IMG/VR virus record: IMGVR_UViG_2974770163_000001 | Span: 1 to 64,000 of that record | Length of the DNA: 64,000 nt | Source: a virus | Taxonomy: Duplodnaviria > Caudoviricetes | Strand: one strand, 5' to 3' | In this document: positions 1 to 64,000 of the stretch, one piece after another | How the letters are laid out: each line of letters begins with the position of its first letter | Position numbering within the stretch: position 1 is the first letter of the stretch | Translations under genes and position numbers: made by a program | The notes under the pieces: model-generated | Told to the model about the DNA's origin: nothing | Database searches by the model: none | The model's input: the letters and a program-made list of their open reading frames with translations, nothing else

Positions 1-867
1 CACGGATTATTATGTAGTCCATCAGTAACTAATGGAGTTGACTGGAACTATTTTGATAACGTATTCTTATTGACTTTAACGCCTAATCAAGCCCCAAATA
101 TGCGATTCCAAGCATTACGACGAGATCGTGGAGCACAGACTTTCTATTTTTACACAGACAAAACTACAAGTGGTTTTGATGCTGGATCAAGTCAATATAA
201 CGCAGACGAGGGGTGGCTAGATGCTAGTCAACAATCTTACGCAAGACGTAGGGAGACTGAGAGTCGAAACTATGCTTCAACCTTAAGATACTATTTGCTA
301 GACCAAGGCGCTACTATTGATATCTTTACAGAAAGTTGGGGTAAAATGGAATCGGCTGCTGATGTCTATAAAGAAGAGCGTGTAAACGCAATTCTATCTT
401 CTTTACCAGATTATACTCCTTTACGTCATAACGATGCTTATGATGCAAAACTATTATTAATGTCATATTATCATATTGATAAGTTGTCAGAGGTAACTAG
501 GGAGTTAGTAGAGTCATTTGTTGAACAGAAGCCAAATGAGAGAGCTGAGTTCTTCCACAAGGTGGTGGACTTGCTTTGGCCTGCCATCAAGAAATGTACT
601 AGCGTATCAGTAACTCCATTAGCCGAAGCACTAAAGAAACATAAACGAGAGTTCTTTCTATTAACAGGTCAGTCAGCTCAAGCCAAGTATACTCGTAAGT
701 ACCTTGGTATGATGGGTATTGGTAAAGATCTTGATCTTGAGAATATCAAAGACTGGTATAGAACCTATTGTAAAATAGAGGGAATACAGTTGCACCCTGA
801 CTTTATGACTGACAAAGAGCGTTCTCTATATGAGGAAGCTAGTATGGATTTGAGGTTTGATGACTAG
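1..867 (+). CDS. obp: Replication origin-binding protein (SF2 helicase-like), C-terminal part; begins upstream of the window
   Basis: The frame is open from base 1 (HGLLCSPSVTNGVDWNYFD...QAPNMRFQALRRDR, resembling helicase motifs V/VI). It lies upstream of D2, as in T5-like phages. Confidence 0.7.
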   Translation, partial: HGLLCSPSVTNGVDWNYFDNVFLLTLTPNQAPNMRFQALRRDRGAQTFYFYTDKTTSGFDAGSSQYNADEGWLDASQQSYARRRETESRNYASTLRYYLLDQGATIDIFTESWGKMESAADVYKEERVNAILSSLPDYTPLRHNDAYDAKLLLMSYYHIDKLSEVTRELVESFVEQKPNERAEFFHKVVDLLWPAIKKCTSVSVTPLAEALKKHKREFFLLTGQSAQAKYTRKYLGMMGIGKDLDLENIKDWYRTYCKIEGIQLHPDFMTDKERSLYEEASMDLRFDD

Positions 868-1102
868 TAAATGGGATTTGCAGCCTAGATTTAGGCAGAA
901 ACCAGTCAAAGCCAAACCTACCAAACCTAAGGGGGATCTCTGTAGGGTTCTCCCTCCACGGTTGGCAAGGACTCCGGGCATCTATGAATTCTTGATTTCT
1001 AAGATAGACAGTGCCAGACTGGAAAGGTACCATCTTGTTATGGCGTATCGTCGCAAGTGTTCTGAGATAGCTGACCTCTTATTAAATGAAAAATTTGATT
1101 GA
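860..1102 (+). CDS. Hypothetical protein
   Basis: ORF overlapping the obp stop, with GAGG upstream. Confidence 0.6.
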   Translation: MTSKWDLQPRFRQKPVKAKPTKPKGDLCRVLPPRLARTPGIYEFLISKIDSARLERYHLVMAYRRKCSEIADLLLNEKFD

Positions 1103-1127
1103 TTAAATCATAAAATTATTATATAAT
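1099..1127 (+). promoter_or_regulatory. sigma70 early promoter
   Basis: TTGATT-17-TATAAT in AT-rich context. Confidence 0.7.
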
Positions 1128-1157
1128 AGATTTATAAATTTGATAAGAGGAATTAGT

Positions 1158-1418
1158 ATGAGCAAAAGAAGAATTGATGGTGGAATAACTTTACATCCTA
1201 GAGCTAAGGCTACTTTTAGAGAGATATTAGTATATGAATTTATGCTATATCATGGGTGGACTTACGGCATATTAGGTCTTAATATAGATAAAGATGAGGA
1301 TTACGCTTATAGCCTTGTAAATGGAGAAATTTCTCCTACTGAAGAAGATAAGGCAAAATTAGCTAAGTTCATGAAAGTAAGTGTAACTTTTATTAATAGA
1401 CTACTGGAAAATAACTAG
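1158..1418 (+). CDS. Xre-type HTH protein resembling HigA antitoxin
   Basis: GAGG RBS. LHP...EIL..EFM...G.T...L......LVNGEISPT......LAKFM.VS..F..L follows the HigA/VapI pattern. Confidence 0.55.
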   Translation: MSKRRIDGGITLHPRAKATFREILVYEFMLYHGWTYGILGLNIDKDEDYAYSLVNGEISPTEEDKAKLAKFMKVSVTFINRLLENN

Positions 1419-1428
1419 GAGTTTAATT

Positions 1429-2148
1429 ATGGCAGGCGGAAAACGCAGACGTGTTGCTGCTCATGACATACCTGATGCTTTATTTGTTGAAGCAAAAGAG
1501 TGGCTTGAGAAAGGCGGCACAAAGAAAGGTGCATGTGACATCCTAAGTAAGAGTGGTGTCAACGTAGGCTCTAACAAGAAAATGGAAGAGCTAATCCAAG
1601 AATGGGAAGACCGTAAAGTTTATGACGCAGAAATGCGTAAGCGTAAACGCGGTACGAATATTGAGGGTATTGAAGCAGCTTCTATCATTGAAGACTACTT
1701 TGCAGGAATCAGTATTGCAGACATAGCAGATCAGAACCATCGCTCTCAGATGAAAATTAAGTCATTCCTAGAAGAGAATGGGGCGTTGCTACGTGCTACA
1801 GAGCCAGAAGACCCCAACCGTCCGTGGGAACTTTTCCCACCATTGCTAGATGAAAGTACGTTTAGTGAAGAGTATGCAATTGGGGATATAGTTTGGGTTG
1901 CAGGTCGTCAGTGCTTTGGAGAAGTGACCCATAAATTATCCGATGATGTATATCGTGTTTGGTTATTAAGTGGTAAACAGATGTATATCCCTGTCGAAGT
2001 TTGGAACTTGGCAAATGTAGAACGATTTAAAGAATTCGGAGTTGACCCGAAACGTTTTGGAGAAAGATGGTCACGAGATGATGTAGTTGTCACATTAAAC
2101 GAAGCCCTCAAGAAAGCCAAATTAAATGCGGCTAAGGAAGCAAAATAA
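1429..2148 (+). CDS. D2: T5 D2-like protein
   Basis: Recalled similarity (WLEKGGTKKGAC, RGTNIEGIE, YRVWLLS) and synteny. Confidence 0.85.
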   Translation: MAGGKRRRVAAHDIPDALFVEAKEWLEKGGTKKGACDILSKSGVNVGSNKKMEELIQEWEDRKVYDAEMRKRKRGTNIEGIEAASIIEDYFAGISIADIADQNHRSQMKIKSFLEENGALLRATEPEDPNRPWELFPPLLDESTFSEEYAIGDIVWVAGRQCFGEVTHKLSDDVYRVWLLSGKQMYIPVEVWNLANVERFKEFGVDPKRFGERWSRDDVVVTLNEALKKAKLNAAKEAK

Positions 2149-2402
2149 TGGTAAAACTGACCTTAGCAGAGATCTTTTCTAGATCTCTGTTAACCTCGCG
2201 TGTAGAATTTGCACGAAAAGAAGATAATATGGATTCTGGGCTTGAGGTATTTTATGCCATCTCATCCCAGGATCGAGAAATGAAGAACGTTATAGAGGTA
2301 AATATACTCGATACTGCAACAGGGGAGACCAAAGTAGAGCATAAGTCTCTGGGGGAATTCATACAACGCTACGGCATGCAGAGTCGTTGGTATTTACTCT
2401 AA
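2148..2402 (+). CDS. Hypothetical protein
   Basis: Coupled to the D2 stop (TAATG). Confidence 0.65.
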   Translation: MVKLTLAEIFSRSLLTSRVEFARKEDNMDSGLEVFYAISSQDREMKNVIEVNILDTATGETKVEHKSLGEFIQRYGMQSRWYLL

Positions 2403-2410
2403 AAATTCAC

Positions 2411-2439
2411 TTGCTTAGTATTAGTAAAATTGTTATAAT
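2411..2439 (+). promoter_or_regulatory. sigma70 early promoter
   Basis: TTGCTT-17-TATAAT. Confidence 0.75.
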
Positions 2440-2478
2440 ACTTATATAAATTAATCAACAACAAAAGGAAATAAATTT

Positions 2479-2877
2479 ATGTCAGAACTAGATAAAGTTG
2501 CACTTGCCGATCGTTACGTAGAAGTTATCTCTGCTTACCCAGAGGATGAACGTCCCTCAATTACAACTGAAGTTGTTAAGCAAGTTGCAGAAGAATTTGG
2601 TATACCTGCCAACTCAGCACGACTCCACATCAGCCGGGACCCGCGTGGCGTTTACATCAAGAAAGATTCTGCCAAGAAATCAGCGTCTGCTGACGGCGAG
2701 AAGAAAACTGGTGGTACTCGTACCTCTAAAGCAGCAGCCCAGGCTGAATTAAAAGCAGCTCTATTAGATGCTGGTGCAGCTGAAGACAAAGTAGCTGAAG
2801 GCGAAGAAATCATTGAGAAAATGACAGGTAAAGCTGCTTTATTCTTAGCTGAATTAATTCGTTCAATCACTAAGTAA
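2479..2877 (+). CDS. D3: T5 D3-like DNA-binding protein
   Basis: PEDERP, GGTRTSKA and C-terminal KMTGKAA..LAE.IRSITK match recalled D3. Confidence 0.85.
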   Translation: MSELDKVALADRYVEVISAYPEDERPSITTEVVKQVAEEFGIPANSARLHISRDPRGVYIKKDSAKKSASADGEKKTGGTRTSKAAAQAELKAALLDAGAAEDKVAEGEEIIEKMTGKAALFLAELIRSITK

Positions 2878-2889
2878 GAAGGAGCTGTT

Positions 2890-3219
2890 ATGACTAAGCG
2901 TTTTAGTGCAAACTTAAGTACACCTGTTAAAAAGGTCGAAGTTATTGCAGCGTGTGACGAATACGGTGAAGTGTTTATTCACTATCGCAAACAATCACGT
3001 AAGCCTGGTGAACCTTGGTCAACACAACTCCAAGGCACTATGGATTTTTCTGATAAGTACCTAGCTAAAAGATTCGAACAAGAACAGCCAGCACCAGCGG
3101 GTGAGGGTGAAATCTTGGTGTTTAGCAGAACCAATGATCGCTTCCGCTATCTGCCAGTGGATACAATCTTTAAGATTGAGCATCTTGGAACAGTAGTTAA
3201 TAAGGCTCGTGTCCTCTAA
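2890..3219 (+). CDS. Conserved T5-like hypothetical protein
   Basis: AAGGAG RBS; syntenic position after D3. Confidence 0.7.
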   Translation: MTKRFSANLSTPVKKVEVIAACDEYGEVFIHYRKQSRKPGEPWSTQLQGTMDFSDKYLAKRFEQEQPAPAGEGEILVFSRTNDRFRYLPVDTIFKIEHLGTVVNKARVL

Positions 3220-3553
3220 CATAGTTGAAGACGAGGGGATTGTTCGTCAGGAGAATGAAATGTATCCTGACGAATTTTCTGTCCCTTTGTGGGTTAAAAA
3301 TGGGGAAGAAGTCCATTTCACAATCTCTGAATTTCGAGGCAACCTATATATGGGTATACGCCTATGGCTACAAGATGCCACTGACGAGAGTTGGTTCCCA
3401 ACACGTGCCGGATTTTCTATCCCTTTTAACATAGACACGTCTGCTAGACTATTCAAGGCACTTGCTCGAACATTGAGTAAGGCAGAAGTCCTTGATGAAG
3501 TCATACAGCATACTCAAAACTGTGATACGCTTTCAGCGTTAGATAAACTATAA
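3209..3553 (+). CDS. PC4/p15-like ssDNA-binding protein
   Basis: TISEFRGNLYMGIR.W...WFPTRAGFSI is the PC4-fold signature. Confidence 0.8.
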   Translation: MSSNIVEDEGIVRQENEMYPDEFSVPLWVKNGEEVHFTISEFRGNLYMGIRLWLQDATDESWFPTRAGFSIPFNIDTSARLFKALARTLSKAEVLDEVIQHTQNCDTLSALDKL

Positions 3554-3580
3554 CCGTGCTTTTCAGTGCGGTTTTTATTT
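3552..3580 (+). terminator. Rho-independent terminator
   Basis: AACCGTGCT-TTTC-AGTGCGGTT followed by a T-run. Confidence 0.65.
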
Positions 3581-3582
3581 AC

Positions 3583-3611
3583 TTGCATTTTGCTTAAATT
3601 TTTGATATAAT
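3583..3611 (+). promoter_or_regulatory. sigma70 early promoter
   Basis: TTGCAT-17-TATAAT. Confidence 0.7.
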
Positions 3612-3651
3612 ATTTATATTGAATAGGTAATATATCAAAGGGGATTAATAA

Positions 3652-5093
<1,442 letters not shown>

Positions 5094-5131
5094 TTGATCG
5101 GGGTGTTTCCACCTCGATTTTCAAACTCTAC

Positions 5132-6035
<904 letters not shown>

Positions 6036-6037
6036 AT

Positions 6038-6826
6038 ATGAGTACTATCAAATTAGCGTGGAACGAAGAAACTACTAATGCTTTACGTGCAAAAGCTGAA
6101 TCATTCGGTGGAGACGTAATTACCCAAGAACAAGTTGCACAGATCGCTGTTGAACTTGGTAATGAGTTCTCGGATGAAAAAGCAACTCGTACTGCAACTG
6201 CTCGTTCAGTAGGCTCTAAACTCCGTAAAGAAGGTTTTGCGGTTCAACGTGCGGATGAAGTCGAAAAAGCATCTGCTTGGTCTGAAGACGAAACTGCTGA
6301 GCTAGAAGCATTCTTGAAAGCTTACGAGGGTGAGAAAACTTATGCTGAAATTGCTGCGGCGGTATGTGGTGGTAAATTCACACGTGCTCAGGTTCAAGGT
6401 AAAGTTCTGCATCTTGAAATGACTGACAAAGTTAAGTTAACTCCGAAAGCTGCTGCTGTTCGTAAGTTTAGCCCTGAAGAAGAAAACAAGATCGTAAACA
6501 TGGTTGAAGCTGATGCATTCTTAGAAGACATCGCTGATGCGTTAGATCGTACTTCTCGCCAAATTCACGGTAAATGCTTAAGCTTACTGCGTGAAAACCG
6601 TATTGCTAAATTACCAGAGCAAAAAGTTCATAAAGAATCTGCACGTGCTGATGCATTGGCTGGTTTAGACGTAGCGTCTATGACTATCGCAGAAATCGCT
6701 GAAGCGACTGGTAAAAACGAAAAAGGCGTTAAATCAATGCTGACTCGTCGTGGTGTAGACTGTAAAGACTACAAAGGTGCTGCAAAACGCGCTAAATTAG
6801 ACGAAAAAGCTGCTAAAGCTGAGTAA
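6038..6826 (+). CDS. D5: T5 D5-like DNA-binding transcription regulator
   Basis: Repeated HTH units, RSVGSKLRKEG, LTRRGVDCKDY.GAAKRAKLD; synteny. Confidence 0.9.
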   Translation: MSTIKLAWNEETTNALRAKAESFGGDVITQEQVAQIAVELGNEFSDEKATRTATARSVGSKLRKEGFAVQRADEVEKASAWSEDETAELEAFLKAYEGEKTYAEIAAAVCGGKFTRAQVQGKVLHLEMTDKVKLTPKAAAVRKFSPEEENKIVNMVEADAFLEDIADALDRTSRQIHGKCLSLLRENRIAKLPEQKVHKESARADALAGLDVASMTIAEIAEATGKNEKGVKSMLTRRGVDCKDYKGAAKRAKLDEKAAKAE

Positions 6827-6865
6827 TCGTTAAGTTACAAATCTTTCACAAGATTACCAACCTTT

Positions 6866-6905
6866 AGGGGAGAGGGATTAATTTCCTCTCCCCTTTTCTG
6901 TTTTT
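6866..6905 (+). terminator. Rho-independent terminator
   Basis: AGGGGAGAGG...CCTCTCCCCT followed by TTT. Confidence 0.8.
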
Positions 6906-6939
6906 GGACAGCACGAAAGTGTAGTGAATGAGAGGAGTA

Positions 6940-8457
6940 ATGTTTAACGTTCAAGCGGTTGTATTAAAACAACTATTAACCACGGATGATGCTGTACAAG
7001 TTACATTCGCACTAGCACGTCTACGAAAAGAACACTTTACTGATGCTTTTTCCTCAATCTACGTGGCTATCCAGAACTACTATAAGACAAGTGGAAAGAT
7101 ACCTACACTAGACAACTTACGATTATCAGCTAACAGAAATGTTAGATTATCGCAAGCGTTAGCAGTTTTAGACATGCAAGAAATACCAGAGGTCGAAATT
7201 TCCGAATCCATCGACGTACTGGAAACTGAATTTGCTCAGGACTTGACATTAAAACTGTTAGAAAGTGAGGTGCTTAACGATCTATATGCACTAGACAAGG
7301 ATGCGCTAGTAGACAGACTTAATAGTCTTGCTATGCAAGTTGAGAATGAAGTCGGACAGAGTGGTGCAATTACTCAAGCATACGAAATCGAAATATTCAA
7401 AGAGAAAGGTGCTCCTAAGTTAGCAGTATCTCTAGGGATTAGTAATGAGTTCGAAATACATTCTGGCAGCTTACAGCGTACCGAAGTAATGTTTTTAGGT
7501 GGTTTTCGTGGTTCTGGTAAGTCTATTGTATGTTGTAACATGCAAGTGACCCAATATCAGCAGGGGAAAGTATCGCCATACTTCTCACTGGAGATGAAAG
7601 CACACGAGGTAATGGAGAGAAACCTAGCAATATTATCGGGAGTTTCAGCATCAAGCCTTAGACTTGGAAGATTAGCCCCTGAAGAAGTTCAGCAGCTATT
7701 GAAGACAAGAGCAAGCATGTTCCATGGTGGTCTTGACGAGTATCATAAATATGCAGCAAAATACACAATCAATGAGATGAGTGATGGATTCGAACTTGAG
7801 AAGCTACTAAGAACCGAGTTCGAGGAAATAACTCCAATGCCTATCATTCATGATCCTAAGTTGAGTATTGAACAACTGGGAGCAATAACTAGAGGATTAA
7901 TTAGTGTTCATGGTGAAGAGAATGTTGAGTTAGTAATTCTTGACTACTTAAACCAGGTTCGAGTTCATGGCACATCAGACATTCAGATGTATGATTGGAT
8001 TCCTCAGATGGTTGTTGCTAAGCAATTCAAGACAACGTGTGGTGAATTAAACGTTGCTGGTGTATCCCCTTACCAAATGGATAAACATGGTAATGCTCGT
8101 ATGTCACAAGGTATCCTAGATTCCTGTGATATGGCGTTGACCTTGAACCCTGCTAAGAAGCCTAAAGGTGCAGATGGTAAGAGAGACCCTATGGGTGCAA
8201 TTGTTTTTGAAACAACTAAAGTACGTAGCATGGATGATATGATTCTAGCTCCAGGTATTAGTTGGGAAACGTTGAGAATTGATCCAGCAGTTAACTACAC
8301 AAAAGAAGATTTATTAGTTAAGGGCTTAGAACTAGCGTTAGACTTTGACAAAAAGAGTGGTGACAAATCCGAAAGAAAAGGAAAGAAAGCCCCTCCTAAG
8401 AAAGACCTAGATCCTAACACAGCAGGAGGCCCACCAGCCGGAGCAACTGACCTATGA
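6940..8457 (+). CDS. D6: Replicative DNA helicase (DnaB-like, T5 D6)
   Basis: Walker A GGFRGSGKS, FSLEM, ILDYLNQ; ATG follows GAGGAG. Confidence 0.92.
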   Translation: MFNVQAVVLKQLLTTDDAVQVTFALARLRKEHFTDAFSSIYVAIQNYYKTSGKIPTLDNLRLSANRNVRLSQALAVLDMQEIPEVEISESIDVLETEFAQDLTLKLLESEVLNDLYALDKDALVDRLNSLAMQVENEVGQSGAITQAYEIEIFKEKGAPKLAVSLGISNEFEIHSGSLQRTEVMFLGGFRGSGKSIVCCNMQVTQYQQGKVSPYFSLEMKAHEVMERNLAILSGVSASSLRLGRLAPEEVQQLLKTRASMFHGGLDEYHKYAAKYTINEMSDGFELEKLLRTEFEEITPMPIIHDPKLSIEQLGAITRGLISVHGEENVELVILDYLNQVRVHGTSDIQMYDWIPQMVVAKQFKTTCGELNVAGVSPYQMDKHGNARMSQGILDSCDMALTLNPAKKPKGADGKRDPMGAIVFETTKVRSMDDMILAPGISWETLRIDPAVNYTKEDLLVKGLELALDFDKKSGDKSERKGKKAPPKKDLDPNTAGGPPAGATDL

Positions 8458-9332
8458 AAGTAGAAGATCTATTAACCGGTAAGGGAATTGAGTATACTAA
8501 CGCAGGTGGTGATTTACTTATCACCTGCCTTAATCCCCAACATATTGATGCATCACCGTCTTTACGTGTTGATCGTGAGACGGGGGTTATGCACTGTTTA
8601 GCCTGTGGATTCGGTAAAGGTATACCAAGTATTTTCCATTACTTTAATAAAGAATTGCCGCGATCTCACGGTCGTCTAGCTAAGATACGTGGAATGATAC
8701 GCGACTTTAACACCCTAAACCAAGATTTAGCAATACCAGAGAACTCTATCCCATTTAAGGATGATTACCGAGGAATCTCTGGAACCACATACGAGAAGTA
8801 TTTTGCATTTCAACAACAATCAGACTGGGAGAACAGAATAGTATTTCCAATTACCGATGCTATGGGTAAAAACAAAGCGTTTCTAGGAAGAACTCAGTTA
8901 GGTGATGCAAAGCCAAAATATCTCGTGCGCCCATCTAACATCCCACTCCCCCTGTTCCCTAGCCGTTACGGAGAGTCTGTCATAGTCCTCGTTGAGGGCT
9001 TGTTCGATATGCTCAACCTTGAAGATAAAGGTATGACTAATGTAGTCTGCTGTTTCGGTACACATCAGTTCTCGCCTAACAACATCAAGGAAAAATTCAC
9101 AGCATTAGAAGTATCTGGAGTTAATACGGTAGTAATATTATTTGACAACGATGACTCTGGAAATAAATCAGCGGACTTCCTATTTAAGTTGATCCGCGAT
9201 AAAACTGATATGACACCTATAGTTGGAAATTTCTTAGTTCCATCTTCTAAAGACCCAGGCGATCTAACTGCGGAAGAAGTTGAATCATTAAGCTGGAAAA
9301 TAAATAAACTACTTGCGGAAAAGTTCCAATAG
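8454..9332 (+). CDS. pri: DNA primase
   Basis: Zn-binding C..H.D..PS...C..C, Toprim VEGLFD and FDNDDSG, KDPG. Confidence 0.93.
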   Translation: MKVEDLLTGKGIEYTNAGGDLLITCLNPQHIDASPSLRVDRETGVMHCLACGFGKGIPSIFHYFNKELPRSHGRLAKIRGMIRDFNTLNQDLAIPENSIPFKDDYRGISGTTYEKYFAFQQQSDWENRIVFPITDAMGKNKAFLGRTQLGDAKPKYLVRPSNIPLPLFPSRYGESVIVLVEGLFDMLNLEDKGMTNVVCCFGTHQFSPNNIKEKFTALEVSGVNTVVILFDNDDSGNKSADFLFKLIRDKTDMTPIVGNFLVPSSKDPGDLTAEEVESLSWKINKLLAEKFQ

Positions 9333-9341
9333 TGATATAAT
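9313..9341 (+). promoter_or_regulatory. sigma70 early promoter for pol
   Basis: TTGCGG-17-TATAAT. Confidence 0.65.
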
Positions 9342-9404
9342 ATATTTTGTAAGTTGCAGAAGTAATATTTGAAATTATACTTACTTACCTAATAGGAGAA
9401 AACA

Positions 9405-12032
9405 TTGAGTTCACTAAAAATTGCGGTGGTCGATAAATCACCATCTAGAGCTAACTATCAGAAGTCCTTAAATTTATGGGACTATGATGTTGAAGTATTT
9501 CATATGGCTCATGAAAGTTTTACTGGTCGTATGCTTAAGAAGCATATCACAATCGGTACACCAGATAATCCATTTAATCCAGACGACTTTGATTATGTAA
9601 TTCTGGTAGGTGCAGAGCCGTTTAAACAATTCACAGGTAGAACTGGAGTTGTAGATTACACCGGTAAACTAACTGAGGGTCTAGATGGTAAACTAAAATA
9701 TTTAGTTTGTATTAATCCATCTCAAGTACACTTTAAGCCAGAAATGAAACCTGTTCTGGATAAAACTATAACTGACTTTGAACGTATCCTCAATGGTACG
9801 GCTAAGCCACCGAAGCCTGGTAATTATAAGCCAATACAAGATACTGATGAGGCATATGAGTATCTCTGTATGATTCGCTCTATGTTACCTGCTGCTGTAG
9901 TTGCATTTGACTCCGAAACATCGGGTCTATATGCTAGAGATTGTTATGTATTAGGTTTGTCAATCTCACATCAAGAATATCAAGGTGTATACATTGATGC
10001 AGATAATATTGATGAACGTTGTGTTTATGTTCTTCAAGAAATCTTAGATCAGAAAGATCGTCCAATCGTATTCCATAACTTGAAGTTCGATATTCATATG
10101 TATGAGTATCACTTTGGGTTTAATTTTGAAAAAGCATTTGCAGAAGATCGTATGCACGATACAATGCTAATGCACTATGTACTAGACGAACGTCGTGGTA
10201 CTCATGGTTTGAAATCTTTGGCTATGCAATTTACTGATATGGGTGACTATGACTTTGAACTCGATCAGTTCAAGAGTGAGTATTGCAGAGCACATGGTAT
10301 TAAGAAAGAAGATTTCACATATGACTTGATTCCATTCGAGATCATGTGGCCCTATGCTGCCAAAGATACTGATGCTACCATTCGTTTATTCAACTTCTTC
10401 TATCCGAAGATCCAAGCAAACGAAGCGTTTATGCGTTTATACCATGGTCTATTGATGCCTGGTTGTCGATTCTTGCAACGTGTTGAAGATCGTGGCGTAC
10501 CTATCAATAAAGATAGACTAGTAACAGCACAAGAACTACTAACTGATAAACTTAATGGCTTAACTCAAGAGTTGTACTCATTCCCTGAAGTTATGGAGTA
10601 CGAAGCAATCAAGGGGGCTAAATTCAACCCTAACTCCCCAGTTCAGTTACGTGAGTTATTATTTGATGTTCTAGGATTAGAACCTACAGGTAAGTTGACC
10701 GATACAGGTGCTATATCTACAGATGCTGAGTCTCTAGAGAAGATTTCCTCACAACACCCCGTAGCTAAGATCCTACTTAATATTCGTAAGACAACCAAAC
10801 TCTTGTCTACGTACATTGAGAAGCTATTAATCAGTATAGATACTGATGGCTGTGTAAGAACAGGATTTAACTTACACATGACAACATCGGGTCGATTAAG
10901 TTCTTCTGGTAAGTTAAACTTACAACAGTTACCTCGTGATGAGTCTATAATTAAAGCATGTATTACTGCTCCAGTTGGCTATAGGGTAGTTGCACATGAC
11001 TTAACAACTGCTGAGATTTACTATGCTGCCGTGTTATCTGGAGACAGAAACATGCAACAAGTGTTTATTAACATGCAGAATGACCCAGAACGTTATCCTG
11101 ACTTCCACGCCAACATTGCCCACATGGTATTTGGTCTGGATTGTGAACCTAACCAAGTTAAGAATTTGTATCCTGCATTACGCCAGGCTGCTAAAGCGAT
11201 TTCATTCGGTATCTTATATGGGTCAGGTCCAAGCAAGGTTGCCGAGTCTGTTAACATGGCATTGTTAGAGCAATCAATCAAAACTGGCGAACCGTACACA
11301 CCATGTACAAAAGATGATGCATTGGAGTATATTGAAACTTACTTCTCTAGCTTCCCACAATTACGCCGTTGGATTGAAGATTCTCACTCACAAATCGAAC
11401 AGTTCGGTTTCATCTATTCTCACTTTGGTCGTAAACGTCGTTTACCTAACGTGACTTCTGATGATAAAGGTGTTCGTGCCGGTGAAGTTCGTTCAGGATT
11501 TAACGCAATCATTCAGGGTGCGTCTTCTGATTCCCTGTTACTAGGGGCTATCGATGCAGATAACGAGATCGAAAAACTTGGATTATCTGATGAAATGAAA
11601 ATCATTATGCTAGTACACGACTCTGTAGTTGCTATTGTGCGTGAAGATCTTGTTGATCAATATAACGAGTTAATAGTTAGAAACATCCAGACAGACCGTG
11701 GTATTAGTATCAAAGGTTGCCCAATTGGAGTAGGTCAAGACTCTGAGGACGGTGGTTCTGTTGACTACTCTTGTGGTAAGGTTAAAGGTCAACACCCAAT
11801 GATCGCAGTGATTCAGGATGAAGAATATCTAAACAATCTTGTAAAAGAGATTGAAGCTGATATCGATCTTCAATACACTATGCACGTGTTGAAAGATAAA
11901 AAACATGCCGAGTATGACGAGATCAAGGCTGAACGTAAGTTGTTGTCTAAAGTAGCTCTAGACTGTGGAAATATTGAGGTTGAATTAAACTCAATTATTG
12001 AGAGCTTCTGCCCTCAAGTAGCGAGACTGTAG
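9405..12032 (+). CDS. pol: DNA polymerase, family A, with 3'-5' exonuclease
   Basis: Exo FDSETSG/HNLKFD/YAAKD; TTSGRLSS, NLQQLP, RQAAKAISFGILYG, VHDS. TTG start with AGGAG RBS. Confidence 0.97.
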   Translation: MSSLKIAVVDKSPSRANYQKSLNLWDYDVEVFHMAHESFTGRMLKKHITIGTPDNPFNPDDFDYVILVGAEPFKQFTGRTGVVDYTGKLTEGLDGKLKYLVCINPSQVHFKPEMKPVLDKTITDFERILNGTAKPPKPGNYKPIQDTDEAYEYLCMIRSMLPAAVVAFDSETSGLYARDCYVLGLSISHQEYQGVYIDADNIDERCVYVLQEILDQKDRPIVFHNLKFDIHMYEYHFGFNFEKAFAEDRMHDTMLMHYVLDERRGTHGLKSLAMQFTDMGDYDFELDQFKSEYCRAHGIKKEDFTYDLIPFEIMWPYAAKDTDATIRLFNFFYPKIQANEAFMRLYHGLLMPGCRFLQRVEDRGVPINKDRLVTAQELLTDKLNGLTQELYSFPEVMEYEAIKGAKFNPNSPVQLRELLFDVLGLEPTGKLTDTGAISTDAESLEKISSQHPVAKILLNIRKTTKLLSTYIEKLLISIDTDGCVRTGFNLHMTTSGRLSSSGKLNLQQLPRDESIIKACITAPVGYRVVAHDLTTAEIYYAAVLSGDRNMQQVFINMQNDPERYPDFHANIAHMVFGLDCEPNQVKNLYPALRQAAKAISFGILYGSGPSKVAESVNMALLEQSIKTGEPYTPCTKDDALEYIETYFSSFPQLRRWIEDSHSQIEQFGFIYSHFGRKRRLPNVTSDDKGVRAGEVRSGFNAIIQGASSDSLLLGAIDADNEIEKLGLSDEMKIIMLVHDSVVAIVREDLVDQYNELIVRNIQTDRGISIKGCPIGVGQDSEDGGSVDYSCGKVKGQHPMIAVIQDEEYLNNLVKEIEADIDLQYTMHVLKDKKHAEYDEIKAERKLLSKVALDCGNIEVELNSIIESFCPQVARL

Positions 12033-12034
12033 AA

Positions 12035-12529
12035 ATGATATTAGACCTACCTCTTTATGAGGTTAGGTCTTTCTTTCGTAAGTCCAAGGAAGGGAACTAC
12101 ACAGTTATTCAGACTCACTACACTAAGTACGTATTAGATGATGAGTCCTTACCTGGAAACTACTGGGAAAGACGACTAGCCTTACGATGCAATGAGAAAG
12201 CATTACCGTATAAGTTGTACCCACTTAAGAAGCGTATTAACTCGTTAAGCCAATTAGCTAGGTCTAAAGCAGAGTTTTACATTAACTCGCAAGGTAAACT
12301 AATACGCCATTCTAAAGAGAAGTTCTATAACATTGAGGTACATAAAGTTTTAAGTTCGGTGCAAATATATAATGGAAAGTGGCAGAACTATATAAGAGAA
12401 GCCCCATTTCCATTCATTACCGACAGCCCTGCTAGCTATCTTAGCGTTATCAAAGCTAGAGGCTCTTTCTGGTTGTTTGATGTTCATGACTTCGCACCAG
12501 AGGAACGCAGGTACAGGGTTAAATTATGA
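12035..12529 (+). CDS. Conserved T5-like hypothetical protein
   Basis: Syntenic between pol and D10. Confidence 0.75.
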   Translation: MILDLPLYEVRSFFRKSKEGNYTVIQTHYTKYVLDDESLPGNYWERRLALRCNEKALPYKLYPLKKRINSLSQLARSKAEFYINSQGKLIRHSKEKFYNIEVHKVLSSVQIYNGKWQNYIREAPFPFITDSPASYLSVIKARGSFWLFDVHDFAPEERRYRVKL

Positions 12530-13902
12530 AAATTTCAATCGGAAATAAAGCATTCTTTATGCTACGTGACCCCGATTTTTGGGACGAAATTCGTCCTAAG
12601 ATGACGTATGAGATCATGGATAGGAATACTCAGTATCCTAAGATCTATCAAAACTGTGGAAAGATACGTACTGAGATGGTATGGATTCCTATCACTCGTG
12701 TTGCTGATGTACTCAAGGGTATTGATCTAGAAGTTACTGATAGACGAGTTGCACCAGAGGCAGATTTCCCTGATCCCTCGTTTGTTTTGCGGGGTGACCA
12801 GACAGAAATATTTGATAAGTTTATCTCCTCGGCAGAGGACTGGTGTATTATTAATGGTAAGCCAGGATTCGGTAAAACTATAACTGCTTTAGCAATTGCA
12901 CACTATTTAGGTGTTAAGACCTTAGTGGTAACAACTAACGTTAATATCAGAACCCAATGGGAAGATGAAGTTCGTAAGTGGTTTGGTATTGAGCCAGGTG
13001 TTATAGGATCTAGTAGATTTGAACTTGATTCCCCAATAGTTATTGGTAATATACAAACACTTAGTAAGCATGGAGAACGTCTAGCTAAAGAGTTTGGATT
13101 GGTAATTGTGGACGAAATGCATCATTGTGTTGCAACTACATTTACTAAGTTCCTAGAATTTTCCTATGCCAAGTATCGTATAGGCCTATCCGGTACTCTG
13201 AAGCGTAAAGATGGTCTCAATGTGATGTTCCCAGACTACTTTGGTTACACAGTGTTCTCCCCTGCGGTAGCTAACACCTTAGACCCAACAATCTATAAGT
13301 TTCATTTGCCAGAGGTAGAACTGTCAGGGAACAGGAATATTCCATGGGCTTTACGAGCTAATGAGGTTTATGAGAACCCACTATATAGAGCACATATTAT
13401 CTCTAAGACATATATCATGTATAGGGAAGGGCATAAAGTCCTTGTAGTATCTGATAGGAGTGAGCTGATATCTCATATAGCTGAAAAGCTAGAAAGTGTT
13501 GGTACTAAGGTTCACCAGATAACCGGACAAACCTCAATTGAGGATAGGAAAAGCATTCTACTAGAAATTGAAACAGACCCTACACCTTGTGTTCTAGTAG
13601 CTGCGGTAGGTATATTCTCGGAAGGCGTATCATGCAATCCATTATCTTGCTTAGTACACGCTTGTATAATTGGTGATAATGAATCCCTAATTGAGCAACT
13701 AGGTGGGCGTATTCAACGTATTGCAGAAGGCAAGTTACCTCCTGTTATCCTAGATACTAGATTAGGTGGTGATGTTGCCCAAAGGCAGGCTGCTACACGA
13801 ACTCGTGTATACAATCAGAATGGTTGGACATCCAGAGAAATGACTGAAAAGGTTTGGGACAAATACTTAAAAAAAGTACTTGATCAAAACCCAATTTCTT
13901 GA
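12526..13902 (+). CDS. D10: SF2 helicase (T5 D10, UvsW-like)
   Basis: GKPGFGKT, DEMHH, SGT, QLGGRIQR. Confidence 0.92.
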   Translation: MKISIGNKAFFMLRDPDFWDEIRPKMTYEIMDRNTQYPKIYQNCGKIRTEMVWIPITRVADVLKGIDLEVTDRRVAPEADFPDPSFVLRGDQTEIFDKFISSAEDWCIINGKPGFGKTITALAIAHYLGVKTLVVTTNVNIRTQWEDEVRKWFGIEPGVIGSSRFELDSPIVIGNIQTLSKHGERLAKEFGLVIVDEMHHCVATTFTKFLEFSYAKYRIGLSGTLKRKDGLNVMFPDYFGYTVFSPAVANTLDPTIYKFHLPEVELSGNRNIPWALRANEVYENPLYRAHIISKTYIMYREGHKVLVVSDRSELISHIAEKLESVGTKVHQITGQTSIEDRKSILLEIETDPTPCVLVAAVGIFSEGVSCNPLSCLVHACIIGDNESLIEQLGGRIQRIAEGKLPPVILDTRLGGDVAQRQAATRTRVYNQNGWTSREMTEKVWDKYLKKVLDQNPIS

Positions 13903-13908
13903 TATAAT
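13880..13908 (+). promoter_or_regulatory. sigma70 promoter
   Basis: TTGATC-17-TATAAT. Confidence 0.65.
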
Positions 13909-13933
13909 AGTTATATAAATTGATGAGGAAGAA

Positions 13934-14182
13934 ATGGAAAATCAAAATCAAAACCAAATTATTACAATAGACACTGCTGATATTCAGGTAGGTCTGTCAA
14001 TGATTGAACAAGAACAATTGTTCATGTTCCTAGCCAAATGTCGTGAAGCTAGACAGTATCGGGGTCAAACCCCACTGCAAGGAATCTTTGTACGCGTAGA
14101 AGACCCCTCGTTTGACGATGTGGTCAGTGTATACCAATCACATCATCCAATGCCTGAAGATTCCCAGAACGCAGACAACTAA
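13934..14182 (+). CDS. Hypothetical protein
   Basis: GAGGA RBS and its own promoter. Confidence 0.7.
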   Translation: MENQNQNQIITIDTADIQVGLSMIEQEQLFMFLAKCREARQYRGQTPLQGIFVRVEDPSFDDVVSVYQSHHPMPEDSQNADN

Positions 14183-14195
14183 TTAAAAACTTTTC

Positions 14196-14224
14196 TTGCC
14201 TTGAGCTAAAATATTTGATATAAT
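14196..14224 (+). promoter_or_regulatory. sigma70 promoter
   Basis: TTGCCT-17-TATAAT. Confidence 0.7.
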
Positions 14225-14249
14225 ATATCTTATGAAATCGAGGTAAGAA

Positions 14250-14624
14250 ATGTTACGATTTGATTACGAAAAGATTTACATATTATCGTATGGACGATCT
14301 GACCTAATAATTGAGTATCTCCGCAGACTGCGAGATGAACCAGAGGCTTGTGTAAGTCTATTAGGTAGTTCGTTCATCGTTAATCCATCGGTTATATTAG
14401 ATAACCCGATGAAATATAATGCAAGAATTCTAGCAGAGTATGTTGGACTACTTAGCATTAGAAACTACGCTGATTATCAATTGACCGGAGACACATCTTT
14501 GCCAATGATGTCAGTATACCCATGGATTCCACGAGAAATTGTAGAATCAAACCCATTCGTTCAAATATCTATAGATACGTTAAAATTCAATAAAGAAGAG
14601 GAAAAATCATATGTCAGGAACTAA
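14250..14624 (+). CDS. Conserved T5-like hypothetical protein upstream of D11
   Basis: FDYEKIY.L..G.SDLII..., LAEYVGLLS.RNYADY; synteny. Confidence 0.75.
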   Translation: MLRFDYEKIYILSYGRSDLIIEYLRRLRDEPEACVSLLGSSFIVNPSVILDNPMKYNARILAEYVGLLSIRNYADYQLTGDTSLPMMSVYPWIPREIVESNPFVQISIDTLKFNKEEEKSYVRN

Positions 14625-15429
14625 AGCTTGGGGTTCATTCAGCGGTAAAGCAGAAACTAGCAAACACGCATACTTATCATTAAATCAAAAAGGTGCTTTC
14701 AGCATCCGTATTGTCTCCGGTGTATTACCACGTTACGTTTACTGGATTGAGAACAAAAGTTTAGGTATTTCCGCATCTTTTGACTCATTCCGTTTCAATC
14801 GTTCTCAAGAGAAGTTCAACAACAGCTTACCTGATCCAATTCAGGATATGCACATCACTCAGTTCAATAAGTTTTCCAAGAAAACTGAAGAGATCAAATC
14901 TCGTCGTAACTACTTATGCTGGGTTTTAGATCGTCAAGACGGTAGCAAAATGAAGTTGATGGAACTTAAATCATCTCTGAACGACTCAATCAACGAAATG
15001 ATGGGTCAACTATACGCAGATGGTCTGAAATCTCCAATGATGATTGACCTAGAAATCTCCCGTATTGGTGAAGGTAAGGATACTCGTTACTCTGTTAACA
15101 TTGTTAAAGCTATGAAAGATTTAGCTAAACTGCAAGATCCTGCGTCTGATGTTGCACGTGCGATGGAAAAAGACTACGATGTGATTGGTCAGCCAATCTA
15201 TGATGGTGGTTCAATGGTTGCTTTCGAAAAAGTACCAGATTTATCCACTGAGTTCCCAGCTCCATACGACCCAACCCGTGATGATTCTATCGAAGCTGCT
15301 GCGGAAGCGCAACGCCGTGAAGTTGAAGAGTTCTTAGCTAAGATTAAGGACGACGGAAATCAAAATAAGCCTGAAGAGTCAGCTCGTGCTAACGATTTAG
15401 GTGCTGGTGAAGCGGCTGCTGATCTGTAA
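14611..15429 (+). CDS. D11: T5 D11-like (ssDNA-binding) protein
   Basis: RIVSGVLPRYVYW motif, acidic tail, synteny. Confidence 0.85.
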   Translation: MSGTKAWGSFSGKAETSKHAYLSLNQKGAFSIRIVSGVLPRYVYWIENKSLGISASFDSFRFNRSQEKFNNSLPDPIQDMHITQFNKFSKKTEEIKSRRNYLCWVLDRQDGSKMKLMELKSSLNDSINEMMGQLYADGLKSPMMIDLEISRIGEGKDTRYSVNIVKAMKDLAKLQDPASDVARAMEKDYDVIGQPIYDGGSMVAFEKVPDLSTEFPAPYDPTRDDSIEAAAEAQRREVEEFLAKIKDDGNQNKPEESARANDLGAGEAAADL

Positions 15430-15480
15430 TAGACAGCATAGAAACGGGGCTTAATTGCCCCTTTCTTTTATCTTGATAAA

Positions 15481-16458
15481 ATGAAAATACTTTTTACTGC
15501 TGATGTGCATATTAAGTTAGGTCAAAAAGACGTGCCAGTCGATTGGCAACGTAATAGATATATGATGTTAGCCCAAGAATTAAGGGAGCTATACTTCAAA
15601 CACCAATGCGATCTTATGATTGTTGGTGGAGATATCTTTGATACTAACAAACCTACGTCTAAAGAAGTAGATCTTAATACTAGATTCTTTTCTATGTTAA
15701 AAGATTGCAACATTATCCTATACACTGGAAACCACGAGATGTTAAGTAAGAAAGAGTCTGCTCTTAGCAACTTTACTTCTACATATCTAGAAATCAGTGA
15801 TACATTCTACGTTGCGGATGATTGTTACAGATCTGCTGATTTTGATATTATCGATTATACAGAGTTGAAAGCTAAGACATGGAAACCTGCTAAGTCTAAA
15901 CTTTGTTTCACCCACGTTAGAGGAGAAATTCCGCCACACGTAACTTCAGAGATTGATCTGCAAAGATTTGTTGATCATGGCTATGAACTAGTTATAGCTG
16001 GAGACCTCCACTCATTCCAAAACAGCCAACATATTGGTTCAGTTCCACTCATGTACCCAGGCTCACCTTTGAGTACCTCGTTTGCCAGATCAGAGCCTAA
16101 AAATACCCACGGTGTATTTATCATTGATACAGATACACTAGCAGTAGATTGGGTAAGTACGGATCATCTCCCTCAGTTAATTACAAAAACAATATCTGTC
16201 GGCGAAGAAATGGTTGCTGGAACATATCATCACCTCATGTATGAGATTGAGGGAAACATCTTAGAACTTAAGTCTGTAGAAAACAGCGAGCTTCTGAAAA
16301 AGAAACTGAATAATGCAGTGTCTACCGAGGCTAAATTACAGCTTAAAGATAAGACAGTTGGTGAAGAACTCGATACGTTATGGCAGGAAGTATATGGTCT
16401 AGATACTAAGACGAGAGTCAGACTGCATAAGCGTCTGGGGGATTATAAAATTGTCTAA
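15481..16458 (+). CDS. D12: SbcD/Mre11-like nuclease (D12)
   Basis: Metallophosphoesterase motifs ADVH, GGDIFD, GNHE, AGDLH, YPGSP. Confidence 0.92.
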   Translation: MKILFTADVHIKLGQKDVPVDWQRNRYMMLAQELRELYFKHQCDLMIVGGDIFDTNKPTSKEVDLNTRFFSMLKDCNIILYTGNHEMLSKKESALSNFTSTYLEISDTFYVADDCYRSADFDIIDYTELKAKTWKPAKSKLCFTHVRGEIPPHVTSEIDLQRFVDHGYELVIAGDLHSFQNSQHIGSVPLMYPGSPLSTSFARSEPKNTHGVFIIDTDTLAVDWVSTDHLPQLITKTISVGEEMVAGTYHHLMYEIEGNILELKSVENSELLKKKLNNAVSTEAKLQLKDKTVGEELDTLWQEVYGLDTKTRVRLHKRLGDYKIV

Positions 16459-18304
16459 AATCATTGTTAGAAAGATGCGATTTGACAACTTCTTATCTTA
16501 TGGCGAAAGCAATGAGATAGACTTTGAAACAGGCCGCGTCGTACAACTAGTCGGTGCCAATGGTGCTGGTAAGTCTTCCATAGCCACAGCACTTGAAGAA
16601 TGCCTGTTCAATAAGAATAGTAAAGGACTTTCCAAGTCTGAGCTGTTTAACTGGGAACAGGGTAAGAAACATTACCATCTAGAAGTAGATTTCGCTAAGG
16701 ATGGAAGCGAGTATACTGTTATTAAAGACGTTAAGTCTACCACTAAACTTACACTACTTCAAGATGGTGAAGACATAAGTGGACATACAGCAACTCAAAC
16801 GTATAAGTTAATCAGTGATATCTTTGGTTGTGACTTTACCACGTTTACAAAGATTGTATATCAGTCTGTGGGATCAAGTCTAGACTTCTTAAAGACTACT
16901 GATGCAAAGCGTAAAGAATTCCTAACATCACTATTTGACCAAGAGATTTATAAGATTCTTGAGGCAGATGTTAAAGCTGACATTAAAGTAGTAGAGAGTA
17001 GCGTAGCAACGTTATCGGGATCTATTAGCTCTACAAGTAAGATGTTGGAAATGGTTATCAAAGACAGTAAACTAACTATTCCAGAACGTGTTGAAGTACC
17101 TGAGTTTGACGACTCACAGGTTAGCGAGCGTATAGGAGAGTTAAAAGCACAGGCTACCCTAGTCTCACATCAGCAGACTATGATCAAGAAGAAAATTGAA
17201 GCGGACAGACGTGTACGAGAAGCCCAAGAGGCTGTTGACTTGTTAACAGAACAAGTTAAAGATATTGATAACCCAAGTGAAGAAGAGCTGAATGAGAAAA
17301 AAGCTAAGTGGGCAGAATGTAATCATAAATTACGCGATGCTGAATCACGTATAAAAACATTTAGTGCAGAGTCAGCTAATACCACATGTAAGACCTGCGG
17401 GTCACACCTTGACGTATCTGCCGCACTTAATGCCCTTAATATTGCTAGAAATGATAAAGCTGAAGTTGCCGATACTGTTGTCGAATTAGCAGAATCTATC
17501 AAAATAATTGAAGATAAGCGCCAACGTTGGGGTAAGCTAGGTCTAGCTCAAATGACGTTAAGTACGGCACTGGAAAGTGCCTCAGACTATGGTGATGTTA
17601 GTGACGACTCTATTGATTTGGATATTGGTGATATTAATGCTGATATTATTCGATTACAGAATGATGTCAAGCAAAGGAAACAAGAAGTAGAATCAGCTAA
17701 AAGTATCAATGCTGACTCAGATAAAAAGCAAGCTCTTAAAGATGCTGCACTTGATAGATTACACGTTATTGAGAAAGAACTAGACTCACTTAATACTGAA
17801 CTAGCTGAGCAACAGGAACAATTAGCAGATCTACAACTTATAGCTAAATCACTAAAAGATATAGTTGGGTATAAGTTAGAGTATAACGTCAAAGTATTTG
17901 AAGAGCTTATCAATAGATATCTATCAGATCTTACAGATGGTGTGTTCGCCCTCAACTTTGAACTTAATGCAACTAAGTTAGACGTTGTTATCTATAATAA
18001 TGGTCGTCAGACAAGTATGGCATCGTGTTCAACAGGTCAGCAACAAAGAATTCAGACAGCTACATTATTAGCTATTCGTGCACTACTAAGCTCTGTTAAT
18101 AAGGTTGATATTAATCTTCTATTCCTAGATGAAGTAATCAGCTATATCGATACTCAAGGCATCGAAACATTAATAGAGGTTCTATTGAAAGAGCCAGAGC
18201 TTAATTCTTTTATAGTGTCACATGGGCACTCTCATCCAATGGCAGAACAAATTGTTATTGTACAAGATGAGAATCAAGTCTCTAGACTTGTGGAATCAAA
18301 ATAA
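16451..18304 (+). CDS. D13: SbcC/Rad50-like ATPase (D13)
   Basis: GANGAGKSS, coiled coil with a CKTC hook, STGQ signature, LFLDE. Confidence 0.93.
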   Translation: MSKIIVRKMRFDNFLSYGESNEIDFETGRVVQLVGANGAGKSSIATALEECLFNKNSKGLSKSELFNWEQGKKHYHLEVDFAKDGSEYTVIKDVKSTTKLTLLQDGEDISGHTATQTYKLISDIFGCDFTTFTKIVYQSVGSSLDFLKTTDAKRKEFLTSLFDQEIYKILEADVKADIKVVESSVATLSGSISSTSKMLEMVIKDSKLTIPERVEVPEFDDSQVSERIGELKAQATLVSHQQTMIKKKIEADRRVREAQEAVDLLTEQVKDIDNPSEEELNEKKAKWAECNHKLRDAESRIKTFSAESANTTCKTCGSHLDVSAALNALNIARNDKAEVADTVVELAESIKIIEDKRQRWGKLGLAQMTLSTALESASDYGDVSDDSIDLDIGDINADIIRLQNDVKQRKQEVESAKSINADSDKKQALKDAALDRLHVIEKELDSLNTELAEQQEQLADLQLIAKSLKDIVGYKLEYNVKVFEELINRYLSDLTDGVFALNFELNATKLDVVIYNNGRQTSMASCSTGQQQRIQTATLLAIRALLSSVNKVDINLLFLDEVISYIDTQGIETLIEVLLKEPELNSFIVSHGHSHPMAEQIVIVQDENQVSRLVESK

Positions 18305-18786
18305 TGGCAGTTGATAGCAGAGAAAAAGGTAAGCGCGGAGAAATGCAAGTACGCGACTTACTTCGTGACAAGACAAAACTTCAGTGGGAACGGGTTCCTG
18401 GTTCAGGTGCATTTGGTGCAAACCACGCCCTGAAAGGAGATGTGTATTTGCCTCCAGGCACGGCTCATATGAGTCTATTCTGCTTTGAGGTCAAGTGGTA
18501 TAAAGACGAGCAATTAACATCTAATATCCTAAACACTGGAACATCACAAATGGAAAAATGGTGGGAGCAGGCGGTTAGGGAGGCAGAAGAGATGAATATG
18601 CGCCCAGCCCTAGTATTTAAAAAAGATAGAGGTCCGTGGCTCATTGCTCTAAGTTTTGATGACCCTACTGCAATATTACTAGCCGATTACCACCACTTAA
18701 TAATCTCGAAACGAGATACAGAGATTATCATAGGCGACTTTAAAACGTGGCTTGAAAATATCTCTATCGAGGAATTAGTTAAGTAA
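18304..18786 (+). CDS. D14: D14, Holliday-junction resolvase-like PD-(D/E)xK nuclease
   Basis: SREKGKRGE, RVPGSGA, GD...EVK. Confidence 0.88.
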   Translation: MAVDSREKGKRGEMQVRDLLRDKTKLQWERVPGSGAFGANHALKGDVYLPPGTAHMSLFCFEVKWYKDEQLTSNILNTGTSQMEKWWEQAVREAEEMNMRPALVFKKDRGPWLIALSFDDPTAILLADYHHLIISKRDTEIIIGDFKTWLENISIEELVK

Positions 18787-19667
18787 TGACTACAAAATCA
18801 TGGAAACAAATTAGGGACGAAGAACTAGCGGAGTTTGAGTCTCGGAATAATTTAGTAGTAATTGACCTACTAAATATTGCCCACCGTATACCTCTTAGTG
18901 TTAAAGACGGTAAAACTGTTGCCAGAAAACTAATTGAGTTTGTAAGATCTTTCGAAAAATCATACCACGCTAGAAAAACTATAATCCTAACGGATAAAGG
19001 TAAATCATCCTATCGTACATCTATTTTTCCTGAATATAAGGCTAACCGTAAAGCAGCTCGTGAGAAGCGCAGTGAGGCTGAGCAAAGAGCACAGCGTGAG
19101 TGGTTTGATAAAATTAAGGAAGGTATCTGTATTGCTGAGGAAACACTTAAAATATTCGGATATAAAGGTGTTGAGGCAGATGATATGGCAGCGGTAATAG
19201 TGGGGAAATACTCGGACACTGGGGTATTTGACCATATTTGGTTGATATCAACTGATGGGGACTGGGATCTTCTGCTTAAGAATGATGTTTCTAGATTCTC
19301 ATTCTATACTCAGCGAGAATACAAGTTGAAAGACATGTATGAGAATTCCGGGGTAGACACTCCTGATCAGTTAGCTTCACTCAAGGCACTACAAGGAGAT
19401 CGAAAAGATAATATCGACGGGGTAGAGGGTGTAGGCACTAAACGAGGGTATGGTTTAATAAGAGAATTTGGTTCAGCATTGGATATTGTGGAGGCAATCC
19501 CAATCCCTGGCAAACAGGCATTCATTCGTAAAGTCAATGAGAGTGCAGAACTTATAGAAAGAAATGTTCAACTCGTTGACTTAGTAAGTTTTTCTGCTGA
19601 AGCGTTAGCTCATGCAGGTATCTATAATAAATTCTTAGAAGAGCTAGAGGAAATCATAAATGCGTAA
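18786..19667 (+). CDS. D15: Flap endonuclease / 5'-3' exonuclease (D15)
   Basis: PEYKANR, GVEADD, STDGDW, LQGD..DNI.GV.GVG.KR. Confidence 0.95.
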   Translation: MTTKSWKQIRDEELAEFESRNNLVVIDLLNIAHRIPLSVKDGKTVARKLIEFVRSFEKSYHARKTIILTDKGKSSYRTSIFPEYKANRKAAREKRSEAEQRAQREWFDKIKEGICIAEETLKIFGYKGVEADDMAAVIVGKYSDTGVFDHIWLISTDGDWDLLLKNDVSRFSFYTQREYKLKDMYENSGVDTPDQLASLKALQGDRKDNIDGVEGVGTKRGYGLIREFGSALDIVEAIPIPGKQAFIRKVNESAELIERNVQLVDLVSFSAEALAHAGIYNKFLEELEEIINA

Positions 19668-20124
19668 TAGTATTCATCCAGTAAAAGTATTTGCAATCCG
19701 TGACGAAGTTCGACCAGTAACAGGTTCTGCTGACGCAGCAGCTATCGACCTCCGCGTTAATTTATCAGAACGAGAACCATACATGGTATTGCAGCCAGGC
19801 GAATCTCGCCTGGTAGGTTCTGGACTCCATATGGAAATTCCTGTGGGCTGGTGTGGAATCATTATTCCTCGTAGTGGTATGGGGTCTAAGGGATTACATA
19901 TTAAAAACGTAACGGGTCTCATTGATGCAGACTATCGTGGAGAAATTCAACTAGGCTTAGTTAATAATGGTGATGAAGAAATCATTATAGAGCGTTTCGA
20001 GCGTGTGTGCCAGATGGTAATTGTACCACACTACCCTCATGTTGTTGAGTTTGTAGGTTCTGTTGACCAGTTATCTGAAACTGACCGGGGAACAGGTGGT
20101 TTTGGTCATAGTGGTAAGCAATAA
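19660..20124 (+). CDS. dut: dUTPase
   Basis: AAAIDL, PRSG, GLIDADYRGE, RGTGGFGHSG. Confidence 0.96.
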   Translation: MRNSIHPVKVFAIRDEVRPVTGSADAAAIDLRVNLSEREPYMVLQPGESRLVGSGLHMEIPVGWCGIIIPRSGMGSKGLHIKNVTGLIDADYRGEIQLGLVNNGDEEIIIERFERVCQMVIVPHYPHVVEFVGSVDQLSETDRGTGGFGHSGKQ

Positions 20125-20125
20125 T

Positions 20126-20164
20126 AAAAAACCCAGTGGATTTTGTCCACTGGGTTTTATTTTT
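20126..20164. terminator. Bidirectional terminator between the early and late blocks
   Basis: AAAACCCAGTGGA-TTTTG-TCCACTGGGTTTT with A/T runs on both sides. Confidence 0.85.
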
Positions 20165-23048
20165 ACTCGGTTGGTTCTTCAACTCTAGGTGGTACAGTCC
20201 ACCCGTCTTCTTGGATTTGTTTCTCTGTCTGCTCGATACCCTCTAAAGCCTCAATACGTTCGGCTTCTAGGGCTGCTAACCTCTCTTCCTCAATCTTCTC
20301 ATTTTCTAGCCGTGTAGCCAAAAGTTTTCTACTGTATATAGAGTCCTCTGGCATCTGCACACGAACATCCAACCACGTATTATCTGGTATATCTGCTGCC
20401 TCACCATCTGTATAGTAGGTAATAGTATCCCCTTCTATCTCCTTAATACGAGTGTTTTGAAATTGTTCTGGAACATTATCATGTTGTCTATGATATGTTT
20501 TAATTTCTATATCACCATTCGGGAGGATCTTTGTATTTACCCATAGTAACGGCTGGTCATTCTCGTCTTTAGGAACTACCACACCTCCTCGAATACCCCA
20601 ACCACCATCAGAATTGAATCCTAGAGTGCCGTGAATTACGTAGTGACCTACTCCAAGTTTTTCAAAAGTCACACCCTCAGACTCTTTATTAGTCGTACAG
20701 CTATCTTTAAATACTTTTACAACGGGAGAAGCTATCTTAATAAACCCATTAGGGTCCCTAGTAGTATTATTAGAGTCTAGCACGTCAACCCATGCAATAT
20801 CCCCTCCTTTCCCTACTTCGGCTACCCAACGAGTTTTTATACTACCATCCTCTCCTAAGAATAGTTGCCCCTTTCTATTCTCAGCAAATTTAGCCTGAAT
20901 CATAACACCAGTATTAGGCATCCCAAACTTGATAGCGTCAGTTTGTGTTCCGGCACCGAAAAATGCGTTGTCGTCCCTATAGTACTGTTTGCCCTGAATT
21001 TGGGTAACTATATCTAACCACCCCATAGGGAAATCAGTAGAGTTAAACCCAGCAATCCTATACTTTAAAGACCCAAGATGAGAGCGTATAAATCTGAATT
21101 GCAATGCCCCAGCGTACATTTTATCATCTTGAGCACTAAAGTTGATAATAGTAGCATCATCAGCTCCTTGCCCCATCTTGTACATACCAGACCCGGCGTT
21201 ATACGCAGGAGGGGTAGAGTTCCATGCTACTACGCCTCTAGGGAAGAAACTAGTTCCCCCTAAGGACAACTCAGTAGTAATCATAGATCTATTGTTACCT
21301 TTCTGAAAGTATGCTTGGTCAGAGATTTCTATAGCTGTGCTGTTCTTCTCATTACTGATGAAGAATCTAGTAGATCCACCAGGGAACCCAATAAAAGCAG
21401 ACATATTGCCGTCTAGGGTACTAAGACCGTCATGGAAGGATATTCTGTTTTCACGTTGAGTTGCTCCTGTTACCATCTTAAGCCTATTGGCAGATGATTT
21501 CTGCACTACTAGATCTTCAAAGGTAGTGCCTCCAGAGGCGGTAACAACTACATCACGCGTACCGTTCCAAAACCCTTTGTTGAGTACTTTCATAAAGATA
21601 TACCCATTATAAGTATACGCAGTTAGCACCCCATAAGTAGTTTCAGCGCTAGAGGAGGTTATATCATCTCTACCATTAGTCCATATGTAGTTTGTATCAT
21701 CCCCGAACCCATTAACCACGTCCTTAGTAGAGAAGTAGAAACCTGTCTTGGCAGTTTTAAAAAACTCTAGTATATCAGTACCATTGGGGATATGTATACG
21801 TACTTTTGGATAACGTTTATCAGTATTCTCTATGGTTGGAAGCCCCATTGCCGCTTCCTTAGCAGCATCCTCAGATCTTTTAGCCTCTGCTGCAGAACTG
21901 GCTGACGCAGCGGCTGATTCAGCTGAGTTGGTCTCAGATATTTTAGCAGCTTCCTGAGATTTCGCAGCCTCCTCTTGTGCTTCCTTAGCCGTGCTTGCAT
22001 AAGTTTCAGCGGACCTTTCATAAATCCTAGAATTATTTGCTGAGGTAGCTGAGTTTCCCGCAGATGACCTAGAAGCATTTGCCATTGATGTTGCGAGTGC
22101 TTGGTATCTATCTGCTTCTGTCTCTGATGTCTTAGCGTTTGTCTCTGATGTCTTAGCGTTTGTCTCTGACGTTTTAGCTGCGTCTTCGGAGGCTTTTGCA
22201 TTAGTCTCAGAACCTTTAGCTGCTTCTGCACTGGCGGCAGAATTTACCTCAGAAGCTGCCGCAGCAGTTTGAGAAGCCTTAGCAGCGTCCTCTGACTTCT
22301 TAGCGGCAATAGCATTGGCAGCAGTTTGGGCAACTTCATCTGATATGCTTTCAGCAACATCAGCAGCTGCCTTAGCTGATGCAGCGGCGTTGGTCTCAGA
22401 TGTCTTAGCGTTAGTCTCAGATGTCTTAGCATTAGTCTCAGATGTTTTTGCATTAGTTTCGGAGACTTTTGCCTTAGATGCCGAATCCTTAGCCGCTCCT
22501 GCACTATTAGCAGAATTTACTTCAGAGGTTGCAGCAGCAGTCTGGGAAGCCTTGGCAGCATTTTCTGACGTTTTAGCGGCTGATGCACTAGCAGCTGCCT
22601 GAGCAGCCTCGTCAGAAACACTTCCAGCACTATCCGCCGCAGCTTGAGCAGATGTAGCAGCCTTAGTTTCGGACGCCTTAGCGTTTGTTTCAGATGTTTT
22701 AGCTTTAGTCTCGGATGCCTTAGCGTTTGTTTCCGATGTTTTAGCTGCGTCTGCACTCGCTTTAGCCTTAGCTTCTGAATCCTTAATATTAGCCAAACTA
22801 GTAGCAGAAGCATCTGCACTCGCCTTAGCAGCATTTTCTGACTTTTTAGCTTCTGTTTGAGAAGTTTTAGCCGCGTTAGCCGCATTTTCGGAACGGGTGA
22901 TTGCGTCCCCCAAGTCTACTGAGGAAACTCCAGTAATAGAGTTAGATAGGTTTACAACAAAACTTGGGTATTGTCCTGCATTTATGCTGTTGTCTTTATC
23001 TGACGCTTTTGTAACCGTAATCCTTGTGTAAACGTTATCCTGTTCCAT
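20163..23048 (-). CDS. ltf: L-shaped side tail fibre
   Basis: Ala/Ser-rich AKTSETN coiled-coil repeats; C-terminal NTT.D.NGFIK.ASPVV fibre domain; position. Confidence 0.88.
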   Translation of the reverse strand: MEQDNVYTRITVTKASDKDNSINAGQYPSFVVNLSNSITGVSSVDLGDAITRSENAANAAKTSQTEAKKSENAAKASADASATSLANIKDSEAKAKASADAAKTSETNAKASETKAKTSETNAKASETKAATSAQAAADSAGSVSDEAAQAAASASAAKTSENAAKASQTAAATSEVNSANSAGAAKDSASKAKVSETNAKTSETNAKTSETNAKTSETNAAASAKAAADVAESISDEVAQTAANAIAAKKSEDAAKASQTAAAASEVNSAASAEAAKGSETNAKASEDAAKTSETNAKTSETNAKTSETEADRYQALATSMANASRSSAGNSATSANNSRIYERSAETYASTAKEAQEEAAKSQEAAKISETNSAESAAASASSAAEAKRSEDAAKEAAMGLPTIENTDKRYPKVRIHIPNGTDILEFFKTAKTGFYFSTKDVVNGFGDDTNYIWTNGRDDITSSSAETTYGVLTAYTYNGYIFMKVLNKGFWNGTRDVVVTASGGTTFEDLVVQKSSANRLKMVTGATQRENRISFHDGLSTLDGNMSAFIGFPGGSTRFFISNEKNSTAIEISDQAYFQKGNNRSMITTELSLGGTSFFPRGVVAWNSTPPAYNAGSGMYKMGQGADDATIINFSAQDDKMYAGALQFRFIRSHLGSLKYRIAGFNSTDFPMGWLDIVTQIQGKQYYRDDNAFFGAGTQTDAIKFGMPNTGVMIQAKFAENRKGQLFLGEDGSIKTRWVAEVGKGGDIAWVDVLDSNNTTRDPNGFIKIASPVVKVFKDSCTTNKESEGVTFEKLGVGHYVIHGTLGFNSDGGWGIRGGVVVPKDENDQPLLWVNTKILPNGDIEIKTYHRQHDNVPEQFQNTRIKEIEGDTITYYTDGEAADIPDNTWLDVRVQMPEDSIYSRKLLATRLENEKIEEERLAALEAERIEALEGIEQTEKQIQEDGWTVPPRVEEPTE
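22100..22790 (-). repeat. Blocks of 21-bp (7 aa, AKTSETN) tandem repeats within ltf
   Basis: Iterated GTCTC(T/A)GATGTCTTAGCGTT units. Confidence 0.8.
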
Positions 23049-23458
23049 TATCCAGTTACTCCATCATTAATATAAACTTTCCCTTCTAGGATTCGAATTG
23101 GTGTCTTGTTAGGCATAGTCATAATTACGTCGTAGTAACCCACAAATCTTATTCTGGGGTTATACTTCTCTCTATCCTTAACGGCAGCTTTTTCTAGAAT
23201 ATCAACCTTGTCTTTTGTTATTGTCATAGTAGCAATACCAGCATTGGGGGTTGCCACCCTTATATCTATATCTGTTATTAGTCTCCCATCGTCATCCAAG
23301 GAGTCCTTAATGGACGATTTGAATGTAGCTCCTGTTATATCAATATCAGTCGTTGTAGTATTGCCTTGAGGATCGACAGATACGTCCTGAAATTTCAGGA
23401 CGTATGCAAAAGCAATTTTACTATCTACTGACAGGTCTAAGACTCTGTTTTCAATCAT
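23048..23458 (-). CDS. Tail collar protein (T5 p132-like)
   Basis: RIRFVGYYDVIM...RILEGKVYINDGVT; synteny. Confidence 0.8.
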   Translation of the reverse strand: MIENRVLDLSVDSKIAFAYVLKFQDVSVDPQGNTTTTDIDITGATFKSSIKDSLDDDGRLITDIDIRVATPNAGIATMTITKDKVDILEKAAVKDREKYNPRIRFVGYYDVIMTMPNKTPIRILEGKVYINDGVTG

Positions 23459-23462
23459 TATT

Positions 23463-26400
23463 TTACCTTATATGAATAGACCCATTTTGTAGATCTATCT
23501 TCATTTTATATGTACCCTCTGGGTTAGAAGACAACGCAGCAGCACGGTCATATATAACGTTAATACCTGTTTGTGCAAAGAATGCTTGATCTGCAACTAT
23601 CTTTTTAGATGTAATAGTGCCATCTAATACCATATCTCCGTGAACCATAAGTGCTGGGTTAATCCACGAACTACCATTCCACTGCCTAGTAGTGCCAGCT
23701 TTAGGGTTGGATGTGTGATACTGTGTTAAAACGTCGTACTGTACAGGGGTCGAGTTAAATGTGGATCTAAAGAAAGCTGTAGCATCAGCATCTGACCATC
23801 CAGCAGCACTTCGACCCTGCCTATAGAACCCAGGCCCTCGCTGCCCGTTTGCTCCAGGCGCCCCGTTAGTACCATTAGTACCGTCCTTACCTGGCCTACC
23901 GTCGGCACCATCTTTACCAGGCAACCCATTAGCTCCGTTAGCCCCTTTATCACCGTTTTTACCAGTCCACTGGACTGGAGTACTCCATTTAGTCCCAGAA
24001 GCAAGTTTATTAGTTTTAGGATCCAGAGTACCTACTGAACTATACACGCACTGAGTGAGAGGATTAGGAACAGATGGAGGACTTATAGCCCAACCATTTG
24101 GTGGATAGTCAGCTAGAGTTGATGCTGAAGGTACAGACCCAATATTACCAAGTTGATATATAGATACAGTACCTCTACCATCCAGACCCGGCAATCCATT
24201 AGTACCATTAGCACCTTTGTCACCGGTATTTCCCTTATCACCGTTCTTACCAGACCACTGTATAGGAGTAGACCAAGTCCCACCAGAGGCTAACTTATTA
24301 GTTTTAGGGTCTAACTTACCAACAGCCACATAGACACATTGTGTCAATGGGTTAGGTACTGCTGGTGGAGCAGCAGACCACCCACTTGGAGGGTAATCAA
24401 TAGGAGTTGGTCTGCCAGGTACTGTTCCAATATTGCCTAAAACATAGATAGATACTACACCTTGACCATCTAACCCATTTGCTCCGTCTTTACCGGGCGC
24501 CCCGTTAGTACCGTTAGTTCCCGGCCTACCTTCAGCACCATTCTTACCAGCATCGACCCAAGCAGTCGCTGTACCCCCCTCTTCTAGCTTAACTTGAGAT
24601 ACTTTACCAAATGTAGTTTTACCCTGAATATAGACCCCTATCCTATCTACCCGTATTACTTCTTTATTTTGAATAGTATAAGTAGATGACTTCACTCCAC
24701 TAAATGAATTTGGAGAAGAGTACCACGCACCAATATAATGCACAGTATTATCAGCATAAGTAATACTCATTTCACATCCCAGTCTGTGTCTACCTCCAGA
24801 AACTCCTTCTACTATCCCGTTAGTCTCTATAAAACAAGATACTGTAATTTTTTTCCCTCTATTGATATTGAAGAACTGAACAGTCGGCATAAACTCATTA
24901 GCTAGGGAAGAGGATTTGCTAACACTAGTATTACTAGAATCCACAATAATCAAGTCTGTAGTACCAGTTAGTAAGTTATTATTAACTGGATTAGCTGGTA
25001 TACCACTCCATTGTATTGGGGTAGACCATCCAGTGCCAGCCACAAGCTTATTAGTTCTAGGGTCTAATGTACCCATAGAGGCATAAACAGCTTCTACAGT
25101 TGGGTTATAGTTTGCTGGTGGAGTTTTAGACCAGTTAGTAGGAGGGTACTCAATACCACTAGGAATAACTGGCTGAGTTCTAGATACTTGATATACGTAG
25201 GTTAAACCAAAGCCATCCTGACCAGGCAACCCATTAGTACCGTTAGTACCAGGTTTACCGTCGGCACCTGGTTTACCATCTTGCCCGTTACTACCATTAT
25301 TACCAGTGAACTGAACTGGGGTCGCCCATTTAGTACCAGAGACTAACTTATTAGTCTTAGGGTCTAACTGACCAATGGATACATAGACACATTGAGTTAG
25401 TGGGTTTGGTATGGCAGGAGGATTAACACTCCAACCGTTTGGTGGGTAATCCGACAGGGTTGATGCTGATGGTATAGTACCCTTATTGCCAAGTTGGTAA
25501 ATAGATACAGTACCCTTACCATCTGCTCCAGGCAACCCGTTAGTACCATTAGTACCATTTTTACCATCATTACCCTTTTCACCATCATTACCAGTGAACT
25601 TAACGGGAGTGTCCCATGTTGTTCCTGCTTTAAGAGCATTAGTTTTAGGATCTAAAATACCCATCGTGGCGTATATACAGTGAGTTAATGGGTTTGGTAC
25701 CGCAGGAGTAGTCTTGGACCACCCAGCTGGTGGATATTGAGTTCCAGATGGTTTAGCTGGTGTTACATTAACTAGACCTAGCTGGTAGGAGTAAACCACA
25801 CCTTGCCCGTCTAACCCAGGCTTACCATTACCACCGTCTGCCCCTACTTCACCACTCCATTGCACTGGTTGCGAGTAGTTTGTTCCAAACACAAGCTTAT
25901 CAGTAACTGGGTCTAGTTGACCAGTACTTGCATAAATCTTTTGCTTAAAGGGGTCTTGAATGCTAGGAGGAGTCTTACTCCATCCTGGAGGTGGGTACTC
26001 CTGAGAAACGGGTATACTAGGAGCTGCGGTGTTTAGCTGGTAAATAGTAACTTGTCTGATACCAGTAATACCATCACCTATGGTAATATCCCCATTAGGT
26101 GTACCAATAGTTACTCCAGCAGACATCCAGATCTTTTCACCGTCAAACCGGATAAAACTATCTTTATTACCAACGTCAAATCTTGCAAGACCGTCTTTAC
26201 CCATACCCATCCAAACACCAGATGTATCACCGCCATAGGTCTTACCTACAGAGTAGATTTTAGGGTTGTCTTGTCCAGTCAGATTTGAAAGTACTACGCT
26301 AGCAGCATATATCTCGTTAGAGATAACTTTACCATCAACGTTTACTGTACCAGTAACTGGGTCCATAGATATTGGGGCAACCCCTTTATCGTTTAACATA

Positions 26401-27488
26401 CCAAGACTAAAAGACCCATCTGATGCATTTAATAGGAAAGTTTGTTCCCACTTACCGTTTACTTGTTTCTGACCTTTGATATGGGAATAAGTTATCTCAA
26501 TACCCGTAGTCTTAGTAAATGAAGAATCTAAGGGTGTGCTTGAGTTTAATGTAAAGTTAGCGTTATCACTTGCAGTAGTATTCTTGTCGGAAGGACCCCA
26601 TGAGATTGCTTCCACTTTAAATACTGTTGGGATTTCCCAAGGAAAACCTGTGATAATTGCTGCTTGAGTAGCACCGGTATTGACACGTGCTGCCTTAGCC
26701 CATCCAGTTTTGTCAAACTCTGCTTTAGGTACATAGTATAGGACAAACTCACGTATATTAGCGCCATTACCCACAGCCCAGTTCCACTTGACCTGAACGT
26801 CATATCTCTCATTGCCATCTAAGATTCTAGCAGCTGTGAAAGTTAAGTTAGTTGGCTTACTAGGTGGAGTAAATGCGTAGTTTACAACTAAGTCAGCAGG
26901 GTACTGAGTCCAGTCAGAAACATCTGTAGTAAACCCATCTGGCAATGCAACACGCCCTCTACAACGTGCCTTATAAGTACCGGCAGGAACGTTAGCTAAT
27001 CGTACCCCTTCTTTGATTTCTCCGGAGTAAACAGTTTCCCACGTATTACCGTCTTTAGACAACTGTAGCTCCACCAACTGACCGGATCCTTCAAAGTCGA
27101 CGATTAAATAAGATGTACCAACACCAACAACTGCTGCTTCCATCTCTGATTTATATGATTTTATTCTTGGAGCTAGAAGAGTTGTTATGTTGCTCGAATC
27201 AGAAATTAAAATGCTTATCTTATTAGCAAGCAGTTCGGAATCGATCATAGAGTCCCAGTATGCCCCTGTAACACTATAAGTAGTGTTAGGGACTAGTTTC
27301 TCTAGGATCATATAGAAAGTATTCAGGTCTTGTGAAGTTTGTGCAACTTCCGTATCACCTGTCTTAATCCAGAATGTCTTACCGATAGTGTCTGGGTCAG
27401 CAAAAGGGGAGTGGTACACTAAAGCTTTAGTGTACCCTACCGCTATTGAACTCAGAACCATCTTTGCTGGAGATGGGTTTTTAATCAT
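23463..27488 (-). CDS. pb4: Central straight tail fibre (pb4-like), greatly extended by repeats
   Basis: N-terminal FnIII-like domains and C-terminal PALMVHGDM...MKIDL..G.IHIR; internal collagen-like repeats. Confidence 0.85.
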   Translation of the reverse strand: MIKNPSPAKMVLSSIAVGYTKALVYHSPFADPDTIGKTFWIKTGDTEVAQTSQDLNTFYMILEKLVPNTTYSVTGAYWDSMIDSELLANKISILISDSSNITTLLAPRIKSYKSEMEAAVVGVGTSYLIVDFEGSGQLVELQLSKDGNTWETVYSGEIKEGVRLANVPAGTYKARCRGRVALPDGFTTDVSDWTQYPADLVVNYAFTPPSKPTNLTFTAARILDGNERYDVQVKWNWAVGNGANIREFVLYYVPKAEFDKTGWAKAARVNTGATQAAIITGFPWEIPTVFKVEAISWGPSDKNTTASDNANFTLNSSTPLDSSFTKTTGIEITYSHIKGQKQVNGKWEQTFLLNASDGSFSLGMLNDKGVAPISMDPVTGTVNVDGKVISNEIYAASVVLSNLTGQDNPKIYSVGKTYGGDTSGVWMGMGKDGLARFDVGNKDSFIRFDGEKIWMSAGVTIGTPNGDITIGDGITGIRQVTIYQLNTAAPSIPVSQEYPPPGWSKTPPSIQDPFKQKIYASTGQLDPVTDKLVFGTNYSQPVQWSGEVGADGGNGKPGLDGQGVVYSYQLGLVNVTPAKPSGTQYPPAGWSKTTPAVPNPLTHCIYATMGILDPKTNALKAGTTWDTPVKFTGNDGEKGNDGKNGTNGTNGLPGADGKGTVSIYQLGNKGTIPSASTLSDYPPNGWSVNPPAIPNPLTQCVYVSIGQLDPKTNKLVSGTKWATPVQFTGNNGSNGQDGKPGADGKPGTNGTNGLPGQDGFGLTYVYQVSRTQPVIPSGIEYPPTNWSKTPPANYNPTVEAVYASMGTLDPRTNKLVAGTGWSTPIQWSGIPANPVNNNLLTGTTDLIIVDSSNTSVSKSSSLANEFMPTVQFFNINRGKKITVSCFIETNGIVEGVSGGRHRLGCEMSITYADNTVHYIGAWYSSPNSFSGVKSSTYTIQNKEVIRVDRIGVYIQGKTTFGKVSQVKLEEGGTATAWVDAGKNGAEGRPGTNGTNGAPGKDGANGLDGQGVVSIYVLGNIGTVPGRPTPIDYPPSGWSAAPPAVPNPLTQCVYVAVGKLDPKTNKLASGGTWSTPIQWSGKNGDKGNTGDKGANGTNGLPGLDGRGTVSIYQLGNIGSVPSASTLADYPPNGWAISPPSVPNPLTQCVYSSVGTLDPKTNKLASGTKWSTPVQWTGKNGDKGANGANGLPGKDGADGRPGKDGTNGTNGAPGANGQRGPGFYRQGRSAAGWSDADATAFFRSTFNSTPVQYDVLTQYHTSNPKAGTTRQWNGSSWINPALMVHGDMVLDGTITSKKIVADQAFFAQTGINVIYDRAAALSSNPEGTYKMKIDLQNGSIHIR

Positions 27489-30324
27489 TTAAGTATGTCC
27501 ATGCGACTGAGGCTTCCCCATTAGGTCCCTCTGCTCGAACTCTAATTACGCCCTCACGGAAAACTCCCAGAGCATTATTAAGTTTCATGTAGTCTGATTT
27601 ATTTTGTGCGTAGGGGTAAATACTACGGTGTCCATTGGTTGTAGCTGAAGAGTGGATAATACTTAAAGACTGTGGGTGTAAGAATTGAAATATGTACCTT
27701 AACCCAACTATTTCCCCCTCCTCCCTAATACCATCCCATTCTGTGATTACGTCAGGGCCGATCCAGTCAGTAAAAGAGCCGGGAGCCCTATTTACTAGTC
27801 TGAAGTTTTGAACTACACTTAGGTTTCTAGCAGCATCTAACTTGACAGTTAAAGTTGTGGGAGAACTACGACGACCAGTAACATCAACTGCCCTAACCTC
27901 AAATGTGTAAGTACCCTCAGTCAACCCAAACAGTTCTAACTCAAGGCGAGCATTAAGATTAGTACCGTTGCTATTTACAACGTAAGGTTCTAACTTATCA
28001 GTCTGATAAACTGTGTAGTACGCAATTCCAGGAGTTATACTAGGCAGCCAATTAAGTGTACCATTCTTGCCAATACTAGTAGTATCTTTGTAAGGTTCGT
28101 ATTGTAGATCTCTAGGTGGAGTTACTAATGCCTCGATAACAGGCGGAACTTCAGGATTTTCAACTTGTTGTGAGTTAATAAATACATCTTCTCCATACTC
28201 TCGTAGTGCAGCCTTGATCTTACCTTTAGAAGTGACTTCAACCTCGTCTACTAAAAAGTATTTATCTTTCCAGCCGTAACGATCGTATGTGTACTCTACT
28301 GCGTCATTAACCTCAAGACCTAAGAAGGATATAGGCAACTCAATACGAAGAACACGATTATAGCGGGACTTCTTCAGCTCTCTAGCTGCAATAGATCTGG
28401 CAGTGTAGTAATTAGTTACATTAGCGAAAGACAAGTTAAGTCTCTTGTCAATATCATTATCCTCTGTTTTAAATACAGAGTTATAAAATGTGACTGTGCT
28501 TGACTTCCACGCTAGAGCAGGATCTATAATTGAAGCTTGAACCGAGTTAAACTTGTTTCGTCCAGTAATATCCTCAAGCTCTATTACTCCAGATGTTTCA
28601 GTAAAGTGGATTTTTCGGGGAGCAGGGTCGTACTTCTCAACAGTGATTCCGTAAACCCCTAGCATATTATTTATAGAACCACTAAACCCATCTAGTAGTA
28701 CCTCCACGTTCTTGAATACAGATTCTGCTGTATCTATAACGGTGTTTAATTGAATCATAGCCCTATTAGAATCATCGAAATTATCCCACCCTACGTATCT
28801 CCAGTAGTTTACCCACCCCCCCTCATAGGAGTCGTCAATGGTACTAATTATTTCAGCAGAGTCCATAGCTCTCTCCATGTTTATCAACTCCAGACTAACA
28901 TTCGCACCAAAAACTGGTGATGTCAGGTAGTCAACTGCCTGCCATACCCCATTTAATGTAGTCTTATCTGAAGTAATAGTACCATCCCTAGAGTAGGTTC
29001 TCACTTTACGACCTAGAACAGTGGCATCTACTTGTGGGATCTCTGTGCGATTTTCTGTAAGCTTAAATCTTATAACTGCATACGCAGTATCTAGAAGTTT
29101 ATAATTCTCATCCCAATATTCTGGCCCAATCTTCTGGTTCCTCTGTAGTAAAAAACCATTAGCCTTGGCTTTATCTACTAATACTTTTGCAGCTTCTTGA
29201 TTTTCTTTACCATGGTACGTCCACACTCGAATATCTCCGTTACCGTCATTATACTTGTACTCTTGACCATGAACAGATGGAGCAGAAGTGGATATTCCAG
29301 AGGCTAATCGGTGCATCGTATCACCGAAGTCCCTCTTACGACCGAAGCATGTCCTATCTTTACTATCACCATCATCGTAACAGATCATTGGTATATCACC
29401 AAATGAGAAGTCTAAGAACCCCTCAATCTCTCCCTCAGCAAAAGCATAAACAACCCAAACAGTCTCAGGGTCGTTAGCATCTGTGTCAGCGAATACCGGA
29501 ATACCAGGAACTTGTCTAACCCCGTATACCACAGGGATAAATTTAGCTGTAAGGTTAAAGTCAATGTCGATATCACGAGTAACGTTTTCGTAATACTCTA
29601 CTAGGCTATACTTCTTAGATAAGCCAAAAAAAGAACTTTTGGATTTAAGTTTATAACGCTTCTCTCTAGCTTGGTACTGAGCCAAGATAGTTGTTGATTT
29701 GTTGGAGTGGAAGAATCCTAAATCATCCATGTACTCAATACGTTTGGCACTTTTGGTCGGGACTAACTCCCCCTTTACAACTTCAAGCCCACGATGTGAT
29801 GCATCATCGGTTATGCGCCCATTGACCCTTTCAAAGTCGTAGAACATATTGTTACATGTCCATGTGATCACCGAAGAACGTGTACCACCGTTATCGCCCT
29901 CTTTTACACTACCAGCAGTAATCTTACCAGAGAAGTACTTATAAGGTCCGTTAGTATCAGAATCCATTGGAATAATGTTACCATTATCATCAAGAAATGC
30001 TTGATAAATAATAACAGATCTATCAATGAAAGATACTCCCGACTTTACAAGTCTTCCTAACTCTAGATCATCTACACCACTCATAGTGATTGTTAGCGAC
30101 CCAACTGTCAGTTTACGGTTTTGCTTGTGTGATGAGATACTTTTTATTTTTCCGCTAACGTAAGGAACACCATTATAAACTACATCTCGTCCATAGTCTG
30201 TATAATATGCGTACTGAGGAGTTCCTCCAGTACTAGGTAGTTCTAAAATTACTAGGTTAGCTATACGAATGTTATTTTCAGTATTTGAAATATGCTCAAT
30301 CGCAGCCGGAAGTAAGTGTTTCAT
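27481..30324 (-). CDS. pb3: Baseplate hub / tail tip protein
   Basis: 947 aa; IPVVYG, GEIEG; synteny. Confidence 0.9.
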   Translation of the reverse strand: MKHLLPAAIEHISNTENNIRIANLVILELPSTGGTPQYAYYTDYGRDVVYNGVPYVSGKIKSISSHKQNRKLTVGSLTITMSGVDDLELGRLVKSGVSFIDRSVIIYQAFLDDNGNIIPMDSDTNGPYKYFSGKITAGSVKEGDNGGTRSSVITWTCNNMFYDFERVNGRITDDASHRGLEVVKGELVPTKSAKRIEYMDDLGFFHSNKSTTILAQYQAREKRYKLKSKSSFFGLSKKYSLVEYYENVTRDIDIDFNLTAKFIPVVYGVRQVPGIPVFADTDANDPETVWVVYAFAEGEIEGFLDFSFGDIPMICYDDGDSKDRTCFGRKRDFGDTMHRLASGISTSAPSVHGQEYKYNDGNGDIRVWTYHGKENQEAAKVLVDKAKANGFLLQRNQKIGPEYWDENYKLLDTAYAVIRFKLTENRTEIPQVDATVLGRKVRTYSRDGTITSDKTTLNGVWQAVDYLTSPVFGANVSLELINMERAMDSAEIISTIDDSYEGGWVNYWRYVGWDNFDDSNRAMIQLNTVIDTAESVFKNVEVLLDGFSGSINNMLGVYGITVEKYDPAPRKIHFTETSGVIELEDITGRNKFNSVQASIIDPALAWKSSTVTFYNSVFKTEDNDIDKRLNLSFANVTNYYTARSIAARELKKSRYNRVLRIELPISFLGLEVNDAVEYTYDRYGWKDKYFLVDEVEVTSKGKIKAALREYGEDVFINSQQVENPEVPPVIEALVTPPRDLQYEPYKDTTSIGKNGTLNWLPSITPGIAYYTVYQTDKLEPYVVNSNGTNLNARLELELFGLTEGTYTFEVRAVDVTGRRSSPTTLTVKLDAARNLSVVQNFRLVNRAPGSFTDWIGPDVITEWDGIREEGEIVGLRYIFQFLHPQSLSIIHSSATTNGHRSIYPYAQNKSDYMKLNNALGVFREGVIRVRAEGPNGEASVAWTYLND

Positions 30325-30933
30325 TTATCGACTCTCCTCGAAATTAAGAGTAAACGACTCGTACATACCATCAGAGGTTAGAGTTGATTTCCATGTCTCT
30401 AGCTGTAATGGCTTAGTTTGAAATAGTATCCCGTTAAACACAGGCTTTTCGGCACCATTAGTAGTTGTAGCAAGATCAGGATAAAGACCTAACGTTAGGT
30501 TATTACCATTAGTCGTTACTGATGTAATCTTATAAACTTTGTAATGGGAGGATAGCTTAAATAGTCCCCCTACTTTTGGTAAGCCAGTTAAATTAGGAAT
30601 ATTCATTGTTAGACTATTACCTTTCTGACCTCCAGGAATTTTTGCATTCGCCAAGTCACCTCGGATACCGAATGTCTCATATTGTGGAAGAAGAATCTCT
30701 ATAAATCCTCCTTTCCTTTTATACTCACCAATAAATGCATCCATTAAGAAAAATTCTTTCGGGAACAAGTCAGGGAACGGGATAGATATACCCCAATACT
30801 GAGAAACTGTTCTCACCTCGAATACTTGGTTATTAGCCATCCTATCTTTAGTTACTGGATCATTATCGATAAGAGTAACAGATTCAAATCCAGGTACTAA
30901 GCCTGGATGCGTATATGGGTCTGGTAGTCTCAT
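30325..30933 (-). CDS. pb9: Distal tail protein
   Basis: MRLPDPYT.P N-terminus; 202 aa. Confidence 0.9.
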   Translation of the reverse strand: MRLPDPYTHPGLVPGFESVTLIDNDPVTKDRMANNQVFEVRTVSQYWGISIPFPDLFPKEFFLMDAFIGEYKRKGGFIEILLPQYETFGIRGDLANAKIPGGQKGNSLTMNIPNLTGLPKVGGLFKLSSHYKVYKITSVTTNGNNLTLGLYPDLATTTNGAEKPVFNGILFQTKPLQLETWKSTLTSDGMYESFTLNFEESR

Positions 30934-30966
30934 TATTTTCTCCTATGAATCAAAACATATATTCCA

Positions 30967-30995
30967 ATTATACACTCGATAATTGCAAATGTCAA
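30967..30995 (-). promoter_or_regulatory. Late promoter for pb9-pb3-pb4
   Basis: TTGACA-17-TATAAT on the minus strand. Confidence 0.85.
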
Positions 30996-31049
30996 GAATA
31001 ATTTATATTGCGGATACAAATAAGGGGACTGAATAGTCCCCTACATTGT

Positions 31050-34000
31050 TTATCGTACTAGTGTAGCACCTTCTTCATTCAGTGACCATTCTACTGCGTC
31101 TCTGAAAGTCTCCTTATTCCTAGAGGCAAACTCGGCAAAGGAAGCTGCGTCGATAGTGTTGATGTGGACAACAGTAGTGTTACCCCCGCTACCCCCACTT
31201 CCGATATTGTCGTTAGATGTAACACGTCCAGGTACTCCGGAGGTTGCAATCTCAACACCATGTTCCCCATAGATATATCCAACCCCGGGAAGTGTTGTAC
31301 CGCCTTCAGCACGTGGTATGAAGTTTTGAGCTGACCCAATACCTTTTTCACCGCGTGTGTACGCAAGTTCACCAGCGTTACCGCTTTGAGATACGTCGAA
31401 TCTATTCTCACGCTCCCCCAGTTTAAGGTAGCCTGTCTCGCCACCCCCTACATCCATAGATGGGTTTACTGGGTTAGACGCTTGAGCATAAGCCATTGCA
31501 CCTGATGCTGCCGCTGCAATCATTAACGGAATAGACCAAGGGTATGGTACTGCGTTAGCTGCTTGCATTACTGCGGTTGCAGTTTGAATCAGGATCTGTT
31601 TCTTCGCCGATTCTTGCTGGATCTTAACCTTTTCAGCTTCCAATTTCTTGATCTTAGCTTTGGATTCCTCTGACTTACCATCGCGTTGCTGCTCTGCTTT
31701 GATAGCCATATCGATAGCTGATGTTTGTTGTTTAGCAGACATATTAAATACACTGCTTAACAATTGCATACCTGCTGCTGCTGTTGATGTTGCATCTAGT
31801 GCACCATCTGCGTACAGCATAACGGCGTTCATTACGTTACCTAGGTTAGTACCAACTGCTGTTGCTTCTGAGTTGATAGCTTGCAGGTTGCTTAAAGCTT
31901 CTGCATACCCTTGTTGGTTATTAACGTAATCTTGTTGCTGTTTAGCATCTTCCCCCATTCCTTGGGTAGATTGACCTGTTCCACCTAAAAGACCTGTAGT
32001 AGCATTAGCATACATACGCTGTCTCTCATTCTCCAGCTCAACTAGCTTAGTTTCAGCAACTGCTATGTCCTGCTTTAATTTCAGGATCTTATCCTGGTCT
32101 TTTGCCGTTCTTGTAGCCTCTGACGATGCCAATTCAGCATTGAGTCTCTCATTGAAGTCCGCAATATCACGTAATAGATTGTCCTGAGAAGTCTTAGTAG
32201 AGTCAGTATTGAATAACGCACGACCAAAGTCGATAGAGTTCTCTGCCTGCTTAACCATCTCCGACTTTTCCATGAATGCAATGTCACGTTTGATCTGCGC
32301 TTCATTTAAGAGAGCTTGGTTGTACTCATTTTGCTTATCGGCTTTACCCTTGTATTGCAGCATGTTCTGCTCATTAATACGCAGCTCTTCCTTCTTCATG
32401 GCAACTTGGTACTCATAGCCGGATAGCATATGATTATTAACTAGGGCGATTTTTTGGGTAAGGTCTAGAATTGTCCTCTCTGTTTTAGCCTGCTTAACTG
32501 TCTCCTTAGTCATTGCAGAGATCTGGTTATTAATTTCCTGAACCTTTAACTCATTAATTCGCTTTTTAATCCTAGTTTCTGCACCGGAGCCTTTGTCCAC
32601 GGTTTCTAGTTGTTTGTACAGTAGTTTTATTTCTGAGGCTGCTTCTTGAGCTTGTTGCTTAGCATTTAGAGCCGCTACCTTAGTTGCTGCTCCTGCTTGC
32701 CCCTGAATAGAGTCGGCTAAAGCCTTACGCTCCCTAGCTAGAGCTAGTGCATTCTCTCCTTTAGCATCGTATACTTCAAGTGCTTCCTCTAATATTTGCT
32801 CCTGTGCTTTAAGCTTATTCAACTCTCCAGCAGCTATACCTATTGATGCTGCTATATTCTCCCACGAGGTACCAAACGCATCCGCCCCCGTTTTAAGAGC
32901 CTTAATAGTAGCCTGAACTTGAGACAGACTAGCTTGTGCTTTGGAGGTGTCAGATAAGTTACCCATTGCATCGGAGATATTAGATTTGCCTTCCTTAGAG
33001 TACGCCCTCAGTTCATCTACGGATTGAAGCGCCCCCTTAAACCCTTCTTTAATCTGTACAGTTTCCTGTAGTACTCCATCTACCACGTTGAAGGAGGATT
33101 GGAATGCTGATTCTATCCCTGTTCCTGCGGACATCTCTCGCATCATTTTAAGGGTATCTGATACTTCTTTCATAGCATCATTATAAGAGTCTAAGTTTGA
33201 CTGCGCCTTATGTAAGTCATCTGTGGCAGATGCCCAACCCTTGATAGTTTTACTAGTAGTATCATCCCTAAGCATAGTAGTTAGGGCAGTCATAGCAGGT
33301 GCTTGTGCAAACTGAGCAACACGTGAAGCCAGACCGTTCATATCAGCGTCATTAATTGTTTTAGTCAATTCTTTGCTGGCAGCGGCCTTAGCCAGCTCTG
33401 CTTTCTTGTACTCCTCTATTAGCTTCTTCTCTTGCTCTATTACAGTGCTAAAAGTAGATACGAAACCAGCGCTTTCAGCATCGGTTGTCTTCAGCCCCTC
33501 TCTAATAAGCTTTAGATTATCCCCTAGATCTTTAACCTTGTTTCCTACTTCGAGCAGTCTGTTCAGTACGTCTACGATAGGAGTTAATCTGCTAGCCAGC
33601 AGTGAGGCTAGTTTTGACGAGCTAGAAGCAATATTTGCACCGAACTTATCCCAAGCCGAAGAGGCTAAAGCAGCATCTAGTTTACCGAATGCTGTATTAG
33701 ACTGCTCCACAACTGCATTTAGTAATGCTTGTTGTTTTTGAACTTTTGATAAATTTTGAGAATTATAGTTTAGCCCTGCCCCTGTGGCATTTAATTGATC
33801 AGCGTATTTCTTATACGCACTGTTTAAGTCTAGCGCTATACCAGCACCACTAAGAGATGCGGCGTCTAGCTTGTAAACCCCGTTCACTACTCTTTCCAGG
33901 GCATCAGACATAGAGGTAAACCCAGCTGCTGAAGCACGCTGTGCTACCTTACCAAGTTTTTCTAAATCCCCTGCTGATGCGCCTAGGCTTGTAGCTTTGG

Positions 34001-34763
34001 TAGCTTTAGACATAGCTTCCTCAAAACTAATAGCACTACCTGTTGCATCCTGAAGACTTTGAGCAAGTAACTGAGTGGGGGTACCTGTTATAGCCGTCAT
34101 AGCTATACCAAGTTTGTTCATAGTGTTAACTTGATCCCCTGCTTTAAGATAGGTAAACGCTTGTTGCAGTGCGAAAACGTTGGACATTATTTGCCCATAA
34201 AGCATTGGGATTGGGCCTGCAATACGCGCTAACGCTGCGAAGTCACGGGTTGCCCCCCTAGCCGCACCGGAGGTATCCCCTACAGCTCTAGTGAACTTAC
34301 CCGCTCGTTTAGCTGCGTCATCTGCTGCCTGACCGTACCCACGAGTATTTCTGGTAACTGCGTTCATAGAGTCACCTACATCCTCGATCGCCCTAACAAC
34401 ATTGTTCTCCATTTTATCAGCAAACTTAGTAATATTATTCATACCAACTACGAAGTTAGAGCTAAATTGTTGGAACTCTTGAGTAAGGAATCGGATTTCA
34501 GACGCTACTTCCTTGATGCTTCTATCAAGCATCTTAAGACCCTTACTATTACCTATCTTATCGAAGCTACCTGCCATAGCGTCTGCGTATTGCTGAACCT
34601 TTTGCATCTCCTTACTCATACTCTTCAGGGAGTCAGTGGTTAGTTCAGCTCCAGCAGCAGCGTCTTCTAAGGCTTGAGATAGGTTTTTAATGGAGGTTGT
34701 AGTTTTCGTAACACCTTTCTGGGTTACGTCTATTTCAACTCCCCTAATCATTTTATCTGCCAT
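31050..34763 (-). CDS. pb2: Tape measure protein
   Basis: 1237 aa Ala-rich coiled coil; GSARGATRDFAA-like motif. Confidence 0.92.
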   Translation of the reverse strand: MADKMIRGVEIDVTQKGVTKTTTSIKNLSQALEDAAAGAELTTDSLKSMSKEMQKVQQYADAMAGSFDKIGNSKGLKMLDRSIKEVASEIRFLTQEFQQFSSNFVVGMNNITKFADKMENNVVRAIEDVGDSMNAVTRNTRGYGQAADDAAKRAGKFTRAVGDTSGAARGATRDFAALARIAGPIPMLYGQIMSNVFALQQAFTYLKAGDQVNTMNKLGIAMTAITGTPTQLLAQSLQDATGSAISFEEAMSKATKATSLGASAGDLEKLGKVAQRASAAGFTSMSDALERVVNGVYKLDAASLSGAGIALDLNSAYKKYADQLNATGAGLNYNSQNLSKVQKQQALLNAVVEQSNTAFGKLDAALASSAWDKFGANIASSSSKLASLLASRLTPIVDVLNRLLEVGNKVKDLGDNLKLIREGLKTTDAESAGFVSTFSTVIEQEKKLIEEYKKAELAKAAASKELTKTINDADMNGLASRVAQFAQAPAMTALTTMLRDDTTSKTIKGWASATDDLHKAQSNLDSYNDAMKEVSDTLKMMREMSAGTGIESAFQSSFNVVDGVLQETVQIKEGFKGALQSVDELRAYSKEGKSNISDAMGNLSDTSKAQASLSQVQATIKALKTGADAFGTSWENIAASIGIAAGELNKLKAQEQILEEALEVYDAKGENALALARERKALADSIQGQAGAATKVAALNAKQQAQEAASEIKLLYKQLETVDKGSGAETRIKKRINELKVQEINNQISAMTKETVKQAKTERTILDLTQKIALVNNHMLSGYEYQVAMKKEELRINEQNMLQYKGKADKQNEYNQALLNEAQIKRDIAFMEKSEMVKQAENSIDFGRALFNTDSTKTSQDNLLRDIADFNERLNAELASSEATRTAKDQDKILKLKQDIAVAETKLVELENERQRMYANATTGLLGGTGQSTQGMGEDAKQQQDYVNNQQGYAEALSNLQAINSEATAVGTNLGNVMNAVMLYADGALDATSTAAAGMQLLSSVFNMSAKQQTSAIDMAIKAEQQRDGKSEESKAKIKKLEAEKVKIQQESAKKQILIQTATAVMQAANAVPYPWSIPLMIAAAASGAMAYAQASNPVNPSMDVGGGETGYLKLGERENRFDVSQSGNAGELAYTRGEKGIGSAQNFIPRAEGGTTLPGVGYIYGEHGVEIATSGVPGRVTSNDNIGSGGSGGNTTVVHINTIDAASFAEFASRNKETFRDAVEWSLNEEGATLVR

Positions 34764-34841
34764 TATATTTTTCCAATAAAAAAGGCTCTAGGCATTACGC
34801 CCAGAGCCAAGCCCTCTCGTGGAACGCCCAGTGGAGGAAAT

Positions 34842-35195
34842 TTACGCACGCTTGTTAGTAACGTTAGGTTTGTTACCAGCTTTTGTTGCTTTCTTGTACT
34901 CTGTAATAGCGGACTTCTTAGCTTCACTATCTAGAACTCGTATGAACTCTAGCATCTGTAGTTTAGCCTCTCTGTCAGATATGTCAAACAGCTCGAAAGC
35001 AAGTGAAAGACCAGATAGGTCTTTACCGTTATACATAGGATACGTCCCAGGTACGAACGTATCGTTTAGAATATTAAATATTGCTACTGCTTCTTGGCAC
35101 AGCGGGTCTAGGCTGTGAATATCCATTGGCATTTGTGCTGGATCAGGAGTCATATTAAGTTGCTCACACATTGCAAGGTATGCCTCTTTAGTCAT
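34842..35195 (-). CDS. Tail assembly chaperone, downstream (frameshift) portion
   Basis: Lies before the TMP; its frame stays open upstream into the previous gene. Confidence 0.75.
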   Translation of the reverse strand: MTKEAYLAMCEQLNMTPDPAQMPMDIHSLDPLCQEAVAIFNILNDTFVPGTYPMYNGKDLSGLSLAFELFDISDREAKLQMLEFIRVLDSEAKKSAITEYKKATKAGNKPNVTNKRA

Positions 35196-35256
35196 TCTAG
35201 ACCCAGAGGGTACATTTACTTGCTTGGCGAACTTCTCTAGATCAGCGATTCGGCGT

Positions 35257-35667
35257 CTATGATCTTTTTGTACGAAAAGAGTCGATACGGAATACGGTTT
35301 CGTTAATAAATGTTAAAAACGCACGACTAGACTTTAATAGTTGCTCAGCGTTATCAGGGGAGTATTCAACTACGGTATCTGGATCTTGGTCAACTAAATC
35401 AACTAGCATTAGTTTCTCTACACCTTCTACAGTTAAACCTTTCCATCCTACGATAGCAGCGGCAGCTAGTTCTTTTACGAATTTTGCATCATCTTGCTCG
35501 TATCCTACAATCATACCGTTTTCCATCTGAGGTATTTGGCACTTCTCTAGAATCTCCTGAGAGCGAACACGGCTAACGTGGCGAACACGAATTACAAAAC
35601 CAGAGATACCTAAGTACTCGACTTCAGCTTCTTTAGTTTCTAATGCAACTTTTTTCAGATCAATCAT
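35257..35667 (-). CDS. Tail assembly chaperone
   Basis: Synteny; AIVGWKGLT motif. Confidence 0.8.
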   Translation of the reverse strand: MIDLKKVALETKEAEVEYLGISGFVIRVRHVSRVRSQEILEKCQIPQMENGMIVGYEQDDAKFVKELAAAAIVGWKGLTVEGVEKLMLVDLVDQDPDTVVEYSPDNAEQLLKSSRAFLTFINETVFRIDSFRTKRS

Positions 35668-35674
35668 TATTTCC

Positions 35675-36568
35675 TCACTTAAATGTTATACTTACGGGGG
35701 CTGGAGAGTTATACATTGGAATTATATCCAAGCTCATTGAGAGAGTCTCATCAGCAGTTAGGCGTTTAGTCACCCTAGCACTAGGGATGTCCACTAAAAT
35801 TTTATTTGTGTAAATCTGGAGATGATGACCGTATAAAGGTTCATCAATCTTCAGAAAGTTACTTTCAGGCTTACCATGCATTTCTCGTTTGTACATATTT
35901 ATATTAGCTGAGAAATTCATTTCGTTTATTACAGCCTTTTTCGGATAACTCATTTGACCAATCTCGTAGATTGATTTCTCCTCTCTCCATGTACATTGCT
36001 GTTGGAAAGATAGACCAGATCCTCTAATAGATGGCAGGTCAATTCCGTTCAAAGTACAGAACAGAGGACTGGGGATACTAACTTCTGACTGATCCAATGA
36101 TGGATGCGGAAGTAATTCCCTTAATTGAGTAACGTTGGAGGCTATAATACCGACACTTAGTTCAGGGATACCTTTCTCTAGAGAGAAGTCAGCATTTGAA
36201 ACATATGCAGGGGTTAGCTCGAAAATCGCTCCACTTTGATATTGAATATATACTTTTAGGTAAGTAGGTTCAAGTTTGGAATTAAAAGGTAGGTATAGTG
36301 TATTACCCTCTCTCCCCATCCCTAACCACTCAAAGAACATAGACTCAAGACTATTATTGGAGAAGTTTACTATTAAAGAAAGAGTAACTGGGTTAAACCC
36401 AGTTACGATAGATACAGGATAGTTACTCTTTCCATGAACAGTCCGTCTATTTACTTTATATTCAGCCATAGTCGTGTCATAATTCATTGTTGACAGAGCG
36501 GAAAACGCATAGCGTCTTCCCTCGTGTTCTATGATTATTTTCGACTCTCTAAGAAAAGAGTAACTCAT
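35675..36568 (-). CDS. Baseplate tube / minor tail protein (p140-like)
   Basis: MSYSFLRES start paralogous to the tail tube N-terminus; synteny. Confidence 0.8.
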   Translation of the reverse strand: MSYSFLRESKIIIEHEGRRYAFSALSTMNYDTTMAEYKVNRRTVHGKSNYPVSIVTGFNPVTLSLIVNFSNNSLESMFFEWLGMGREGNTLYLPFNSKLEPTYLKVYIQYQSGAIFELTPAYVSNADFSLEKGIPELSVGIIASNVTQLRELLPHPSLDQSEVSIPSPLFCTLNGIDLPSIRGSGLSFQQQCTWREEKSIYEIGQMSYPKKAVINEMNFSANINMYKREMHGKPESNFLKIDEPLYGHHLQIYTNKILVDIPSARVTKRLTADETLSMSLDIIPMYNSPAPVSITFK

Positions 36569-36571
36569 TTA

Positions 36572-37717
36572 TTAACCCCCAGTTCCTGGGTCAGCAGGAT
36601 TCGCATCTCCCTTCTCAATAAACGTTTTAATTAACGCTTTGTTGAAGATTGGAGAGAAACCGAAGAATGCTTGGTCACCGGAGTCTAGTTCTGTAGGTTG
36701 AGCACTGAACTCAATCTGTGTACTTAATACGTCATCTACTTCCAGTGATGGAGTTGAAAGAATCGCATTAGGAGCAACTAGAACAGCAGCTGGACGAGCA
36801 TCGTCATATTCACCGCCAAGTACAAATGAAACACTGTAACTGTTTACTGTGCTCAGGTTAGTAAGCAGATCTTTATAGATCTCAGCAGTACCCAATGGGT
36901 TAGTGTTTAAGTACGCAGTCAAGTTACCTGTGATAGTGATACCACCAGTAAATGAACTGATTGGGCGGTCAACACGACTTAACGTGTTTGGAGTTAAGTA
37001 GGTGATGTTGTTATTGATAGAGAATGACGCTCCAGTAATAGGAATGTTATACTCTTTCTTAGCTCCTAGATTGTCTTTAACATGAAGAATAGTCAACTTG
37101 TTAACTAGATAGGACTGCTGCAGCTGTACGAATAATTCGTCACTAACTTCAACTGTTTTAATATCGAAAGGTTCTTTATCTAATGGAATTAGCTCAGTAC
37201 CGTTACCAGACCATGTTACCATTGCAATGTTATCGATATCAATATTAATTTCAGCTTGATTTACCTGAACTTTCTTAACTTGGTACCAAACTTCACCTGT
37301 ACGAATATAGATGTTTAGTCCAGCCAACTCGTGGTAAGCAGACGCCTTAAAGTCAACCATAGCGTTTGTTGCGTTTGTATGGAAACCATCTGTACCAGCA
37401 AGATCCAGTGGTTTACCACTTGTCAGTGCATGCCATAACATATAGTCTGGCAACATTACTTGCTTACTAGTGCTATCTATGTAAGGCAGAATGTATGTTG
37501 AGAAGCTCCAGTTTGCAGGGTTTAAAGAGTCATTATAACGCTTACTACCACGAGTAGGCACTGGCCCTGCCTCGTTTACTGTGATGTCTGTAGAGTTCCC
37601 GTCTACACCGAAACTAAGGTCGTCTTGAATCAAGATTTCCATAGTATTAGATTTATTGAAACCCTTGTCTACCGTTGAGACGAATAGTCGGGATTCCCTT
37701 AGTAATTGAATAGCCAT
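36572..37717 (-). CDS. pb6: Major tail tube protein
   Basis: IQLLR..R.FVSTV, EAGP.PTRGSKR.NDSLN.A.WSFSTYILPY. Confidence 0.93.
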   Translation of the reverse strand: MAIQLLRESRLFVSTVDKGFNKSNTMEILIQDDLSFGVDGNSTDITVNEAGPVPTRGSKRYNDSLNPANWSFSTYILPYIDSTSKQVMLPDYMLWHALTSGKPLDLAGTDGFHTNATNAMVDFKASAYHELAGLNIYIRTGEVWYQVKKVQVNQAEINIDIDNIAMVTWSGNGTELIPLDKEPFDIKTVEVSDELFVQLQQSYLVNKLTILHVKDNLGAKKEYNIPITGASFSINNNITYLTPNTLSRVDRPISSFTGGITITGNLTAYLNTNPLGTAEIYKDLLTNLSTVNSYSVSFVLGGEYDDARPAAVLVAPNAILSTPSLEVDDVLSTQIEFSAQPTELDSGDQAFFGFSPIFNKALIKTFIEKGDANPADPGTGG

Positions 37718-37742
37718 TTATAGTTTTCTCCTTTAAAATGCA

Positions 37743-38228
37743 CTATAATAGTCGTGTGTCCGTTAGGTATCTCACAGTAAAAGATATCTCAGCAAGGGCG
37801 AATGGGTTTAGTAGCCCTTCATCCGTACCAGTACTAGTAATACTGCAATCAATTATTGTTCCAGAGTCTCCTCCACCATCAGGTCTATTAATAGTATAGC
37901 GCAATTTCTTGTGACTGTCAAGGATTTTTTCTAAATCGTATATGAGAGTTTCCAATGCTTCTTCTCTACGAGCATCATCGTTATCCTTAACAAATATCAT
38001 CACCGTCATTGGCTGGTACTTCCAGCGTTGGGCGGACGGTTGGTAGTCTTGTGTTTCTGTCCCTAGGTTCAATGCAATATACGGAAATTGCTTGATCTCC
38101 TCAAAGGTTTTAAATTTGCCTACTAGCGCACCTGGAACAGTATTAAAGTACTCAGTTGGGTGAGTTCCGTCTAAGCACTCTCGGATACGCTGCTCATATG
38201 CTTTTCGTATTGCTAGTCTGTTAGACAT
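37743..38228 (-). CDS. Tail terminator (p142-like)
   Basis: TDEGLL.P.ALAEI; synteny. Confidence 0.8.
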   Translation of the reverse strand: MSNRLAIRKAYEQRIRECLDGTHPTEYFNTVPGALVGKFKTFEEIKQFPYIALNLGTETQDYQPSAQRWKYQPMTVMIFVKDNDDARREEALETLIYDLEKILDSHKKLRYTINRPDGGGDSGTIIDCSITSTGTDEGLLNPFALAEISFTVRYLTDTRLL

Positions 38229-38989
38229 TACGTTCCCTCTCTTACTGTAATGTTGTATCTTGAGTGAATCAAGTCACGTGCTGCTTTTGCCAACGCTTCT
38301 CCGATTAGGGTCTGCGGGTTACGTGCGCCTGCAAAAGGTGTTAAAGATAGTCGGTTATAGGTAGATACAGCTGGATTAAATACAGAGTAGGGTCTGGTCA
38401 TGTAATTATAGGATATTATAGCTTCTACTTTCTTACCCTCACCACGTACCTGTAGACTTTTCACTTCAACTGAATTAGCAAATCGTCCTGTTCTCCATTT
38501 AAGTGGTGCACCAGCTTTTTTCATGCCCTGAGTTAAATACATCTTACCAAGTATTTCCAACATAGACATCATATTAGAATTACTTACAAACATACCAGAA
38601 GGCCCCTGTACCGGTCCAAAGTAGGCATCCGGATCATCCTCCGCAGGGTCTCCTAGACTAACACGTACGCTCCCTACGGTTCTCTTTTTACCTATCTTGT
38701 TCATTTGACCTATACCAAGTATTCTAGCAAACACATTAGCTAGGCTATCAATTTCTCTATCTATATCGTAACTTGAGTTTATTATTTCAAATATTTTAGG
38801 AGTAACTGTTTCCAGATAATCAGCAGATACTGGCTTACTAAACTTAAAGGTTAGTTTAGCGATCCTCCCGTCCCTACTAGGATCTTGCAAACCAGTTTCA
38901 ATAGTGTAATCTACCTTATCACGCTTGTACCCTGAAGGGTTGGATAACTCCTGTAATATGATTTGTTTTGCTAGATCGCTTAGTGCCAT
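38228..38989 (-). CDS. Tail completion protein (p143-like)
   Basis: GAPLK.RTGRFANS, ARNPQ.LIGEA. Confidence 0.8.
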   Translation of the reverse strand: MALSDLAKQIILQELSNPSGYKRDKVDYTIETGLQDPSRDGRIAKLTFKFSKPVSADYLETVTPKIFEIINSSYDIDREIDSLANVFARILGIGQMNKIGKKRTVGSVRVSLGDPAEDDPDAYFGPVQGPSGMFVSNSNMMSMLEILGKMYLTQGMKKAGAPLKWRTGRFANSVEVKSLQVRGEGKKVEAIISYNYMTRPYSVFNPAVSTYNRLSLTPFAGARNPQTLIGEALAKAARDLIHSRYNITVREGT

Positions 38990-39507
38990 TATATAATCCT
39001 ATGTGAATTTACGATGGTCATAATATGTTTAGGTAAACCTGTTATTTGATTCATAAACGTGATGTTTTCACCACCGAAGCTACGAGAGTTACGGTACTCG
39101 TGTTTTTCCCAATACTCAACCGTTAATGCTACAGCCAACTTGAGGTCTTGTGCCCACTCTATAGTATCAGCGTCATATGTAATTTTGTACATCCCAGAGG
39201 GAACAGGGGGAGAAATATAAAGTCTACCCGAATCCAAGATATGGCAACGATCTGCCATATTATTACTTGGATCTGTTATGATATGGAATTTACTAATCTT
39301 GGTCGCCTGTAAGTTATTGATAAAATATCTATCGCGCCTATTGAACACTTCGAGGAACTCAGTACCTTCTTCTGATACTGACCAGTTAAGTTGGTTTAGG
39401 ATCAAAGCATTAGCTGCGGCTAGGTAGGATTTTACTTCTGAATCTAGAGCTTGAGGTAGGTTCCTCATCTCCATGTATTCAGCCTCTGATAAAATTTCTG
39501 TAGCCAT
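38989..39507 (-). CDS. Head completion protein (p144-like)
   Basis: Synteny; LKLA....VEYW.K, FGGE.ITF. Confidence 0.78.
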   Translation of the reverse strand: MATEILSEAEYMEMRNLPQALDSEVKSYLAAANALILNQLNWSVSEEGTEFLEVFNRRDRYFINNLQATKISKFHIITDPSNNMADRCHILDSGRLYISPPVPSGMYKITYDADTIEWAQDLKLAVALTVEYWEKHEYRNSRSFGGENITFMNQITGLPKHIMTIVNSHRII

Positions 39508-39519
39508 TTATTTTTCCCA

Positions 39520-39548
39520 ATAAAAAAGGAGAGCCGAAGCTCTCCTTA
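39520..39548 (-). terminator. Terminator after the capsid gene
   Basis: AAGGAGAGC-TTCG-GCTCTCCTT followed by a T-run on the minus strand. Confidence 0.8.
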
Positions 39549-39572
39549 TCCGGCATATTGCCTAAGTCTTGA

Positions 39573-41000
39573 TTACTTAGCGTAAGCAGCCACAACAATG
39601 TTGTGAGTGTCAAACTTACGTTGTAAGTTCAGACGTTGAGTAACGAAGATGTTGTAACGTTGTGATTCTGGATCACGTTGATCTTCAACAAACACGTTAC
39701 GTTGACGTGGTACTAAGAAGTCTGGTGTATATACGATTAACGCATACGCAGAACCAGCTGCTTTTGCTGGGAAGTACTCGGAAACCACTACAGGCATACC
39801 GTAGATACGACCTACTTGACCAGTCAGTTTGATAGCATTAGCTGCTTCAACCTGTGCAACGTCTTGGAATTCTTCGTCTAAGGTTAAGTCGAAGTAAGCG
39901 TCTAAAGAAACAACCAGAGCAAGTTTGTTCAGGTTTAAACCTTTAGATTTTAAGTGTGCACGCAGAGCGTGAATTTCTTTAGCAGTTACTTTAACTGTAC
40001 CATCGGCTTTAGCTTTAGTCTCTTTAACAGCGTTGTCTTTAGCAGCCATTGTTAATAGACCTTCTGGCTGACCAACACCAGTACCGCTCATGAAAGCTTT
40101 CTCAATTGAAACAGCGTGTGATTCAATGATGTTTGCACGGATGATTGGCAACAGAACGATGATAACGTCTTCTGTAGTTTCATCAGTGATGAATGCTTTA
40201 GCAGCAAGTTTGAAAGTTTTGAAACTGATTTCTGTCAGTTTATCTTTTTGCCACTCACCAGTTGTTTCTGGTTTACCATAAGTAGTTGCGTCTACCCAGT
40301 TTGCTTCTAATGGACCACCTTGCACTGGCATAACCAGGTTAGCAGCAGTCATAGGAAGTTCAGGGAACAAGTTACCAACAATAAGTTCTTTCTGAATATC
40401 ACGCAGGATGTTAGTAGTAAAGATAGTTTCATATGCTTCGCTAGAAACTGCCATTGAGCTAGATTCGTTCAGAGCTTTCAGGTAGCTAGCACCAGTCTCT
40501 GTTTCGAATACATCTTTCTTGCAAACTTTAGCTAACAGAACTAGGTCATCAACTGTTTTCTCGAAAGATTTAGTATCACCTAGCAGGCTTGTTGCAACAG
40601 AGTTTTCCAGAGGAGAACGACCGTGGCGAGCAACGTTTAATTGTTTGATCTGATCTTTAAGAGTTTCTAAAGTTGCAGCGTTATCTTCTACAGATTTAGC
40701 AAAAGCTTCTTCACTGTCTTTCAACTTCTGAGAAAGGGATAAGATTAATTCGTTAGCAGTATTAAGTGCTTTACGATCTTCTTCTTTCGCAGCAGCGATT
40801 AAATCATTAACACGCTTTTCCATAGCTTCTTGTTCAGCGGCTTTTTGTTTTGCAGCAGCTTCGCGAGCTTCCTTATTGCGCATCTCTTCCATAAATTTGA
40901 CGATATCAGCATTTTCAGCAGAAGCAGAAGGAGCTTTACCTGCCATAGCCTTTGCAAGCTCTGCAATCAGTTCGTCAGTAGATTTTTGTTGTACTGTCAT
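39573..41000 (-). CDS. pb8: Major capsid protein precursor (HK97 fold with delta domain)
   Basis: Coiled-coil N-terminus, KA.N.SSS..VSSE.YETIF, FKLAAKAFITDET.ED. Confidence 0.95.
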   Translation of the reverse strand: MTVQQKSTDELIAELAKAMAGKAPSASAENADIVKFMEEMRNKEAREAAAKQKAAEQEAMEKRVNDLIAAAKEEDRKALNTANELILSLSQKLKDSEEAFAKSVEDNAATLETLKDQIKQLNVARHGRSPLENSVATSLLGDTKSFEKTVDDLVLLAKVCKKDVFETETGASYLKALNESSSMAVSSEAYETIFTTNILRDIQKELIVGNLFPELPMTAANLVMPVQGGPLEANWVDATTYGKPETTGEWQKDKLTEISFKTFKLAAKAFITDETTEDVIIVLLPIIRANIIESHAVSIEKAFMSGTGVGQPEGLLTMAAKDNAVKETKAKADGTVKVTAKEIHALRAHLKSKGLNLNKLALVVSLDAYFDLTLDEEFQDVAQVEAANAIKLTGQVGRIYGMPVVVSEYFPAKAAGSAYALIVYTPDFLVPRQRNVFVEDQRDPESQRYNIFVTQRLNLQRKFDTHNIVVAAYAK

Positions 41001-41006
41001 TTTATA

Positions 41007-41585
41007 TTATTTCCCGTTAAATACCGCATTATGAATGCGCTCAACTAAAGTTCTGAACGGATCTACCGGCTCAGCGTTATTAATAAATTCTTTTCTAAAG
41101 TCTAAGTAGTCTGAACCATTCATGCTCTTGGCTACTTGGAAAGTTGAATCTTGGTTACATGGGACGGCAACTACTGAAATCTCATGCAGTTCAAGGTCTT
41201 TGATAACAAAAGTATCAGAATGGTCTTCCCAGTCTGCATCTAGGCATCGGAAACCCACACTAAATGTTTTTAAGATACCATGCTCAACCATACTAAAGAC
41301 TTGGGGATCAGTATCGCGTACAATGTTAGCTGCAATGAACAGCCCTTTTTCGTCTGGTCTTAGCTCAATGCAACTTCCAACAGGTCTACGATGATCATGC
41401 CCAAATAATATGATAGGATTCTTCTGGTAATTAGTCAAAGCACTACGTGTTTTCCACGCAGAAGCTAGAATAATGTCCCCAGCCCTGTCCTTATCTACAG
41501 TATTGGCGTAACCCTCAATAGTGATTACACCATCGGATGCTGTAGTAGCCTTAGTGATCATGGAATCTAATTGAATTAGACTCAT
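41007..41585 (-). CDS. pb11: Prohead protease
   Basis: IEGYANT..KDRAGD, NPIILFGHD, FSVGF, EISVV.VPCN. Confidence 0.93.
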   Translation of the reverse strand: MSLIQLDSMITKATTASDGVITIEGYANTVDKDRAGDIILASAWKTRSALTNYQKNPIILFGHDHRRPVGSCIELRPDEKGLFIAANIVRDTDPQVFSMVEHGILKTFSVGFRCLDADWEDHSDTFVIKDLELHEISVVAVPCNQDSTFQVAKSMNGSDYLDFRKEFINNAEPVDPFRTLVERIHNAVFNGK

Positions 41586-42793
41586 TACTCGGCTCCTTGT
41601 TTAGCTTTAATAGTGAATTGCCCTTCTCCACCGAACTGTTGCCGCCCTTTAGATGGGTAGTTTTCATCTACAGCAACTACAATAAACTTAACTACTTTGT
41701 CAGGTTGCCCAACTTCTGGAACTTTTTTAACCGTTAAAGGAATAGGGTTGTTACCTATTTTAACTCCTGGAGTTACATATTCTAGGTCATTAGAGTCGAC
41801 TAAAGATACTTCTAGTGAACCGCTTTGATATTGCCCCTTAACAAGGGTTGTCTCGAGCATAACAGAGTCGGTGGTATCGGAAATCTCCTCAACATCTTGC
41901 TCCCAAGTTAGTTCTAATTTATCAGCAGTAGTTTTAACAACTGTTACATTCAGAGTTCCGTGATTAGTAGGCGCTGATGCTCCGCTTCCCTGTTTAATAC
42001 TAAACAATGTTAGCGGGATAATAGCATCCTCTTCCTCTGCTAAGCTATTACATGTAATGGATATTTTATTTTCGTCATATATACGACTTGTATTTACTAG
42101 TCTAGCTAAGCTTTCTGGTAAGTCCTCTGGGAAGTCTATCCAAATTTGGTCAGGCTCCTCACCACTTAGTATAGTATAGTTAGCAAATACTTCATCATCT
42201 TTATGAGTTAAAGTATCGCGAGTAAGTTCCCAAGAGATCCTGGTCTCTTTCGTCTTACTCAAGGAGATAGATACAGTAGGGGAGCTTACAGTTGTGTCTG
42301 GATAATTCTTATCCTTAACTGTAAATGTTATAGACGCAGTTGCGTCTACGTTACCCTGTTCAGAGTAAGTAACTGTCATTGTATTTGTTTCTTCGTCAAA
42401 CGCAGAGAATTCCACATTGAGAGGATCAACATCTGAATCGACAACCGGTTCTACCCCAGTAGCGTAATTAATAGACCCCGGCAAGTACTCTCCCTCTAAT
42501 ATGTTAAGGGTAATGGTGGCCTTACTTCCCTTACTTGTAAGGGTAGCAGGATTTGCCAGAGCTTCAAATATGAGCTTCGGCTTTGGGGGCTCTACCTCTC
42601 CACCCTCTTCATCAGAAACTAATGCTTTCCAGTTAGCACGATTAGTGTACGCTGGGCTACGACTCATTGCTTTACGAAGCTCTTGATAAGACTTAAATGG
42701 GGCATCTTCTCGCGCCATTATTTCATTGCAAGAATCTGGAATTCCATCTGGGAACATCTCATTTAGTGCTCCCAGGATTTCTTCTCTAGTCAT
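41585..42793 (-). CDS. Capsid decoration protein (pb10 position), extended acidic beta-rich C-terminus
   Basis: Lies between portal and protease; short helical N-domain followed by Ig-like segments. Confidence 0.65.
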   Translation of the reverse strand: MTREEILGALNEMFPDGIPDSCNEIMAREDAPFKSYQELRKAMSRSPAYTNRANWKALVSDEEGGEVEPPKPKLIFEALANPATLTSKGSKATITLNILEGEYLPGSINYATGVEPVVDSDVDPLNVEFSAFDEETNTMTVTYSEQGNVDATASITFTVKDKNYPDTTVSSPTVSISLSKTKETRISWELTRDTLTHKDDEVFANYTILSGEEPDQIWIDFPEDLPESLARLVNTSRIYDENKISITCNSLAEEEDAIIPLTLFSIKQGSGASAPTNHGTLNVTVVKTTADKLELTWEQDVEEISDTTDSVMLETTLVKGQYQSGSLEVSLVDSNDLEYVTPGVKIGNNPIPLTVKKVPEVGQPDKVVKFIVVAVDENYPSKGRQQFGGEGQFTIKAKQGAE

Positions 42794-44031
42794 TCTTTAT
42801 TTTCCTCAGCGGGTGGTCTTCCACCCTCCTGACCTGATACGCTAGTAGCAGAGCCAGAGATGTTTGCAGGTATGCGAATTTCTTCCATTCGTGGATCGTC
42901 TAGAGGTTCTAGACCCAATTCAGCACGTACTTCATTACCTGTCATGATTCCGTTATTAACTAACGTTGAAAGGTATTTACCTTCACTATCTCTGTCAGGT
43001 GTTAAAGCACGAACATGTTTAGTCTCAGGTTCGACATAAAAGCCGAAGAAGAACTGAACAGCGCTTGCAAACTTTCTTAACATGGGAATAATAGTCATGT
43101 AATAGAAAAGTTCAACATTAGGACGTATGTTTGCGTTGTTTCCACCATCAATTAAGATCTGCGGAACCCCTAATGCTATACAAATGTCTTTCTCCTGACG
43201 AGCGATATCTTCTTTAAAGTCTAAATCCTTGAAAGATGATATTTGTGAATATGGTTTCGCTTTAAGACCACCATCTAGAATTAACACAGAAGATTGACCC
43301 GTATTCGGATTATAATTTAATTGTATCTCTTCTTGTGCACGTTCACGGTGTTTCTTGTTTAGTATGTCGTCAGTTTCTAGGATTAACCCAATTACAGTAC
43401 CGTTCTTAAGGAATGTATCCTTAAAGTGCAACATGGCATTACGTTTAGTAACAGAGTCTAAAGTCGCTTGGATACGTGACTGTCCTGAAATTTGGGATGT
43501 CAGTCCATTGACGAATGCGTTATCCTTAATAAAAATAATTTCGTCAACCGCAAATCTAACTTTACTATTACCGAACTCATAGTGACTTACAACTGTCGAT
43601 TTATCAGCGACAACTTTCATCATTATAGCTGGTAGGTGATATAATGCACCACCCTCTTTGTCGTAATGAATAAACGCAGTGCCTAGAAATAAAAGATCTG
43701 TAATAACGAGACGTCGGAACGTATCGATATCCATATAAGGGTTTGGCTTAACATTCATTAGTCTATCTAACGTAGCCTTTCTGATGCCTTGACCATAACT
43801 TATAATGTCTTTCATATTTTCGCCGATCTCATAAGAGCATTCAGCAGCACTGTCAATTACCATGTTTGCAGCACGACTCAACATAGGCACGTTTCTGTAT
43901 GCCTCACTGACCGTTATCGGTTTCTGTAATGTTGGTGAACTGCTAGATTGTGCGGCACTAATTTGAGCTTGCCCAGGATTACGTTTTTCATAACTCCCTA
44001 TAAGGGATTTTAAATCATCAAACATTCCCAT
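42790..44031 (-). CDS. pb7: Portal protein
   Basis: NPGQ..I, ALGVPQ.L.DGGNNANIRPN, RIPAN..GSAT.VSGQEGGRP. Confidence 0.94.
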   Translation of the reverse strand: MGMFDDLKSLIGSYEKRNPGQAQISAAQSSSSPTLQKPITVSEAYRNVPMLSRAANMVIDSAAECSYEIGENMKDIISYGQGIRKATLDRLMNVKPNPYMDIDTFRRLVITDLLFLGTAFIHYDKEGGALYHLPAIMMKVVADKSTVVSHYEFGNSKVRFAVDEIIFIKDNAFVNGLTSQISGQSRIQATLDSVTKRNAMLHFKDTFLKNGTVIGLILETDDILNKKHRERAQEEIQLNYNPNTGQSSVLILDGGLKAKPYSQISSFKDLDFKEDIARQEKDICIALGVPQILIDGGNNANIRPNVELFYYMTIIPMLRKFASAVQFFFGFYVEPETKHVRALTPDRDSEGKYLSTLVNNGIMTGNEVRAELGLEPLDDPRMEEIRIPANISGSATSVSGQEGGRPPAEENKE

Positions 44032-44576
44032 TACGCTCTAAGCTCCGATAACTCTGGTGCAGGTACTCGGAAATCGAGCAAGCCCATAGAGTCTATTTTA
44101 GTTTTACCTTTTCTAGATTGATTTGATATAAATGATTTGTCTCTCAGATGATCTTCGTCAACTTGAAAGATACTTGGTAAGCTCTGGTGATCTTCGCCAC
44201 CTAGATGCTTGATTCTTTGTTTCTCCACCCAGGCTTCTTGTTTTTTCGCTGTAAACAGCGGAGGCTCTTTTGTGTACACTTTGTGAAGTTGTACGTGGTG
44301 GTCTCGGCAAAGGGTAACGGCGTGCTCCACTAGCTCATGCATATATTTTTCGTAGAATGCTTCCCTATGACTAAGGACTACTTCTTCGTTATTGAAATCC
44401 AATTGGTTTTCTGCAGCATAGTTTTTAACTAGTAGAGCTACCGTATGGTAATGATGAAACTCTAAGTTTTCATCCGTACCACAGATTCTACATTCGGACG
44501 CTTTAGGATATCTGGACTTTATACCGTCTCTCATTATGGATATCGCATCTCTTTTGTACTTGACATTGGTAGCCAT
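44031..44576 (-). CDS. HNH-type nicking endonuclease
   Basis: KYKRDAIS.MRDGIKS.Y, CRICG...LEFHHYH, TLC..HH..LH; position between terL and portal. Confidence 0.85.
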   Translation of the reverse strand: MATNVKYKRDAISIMRDGIKSRYPKASECRICGTDENLEFHHYHTVALLVKNYAAENQLDFNNEEVVLSHREAFYEKYMHELVEHAVTLCRDHHVQLHKVYTKEPPLFTAKKQEAWVEKQRIKHLGGEDHQSLPSIFQVDEDHLRDKSFISNQSRKGKTKIDSMGLLDFRVPAPELSELRA

Positions 44577-44605
44577 TTATTTTTATCTCCCAACTCAATA
44601 TAACT

Positions 44606-44634
44606 ATTATATCGAAATTCTCATCGTTTGTAAA
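44606..44634 (-). promoter_or_regulatory. Late promoter for the head operon
   Basis: TTTACA-17-TATAAT on the minus strand. Confidence 0.7.
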
Positions 44635-44713
44635 GTAGAGTTTGAAAATCGAGGTGGAGCGACCTCAATGAGTACGGTCGCTTTCCTACAAAATATTTTA
44701 AATTACTATAAAA

Positions 44714-46036
44714 TTATAACTCCCTACGTATTGAGTAGATAGCATAGCGTATAGCATCAGAGTAGTGAGAATTATGGTCATGATACGGTCGTTCTCTAGA
44801 GATTTGCTTACTCTCTTCATCCATATGCCACTTATAACCTATCAAACTCTCTATTAGTCCTTTACATTTTGAATCTACTATAATCTTATCTTGCCAGAAT
44901 AAGTCTTGTAAGTATCTGATACCATCGTTAACAGACTTCTTAGCACCCTTAGTTGAGATATCAAAGTCGTGGGCTAGGTCATGTCTGAATTGGGCGGCAG
45001 CGGAGTCAACGAAAATATAATCAGGATCCATGCGCCTTACAAGATCCTCTATGTACTGAGCATGTTCAGAGGTTGTCTTCTCAGCCTGTAAGTATTCTTC
45101 TACCACATAGAACATATCCGTGTCATAGTGGTACTTAACAGTTACAATAGCGGTAGGGTCACGATAACCAACGTCAATACCAACGATAACTTCAAAGTCA
45201 TCAGTATTAGCAAAGAAGTGACGCATACCGGATAAGTCTTTAACATGCTTCTCAATATCAAATGTGTCGAAGATTTGCCCTTCGAACACACCAAAGTCTG
45301 CCTCGTATTCTTGTCGAAAATACGCTTCTGATGTAGTTCTTCGTGCGTCTTCGATAGTCTTTAAGTCTACTCTAGGATTATCACGATAGGTGGCATGGAT
45401 AGACACCCAGGTCTTCATGGAATCTGTTTCTGTAGACTTACCATATTCATAGAACGTCTTGAACCAGTTATTACCACGAGGTGTGGATATGAACAATGCT
45501 TTTGAATTAGGTTTGTCAAGTGTTGGCATCAACTGTACTTGGAAGGCATCCCCACCCTTATCAGAAATTGCTGCCTCATCAAATATAATGAAGTCATATG
45601 AACGACCAACTGCGGAGTCAGCGTTACCTGCTGATGCCAGTTTGAATAGTGAGCCATTCGATAACTCAATCTCCTTGTCCTTAGCATTCTCTTTTTCTGT
45701 CTTGATACCATGTTTACGAATCAGCCCCTTAATGAGATCCCATCCGATGTTAGCTAATGAATAGTTAGGTGCAATAACTAGCACCAACGTTCCAGGTTCT
45801 AGTAACTTTAAGAATCCTAGGTTATATGCAATAAAAGACTTCCCTACACGACGTGATACACAAGCCGTTACAAAACGGTGTCGAGGGTCGTTAAGAGAAT
45901 TTATAATTGCGATCTGAGGGCGATTAGGTGTAATGCCCTCTAGATCTAACATACCTTGTACGGATAACTTAAAGAAACTATTATCACCAAAGTCCAGTAG
46001 GTCTGTGGTGTTTATGTAGTCTCTAGATACTTCCAT
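44714..46036 (-). CDS. terL: Terminase large subunit
   Basis: SRRVGKS Walker A, IIFDEAA, ISTPRG, GIDVGYRD, HYSDAIRY. Confidence 0.95.
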   Translation of the reverse strand: MEVSRDYINTTDLLDFGDNSFFKLSVQGMLDLEGITPNRPQIAIINSLNDPRHRFVTACVSRRVGKSFIAYNLGFLKLLEPGTLVLVIAPNYSLANIGWDLIKGLIRKHGIKTEKENAKDKEIELSNGSLFKLASAGNADSAVGRSYDFIIFDEAAISDKGGDAFQVQLMPTLDKPNSKALFISTPRGNNWFKTFYEYGKSTETDSMKTWVSIHATYRDNPRVDLKTIEDARRTTSEAYFRQEYEADFGVFEGQIFDTFDIEKHVKDLSGMRHFFANTDDFEVIVGIDVGYRDPTAIVTVKYHYDTDMFYVVEEYLQAEKTTSEHAQYIEDLVRRMDPDYIFVDSAAAQFRHDLAHDFDISTKGAKKSVNDGIRYLQDLFWQDKIIVDSKCKGLIESLIGYKWHMDEESKQISRERPYHDHNSHYSDAIRYAIYSIRREL

Positions 46037-46509
46037 TATTTACCTTGTAGTTTAGTAATAAGCGAAGCATAGTTAGGGTCATTAATTACCTGTACGTTAG
46101 TTTGGTTGGCTACGACTCTGTTTCCTGCTTGCTTAATCTTCTCAAGCTCTACTTCCATCTTCATCTCGTCCATCTTCATTCTATGGACAGTTTTTAAAAT
46201 ATCCATAATATCTTGATCTGAGCCGAGGCCGGTCTCGTCCATTTGTTCAAGCTTCATGTTGATAATCTTATCTAGGAGAGCGAATAGCTTATGTTTATTC
46301 CTAAATCCAGATTCGTTAAACAGAGTACTGATATACTGCTTAACTTCTGGCTTGTTATAGATTTTGACCACACCCTCTTTGGGCATATTTAAGGCTACAG
46401 CAGCCTTATCAATATCAAAACCATTATTAAAGTACGCCTCGACTACCATCATCCCCTCAGGGTCGATGAATTCAGGCGCCAATGCTGTTGGATTAGTTGC
46501 TGGTAACAT
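46036..46509 (-). CDS. terS: Terminase small subunit
   Basis: Synteny; F.ESGFRN, GSDQDI. Confidence 0.82.
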   Translation of the reverse strand: MLPATNPTALAPEFIDPEGMMVVEAYFNNGFDIDKAAVALNMPKEGVVKIYNKPEVKQYISTLFNESGFRNKHKLFALLDKIINMKLEQMDETGLGSDQDIMDILKTVHRMKMDEMKMEVELEKIKQAGNRVVANQTNVQVINDPNYASLITKLQGK

Positions 46510-46518
46510 ATTATTTCC

Positions 46519-48384
46519 TTACGAAAGAGCAGCAATGCTCATAGTGTACGCTGGTACGTGAAACTTGGGATTAGCATTAAGAGACTGACCATTACCGCCT
46601 TTCTTACCAGGCATCGGGGCACCTCTGTGAGATACTGATATCTCCACATTACCATTACCTAAATTCCTGAACCAGAATGCGATATTTGTAAGCCAAGCGT
46701 TTACTACGGGATCTGAGAAGTCAGCCCACCCACTATCACTCTTATATGATTTTACTTCCATAAATTGCACATATTTATTTATGGGTAGGACAAGAATGCT
46801 ATGGTCTCCTCCTACATTTGGGACAGTATTACTGGAGAGCTTCATAATACCACCGCCTACTCTAGCATAATATGCCTCATTTGGCAACCATACTCGAACA
46901 TCAGTAGTATTGAGGTTCATTATAATTGTGGAAGATCTATTTGTAGCTAGGCCTAGTGCTACTGTGGCAATAACCTTGCTTTCGGGATTTGCCAGTGCGA
47001 TCTCAGATCCCCCGAAAGTAACTCTTTTGGTTGCCCCAGGAAGTAGTTTAAGCGCCATAGACCCACCTTTCCCCCATATCGTCCGAGTTTGAGTTCCTAT
47101 AGAATCGGGGGTAATTACCCACCCATTTCCGGAATTTTTCATATCTTGAATACCAAGGAAGTTATGTTGGTTTGGTGCTAGACTTACCATGGAGGACCCC
47201 GAGGTAGTATTAATACTCCTATCTGAAGCTACCCCCAATAAGGGCATTGCAGACCTCATATTGGGAAGACCATTACCATCATATGATGGATTAGCATACA
47301 TATAGGTATAACCAGACCCTGTAGTACTAGGATTGATTTGATGCAGCATTTTGGCTGCTAAGGTTTTTATAGATACTCCCCCCACCTTAAAGTCATTCCT
47401 ATCTAGCTTAATCTCCCCTGTTAAAGGGACTATATTAGTCAGAGAATACCCTGAGTTAACATTATAAGTTAGATTCAGCTTTCTGATAATAATCTTGGTA
47501 AAGGTTACCGTAGGGTAGTCCCACAACTCCATATAGCTGGCATTCCGGTTTCCATGCCATTTAGTAGTACCAGAAATAGTACCTAGTTTACGATGATTTA
47601 ACCACCAGTTAGCGTACCTATCGCGGTCACTATAATGCTGCATATCCTTTTCGAATTTCTGTGAAGCGTTAGCTAAAGCCCCTCGGGGGGCTCCTATTAA
47701 ATTGTTAAATGGAGGTACCAGAATCCCTGAGTAAGTCCCCCCATAAAATCCTACACGATAGAACTTACTGGTGTCAATGGTTACAAATGAGTTATTATAC
47801 CCGCACCTCCATAATCTATCCCTAGCAACATTGAAACTGTTAGCCTCACTATCACCACCAATTCTCATAGTATTGATACCAAAAGAATCTTGATCAAGGG
47901 TGGCTTGTCTAATATCAGTAGATTTATTGCCCACAAAGAAACCTACATGTACACCTATCCCTGGGCGCATTGTTACATGTAAATCGTAGTCATGGAAGTC
48001 CATACGCCCATCCCAGTCATCCCAGGCATCCCCCGTATCAAACGAGGAGGTTATACTATGGCCATTAATTACTTTAGAGTATTCCTTACCGTTTACTGTG
48101 TAGAATACTTCAATAAGTGTAACAGTAGAACTATTTTTAATAGCATTTATAGCACCCGCAGGTAGTGACCCTACTTTATACTTGCCAAGAATATTCCAAC
48201 CACCGTATGTATCTCCCACAGCGGAAGCATCAAAATTTGTTAGTGGAATAGTCCATTCATCAGTGATGAACACATGTGGCATTGAGGAGTGAAAAATAGT
48301 ATCATTGCCAACCCCATTTCTAGCATCACTGGATTCGGTTAAATGTAGGACAGTACCAGGACTCCCTTTTGCGTAAAAACCCAT
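46519..48384 (-). CDS. pb5: Receptor-binding protein (pb5/Oad)
   Basis: MGFYA...VLHL, IFHSSMP.V N-terminus; ~620 aa; position. Confidence 0.85.
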   Translation of the reverse strand: MGFYAKGSPGTVLHLTESSDARNGVGNDTIFHSSMPHVFITDEWTIPLTNFDASAVGDTYGGWNILGKYKVGSLPAGAINAIKNSSTVTLIEVFYTVNGKEYSKVINGHSITSSFDTGDAWDDWDGRMDFHDYDLHVTMRPGIGVHVGFFVGNKSTDIRQATLDQDSFGINTMRIGGDSEANSFNVARDRLWRCGYNNSFVTIDTSKFYRVGFYGGTYSGILVPPFNNLIGAPRGALANASQKFEKDMQHYSDRDRYANWWLNHRKLGTISGTTKWHGNRNASYMELWDYPTVTFTKIIIRKLNLTYNVNSGYSLTNIVPLTGEIKLDRNDFKVGGVSIKTLAAKMLHQINPSTTGSGYTYMYANPSYDGNGLPNMRSAMPLLGVASDRSINTTSGSSMVSLAPNQHNFLGIQDMKNSGNGWVITPDSIGTQTRTIWGKGGSMALKLLPGATKRVTFGGSEIALANPESKVIATVALGLATNRSSTIIMNLNTTDVRVWLPNEAYYARVGGGIMKLSSNTVPNVGGDHSILVLPINKYVQFMEVKSYKSDSGWADFSDPVVNAWLTNIAFWFRNLGNGNVEISVSHRGAPMPGKKGGNGQSLNANPKFHVPAYTMSIAALS

Positions 48385-48412
48385 GTTTTCTCCTTAATAA
48401 TTAAAAAATTAG

Positions 48413-48508
48413 TTGCGTTCTGCCTCAATTCCTGATATAATATTTATATAAATTAAAGAAGCAAATCGATAATAAACTAATTATACAACAGATTTGCCAC
48501 GATGTAAA
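48413..48508. promoter_or_regulatory. Face-to-face promoters for the divergent genes
   Basis: + strand TTGCGT-17-TATAAT (48413-48441); - strand TTTACA-17-TATAAT (48480-48508). Confidence 0.65.
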
Positions 48509-48548
48509 GAACATTTTTAAAATCAATCTAGACAAAAAGAGGTATAGT

Positions 48549-49070
48549 ATGGAAGTTATTTATAAAACATTTAATGGTACTGCTAGGACCGATTTAATAC
48601 TAAGGGGTGAGAGAGCTAACCTGCTCAAATTTGACCAATCACACATCTTAGGCGAAGTACTAAAGGTAACACCAGTTCACAATTTGACAAACAGACTAAT
48701 AGATCTGTATATTGTGTTCAACAATAAGGAAGCTACCGTTATAAAAGAAGTAACAAGTTATGAAATAAGAGGTGAGTACGGAGAATACAAGGATTCTTGT
48801 GAATTGTACCTCTTACCACCAATACCCAAAGGACCTGCATGGAAAGCAGAACAGCAGCTTCTATCCGAGCACTCAGCGGAGATAATAAGACTCTTCAACA
48901 GCTACGAAGATCTAGATGAGAAGAAGCTAGATGAGATACATACTCGTCATGAGAAGTTAGAGAGGGAGGCTAGAGAAGCGGCAAGGATTGAGTTTGCTAA
49001 AAGCTTCTCCGCTGCGAAAGATCAGTTAATAAGTTGGATTAAGCCTCTAGGATGGAGTATAGTACAATGA
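48549..49070 (+). CDS. Hypothetical protein (at the llp position but with no lipobox)
   Basis: GAGGT RBS; 173 aa. Confidence 0.7.
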   Translation: MEVIYKTFNGTARTDLILRGERANLLKFDQSHILGEVLKVTPVHNLTNRLIDLYIVFNNKEATVIKEVTSYEIRGEYGEYKDSCELYLLPPIPKGPAWKAEQQLLSEHSAEIIRLFNSYEDLDEKKLDEIHTRHEKLEREAREAARIEFAKSFSAAKDQLISWIKPLGWSIVQ

Positions 49071-49686
49071 CAACTATACTTGTTATAATTATATTCGAGA
49101 TATGTATATCTTCTACAATACTTAGCTAGGATATGTTATGGGAATCTTAGAAATTACAGCCATAGTAGGTTTAGTATATGTGGTTATAGGACTACTTACC
49201 TGGGCAGCTCACAGAGGAGTATACTAGATGATACCAGCTTGGGTATTAGGAGCAGTAATTGGTGGGGTAACAATCAGTATACCGTTAGCCTTATTTGTAG
49301 GAGCATGCTACGATGATTAGTTATCCGTTATTAATAGTTTGTGCAGTAGCTGGATCTATAGTTGGCGCATGTTTGGGCATAACTGGGTATATGCCTTTAA
49401 TTCTACGATTAGCAGGTAAACATGAGGAGAAACATAAAGATGCGGAAGTCTGATGATGGGAAAAGCATAATCTTCACTGAAAGTGAAGCCATGTGGTTCT
49501 TCCTCCTGTTCCCAGGCATATGGTTTACCTTAGTTCTTGGTGGAATAGCAATTCTGTTACCATTCTTTATTTAGACTTAGTGAGGCTTTTATGGACGTAG
49601 TGAAACTTTTAGAGATTGTAGTGGGTTTTGGTGGGATGGCATTAGTCTTCTTACACTATAACGACTTGTGGATCTTTCGTAAGTAG
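49067..49686 (+). CDS. Six consecutive 20-46 aa hydrophobic micro-ORFs
   Basis: 49067-49129, 49138-49227, 49228-49320, 49313-49453, 49440-49574, 49591-49686; each has an SD-like motif or a stop/start overlap. Confidence 0.6.
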
Positions 49687-49702
49687 TAGTGAGACTTTAG
49701 TG

Positions 49703-49876
49703 AGACGCCTAAAGACTCTTTCATCGAAAAATCTTGATGCTTATAGACCATTGAGTGTGGTAGAACCGTTTAGACGCCTAAAGACCTTTCATCGAAAAAT
49801 CCTGATGCCAAGTTCCCATTGAACGTGGTAGAACCGTTTAGACGCCTAAAGACTAATTCATCGAAAAATCCTGATG
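49703..49876 (+). repeat. About 2.5 tandem ~68-bp repeats near the probable terminal-repeat junction
   Basis: AGACGCCTAAAGAC..TTCATCGAAAAATC.TGATG at 49703, 49772 and 49840. Confidence 0.85.
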
Positions 49877-49954
49877 GGTTACGTGTGGGTGTGTGCAATA
49901 GGGGTGGGGGCTTGGGCTAGTCTCCGAACCGCCCCCTATTGTATCACGGTTGCT

Positions 49955-50194
49955 TTAGTTTGTCAACGGTTGCACACTCAAAAGATTTGTAAAGTTTTGT
50001 AAGATAATTCTTAAAGCTAGGTCTTTACTATTTGGGCTACCATCTGACAAAGCACTTGATGCTATATCTATAATGGCATCAGCCGCTACCCGATTAATAA
50101 CTAAGTAACCTTTAGCATTTAATTCTACTACTAATTGATTAAGTTGTTCTTGGCTCATTTCTTTGTTAGGGCTTAATTCGATAACGTTTGACAT
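49955..50194 (-). CDS. Pre-early hypothetical protein
   Basis: GAGGT RBS before MSNVIEL. Confidence 0.65.
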   Translation of the reverse strand: MSNVIELSPNKEMSQEQLNQLVVELNAKGYLVINRVAADAIIDIASSALSDGSPNSKDLALRIILQNFTNLLSVQPLTN

Positions 50195-50290
50195 AATGAC
50201 CTCACACAATTTAAGAATATTGATATTAGCTGGTTAACGTCTAACTAAGTAACTAACTAGGGCTAACCAACTAATAGAGATTATATCAAA

Positions 50291-51007
50291 CTAGGCAGAA
50301 ATAGCAACCAGTTTATTAAACTTACTGCTTAAATAGTCTCTTTCTTCCTGAGTATAACTACACCATGCCGTTTCGATATGTTCCGCTAATGCTTCAGGGT
50401 CGTGTAGTTCTTCCATCACTTGATCAATGAATTGTTCACCAGCCATGCGATAACCAACGTTTAACACGTCATTAACAAGCGTAGCATCTACAACTTGAAA
50501 GCCCATTTCACGAGCAACAGATAACACGCCTTGATGATCATCGTAAACGGTTATAACAGCGTTTGGATACATAGCTTGCAAGATTTCAAAGTATTTCCGC
50601 TTATATTCAGCATCACGGCTATAATAAACGTCTTTGATATCTTCAAGGGCAAAATAACGGGCTAAGGTAGTTCTGCTCATGATACTGGCGGCTTGCGGTT
50701 TATTAGTTGTTAAACCTTGTTTGCGTAGGTAGTAATAATCGGATTTATACATTGTTCTGGCTGTTACTATTACGTTATGAGTATCACCCTTATTGATATT
50801 CTCTTTCATGACAGCCGCTAAGGGTAGCAGTGTATCAGCTTGTACTAGCTCATGAGTACAAGCATTTTGGATATATCCAGTTAAATCTAGGTTGCCCGTT
50901 TCTTCGTCTAGGTATGGTCTAACACGATGAAAGCTATTTATTACAGTGCCATCAAGGTCAAAGATATTAAGAAACTTGATATCATTAAATACTCGTGTTT
51001 GTTGCAT
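50291..51007 (-). CDS. dmp: Deoxyribonucleoside-5'-monophosphatase (HAD family)
   Basis: IFDLDGTVINSFHRV, TAR, YDD; position in the pre-early region. Confidence 0.92.
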   Translation of the reverse strand: MQQTRVFNDIKFLNIFDLDGTVINSFHRVRPYLDEETGNLDLTGYIQNACTHELVQADTLLPLAAVMKENINKGDTHNVIVTARTMYKSDYYYLRKQGLTTNKPQAASIMSRTTLARYFALEDIKDVYYSRDAEYKRKYFEILQAMYPNAVITVYDDHQGVLSVAREMGFQVVDATLVNDVLNVGYRMAGEQFIDQVMEELHDPEALAEHIETAWCSYTQEERDYLSSKFNKLVAISA

Positions 51008-51093
51008 GGTTGTTACCTCTCGCATTTAAGCGGTTTATTTTTGGAGTTCTAAGTATAAAGAAAGCCCCTGAGTATATCAAGGGCTTAACAGTG

Positions 51094-51558
51094 TTATTCT
51101 TCGGTGAACAAAGCAGGCTGAACAGGATTAATAAAAGTTACTTTAATTTTGTAAGGGCTTTCGCTTCTAGCATTAATAGGTGATACTAGCACTTGCCAGC
51201 CAGCTTCTACAAAGTCCGCTAGGTCTGAGAATAAAAAATCACTCTCTGTCATTAATACAATAACTTCGGTTACATTAACCTTAGTCGTATCAATATCAAT
51301 AAAGGAGTAATAATCCTCTAATGATTTTGCAACATTTTCTATATGTTGAGTAGGCAAGCCACCCGTTACACCCTCCGCAATGTTGCCAAAAATACGGGGT
51401 AAAGCCGATTCGATAGCAGCCGCAACGCTTGCCGCTTCTTGGTCGTTGTTGATCAAGCCTTTACCATAACGAATAATTGAGCCGTCAACAATGTTAATAT
51501 TCTCAATAGCCCCGTTGTCAAATGTTTTGCCGTTGCTGTATACAGTGATCATTTTCAT
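51094..51558 (-). CDS. Pre-early hypothetical protein
   Basis: 154 aa ORF. Confidence 0.7.
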   Translation of the reverse strand: MKMITVYSNGKTFDNGAIENINIVDGSIIRYGKGLINNDQEAASVAAAIESALPRIFGNIAEGVTGGLPTQHIENVAKSLEDYYSFIDIDTTKVNVTEVIVLMTESDFLFSDLADFVEAGWQVLVSPINARSESPYKIKVTFINPVQPALFTEE

Positions 51559-51580
51559 GGTTGTTCTCTCTTATTAAGGT

Positions 51581-51781
51581 TTATTCGATTTCGTAGCCAT
51601 CACTATCTAGGATAGTAGAATCTACATTTTCGTTAAGTTGTTCTTGCTCCGCTTCGGTACGGATAGCGGCTTGCTGATCATATGTTAAGGAGTTCCATTC
51701 TTCAACGGATAACCCCGTTTCTACAACGTGGGCAGCCCCTAGCCCATAACCAAAAGTAACATGAATGTTAACAGTTTTCAT
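51581..51781 (-). CDS. Pre-early hypothetical protein
   Basis: Abuts the upstream gene; CAGGA RBS. Confidence 0.65.
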   Translation of the reverse strand: MKTVNIHVTFGYGLGAAHVVETGLSVEEWNSLTYDQQAAIRTEAEQEQLNENVDSTILDSDGYEIE

Positions 51782-52012
51782 TTAATTGTATTCCTGTTTA
51801 ATTCGTGCTATTTGGTGCATTGGGTAAAAGTATTCAGTATCGGGCGTGTCAGTGAAACTCACAAACAAGCCAGCCGTGTCAATATCAACGGTATCGACAT
51901 TCTCAAATACTACCTCTTTTGCATCTTCTTTAAGAAAGCCGTTAGCTTTTAACTTAGACATAACAGCATCAATAAAGATAACCTTAACAACAGTTACATG
52001 TTTCATATTCAT
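51782..52012 (-). CDS. Pre-early hypothetical protein
   Basis: EYFYPMHQIARIK C-terminus; GGAG RBS. Confidence 0.65.
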   Translation of the reverse strand: MNMKHVTVVKVIFIDAVMSKLKANGFLKEDAKEVVFENVDTVDIDTAGLFVSFTDTPDTEYFYPMHQIARIKQEYN

Positions 52013-52068
52013 TGCTCCAATGGTAGCCCCTACACAATATAGGGGCGTTGGGTTTAAATTTAAATTAA

Positions 52069-53832
52069 TTAAGCGCGATACTTGCCATTTGTAATTCTTA
52101 CTAGCTGGCGTTGCCCGTTGTTATAGGTAATCAAGTGCGTTTGAGTCCAGCTAGAAGCCCCGATATTATAGCCCATATCTAATGAGCCAGCAACTCCAGC
52201 AGTGTAACATAAGCCGTTTACGCTTGCACTATGAGTGTGACCAGTATTTAAGCGTCCTAACTTCGCAAACTGTTTTGGATTCCCTCGTGAGCCATTAGCC
52301 CCAACATGACCATGACAGCCCATTTCTACGCCAGCGACCTTGAAAGATTCGTCAACAACTAAGAAGCGTATTTGCTCGGCATTCTCTAGCTTAGCTATCT
52401 TTTTAAGCCCTACTTCTAGCGCATTCCAGCCACTGGCGGATTTATGTTCCGCAATATGGCGATATTTATCAAGGTTCATTTCATGATAGAGAATGGCGTT
52501 AGCAGGATCTAGCCCTATATTAACATCCCATGCTTTCAACCAATTTGCTAGGGCTAAATCGTGGTTTGACTCAACGACAACTATCTCACTAAATGGGCGC
52601 ATGATATCGCGGAAAATGTTAGCCGTATCAATGAGATCTTGTTTAACGCTTTCTTGCCCTAAATAATAACGCTCCGCAATAAAATCATAATCACGTCTAT
52701 TGTGATGATTTCGGCTTGTAAAGTCGTGGCTATCATGACAGATAGTAAACTTAGGCTTTAACAAGTCAATCATCGACGGGTAGCCATGCAAGCCAGCACC
52801 CCATGAACAAGCCGCTACAACATGATCAATCTTTTCTGCATGAAGATCACCGAACTGTAAAGCAGAAACATGATTTTCAGCTCTAAACACTTGATCACTT
52901 GTTACATAAGTATCAAGATCATAAAACGAGCCATCATCATTCATGCATTGTAAATGGCGTATAAATGGCGTGTCGTTATCGTCGAATTCTACTAAGATTG
53001 CACCATAGCAATGCAATGATTCTGCTTTCTGACCAGCTAGGCGCTGAATATAATTTCGATGCGTAACCGTTCCCGTTGTAGTTAACTCTCTAACTAGCTC
53101 ACCTTTTAGAGCAGGAATATTAAACATCTGATACTTGGCAGCAGGTACAACCGCATGATGATTGCCTATAATGCTTTCAATGCCTGTTAATGGGTTAATA
53201 GCAGTAGGGGAAATGCATAAAGCACCTAAGAAAGATACTTTCTTGCTTTCGCCTAGAAACACGTTTTCCTCAACAAAATAAGGGGTTAATTCTGGCGCAT
53301 ACCACAATGAATCATCTTGCGCGGTCGGATTCGCGTAGCCTTTCTTGTTATATGCAAATTTAGAGATGATTAATTCAGCCCCTAAATATTCTGCATACGT
53401 TTCTAAGGATTTCAGGAAAGGCACGTTAACAGACGTGTTATTTTGAGCCGTTGTCAAAATAAATGCCTTGCCTGATTTAACTTGCCATTTTGATTGAGCA
53501 GGTTTGAGCGAGCCACCATATACAGGCAAATCAGGGTTATCAGCTTTACGGGCTTTAGCCTTTGTTACTGGCTTGTTCTCATTCAGCCATACTCTGATAG
53601 CAGCCGTGAATTCTGGTTTAATGACTTGCTCCCCGTCCTCGGTGTCATACGCTAGATTTTCCGCTATAACATCCGCTAAACTAGACAGGGCAAACGCTTC
53701 GTTTGCCGTTTTATCTTTTACGGATTCTAGGCGTTTTCCATAGTAATTAACGCCTTTAGCGCATTCTAGCAGGTCAGCCGCCAGATTTTTATCTGCTAAT
53801 AGGTCTGAAATAGTTTTTAAAATGGGATTCAT
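52069..53832 (-). CDS. A1: A1 protein (host DNA degradation / second-step transfer)
   Basis: FILTTAQNNT, GDLHAE, SNHD.AL, GCHGH.G.NGSRG.P, GHTHS, YN.GASSW. Confidence 0.93.
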   Translation of the reverse strand: MNPILKTISDLLADKNLAADLLECAKGVNYYGKRLESVKDKTANEAFALSSLADVIAENLAYDTEDGEQVIKPEFTAAIRVWLNENKPVTKAKARKADNPDLPVYGGSLKPAQSKWQVKSGKAFILTTAQNNTSVNVPFLKSLETYAEYLGAELIISKFAYNKKGYANPTAQDDSLWYAPELTPYFVEENVFLGESKKVSFLGALCISPTAINPLTGIESIIGNHHAVVPAAKYQMFNIPALKGELVRELTTTGTVTHRNYIQRLAGQKAESLHCYGAILVEFDDNDTPFIRHLQCMNDDGSFYDLDTYVTSDQVFRAENHVSALQFGDLHAEKIDHVVAACSWGAGLHGYPSMIDLLKPKFTICHDSHDFTSRNHHNRRDYDFIAERYYLGQESVKQDLIDTANIFRDIMRPFSEIVVVESNHDLALANWLKAWDVNIGLDPANAILYHEMNLDKYRHIAEHKSASGWNALEVGLKKIAKLENAEQIRFLVVDESFKVAGVEMGCHGHVGANGSRGNPKQFAKLGRLNTGHTHSASVNGLCYTAGVAGSLDMGYNIGASSWTQTHLITYNNGQRQLVRITNGKYRA

Positions 53833-53907
53833 TTATATAGCTCCTAATTAAAGGGTTTTAGTGGTAACGAACTAGCCACCTCCGAAAAGGTGACTAGGGC
53901 GAATCAC

Positions 53908-54372
53908 TTATAAGCGATCGATGCCGTTTTCTTCCATAATGCCCTGTAATACATCATCAGGACATACCTTTTTAACAATCATAATGATTGTATCAAGGTT
54001 GGCTTTTTCAAGACTAGCCCAATCGTCTTTTTCTTGATCGTTGTCGGACATATCACGCTGAAGGGCACGAATCAGAGTGATTTTTTGTAATTTCTTACCG
54101 CCGCCAACTGGCTGCTTTACTTCAAGGGCACGATAAATTTTGTTGCCGTTTTCATCTTTAGAAGATGACAACTTAGTACGGACAGCCGTAGCCGTGTACG
54201 TTTCACCATCACCGCTAATTTGTTCACCGATAGACGCTAGATTATCGACAGCGTTTGCCGCTGTGATTTCCGCATCAGTTGGGGCGGTTGGGTCAGCAAA
54301 TGCCGCTAAATATAAATCGATAGCTTTTGCGGTTACTTCTTCATTCCAGCGTTTTTTAGATGGAGTAGACAT
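53908..54372 (-). CDS. A2: A2 DNA-binding protein (second-step transfer)
   Basis: WNEE.T.KA..LY, AVRTKLSS, VGGG...K, ASLEKANL.T; upstream of A1. Confidence 0.8.
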   Translation of the reverse strand: MSTPSKKRWNEEVTAKAIDLYLAAFADPTAPTDAEITAANAVDNLASIGEQISGDGETYTATAVRTKLSSSKDENGNKIYRALEVKQPVGGGKKLQKITLIRALQRDMSDNDQEKDDWASLEKANLDTIIMIVKKVCPDDVLQGIMEENGIDRL

Positions 54373-54571
54373 AATTTAATACCTCATTTTTCATGGTTTA
54401 AGTTTAAGTTATACACTTCTCATTAGTGTATTATGAATAGAGCCTGTCTGTCAAGCCCTATTAATTACACTATCAAGAGGAGTCTAAGCAATGGCAACTG
54501 CTTAATGAAGCCCTGAATTTCAAGGCTTGTTTAAGCATCCAATCTTAGCTATTTCACCGTGTTTTCCGTAT

Positions 54572-54583
54572 TGTTAAAGAGCG
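54572..54583 (-). promoter_or_regulatory. boxA antitermination element
   Basis: CGCTCTTTAACA, matching the rrn-type boxA consensus, just downstream of a promoter. Confidence 0.7.
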
Positions 54584-54609
54584 TGGTTAGTTGCCTAACC
54601 TTTGAATCT

Positions 54610-54638
54610 ATCTTATATCAGCCGCCTGGTTAAGTCAA
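54610..54638 (-). promoter_or_regulatory. Pre-early promoter
   Basis: TTGACT-17-TAAGAT. Confidence 0.75.
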
Positions 54639-54642
54639 GCGT

Positions 54643-54942
54643 TTATTTCCAAATACTTCTATTAATGCTTTGTTGCGATTCTATCGTTTCTACAACTTGA
54701 ATCACTATACCTAGATTATGCCATGCTTCGCTTGCCTTGTCAAACAGTTTTTTATCACCGTTGAAATACTGATCTAGCGTAGCTTTGTAAGCGTTGCGAA
54801 TTATCTTAGCTTCTTTCTTAAGCCTTGTCAAGTCAATTTTATGATCAATTCGCTCGGTTAACGCTTCGTTTGCTGTTATGCCTTGTGAAGCTACTAAGGT
54901 ACATAACACTTGGTTAAAAGATTGTTTTGCCATGTTTGCCAT
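54643..54942 (-). CDS. Pre-early hypothetical protein
   Basis: GAGG RBS; its own promoter and boxA. Confidence 0.7.
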   Translation of the reverse strand: MANMAKQSFNQVLCTLVASQGITANEALTERIDHKIDLTRLKKEAKIIRNAYKATLDQYFNGDKKLFDKASEAWHNLGIVIQVVETIESQQSINRSIWK

Positions 54943-54980
54943 TCCTCAATAGTTGGGTAGGCGGCTGATATAAGTTAGAT

Positions 54981-55037
54981 TATTAAAGAGCGTGTTTCTA
55001 TGGTTAGTATCTTAAAGCCTAGTAAAGTTTTTGTCAA
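54981..55037 (-). promoter_or_regulatory. Pre-early promoter plus boxA
   Basis: TTGACA-17-TAAGAT (55009-55037), then CGCTCTTTAATA (54981-54992). Confidence 0.75.
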
Positions 55038-55379
55038 TTACTTATTTGAGTATTGCATAACATTTTCAATATATACGATTCTAGCCGCTATATATAAGCA
55101 ACGATAGAATCGTAAAGCTAACTGATCTTTACATATCCCATAGTGAGTGGGCATTTTTGACGCTTCGGGAAATTTTTCTTCTAGGTCTGATAATAAGCGA
55201 ACTAATGAAGCCCATTTAACAGAACCATTATCAAGCCCCTTTTCAAGATCTAACATGATGCAAGTTGCTACCTTATCGATATCATTTCTAACCACTATAG
55301 GAAATGATAATAATTCTAGTATTAACTGTAATGTATCATTGCTTAAAAAGGTTGCTTTAATCTTTCTTACTTTTGCCAT
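55038..55379 (-). CDS. Pre-early hypothetical protein
   Basis: GGAG RBS; 113 aa. Confidence 0.7.
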   Translation of the reverse strand: MAKVRKIKATFLSNDTLQLILELLSFPIVVRNDIDKVATCIMLDLEKGLDNGSVKWASLVRLLSDLEEKFPEASKMPTHYGICKDQLALRFYRCLYIAARIVYIENVMQYSNK

Positions 55380-55428
55380 TTGTACTTACTCCGATAGTAT
55401 ACACTAGGCTTTAAGATACTAACCGTAT

Positions 55429-55555
55429 TTTTAAAGAGCGTTACTACTAGGAACTTATCCAGTCATTCATATGCCACTGGCGGCTACTTCGTGGGCTTTC
55501 CTTGCCTTGTTCCTTACTATGTGGAGTATATTATCACACTGATTAAAGAAAGCAA
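55429..55555 (-). promoter_or_regulatory. Leftward pre-early promoter plus boxA
   Basis: TTGCTT-16-TAATAT with extended TG; CGCTCTTTAAAA at 55429-55440. Confidence 0.6.
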
Positions 55556-55669
55556 CTATTATTTTAGATTATTTTGCTGGCGGTAGGATATAAGGAAACG
55601 GGCGCGTGATTATACACAAGTTAACTAGGAAGTAAAGAAAAACTATTTAGTAAAAGATGCAAAAAGAGC

Positions 55670-55697
55670 TTGCATTTAATAACCGTGGTGCTAATAT
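55670..55697 (+). promoter_or_regulatory. Rightward pre-early promoter
   Basis: TTGCAT-16-TAATAT with extended TG. Confidence 0.65.
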
Positions 55698-55733
55698 GTA
55701 TCACATCGAAAGGCAAACAAAGGAGGGAGCAAA

Positions 55734-56813
55734 ATGACCGTCAAGGCACTTAAAAGCAATCGAGCGATAGCTCGAAGCGGTCACATTAACACAATTGAGC
55801 AATTAAGACAATCAGACGTTGGGGGTTTTCCATCAACTAGTATTGTTAGCCGAGCTACGCCTAGGCAGCTTAATAATATAATGCATACGGCAGGCAATGA
55901 GGAGCAATCTGTATTAACTCCTTTAAGTAGTCAAAGTGCGTATAAACATATTAAAAATTTGCTTGATTTACTTGTTTCCGGTGTGGTAGAATACATTACA
56001 ATCTACTCGCCAGATGGTACGTTAATAAGTGATCACTATTATTCTACACGTCGATCTATGGAGGAGGATTGCGATTCCGCTTACTCTAAGGCTAAGGACG
56101 ATTTACTAATCTTAGCTAGATCTAGTAATGGCATCATGTTAACATGGGGTAGCTATGACGCTAGAAAGTCGGCAGGTGTCGGGGTCAAGGTAGAGTGTGA
56201 GGTTTTCAATCAAAATGATAACCTATTTGACGCTATCTATGATATATTTAACCATGCTAACTATAACGATTTAATTGACGTGGATTTATCCGATAAGCTA
56301 CGCAATCAGGGCGTTATTATACAGGGTCATACAGTTAGCGAGAACAAGTATACACAAGTAATTATAGAGGAATTTTTAAAATCATCTATAAGCGAAGCTG
56401 GCGAAACAGCAGAGCAACCAATCGAAACCAAAGAGGAAACTAGCAAAATGAAAACAACATTCAGCACTATCTTAGCAGAAAACAAAGCAGCAGCAATCAA
56501 CGCTGGCGAGATGGAAACGGGGCGTTTAGTCGTTAATCGTATTGTGGCAGTCGTTAAAAAGCGTGCTCCGCTAATGGTTAAAGGTTACATTGATACACCA
56601 GTAGGGCGCATTGCAGTAGCAAATTTATTTGCCGCTTTAGTGCGAGAATATCTACCTGATAACGCACTGGCAGGACGTGCGGCAGACGGGGCGGTGAAGT
56701 CGGCAGCTTATGAAGTATTGCGCGATATTGATATACCAGCAATTCTGGAAGAAGTATTGGCAGGATTCAAAGAAGCGGAACCAGCACCAGCAGACGAAAA
56801 GATCGCACTGTAA
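55734..56813 (+). CDS. Pre-early hypothetical protein
   Basis: AGGAGG RBS; C-terminal APLMVKGYIDTPVGR..VAN domain recalled from T5-like pre-early proteins. Confidence 0.75.
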   Translation: MTVKALKSNRAIARSGHINTIEQLRQSDVGGFPSTSIVSRATPRQLNNIMHTAGNEEQSVLTPLSSQSAYKHIKNLLDLLVSGVVEYITIYSPDGTLISDHYYSTRRSMEEDCDSAYSKAKDDLLILARSSNGIMLTWGSYDARKSAGVGVKVECEVFNQNDNLFDAIYDIFNHANYNDLIDVDLSDKLRNQGVIIQGHTVSENKYTQVIIEEFLKSSISEAGETAEQPIETKEETSKMKTTFSTILAENKAAAINAGEMETGRLVVNRIVAVVKKRAPLMVKGYIDTPVGRIAVANLFAALVREYLPDNALAGRAADGAVKSAAYEVLRDIDIPAILEEVLAGFKEAEPAPADEKIAL

Positions 56814-56861
56814 CATAAAGGCAGGGGCTAGAACTTAGCCCCTAATTAAAGAGGTGATACA

Positions 56862-57263
56862 ATGGCAAAAGTTATCAATTTTGAGTGTGTACACGTCTTA
56901 AATATCCGTACAACGGGGCAAGCGTTATCGTGGAAAAGCGCACTAGAACAGATTAGTAAGTGTACTAAATGCCAATATGTTACTGTTACATTAGGTCGCT
57001 TGGTTTTCCGTATTGACTGGCTAATACTGGCTAGTATTTACGAATCTTTACAATTAAATATGCCGTTTAGTGTTGCAGTAGGGGGCGAAATCTGGTATAT
57101 TGAACAATATCAGGACGTGGAACAATTGTTTTATAACGTTCCTGTAAGCCGTCTTTTTATGAAAGAGGGAGTAGCTTATTATGTGGGCGATATTATCGGG
57201 CTATGTGGAGAAGTTACTAAGGGTCAAGGGATTACGAATCATAGTACTGCTAATTTTAGCTGA
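56862..57263 (+). CDS. Hypothetical protein
   Basis: GAGGT RBS. Confidence 0.65.
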   Translation: MAKVINFECVHVLNIRTTGQALSWKSALEQISKCTKCQYVTVTLGRLVFRIDWLILASIYESLQLNMPFSVAVGGEIWYIEQYQDVEQLFYNVPVSRLFMKEGVAYYVGDIIGLCGEVTKGQGITNHSTANFS

Positions 57264-57740
57264 GTTATTATATCGTGTTTTCTTTGAATCTAAGTACTAC
57301 TTTTATACGCTCCAATGACCATATTTAAAGTGTTGCTAGTTAGTGGCTGTATATGTATAGTTTGGCATATATTAGCCCACTGGCTAGATAGTAGACGCTT
57401 AAAACGTATGGGTAAAGGCTGATATCTAACCTATAGGGGGTTATAATGTGGGATCTATTTCTATCCCCCAATGGGGATTTAAGCTGGCTTTCTTTGTTGC
57501 TGGCGGCTGTATGCACTATAGCTATTTTAGTGATCTTTGATGATAACGAGCCGTTACTATAGGGTTTTATATGAAGTGTGACAAGGTAGGCGTATATTGC
57601 AACATTCTAGCGGCTGGCATCTTTGGGTTAATGATTTTATCATGTATCTTAAAGTAATTCTTTATATGTTGGCTATTTTATGCCCTGTGTTCGGGGCTTC
57701 AAGCGGCTTAATGTGGTTAATGACTGTATTAGCAGGATAG
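57181..57740 (+). CDS. Cluster of 24-45 aa hydrophobic micro-ORFs
   Basis: 57181-57318, 57315-57422, 57446-57562, 57571-57657, 57666-57740. Confidence 0.45.
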
Positions 57741-58141
57741 CACAAAAAGCTAAAACAATTTAATCTAGATAGGGTAATATTACCCTACCAACACAAAACG
57801 AGGGTTTAAATATGGAAAAATTAAAACTGGCATTCCCTACTGCATTTTCTGAGCTAGTTGAATGCTTTGGGGAAAAGCAAGCTGAAATTGAGCTTGAGAA
57901 GTTAGTCGAGCGTCAAAAGGTTAACCCTAAATTAGATTTAGAAGATAAGCCATTATTAGCCGCTTTTGTGTGGGAAGAAACGGAACAGGGTCATGAGTAC
58001 TGGCGAGAGCTTTTATACTCAAAAGACCTACTATCACCTTTGTTCTATTTCTTGTCCGACTCTAGCCATACAGACGACGAATAGCACGAAAAGCTAAAAC
58101 ATTTAAATTCAGGTAGGGTAATATAGCCCTACCAACACAAA
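57737..58141 (+). repeat. Two ~60-bp direct repeats, each preceding one of two paralogous genes
   Basis: ATAGCAC.AAAAGCTAAAACA...TAGGGTAATAT..CCCTACCAACACAAA at 57737 and 58081. Confidence 0.8.
57812..58084 (+). CDS. Hypothetical protein (AAF.W....QG.EYW motif)
   Basis: GAGGG RBS. Confidence 0.7.
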   Translation: MEKLKLAFPTAFSELVECFGEKQAEIELEKLVERQKVNPKLDLEDKPLLAAFVWEETEQGHEYWRELLYSKDLLSPLFYFLSDSSHTDDE

Positions 58142-58169
58142 TAAACCAATGATTTGAGAGGTAGTAAAA

Positions 58170-58598
58170 ATGACCATTATCCAACGTATGCCTAAATTTG
58201 TTTCTACTATGGTAGCAGTATTTGACGGGGACGCAGACCTTGCAGCGCAGATCATTAACGAGTTAGAAGCGGCAGGAGTAGAATTCGCAGAAAAAGATTG
58301 TGTTAGCTTGGGGGCGGCTTTTGATTGGCAGCAATCCCCGCAAGGTCGGGAGTATTGGGATATGATGGACGATAAAGCGGAGCAGGTACTAGGCGAAGAT
58401 TACCGCTTGCCAGACTTTCAAGAGTGTGGTTGTCCAGCTTGTCAAATGACCGTTAAACTAGGCGGCACAATTGATGCAATCATGGTTGTAGGATCGCTGG
58501 GCTTGCTAGTAGAGGCTATTCCTGAGCCAATGATCAAAGATATGGTAACTCGTGCTAAGGAAGATCGCCTTAAAGAAAGAGCAGGGCGCACGCACTAA
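58170..58598 (+). CDS. Hypothetical protein, paralog of the previous gene with a CxCxxC extension
   Basis: GAGGT RBS; AAFDWQQSPQGREYW. Confidence 0.72.
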   Translation: MTIIQRMPKFVSTMVAVFDGDADLAAQIINELEAAGVEFAEKDCVSLGAAFDWQQSPQGREYWDMMDDKAEQVLGEDYRLPDFQECGCPACQMTVKLGGTIDAIMVVGSLGLLVEAIPEPMIKDMVTRAKEDRLKERAGRTH

Positions 58599-58669
58599 CA
58601 TTAATTTAGTTGCTAAGTTTATGCCCCCTCTATGTATAATAGGGGGCATCAAAAGAAAGGGGGTAGCAA

Positions 58670-58780
58670 ATGATCTTATTTACTTTGTGGGGCGTTATTC
58701 AGTGGGCTACATTGGTTTATATCCTCGTTACCCCGTATGTATTAAATGCCGTAGTAGCCGCACAGTTAGCAGGCGTATAA
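58670..58780 (+). CDS. 36 aa membrane peptide
   Basis: AAGGGGG RBS; MILFTLWGVIQWATLVYILVTPYVLNAVVAAQLAGV. Confidence 0.5.
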   Translation: MILFTLWGVIQWATLVYILVTPYVLNAVVAAQLAGV

Positions 58781-58831
58781 CTTCTAAGGAGGTTATACAC
58801 AAGTTAACCGTAAACAATCGAGGGTATTAAA

Positions 58832-59101
58832 ATGAAATTATCTAAACTGGTATTAGCTACTTTAGTGTTAAGCTTGGCAGGTTGTGCGACTACTGGCGAA
58901 AAACCAGCTATAACCCCTAAAACGTGTATGGGTATCATGGAAGTTTCGACCATGAATCGCACCTACTCAGTGGACTTGAAAGCCGTCAAAACTAACAAGT
59001 ATGGCGAAACGTTCTATCAGGTTAAAGGCTACAATCCATTTGTAGGCGGGGCAGGTTGGGTTCGTGAAGATGCTTTTCAGTCTGTAATATGTAATGAATG
59101 A
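58832..59101 (+). CDS. cor: Cor-like superinfection-exclusion lipoprotein
   Basis: Signal peptide with LAGC lipobox; C...YSV....GY.PF..WV...F....C pattern of Cor proteins. Confidence 0.7.
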   Translation: MKLSKLVLATLVLSLAGCATTGEKPAITPKTCMGIMEVSTMNRTYSVDLKAVKTNKYGETFYQVKGYNPFVGGAGWVREDAFQSVICNE

Positions 59102-59294
59102 GATCATATATATTAAACGCTTTATATCCCTATACTGGCATTTTATAGGGGTAGTCGAAGCGATGCACGAAAAGGCAGTTAGTGAGAATCACCAATACGG
59201 GATTGACCTAACTAGACGTAAACTAGACCGCCTTAAAATTGATCTGCTAGGCTGGCAAGATAAGCTGATGCACGAGATAAAAAATACAAAATAG
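59094..59294 (+). CDS. Hypothetical protein
   Basis: Overlaps the cor stop. Confidence 0.55.
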   Translation: MNEIIYIKRFISLYWHFIGVVEAMHEKAVSENHQYGIDLTRRKLDRLKIDLLGWQDKLMHEIKNTK

Positions 59295-59297
59295 TCA

Positions 59298-59326
59298 TTG
59301 ACACTATAGCCCTTTCGATGTATATT
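59298..59326 (+). promoter_or_regulatory. sigma70 promoter
   Basis: TTGACA-17-TATATT. Confidence 0.7.
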
Positions 59327-59358
59327 ATATGCATACACCAAAACGAGAGGGCTACAAA

Positions 59359-59628
59359 ATGATTATTCGTATTTCTGGCATTAACATAAATAACGATTTA
59401 GATATGTTTGACGCACTGGCGGGCGCAGGTTATGCAGGGGCACTAGATCGCCTAGACGATATAACAGCAGAGTTAGACGTGAGAGATTATGCCTTTAGAC
59501 AACGGGCAGGGATCGAGGAAGCAGATGTATTACAAATGATCAGTGAGCTTACATCATTAGGACTAACTCTAACGATAGTCGGAGAACCTAACACTAGCCT
59601 ATTAGAAGCCGTGATTGCAGGCAACTAA
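59359..59628 (+). CDS. Last pre-early hypothetical protein
   Basis: GAGGG RBS before MIIRISG. Confidence 0.7.
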   Translation: MIIRISGININNDLDMFDALAGAGYAGALDRLDDITAELDVRDYAFRQRAGIEEADVLQMISELTSLGLTLTIVGEPNTSLLEAVIAGN

Positions 59629-59647
59629 CAACCATAACAACCATAAC

Positions 59648-59675
59648 AGCCTTGCAGAAATGCAGGGCTTTTTTA
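59648..59675 (+). terminator. Terminator ending the pre-early operon
   Basis: AGCCTTGCA-GAAA-TGCAGGGCT followed by TTTTT. Confidence 0.85.
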
Positions 59676-59786
59676 TGCCCCTAGCCTCTCAAGCCCCTAT
59701 AAGACTATCCCTATCACAATTAAACCTCTCACAATGGCTTACAGTGCGTTTCATTGGACAACCGCATTATATGCTATCAGAGACTA

Positions 59787-59802
59787 CTGTATAAATAAAC
59801 AG
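59787..59802. promoter_or_regulatory. LexA (SOS) box
   Basis: CTGT-ATAAATAA-ACAG, preceded by TA. Confidence 0.75.
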
Positions 59803-59811
59803 GTTCAAAAC

Positions 59812-59884
59812 TGTGGATAAGTCCTGTGGATAAGTCGAAATGAATCGATTCAGCAAGCCCCCAACTGGTCAGACCTGTGGATAA
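59812..59884. promoter_or_regulatory. Three perfect DnaA boxes
   Basis: TGTGGATAA (=TTATCCACA) at 59812, 59825 and 59876, all in the same orientation. Confidence 0.85.
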
Positions 59885-59920
59885 CTTCTAAATGCAAGTG
59901 AGAAGCATTCGCATTCATTT

Positions 59921-59992
59921 AGCCGTCTAAACGTCTGGACGTCTAAACGTCTAGACGGCTGGACGTCTGGAAGGCTGGACGTCTAGACGTCC
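59921..59992. promoter_or_regulatory. Nine tandem in-phase Met boxes (MetJ operator-like)
   Basis: AGCCGTCT AAACGTCT GGACGTCT AAACGTCT AGACGGCT GGACGTCT GGAAGGCT GGACGTCT AGACGTCC against consensus AGACGTCT. Confidence 0.75.
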
Positions 59993-61091
59993 CTCTGCGC
60001 TTATGTGCATAATCGGGATCGCTTTTTCAAAACGTTACATGCGAGCTAGGCCACATGTGAATTTCTGAAAATGCAAATTCCAAAATTCTCGAAAAAATTT
60101 TTCCATTCGTAAAATATTCTCTCCTGCTCCCTGGCTGTTTCAATTTCCCTATACTATTTACTCTTCCACCAGCAGTTCTCCAGCCTCAAAAATAAAATGC
60201 AAATATAAAACTGAGTGCGTCTTTTCTATGGAACTCCATTTTATTTTTGATTCTCAGGAATGTGATAGCCTTAGTTTATAAATCAGTTTTGAAAACTCCG
60301 AAAATTTTAAATGCCCAGATCTATCCCAGCAATCCAGTCAGCCAGGGAAGAGGAGAAAACCAAAGAAATCACTTGACAACCAGTTTTGCTAAAGTCAATT
60401 AACCAAATTGATCCACCAGCGTTTTATAAACTAGAATATTATTTGCCCTCAGAATTTAGGTGTGAGCAATTCTCCTGTTCCCCTTCCGAATCTATTGATG
60501 CAGAGGATTCTAGGAATGCAAAATATTTATCGCTGCTAATTTGAGTTGTGGGAAACCTTGGGAAGTTGTTTGGTGGATGCTTGGGGATTTGATCAGTTGT
60601 GCCGGGGAACAGGAGAGGATTTTGTGGGATGCTCAGAAAAATCGTTGTTCGCAGAAAAACGCATTTAAAACAACCCCCCTGGTAGCTAACCGCCCTATAT
60701 CGAAAAATTATGACCTTAAAGGTGGGTAAAGGGCTTGAAAAATAAAAAATTCATGAGGCCCCAAGAACTGGATGATTCAACGGTCGGTATAAACAAATCT
60801 CTCCTGTTCCCAGGCTGTTTTAATTAGATATGATGTGAGATGTGGGTAGGATGAACTTTTATTGTCTAGATATGATGTGGCACGTGGGTAGTGTGATGAT
60901 TTATAAGGGTTAGGAAAGTCTAGGAGTGCACAATTTGTGGAGGGAAGTCACGAGAAGCTTATAGATGTGGAAGTTGAAAAAGGGAACAGGAGAAATTTTT
61001 ATCTAGGAATATCTAGGTAAATGAATCTCACACCTAGCAGAATTCCAGGGTATCAAAGGTTCCAGTTCTATTATTATGTTTAGTATAGATA

Positions 61092-61319
61092 ATAAAAAAC
61101 CTCCTTGAGCGGAGGTTTATTGGTTTTATTAAACGAGTGGTTTTTAAAGAATAGAAGATCCCCAAGGATGCATAGCAGTCGCATGAAGCACTTACACGAG
61201 ACTATGTACGTTGTACCGTGATGTAATCTGTCTCTCCTTTGGTTCCGAGCCATATACATCACTTCCTAGTCAAGTAAGTGCTTTGCTGCTGTATTGACGA
61301 TAAATCTTGTTTATCTAAT
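61092..61319 (-). ncRNA. Candidate structured small RNA (~225 nt)
   Basis: Promoter TTGACG-17-TATAAT (61326-61354), nested stems, terminator AAACCTCCGCTCAAGGAGGTTTTTT. Confidence 0.5.
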
Positions 61320-61372
61320 ACAGATATTATAACATCAAAACTTTGTCACGTCAATGAAAAAATTTAATTCCG

Positions 61373-62359
61373 TCAAAGGTCAGTTGCACCGGGTGGAGGG
61401 CAACCGTTGACTCCTATACTTGGACTTAGATCTTTCTTAGGTGGAGTTCTCTTAGGGCTTACAATACGTTTAATCATGAATTGTTTGAATCCATTTAGTC
61501 CCACCGATATTGCTTTTACTGCTGAGTTTGATGAGGGTTTCAAAGACTTAGTTTCTTCTCTGTTAAAGTCTCCTAGTTCCATGCCTAGGTAAGAGAGGTA
61601 AGTCACGAAATCTTCATCAGAGTGCGCAAGAGCTTGCTTCACCCATTCTGGGGCCGGTGCCTTTATATGTGACCACATCGCCAATGTTGATGCGATAAAT
61701 GCTTGGGAAGTATTATGTGCATACTGTCTAGTGTATGGTAACGTTGGCTGATCAATCAGGATTGTATTTCCTTTATATAAAATACTATCTCCTGTTAATG
61801 TACCATTGTATACTACTTCCGGTATATCCTTTTCATCTAGCAGTGAGGTTAGTGGGGGTAATTCTACTACCTGTGTTCCTTCCCAGAACTCTGGTTCATC
61901 GGACATATACCCTACAACCTTACACATGTAGTAACCAGTCTTTTGTGTATGTCTGATTCGGTTGAACTCCTTGAGTTTATCCTTAGACTTAGATTTGTAA
62001 TACCTTAGAGGTTGATACTCTGGCTCAAAGATAGACTTGAACGCCACATCCATTGCAAATCTAGAGTTATGGATTCTTACAGCTGGGAAACTTACCTCTT
62101 TGTCCTCATGAATAAGTAAGTCAAAGTTTGCCACTGTCCTAGCTTCTGATAAGTCGATAGCTCCATGATAGGAGAGGAAGTGTAACGGATAAGCTGATAT
62201 GCTACGTATACACTTTCTATCTGCTGAGGGATAACGCTTGGTAAAGAAGTCCACTAGGCGCAACTCGTACTCGGAAAGCTCGGAGGTCTTCTTACCATTT
62301 AAGTCCATTAAGTCTTGATACGCTTGTTGAACTAGGGTTGGGTTTACTGATGATAACAT
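61373..62359 (-). CDS. Early hypothetical protein (328 aa)
   Basis: CAGGAG RBS; promoter TTGCAG-17-TATAAT at 62460-62488. Confidence 0.8.
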   Translation of the reverse strand: MLSSVNPTLVQQAYQDLMDLNGKKTSELSEYELRLVDFFTKRYPSADRKCIRSISAYPLHFLSYHGAIDLSEARTVANFDLLIHEDKEVSFPAVRIHNSRFAMDVAFKSIFEPEYQPLRYYKSKSKDKLKEFNRIRHTQKTGYYMCKVVGYMSDEPEFWEGTQVVELPPLTSLLDEKDIPEVVYNGTLTGDSILYKGNTILIDQPTLPYTRQYAHNTSQAFIASTLAMWSHIKAPAPEWVKQALAHSDEDFVTYLSYLGMELGDFNREETKSLKPSSNSAVKAISVGLNGFKQFMIKRIVSPKRTPPKKDLSPSIGVNGCPPPGATDL

Positions 62360-62571
62360 AATTATTTTCTCCTGTTCCCTGGCTGAATGAGCAAGGAACT
62401 ACGGCTGTCTACGGAAGTCCTCTTACAGCCATCGGAGGACTTTCTGAATCTATACTTACATTATAACACAGTCCTCGGAAGACTGCAAGTAATCTTTCTT
62501 ATTTATTGTCTATAAGCCAACAGAAAGCACAAAGCCCCACACACCATAGGCATGTGAGGAGAGTTGTTAGA

Positions 62572-62868
62572 CTAAACATAAGTCTCTTCGTTGTTTAGTT
62601 TGACTTCTACGTAACGCTTAAGTACTGGTGCAATAAGACTCATTGCCTCTTTAATCTTGGTAGCGTACTTATCTGCGGATTCTTTCTCAGTGAATACTCG
62701 GTGTTCCCATTCAATGTTAGGCATGTCCATAGCACTATAACGAAGACTTGAGTAGACTGGGTATTTAACTGTCCATGAGCGAACCAATACTTTCTCTTTT
62801 AATTCGCCAATGTTATTTTCGTAAAGCTCTTTCTTAGGTGGAGTGAAGAAGAAATCTAGGAAAGCCAT
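62572..62868 (-). CDS. Hypothetical protein
   Basis: AAGGA RBS. Confidence 0.7.
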   Translation of the reverse strand: MAFLDFFFTPPKKELYENNIGELKEKVLVRSWTVKYPVYSSLRYSAMDMPNIEWEHRVFTEKESADKYATKIKEAMSLIAPVLKRYVEVKLNNEETYV

Positions 62869-62878
62869 ATAATTATCC

Positions 62879-62989
62879 TTATATAATGTTTGAGAAAAAT
62901 TCAGTAATTGATTTGCCTAGGTGTGCTGCAACTACATTTAGCGTAGTCCACAGCACCAGTATAACTACGATAGCAATAACTTTAAGCAT
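62879..62989 (-). CDS. 36 aa membrane peptide
   Basis: AGGGAG RBS; MLKVIAIVVILVLWTTLNVVAAHL... Confidence 0.5.
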   Translation of the reverse strand: MLKVIAIVVILVLWTTLNVVAAHLGKSITEFFSNII

Positions 62990-63200
62990 TTTTGTTCTCC
63001 CTATCAAGATCCCTTAAACCTTTGAGAGTCTTACTACCTGCCTTGATTGCCTTAGCCGTTATCTTCTTTAATTCTCTATCAGAAAGCTCTAACCTATCTG
63101 ACAGCGTTGGAGTGGTGCGGGTTATGGTGTATATTGTACCACCAACAACGGCGAAGATAATTACTAAGACGGTTAGGGCTATTAACATGATACTAATCAT
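62982..63200 (-). CDS. Membrane-anchored hypothetical protein
   Basis: N-terminal TM helix. Confidence 0.65.
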   Translation of the reverse strand: MISIMLIALTVLVIIFAVVGGTIYTITRTTPTLSDRLELSDRELKKITAKAIKAGSKTLKGLRDLDRENKNA

Positions 63201-63469
63201 TCGTCTTTCTCCGGTGGTATCTGTAACTTATATTGTCTAACCGCTTCTATAGCCTCATCTAGCGCACCGCTTAGTTCTTTGTACTTTTGCTCTTCCGAGG
63301 GTACAGATATTGACCATGTTGAATCATCATTCCAAGATGGTGTCTTATAGTTTATAATCTCTTTGTAGAGATCAAGGTTTTCCTTATTCTGTTTACTTGC
63401 TAACATGCCGATAAGGAAAACTATAATACCAGCCATTATGAGGATTATTACCGATAGAATCGTTACCAT
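63197..63469 (-). CDS. Membrane-anchored hypothetical protein
   Basis: N-terminal TM helix. Confidence 0.65.
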   Translation of the reverse strand: MVTILSVIILIMAGIIVFLIGMLASKQNKENLDLYKEIINYKTPSWNDDSTWSISVPSEEQKYKELSGALDEAIEAVRQYKLQIPPEKDE

Positions 63470-63478
63470 AATTGAATC

Positions 63479-63571
63479 CTAGAAAAATAAGGGGAGCCAA
63501 ATAGGCATTGATACCAACGCTGCTCCCAGGATTATAAATACTGGTAATACTATTGTGTCGTTGTTACCCAT
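63479..63571 (-). CDS. 30 aa membrane peptide
   Basis: GGAG RBS; MGNNDTIVLPVFIILGAALVSMPIWLPLFF. Confidence 0.5.
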   Translation of the reverse strand: MGNNDTIVLPVFIILGAALVSMPIWLPLFF

Positions 63572-63573
63572 AT

Positions 63574-64000
63574 CTACTCCGTAATAACTAAGTTGTTTAA
63601 CTTACCCTTTACTTTATCTAGGAAGACTTGATCAGGCTGGTAGAAGCTTCTGATTTGCACTAGCTTCTTCAGTGCCCAGTTAGATGCAGCTTTCTTAGAC
63701 TTACTAAAGCTAATAGTTTCTGCGTTTCGATAAATGTCTGCCAACTTAACCTGAGCAACTGCCGGTACGAAACTATATAGCTTATTGTTAGTCAATTGCT
63801 GGTCAATATCTTTAGTTAGTCGGTCAACGATAAATGCAACATCATCACCAAATGCTCTTCTAACACTTTCTAGGTTGAGGTTTGTATCCTCAACGACATC
63901 GTGAAGCCATGCAGCGCATAGAGTCACGAGATGCTCATAGTCATTTGGGAAATCAAATTCTCTACCAACAATACGAGCTACCCCTGCTAGATGCATGTTC
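63574..64000 (-). CDS. HD-domain hydrolase of the RelA/SpoT/Mesh1 type (probably 5'-truncated by the window)
   Basis: HL..VA, AAWLHDVVEDT, FG..VA.IV..LTKD, VKLAD..N. Confidence 0.8.
   Translation of the reverse strand, partial: NMHLAGVARIVGREFDFPNDYEHLVTLCAAWLHDVVEDTNLNLESVRRAFGDDVAFIVDRLTKDIDQQLTNNKLYSFVPAVAQVKLADIYRNAETISFSKSKKAASNWALKKLVQIRSFYQPDQVFLDKVKGKLNNLVITE

Follow-up and report, generated by a model that had tools for sequence, protein, structure and literature searches.

Candidate binding sites for host regulators tiled within the terminal repeat of a Priunavirus-like relative of T5

Behind the pre-early terminator of a Priunavirus-like T5 relative, within its terminal repeat, lies a block of sequences that match high-affinity sites of host proteins made before infection, namely LexA, DnaA, Cra, FadR and MetJ, and that are predicted on this ground to bind them. 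The block spans positions 59785-60058 of the window, as we call the whole stretch of DNA analysed (64,000 nt; positions 1 to 64,000 of IMG/VR record IMGVR_UViG_2974770163_000001), and the whole phage genome is 109,434 bp. It appears to be the Priunavirus-lineage version of T5 Repeat Region 3. Our tentative reading, held at slightly below an even chance, is that bound host proteins would make it a barrier or anchor on the first-step DNA that enters last. The original prediction had called the region a landing pad for host proteins, an idea that is well supported at the sequence level by the operator matches, their conservation and the want of phage homologues. All of its site coordinates were found to be right when rechecked on the sequence.

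Position of the block and its counterpart in T5

The rightward pre-early gene set ends at an intrinsic terminator (59648-59669, plus strand) with a 9-bp stem followed by a T run, and the block does lie behind a terminator, as had been predicted. All 22 bases of this hairpin are the same in phage PR1, which has a terminator annotated there. In PR1 the annotated terminal repeat is 1-10461, and the match to the block falls at about 9,490-9,760. By this homology the terminal repeat maps to about 49,890-60,760 of the window, with its right boundary near 60,760, and the block lies approximately 0.7-1 kb inside the right edge. The remaining gene-free repeat region (60059-61096) carries CTCCTGTTCCCAGGC-type repeat copies in alternating orientation and ends at a terminator-like hairpin (61097-61118) listed on both strands, and the gene-free region is flanked on both sides by terminator-like hairpins. 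Adjoining the left boundary of the terminal repeat are 68-bp repeats with Met-box-like pairs (49703-49876).

The accessible text of the Davison preprint (2020, bioRxiv 10.1101/866236) describes T5 Repeat Region 3 as the injection stop signal, composed of palindrome D, an IRD'-spacer-IRC' segment with DnaA boxes, and direct repeats C and D. The block resembles it in being gene-free, in following the pre-early terminators, in its place at the repeat's inner end, and in having a palindrome, DnaA boxes in the same orientation, repeat arrays and repeat-D-type units. By eye, the T5 and present modules also have the motif run ...CTGTGGATAACTT... in common. Several features of a T5-type stop region are found here: a gene-free stretch behind rightward pre-early genes and a terminator, near the inner end of the repeat, in a phage with A1, A2 and a dmp-like gene (encoded at 50291-54372). 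By analogy with T5, injection of the present phage would probably stop at this point. Unlike T5, the present lineage adds nine Met boxes and the Cra- and FadR-type sites, while the Fur-type repeats are a decayed remnant. T5 also has an inverted partner module (IRC-spacer-IRD) a few kb upstream, whereas a single SOS/DnaA module is present here; no second CTGT-N8-ACAG was found in the repeat, nor any long inverted repeat of the module in 49400-61400. The 'Type 4' relatives of the preprint likewise have no partner module, according to its accessible text (10.1101/866236).

The region had been predicted to be undescribed as a system, which holds in part. The preprint names the DnaA boxes, and IHF/FIS in passing, and in its accessible text LexA, MetJ, FadR, Cra, Fur and CRP have no mention (10.1101/866236). 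Among the matches listed in literature searches, no paper ties T5 or the Demerecviridae to sites of the LexA, SOS, Fur-box or MetJ kind, a result on which the preprint's supplemental files, with their description of further repeats, may bear. The region and its DnaA boxes are thus already published, while the reading of the other sites as LexA, Fur, MetJ, FadR and Cra operators was found in no searchable paper.

Predicted sites within the block

Of the consensus strings used, the Met box and the FadR probes come from the papers cited below. The leftmost site is an SOS (LexA) box (59785-59804), the homologue of T5 'palindrome D', with an intact CTGT-N8-ACAG. It has 4 mismatches to the 20-nt consensus used, and no other 20-mer of the 109,434-bp genome has 5 or fewer. 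It shares the first 18 of its 20 bases with the E. coli K-12 box between istR-2 and tisB, which was one of the 5 K-12 loci with 3 or fewer mismatches in a calibration search (0 for the control). At the equivalent place T5 has an SOS box with 1 mismatch, as compared with 2 in the best K-12 site. In PR1 and, among the differences listed, in related contigs the box varies in the spacer only (59794, 59795 and 59798).

Three perfect DnaA boxes follow on the minus strand, out of five in the whole genome. Box 1 (59812-59820, R-type) and box 2 (59825-59833), 13 bp apart from start to start, are unchanged in PR1, and box 3 (59876-59884), the counterpart in alignment of the consensus box in IRC' of T5, has one PR1 change, at 59881. 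A variant of the DnaA consensus at 60004-60012, TGTGCATAA, fits TTWTNCACA and is altered in PR1 at 60009. The three boxes and the variant all share one orientation.

Between boxes 2 and 3 is a Cra (FruR)-type palindrome (59839-59854) whose core (59841-59852), TGAATCGATTCA, matches TGAAWCGWTTCA exactly. This pattern occurs at just 3 loci in K-12, two of them between fruB and setB, compared with 0 for a control pattern. Against the 16-mer consensus used, the site has 4 mismatches, tied with 3 other sites in the genome. It varies in PR1 and, among the differences listed, in related contigs at the W position 59848 only.

The FadR-type site (59863-59879, plus strand) overlaps DnaA box 3 by 4 bp. 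With 2 mismatches to the 17-mer consensus it is the only match in the genome at 4 or fewer, and its core, CTGGTCnGACCT, is that of the fadL site-1 probe (PMC4259882). The site is the same in PR1, and in X2, a related contig, 1 nt of the core is deleted. Scans of K-12 did no better than controls, both for the 17-mer at 3 or fewer mismatches (9 versus 8) and for the core at 1 or fewer (16 versus 22), so that only the near-exact match carries weight. The sole exact core match in K-12 lies inside ynfO of prophage Qin and was taken as chance.

Nine in-phase 8-bp Met boxes (59921-59992), a repeat family with an 8-bp period, make up a predicted MetJ operator array. Their mismatches to the consensus AGACGTCT are 1, 1, 1, 1, 1, 1, 3, 1 and 1, or 11 in 72 bases, and a MetJ operator is described, in the part of the source available, as at least two tandem 8-bp boxes matching AGACGTCT (PMC4239095). 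Four 24-mers of the array are within 3 mismatches of three consensus boxes (by eye), and K-12 has no such 24-mer; two boxes at 3 or fewer mismatches gave 7 loci in K-12 versus 19 for the control. The array differs from PR1 at 3 of its 72 bases.

LexA, DnaA, Cra, FadR and MetJ are the classes that stand among the seven originally proposed. The 'Fur-like' stretch (59894-59912) is at chance level and was rejected as a Fur box, having 7 of 19 mismatches to the consensus with 226 genome positions as good. It occupies the place of the Fur-box arrays in relatives and resembles, by eye, the ends of the Fur-box repeats in T5, EH4 and EK80. The CRP-like palindrome (60037-60058) is doubtful. It matches the consensus at 16 of 22 positions, is one of two such sites in the genome, and its score was reached in 8 of 5000 shuffles; PR1 has one further mismatch, at 60052. 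Its right half aligns, by eye, with repeat-D units of T5 relatives. The stretch 59996-60020 (plus strand) is homologous to the first unit of 'direct repeat D' in those relatives and, by eye, shares its CTGCGCTTATGTGCA... start with DT57C, T5 and EK80.

The dense tiling reported for the block does exceed background, and by far. At least two motif classes occurred together in 0 of 5000 dinucleotide shuffles and in 6 of 1606 genome windows, all of which overlap the block. The block is identical to PR1 at 256 of 274 positions, versus 77 of 117 in the flank at 59670-59784, and in X2 40 of 55 substitutions fall left of 59863. Changes relative to PR1 affect 9 of 162 site positions and 9 of 112 bases in between, which gives the sites no clear advantage in conservation over the sequence that separates them. 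Single sites seem to be dispensable, because X2 has a broken FadR core and PR1 has changes in both DnaA box 3 and the repeat-D variant. The retention of the sites while the flank decays suggests selection.

Conservation in relatives and likeness to other phages

A comparison across the Demerecviridae, one of the checks originally proposed, found varied versions of the array in relatives. SOS-box-like 20-mers adjoin DnaA boxes in 13 of 13 representatives, six of which (T5, AhSzw-1, VPT02, DU_PP_V, Chester and D411) had been picked independently of the SOS motif. SOS and DnaA boxes are at the same place in phages of E. coli, Salmonella, Klebsiella, Pectobacterium, Aeromonas and Vibrio. What comes next differs by lineage: Fur arrays (boxes at 4 or fewer mismatches) in T5, DT57C, EH4 and EK80, with a Fur box at the equivalent place in contig L088 (by eye), and Met arrays in AhSzw-1, VPT02 and contigs L055, L060, L064 and L094. 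The order SOS, DnaA, Fur, Met is common to L055 and L060, and to AhSzw-1 in the orientation of its record. The host orders that have MetJ are just those infected by the phages with Met arrays, as far as the accessible part of the source describes (PMC4239095).

Pattern searches of viral contigs returned 0 stretches with the Cra plus FadR pattern, which makes this pair known only from the present record, PR1 and related contigs. One-mismatch Cra-like matches in T5-type contigs were rejected; that of L041 lies within a Fur-type repeat unit. A four-box Met pattern gave 12 stretches, each read by eye, of which only L020 is T5-like. Ten of them are perfect or near-perfect 8-bp microsatellites, and L028 is a four-box stretch in GC-rich DNA; the pattern is of little use as a census. 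Probing the viral contigs with the A1 protein yielded 4 loci at 38-39% identity, with the motifs in 0 of 4; in a separate search A1 matched 1132 records.

A very improbable alternative to binding by host proteins is that the sequences serve phage proteins or DNA structure, through A2-type binding, cruciforms or bends, and that their likeness to host operators is functionless. The region has classically been described, in the sources accessible, as repeats and palindromes only. A2 is a DNA-binding protein without an assigned specificity, and repeat D, the CTCCTG-type repeats, a 15-bp-period array in VCPH and the 42-bp repeats of L044 match no host motif known to us. However, five independent classes would each have to match a host consensus by accident, and the T5 SOS box is closer to consensus than every K-12 site. 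The restriction of Met arrays to phages of MetJ-bearing host orders also argues against this, as does the lack of any phage-encoded homologue of MetJ, LexA or Fur. Ten pre-early ORFs compared with Pfam showed no DNA-binding family, and only DUF7566 scored above its cut-off.

Similar arrays are found outside the family. Jumbo coliphages of the genus Asteriusvirus (26 records) have long in-phase 8-bp arrays that are about 80% identical to 59927-59985 and also lie in gene-free terminal-repeat DNA. They belong to an unrelated family, however, and their array lies elsewhere, near the left genome end at a distance of about 0.8 kb. Phage alia (Justusliebigvirus), of another unrelated family, has arrays of Fur-type boxes in an intergenic repeat region. 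No SOS or DnaA boxes were found in the stretches scanned.

In another reading, of a role in replication or at genome ends, the DnaA boxes and their neighbours would form an origin-like or boundary element for repeat copying or the packaging cut and would have no part in injection. This seems distinctly improbable to us. In its favour are the distance of the block from the right boundary of the repeat, given above, the corresponding distance between the Met-box-like array and the left terminal-repeat end in the unrelated jumbo coliphages, the Met-box-like pairs adjoining the left repeat boundary in the present phage, and the resemblance of oriented DnaA boxes to origins. Yet we know of no role for SOS, MetJ, FadR or Cra sites at origins or packaging sites, and neither an AT-rich unwinding element nor iterons were identified in the region of the block. 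The accessible text of the preprint, moreover, places T5 origins near the genome centre and replication genes outside the first-step transfer (Davison, section 3.3.3).

Possible roles of the array

The sites resemble host operators in sequence (tisB/istR-2, fruB, fadL site 1 and met), but here no gene or promoter is attached to them and they are instead tiled almost back to back. No gene to regulate was found within 1.3 kb downstream of the Met array, and a promoter scan found no conserved promoter in the region of the block. The region had been said to have no evident promoter, which agrees with its 10 promoter-like matches (5.8 +/- 2.5 in shuffles), not an enrichment; the statement needs qualifying for a single minus-strand match (TTTATA-18-TATAAT, 59795 to 59766, 10/12) that overlaps the SOS box.

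This match has its -35 inside the SOS box and favours a physiological switch, a reading that we regard as unlikely. The operators would then run an unannotated promoter or small RNA, or their occupancy would gate the resumption of transfer, for instance by LexA cleavage after A1-driven breakdown of host DNA, and the phage would read DNA damage, SAM, fatty acids and carbon flux. All of the proteins named are ligand- or damage-responsive regulators, which also speaks for a switch. However, PR1 changes 3 of the 6 bases of the promoter-like -10 (59768, 59769 and 59771), and the lack of enrichment in promoter-like matches does not favour a switch. Cra, CRP, Fur and MetJ bind under opposing conditions, which also counts against it. 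The nine tandem Met boxes are more than repression needs, and E. coli met operators have 2-5. Lineages differ in their sets of sites while keeping the same place, a pattern more in line with a general requirement for bound protein than with a fixed logic.

Gene-less high-affinity sites also resemble titration loci, and a decoy that would titrate regulators and de-repress the SOS, met, fad and fru regulons had been proposed together with a clamp and a sensor. Of these three the decoy is the least likely, and we give it hardly any weight. Copies of the array would rise after replication, with two per genome, which also speaks for a decoy. At the pre-early stage, however, one copy of the array per cell faces hundreds or thousands of regulator molecules. 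The chromosomal cluster datA titrates DnaA with high-affinity boxes that act by binding and not by gene regulation; it differs from the block in holding DnaA alone, as against several unrelated regulators and a single phage copy per cell at entry. T5-type phages, according to the accessible sources, degrade host DNA within minutes, and A1 is encoded here, so that de-repressed host regulons would be left without template.

In the barrier or anchor that we tentatively prefer, host proteins would load onto the DNA of the block during entry, with MetJ and DnaA binding cooperatively and Fur filling the same role in relatives. A bulky nucleoprotein segment would thus form on the final stretch of first-step DNA and would regulate no gene. 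It could serve as a fail-safe barrier or anchor against RNA polymerase passing the terminator, and against other DNA motors, keeping them from hitting or reeling in the DNA that is still in the envelope channel, and may also help to keep the paused DNA in place until A1 and A2 come into action. Because the regulators answer different signals, part of the array would be occupied in any host state. It is the position of the block, alone, that suggests the barrier as the preferred role.

Protein roadblocks to transcription are known, among them LacI and the complex of DnaA with a dnaA box, which ends asnC transcripts, and the block likewise has predicted sites of tight binders just behind a terminator. 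Entry of the T7 genome is driven by transcription. A motor heading toward DNA that has not yet entered could, as in T7, pull that DNA in; to our knowledge, second-step transfer of T5 is not known to be transcription-driven.

A stronger version, which we consider quite unlikely, makes the array a cis-acting brake on injection built of host proteins, with LexA and DnaA everywhere, Fur or MetJ filaments, and FadR and Cra in the present lineage. What halts or holds the genome would then be the bound array itself, in place of a DNA structure or a virion protein, and the release would come from A1/A2 or from loss of the regulators. A pure brake or clamp is physically awkward, because proteins bound to DNA already inside the cell cannot alone resist forward ejection. 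The barrier or anchor that we prefer draws support from T5: according to the accessible text of the preprint, the stop of T5 in vivo occurs without protein synthesis, while ejection in vitro is complete (Davison, section 4.1.1), and together these argue that a ready-made host factor is required. Why DNA entry stops after about 8%, and which host factor is involved, has been asked since the 1960s (Davison, sections 4.4 and 4.1.1, in the text accessible), and the available part of a 2023 paper states that experimental studies of the T5 stop region are still lacking.

The array supplies testable host candidates for the T5 pause. If it binds LexA, DnaA, MetJ, Fur, FadR and Cra, the question could be answered by simple experiments on available E. 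coli mutants and on purified proteins, and this would be an uncommon example of a virulent phage in which host repressors serve as structural components instead of regulators. Such arrays might also be useful as compact binding modules of very high affinity for several regulators. If the brake proposal is true, the similar terminal-repeat arrays of unrelated large phages would point to a general phage control of DNA entry.

Position of the block within the terminal repeat

The block of predicted host-regulator sites spans 59785-60058 of the window. Among named phages the closest is Providencia phage vB_PreS_PR1 (Priunavirus, Demerecviridae; PR1 below), which shares 96% identity across the upstream genes and 88% across 59645-60100. 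Three minus-strand genes were assigned through PHROGs to the T5 pre-early set: a dmp-like gene (50291-51025), A1 (52069-53832) and A2 (53908-54372). The PR1 terminal repeat is annotated at 1-10461 and includes the equivalent of the block; homology to PR1 places the repeat of the window at about 49,890-60,760, evidently as a single copy collapsed in the assembly. Because the repeat mapped in this way contains the block, the latter lies 0.7-1 kb inside the right repeat edge, behind the rightward pre-early genes. In T5 this position is occupied by Repeat Region 3, which is presumed to be the injection stop signal; the stop point assumed here is that of T5. With the block so close to a repeat edge, a role at the repeat boundaries or in replication has to be considered; we regard it as distinctly unlikely.

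The gene-free region begins with a terminator (59648-59669, plus strand) and ends at a terminator-scoring hairpin (61097-61118, both strands). Its remainder is filled by CTCCTGTTCCCAGGC-type 15-mers in alternating orientation (60121, 60339, 60472, 60601, 60801 and 60982), with a further copy at 49503, left of the terminal repeat; these may be the counterpart in this lineage of the direct repeat D units of T5. Just outside the left boundary of the repeat, as placed by homology to PR1, three tandem 68-bp repeats (49703-49876) each carry a Met-box-like pair, CGTTTAGACGCCTAAA, whose complementarity to the beginning of the Met array (59918-59933) is 94%.

Quality and density of the motifs

The motifs were searched as approximate consensus strings, of which those for the Met box and the FadR probes have a cited source. 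Every coordinate of the original prediction was correct, and most of its assignments stood. The SOS-box 20-mer at 59785 (the predicted LexA box) is the sole match in the genome, meaning the whole 109,434-bp IMG/VR record of which the window is bases 1-64000, with at most 5 mismatches, and the three DnaA boxes (59812, 59825 and 59876) are perfect, making up three of the five in the genome. The Cra-type palindrome, TGAATCGATTCA, matches its class exactly, the FadR-type site has 2 mismatches and is the only genome match at 4 or fewer, and the nine Met boxes are in phase with 11 mismatches in 72 bases. The supposed Fur-like site was rejected as a Fur box, having 7 mismatches in 19 positions and 226 equally good positions in the genome. 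The CRP-like site is rare (16 of 22 matches, two such sites in the genome, a score reached by 8 of 5000 shuffles) but doubtful: PR1 has one match fewer, and the right half of the site aligns by eye with a repeat-D unit of T5 relatives.

Motif density exceeded both backgrounds. Among 5000 dinucleotide-preserving shuffles of the block none held two or more motif classes and 22 held one, while among 1606 genome windows of 272 bp the six with at least two classes all overlapped the block.

The same patterns were searched in E. coli K-12 MG1655. With up to 3 mismatches the SOS consensus found 5 loci against none for its reversed control, and the box between istR-2 and tisB equals that of the window over the first 18 of 20 bases. 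For the Cra class the count was 3 loci, two lying in the fruB-setB interval, against none in the control. FadR scans of the same genome at looser settings returned matches no better than controls; the fadL site 1 probe in the methods table of PMC4259882 has the same CTGGTCnGACCT core as the FadR-type site of the window. Three tandem consensus Met boxes with at most 3 mismatches occur at no K-12 locus, against four such 24-mers in the window (read from the box list); the introduction of PMC4239095 is the source for the Met-box consensus and for the requirement of at least two tandem boxes.

Conservation and turnover in Demerecviridae

Compared with PR1, the terminator is identical (22/22), the flank at 59670-59784 agrees in 77 of 117 positions (66%) and the block in 256 of 274 (93%). 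All three SOS-box changes fall within the N8 spacer, and the only one in the Cra core affects a W position. One base differs in DnaA box 3 and one in the repeat-D variant; the FadR site is intact. Summed over sites 9 of 162 positions are changed, against 9 of 112 bases between them, so that the sites are not clearly better kept than the intervening bases and conservation covers the whole block, beyond the boxes alone. Contigs from public runs show the pattern of PR1. In a related 108.6-kb contig from one such run (X2), 40 of the 55 substitutions fall to the left of 59863, and these 40 spare both CTGT/ACAG and DnaA boxes 1-2; a 1-nt deletion within its FadR core means that the FadR site is not universal. 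The Cra-type site, exact here and kept in close relatives, was not found in other lineages, and the carriers of the arrangement of Cra, FadR and nine Met boxes are all close relatives.

In T5 itself an SOS box with 1 mismatch, fewer than at any K-12 locus (best 2), coincides exactly with the annotated palindrome D (9330-9349). It is followed by DnaA boxes and then by four direct repeat C units, which match the Fur 19-mer at 3-4 mismatches. SOS-box-like 20-mers (at most 5 mismatches) stand beside DnaA boxes in all 13 Demerecviridae stretches compared (window, PR1, T5, DT57C, EH4, Eos, EK80, DU_PP_V, AhSzw-1, VPT02, VCPH, Chester and D411), 12 with intact CTGT-N8-ACAG, although seven of the 13 are biased because they were found by similarity that included the SOS motif. 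The motif is present in all six chosen independently of it, namely T5 (by accession), AhSzw-1 and VPT02 (by Met array), and DU_PP_V, Chester and D411 (by A1 protein).

The DnaA boxes are followed by different elements in different lineages. T5, DT57C, EH4 and EK80 have Fur-type arrays, AhSzw-1 (11 two-box matches), VPT02 and Chester have Met-box arrays, and Eos and VCPH have neither. The composite SOS and DnaA pattern occurs in 69 IMG/VR stretches, against a chance estimate of about one. Of 72 instances from such stretches, which are not independent because both repeat copies and close relatives were counted, 25 have a Fur 19-mer (at most 4 mismatches) within 800 bp and 5 have chains of at least three Met boxes. 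In two viral contigs (L055 and L060) the SOS box is followed in turn by DnaA boxes, two Fur-type boxes, about ten Met boxes and repeat D, and AhSzw-1 in record orientation reads SOS, DnaA, Fur, Met. The window shares this order, except that Cra and FadR sites intervene between its DnaA groups and that its Fur position has decayed. None of the motifs occurs in four A1-bearing contigs from outside Demerecviridae. A1-like proteins (30-40% identity) are found outside the family in Flavobacterium, Caulobacter, Rhizobium and Pseudomonas phages.

Several further repeats were seen at these loci. Pectobacterium phage DU_PP_V has SOS-box-like groups at 802-1067 and 5707-6208, about 5 kb apart, with six 20-mers at 5 mismatches or fewer, which would fit the inverted partner modules of T5. 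At about 1350-1500 in Vibrio phage VCPH, some ten GCAACTGTTGC-like palindromic units with a period of about 15 bp, to which no protein is assigned, take the place of the Fur and Met arrays. A 116-kb viral contig (L044) has four tandem 42-bp units without a recognised host motif between DnaA boxes and repeat-D units (about 7440-7600 of the locus). Between the DnaA and Fur-type boxes of L055 and L060 are repeated TTGACGTTTACGTAAA-type palindromes, which may be a further host-protein site. Contigs of 35.7 kb (L036) and 18.6 kb (L087) carry SOS boxes with DnaA box pairs on both sides; far below T5-like genomes in size, these contigs could be fragments or represent a different phage type.

Outside the family, a 59-bp stretch of the Met array (59927-59985) has about 80% identity to sequences in 26 records from jumbo phages of Escherichia and Salmonella. 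In one of these phages, Escherichia phage vB_Ec-M-J (Asteriusvirus), a Met-box-like octamer run (about 770-920) lies some 0.8 kb inside the left end of a direct terminal repeat annotated at 21.5 kb, whose first 1.7 kb are gene-free. Justusliebigvirus phages have intergenic repeat regions that match the Fur-type repeats of T5. In Escherichia phage alia of that genus, the annotated region at 1500-1615 holds several Fur-type boxes preceded by CCCCTGCGCG, which resembles the CCCTGCGC closing the arrays of T5 relatives. Unrelated viral contigs (L018, L019 and L021-L027) contain perfect 8-bp microsatellites, (GGATGGCT)n, (AAATGTCT)n and (AGATGTCY)n, that fit a loose Met-box pattern and were set aside as apparent simple tandem repeats.

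A proposed role for host proteins on the last-entered DNA

The original prediction that this system is undescribed holds in part. Passages of the Davison preprint (bioRxiv 10.1101/866236) describe the repeats and eight DnaA boxes, propose that membrane-bound DnaA halts the DNA, and treat palindrome D as a possible restriction site; LexA, MetJ, FadR, Cra, Fur and CRP do not occur in its text. A passage of the BF23 paper mentions repeats and DnaA boxes and says that experiments are lacking. Among the papers listed in our literature searches none linked T5-like phages with SOS, Fur or MetJ sites; older papers may hold an earlier mention.

The MetJ, LexA DNA-binding and FUR Pfam families had no match in the genome, which points to host proteins as the ligands, and across ten pre-early ORFs only DUF7566 scored above the Pfam cut-off. 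That the motifs serve phage proteins or DNA structure is thus improbable in our estimate. The MetJ-bearing orders named in PMC4239095 include the hosts of the Met-array phages. A decoy for such host regulators seems less probable still.

According to the Davison preprint (bioRxiv 10.1101/866236), T5 injection stops in vivo without protein synthesis while ejection in vitro is complete, so a ready-made host factor is needed. Starting from the observed sequences, their quality, conservation and place, we suppose that such factors are recruited by the array. Binding along arrays is cooperative for MetJ, DnaA and Fur, so the DNA that entered last would come to carry a bulky complex. Once DNA is inside the cell, proteins on it cannot alone oppose ejection, and we therefore prefer a barrier or anchor to a simple brake. 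Such a complex would keep polymerases that have read past the terminator, or other motors, from running into or pulling in the DNA that sits in the channel, and may additionally hold the paused end. From sequence we give this reading somewhat less than an even chance.

A physiological switch or promoter control appears unlikely. The block was predicted to lie behind a terminator with no evident promoter; the terminator is there and promoter-like matches are not enriched in the gene-free region, but one minus-strand match (TTTATA-18-TATAAT, 59766-59795, 10/12) has its -35 inside the SOS box, and PR1 alters three of its six -10 bases. Fixed regulatory logic fits less well with regulators of mixed, unrelated signals and with site types that turn over at a fixed place. 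Both features would suit a barrier or anchor of host proteins, for which the constant need would be for bound protein.

Follow-up and report, generated by a model that had tools for sequence, protein, structure and literature searches.

The transfer of phage DNA into the host in two steps has been demonstrated only in T5 and BF23, according to the Davison preprint, which treats "Repeat Region 3" of T5 as the presumed injection stop signal (Davison, bioRxiv 10.1101/866236). In the T5 record, the annotation of major nick 1 (7.9%) falls on the sequence CCCTGCGC, which is preceded by the direct repeats C and the palindromes E–I, and these in turn by an inverted repeat of DnaA boxes (AY587007). The same preprint quotes the DnaA-box definition TT(A/T)TNCACA and classes Providencia phage vB_PreS_PR1 as a distant "Type 4" phage (10.1101/866236). 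For the repeats and DnaA boxes of the border region, experimental studies are described as lacking in passages of a 2023 paper on BF23 (PMC10644984). The nature of the T5 injection stop signal has been unsettled for decades, and it is into this slot that the array described below falls, with nine boxes of the type bound by the host repressor MetJ.

MetJ binds DNA cooperatively, one dimer per box. With the MetJ operators of metJ/metB and metF the phage array shares 8-bp palindromic units placed head to tail in strict phase, the consensus and the tolerated substitutions. However, the host operators that we scored have 4–6 boxes and 25–45 bits, whereas the array has nine boxes and 85.1 bits, so that its description as oversized in a first-pass annotation of this DNA was apt. 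It also differs from them in having neither a methionine gene nor a clear promoter and in its placement at the border of a terminal repeat, with DnaA boxes and a nick-site homologue as neighbours. A comparable arrangement is known from plasmids, where the omega heptads and the ParG and ParR centromeres are arrays bound by ribbon-helix-helix proteins. These have in common with the phage locus many short in-phase repeats and cooperative coating by small dimers, but in the phage no ribbon-helix-helix or partition gene adjoins the array or is found among the 20 ORFs scanned. The IHF site of lambda cosB is a host-factor site in a phage packaging region and offers a likeness of another kind, namely a host DNA-binding protein as an architectural helper where genome ends form. 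The protein is a different one, the lambda site is a single bend site rather than an array, and terminase action at the present array is only conjectural.

The window, i.e. the whole stretch of DNA analysed here, is taken from the start of a virus record of 109,434 bases, of which it forms the first 64 kb. Providencia phage vB_PreS_PR1 (Demerecviridae, Priunavirus) is its nearest relative among the phages of the collection, with 85–95% identity in the DNA around the array, and the host of this uncultured phage is taken to be of the Providencia type from its likeness to PR1. The earlier designation as a lytic phage is in keeping with its T5-like, and hence virulent, type. Homologues of the pre-early genes dmp, A1 and A2 are found to the left of the array, all on the minus strand: a dmp-like nucleotidase gene (50291..51025; phrog_415, E 7e-34) in the position of dmp in T5-like records, the gene for the A1 DNA transfer protein (52069..53832; phrog_1745, E 2e-198), the product of which is 98% identical to PR1 A1, and the gene for the A2 DNA-binding protein (53908..54372; phrog_1725, E 4e-27). 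The terminal repeat is present as a single copy in the record and was mapped, through homology with the annotated PR1 repeat, to 49870..60780 (no strand; edges accurate to about 25 bases on either side). The array is located ~10.05 kb from the left and ~0.8 kb from the right edge of the repeat. From this we infer virion DNA of ~120 kb with two copies of the array per genome, one at ~8.4% from the left end and one ~0.8 kb from the right end. No ORF of at least 60 aa occurs between 59,794 and 60,541, and the array lies in non-coding DNA at the right border of the terminal repeat, a region regarded as containing the injection stop signal of T5.

Several other elements were observed in and around the repeat. 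An 89-aa pre-early ORF at 58832–59101 (+) has a match to phrog_27799 and a weak one (E 2.6e-06) to a Cor superinfection-exclusion family. At, or just outside, the mapped left repeat edge is a 68-bp tandem repeat of 2.5 copies (49703–49876), each of which begins with AGACGCCT. A motif of 15–21 nt, CTCCTGYTCCC..., is present in direct orientation at 49503, 60121, 60472 and 60801 and inverted at 60339 and 60600, so that it flanks the edges of the terminal repeat from either side; it could correspond to the T5 repeats D/A or be a terminase site. Farther away, at 22119–22766, there is a large nested tandem repeat (21 bp/273 bp), probably inside a coding region.

The array itself covers 72 bp (59921..59992, no strand) as the unbroken string AGCCGTCTAAACGTCTGGACGTCTAAACGTCTAGACGGCTGGACGTCTGGAAGGCTGGACGTCTAGACGTCC, which, when cut every 8 bases, yields nine units in one phase and without any spacer. 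Eight of the nine match AGACGTCT at seven of eight positions, and the unit at 59969–59976 matches at five (three mismatches). Tandem Repeats Finder reports a period of 8 with 7.6 copies and 79% matches, and also a period-16 reading. In the 64-kb window as a whole, 30 matches to AGACGTCT with at most one mismatch were found (21.0 expected from shuffles), and eight of these are boxes of the array, in one phase. For scoring, we used the met-box weight matrix and the thresholds of Augustus and Spicer (2011; Table 3 and Methods of PMC3228920), by which a unit has to reach at least one quarter of the consensus score (3.15 bits) and a site at least the consensus score (12.58 bits). All nine boxes pass, at 3.3–10.7 bits, and the array totals 85.1 bits. 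With the same matrix, the remainder of the 109,434-base genome contains four further sites, each of two boxes and 13.6–15.7 bits, and the maximum in 30 first-order Markov random genomes was four boxes and 21.2 bits. The observation of nine contiguous in-phase 8-mers, eight of them at 7/8, is confirmed by the sequence and the matrix score. The first-pass annotation had further likened the variation between units to that of natural operators rather than to a slippage repeat, and this also holds: there are six distinct 8-mers among the nine, and the substitutions follow those of natural met boxes. In pattern scans of IMG/VR, the matches listed were mostly perfect 8-mer microsatellites with 1–4 distinct units, usually one or two, and among these listed matches mixed met-box arrays were seen only in two contigs, L025 and L199.

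The surroundings of the array are ordered, from left to right, as a terminator hairpin, three DnaA boxes, a hairpin, the array, CCCTCTGCGC and a DnaA-type box. The terminator-like hairpin (59648..59669, +) closes the rightward pre-early operon, and PR1 has a terminator annotated at the same position. The three DnaA boxes are exact matches to TTATCCACA on the minus strand (59812..59820, 59825..59833 and 59876..59884), the first two forming a 13-bp direct repeat. Exact matches to TTATCCACA in the window number three, all in the array region, against 0.58 expected. An imperfect hairpin or palindrome (59888..59922, no strand), identified by computed folding, abuts the array and contains CATTCGCATTCA, which is also found beside the T5 nick region and in Aeromonas phage AhSzw-1. 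Across the right end of the array, the sequence CCCTCTGCGC (59990..59999, +) resembles the annotated T5 major-nick-1 (7.9%) site CCCTGCGC, and a nick at CCCTCTGCGC is predicted from this T5 homologue. To the right of it is the further DnaA-type box TTATGCACA (60004..60012, −), which fits TT(A/T)TNCACA, followed by ~1 kb of DNA with few ORFs and many repeats. The ORFs and profile matches around the locus include no methionine gene. No convincing promoter was found at the array, the sole promoter-like site being a 9/12 consensus match (59984..60013, +) that overlaps the last box and the nick-site homologue. With neither a methionine gene nor a convincing promoter, the array is not an operator in the usual sense. 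Of the earlier designation as a MetJ operator, the MetJ part is favoured by the 8-bp phase, the matrix score and the substitution spectrum, and the operator part fails for want of a met gene and a clear promoter.

The comparison with Repeat Region 3 of T5 brings out both likeness and replacement. Both loci follow the pre-early genes and a terminator, occupy the right-hand, non-coding end of the terminal repeat at ~8% of the genome, and have DnaA boxes and a GCGC nick-site homologue. The DnaA cluster of an injection-stop region is found here as three exact boxes plus TTATGCACA. The direct repeats C/E and the palindromes E–I of T5, on the other hand, are absent, and the met-box array is in their place; since the T5 order is DnaA boxes, repeats, nick, the array occupies a slot that is filled by other repeats in T5.

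The T5 slot was itself found to have look-alike sites of another kind. The sequence TGATAATNATTATCA is what we take to be the core motif of the Fur box. In the T5 slot with repeats C and palindromes E–I (376–535 of AY587007 9100–10500) there are four matches to TGATAATNATTATCA with at most three mismatches, the best with one. Shuffles predict 0.15 matches, and four were reached in 0 of 200 shuffles. The idea that Fur boxes generally accompany the slot was rejected, as they are clear in T5 and patchy in other phages. In Vibrio phage D411, the slot (8760–9000 of the examined piece, from the nick-like motif to the DnaA boxes) has about four AT-rich repeats of ~55 bp and no met boxes, and behaves like an exchangeable cassette. 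In T5-like phages, the injection-stop region may be an assembly of sequences that resemble the binding sites of host DNA-binding proteins.

When the window is aligned with PR1, a conserved block of ~335 bp stands out, with ~96% identity compared to roughly 60–75% in the flanks (estimated from the printed alignment). The block comprises the DnaA boxes, the hairpin, the array, the nick-site homologue and ~140 bp beyond. Inside the array there are three differences, all in the two weakest boxes, both of which are still boxes in PR1. The PR1 array has nine boxes and 88.5 bits, with per-box scores equal to those of the window for the shared boxes. Among other T5-like phages, arrays were found in the Vibrio phages VPT02 (eight boxes, or nine by simple matching; 59.6 bits), D254 (eight boxes; 65.6 bits) and Chester (3+4+4 boxes; 22–31 bits each), in the 111.5-kb IMG/VR contig L025 (nine boxes; 68.3 bits) and in Aeromonas phage AhSzw-1 (16 boxes; 138.9 bits). 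In these five and in PR1, consensus DnaA boxes are found ~35–200 bp from the array, and the flanks of VPT02, D254, AhSzw-1 and L025 show a GCGC-containing nick-like motif on the other side of it. The matrix scan detected no met-box array in the 1.4-kb iss locus of T5, nor within 14 kb on either side of A1 in Pectobacterium phage DU_PP_V, Klebsiella phage VAC51 and Vibrio phage D411. Any role of the array must be dispensable or replaceable, since the stretches examined of T5, DU_PP_V, VAC51 and D411 are without one. Nor was one found in Vibrio phage 424E50-1, perhaps not a T5-like phage.

Arrays of the same kind are also found in phages unrelated to T5. A BLAST search with the AhSzw-1 array matched 96 records, some of which were then checked with the matrix. 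All but three of these (93 of 96) have names derived from ten genera belonging to Enterobacterales, Vibrionales or Aeromonadales; the other three carry two further names, which among the 60 records listed are Pseudoalteromonas (Alteromonadales) and Xanthomonas. In the Asteriusvirus jumbo phages vB_Ec-M-J and SD-2_S15 there are 14 boxes, located in the former ~0.8 kb from the left end, within the terminal repeat, and in the latter in the middle of a record with unmapped ends. The Mimasvirus phages CBB (a Pectobacterium phage; 7+4+2 boxes) and XbC2 (a Xanthomonas phage; 8+4+2 boxes, 1494–1621 of the examined piece) have theirs 0.68–0.75 and 0.65–0.71 kb from the end, respectively. Nine boxes are located 37 bp from the left end in E. 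coli phage PGT2 (Autographiviridae, Ermolevavirus), six at the inner edge of the right repeat in Klebsiella phage NNA-G4 (Drulisvirus), 4+4 at 153–265 bp from the left end in Pseudoalteromonas phage RIO-1 (Zobellviridae) and 12+4+3+2 at 0.6–0.7 kb from the record end in the unclassified 46-kb Vibrio phage D164. Overall, the arrays of the jumbo, T7-like and RIO-1 phages either are separated from a genome end by 0.04–0.8 kb or adjoin the edge of a repeat. The jumbo (Asteriusvirus, Mimasvirus) and T7-like (Ermolevavirus, Drulisvirus) arrays share with that of the window the phased units, the fit to the matrix and the position at an end or repeat edge. They differ in having no adjoining consensus DnaA box and, in the Asteriusvirus record, no match to A2. 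Beside the arrays of phages that are not T5-like, no consensus DnaA box was found, and in most of these loci matches with one mismatch are scattered 170–750 bp away. We know of no two-step injection in the array-bearing jumbo and T7-like phages.

This distribution can be set against that of MetJ, for which we rely at the level of orders on Augustus and Spicer (2011), in passages of which MetJ is reported from five orders, including Enterobacterales, Vibrionales and Aeromonadales (PMC3228920). In a class-wide sample of 400 genomes, we found MetJ in three. The spread of the arrays over hosts of MetJ-bearing orders makes a conserved host protein a simpler explanation than a phage protein. XbC2 is a counter-example to MetJ, as judged from its sequence and host label: it has a good and conserved array, and its listed host, Xanthomonas, is outside the MetJ orders. 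Its array is ~88% identical to that of CBB (our own count from the printed alignment), compared to 73.5% in the surrounding 1 kb.

A search for MetJ in the presumed host group returned four Providencia and two Morganella loci, and MetJ was present in all four of the Providencia loci. The proteins aligned (four Providencia, one Morganella) are 91–93% identical to that of E. coli and invariant over residues 10–45, which we take to include the DNA-reading strand. With the matrix, the E. coli operators score 31.2 bits (metJ/B, four boxes) and 24.9 bits (metF, four boxes), and the regions upstream of metJ in Providencia have 5–6 boxes and 32–45 bits. Individual box variants of the phage array are found in the E. 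coli operators as well, and the operators of Providencia make use of the same variants. For a quantitative comparison, 130 symmetrised half-boxes from six phage arrays (the window, VPT02, D254, AhSzw-1, an Asteriusvirus and L025) were compared with 832 natural half-boxes; the array borders had been chosen by likeness to the consensus, a choice that favours no particular replacement base. The order of bases is identical in the two sets at position 2 (G>A>T>C), position 3 (A>C>G>T) and position 4 (C>T>A>G), and at position 1 A exceeds G in the phage arrays as it does in the natural boxes. Over the 12 non-consensus cells, the Spearman correlation is 0.77 (p = 0.003), with the proviso that transitions make up three of the four second-choice bases common to both sets, and mutation bias could favour these as well. 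At position 3, a transversion is preferred, the non-consensus bases of the phage half-boxes being 34 C, 1 G and 0 T. A MetJ encoded by the phages themselves was not found, there being no PF01340 match in the six records searched (the phage under study and five other array-bearing phages), and a scan of 20 ORFs within the repeat and next to it revealed no ribbon-helix-helix Pfam family. The best reading of these sequence comparisons is that the array would bind host MetJ-SAM.

What such binding would be for is a question of position. On balance, we think it probable that the array is a maintained set of nine MetJ-type met boxes that would be coated by host MetJ-SAM and would act with DnaA as an architectural part of the border and end region. 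Once the DNA reaches the cytoplasm, the host MetJ-SAM holorepressor would coat the array cooperatively with about nine dimers. In the left copy of the repeat, which would be the last DNA to enter before the injection pause, the coat would separate the DnaA boxes from the nick site; its distance from the genome end in the right copy would be ~0.8 kb. Together with DnaA, the coat may hold, mark or shield the border and the end-proximal 0.8 kb and, via SAM, it could report the metabolic state of the host. The array would then be neither a regulator of a phage gene nor a sponge for MetJ. What the arrays have in common, namely that a repeat edge or a physical end is close by and that those of T5-like phages lie between DnaA boxes and nick, favours an architectural role. 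A function as a helper of the terminase at the repeat edge comes as a close second. A role of the MetJ coat as a direct "stopper" is physically doubtful, since a soluble cytoplasmic protein cannot alone halt DNA that is being pushed in.

Alternatively, the array could be the site of a phage-encoded protein (A2, the small terminase or another), the likeness to met boxes being convergence or coincidence. The array region is full of other repeats that are presumably bound by something, the arrays are found near repeat edges, where terminase must act, and the array of XbC2 has been kept in a phage whose host order is without MetJ. A2 in particular is a DNA-binding dimer in T5, as stated in the Davison preprint (10.1101/866236), and a Klebsiella record labels the gene in the A2 position, just upstream of A1, as "tandem repeat DNA binding protein". 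However, T5 has A2 and yet no array in the iss locus, and a search for A2 gave no match in the records of the Asteriusvirus and AhSzw-1, while its matches in two Vibrio phages have only 29–41% identity. Despite this absence or divergence of A2, a single consensus and a single spectrum of substitutions apply to the arrays. The model of A2 (mean pLDDT 72) consists entirely of helices, without the beta-ribbon of MetJ-type readers, and the lack of a ribbon-helix-helix family among the 20 ORFs likewise speaks against a phage reader of that type. As a ligand, A2 finds no support: homologues are few, PDB sequence matches are not significant and the best Foldseek E value is 1.5. Taking these points together, we consider a phage-encoded binder unlikely. 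The palindromic units could instead act through the shape of the DNA, by forming a cruciform, a hairpin or slipped strands that might pause ejection or guide the nickase or terminase without a sequence-specific protein. As single-stranded DNA, the array of the window folds well (−21.3 kcal/mol, z = −5.9), and T5 has palindromes in the same slot. The array of the Asteriusvirus also folds strongly (z = −5.4) and that of D254 to an intermediate degree (−3.4). Yet four of the seven arrays fold weakly (VPT02, −2.0; AhSzw-1, −2.3; L025, −2.0; Chester, −1.1), by which the hairpin is ruled out as a feature common to the arrays, whereas the 8-bp phase and the matrix fit are kept in all seven. Nor are the box variants set as matched arms, the longest arms being 73–89% complementary, and we regard structure by itself as very improbable.

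In another version of the MetJ reading, MetJ would bind but the purpose would be that of a decoy, the thousands of boxes present after replication derepressing the met regulon and raising methionine and SAM. The array is stronger than every host operator scored, there would be two copies per virion genome, as judged from the repeat, and replication raises the copy number further. Against this, homologues of A1 and dmp are present, which in T5 are tied to early breakdown and shut-off of host DNA, so that host genes could hardly respond. A decoy would also work independently of its position, but in every lineage examined the arrays keep to repeat borders and ends. The titration of MetJ for raised Met/SAM synthesis, put forward in the first-pass annotation, is in our view decidedly unlikely, because early destruction of host DNA, established in T5 and probable here from the A1 and dmp homologues, would leave little to derepress. 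That the array is a neutral leftover repeat without function would agree with the four T5-like loci examined that have none. This we find hardly credible, given that the array is in a ~96% conserved block with flanks of 60–75%, reappears in this slot in different genera and close to the ends in unrelated families, and consists of mixed units rather than slippage copies.

Full-text literature searching found no link of MetJ or met boxes to phage repeats, and neither "MetJ" nor "met box" occurs in the main text of the Davison preprint (10.1101/866236). The present analysis adds the Priunavirus case, with the cleanest boxes among the arrays examined, the quantitative match of the substitution spectra and XbC2 as a counter-example. 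For the injection stop signal, the array names a concrete candidate partner in MetJ, a non-essential host protein that can be purified and has a small-molecule switch (SAM). An array of such strength would also serve in engineering as a compact, SAM-dependent protein-docking site. A far-reaching possibility, which we regard as speculative and rather improbable, is that terminal-repeat phages of MetJ-bearing hosts have repeatedly recruited SAM-loaded MetJ as a structural protein of genome ends. In T5-like phages, the MetJ coat and DnaA would then be part of the injection stop, and a SAM dependence of the pause, of the release of the second step or of end processing would amount to a metabolic checkpoint at DNA entry. 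More generally, with such arrays close to the genome ends in phage families that are not related to one another, it would seem that phages put a host repressor to a use not yet described.
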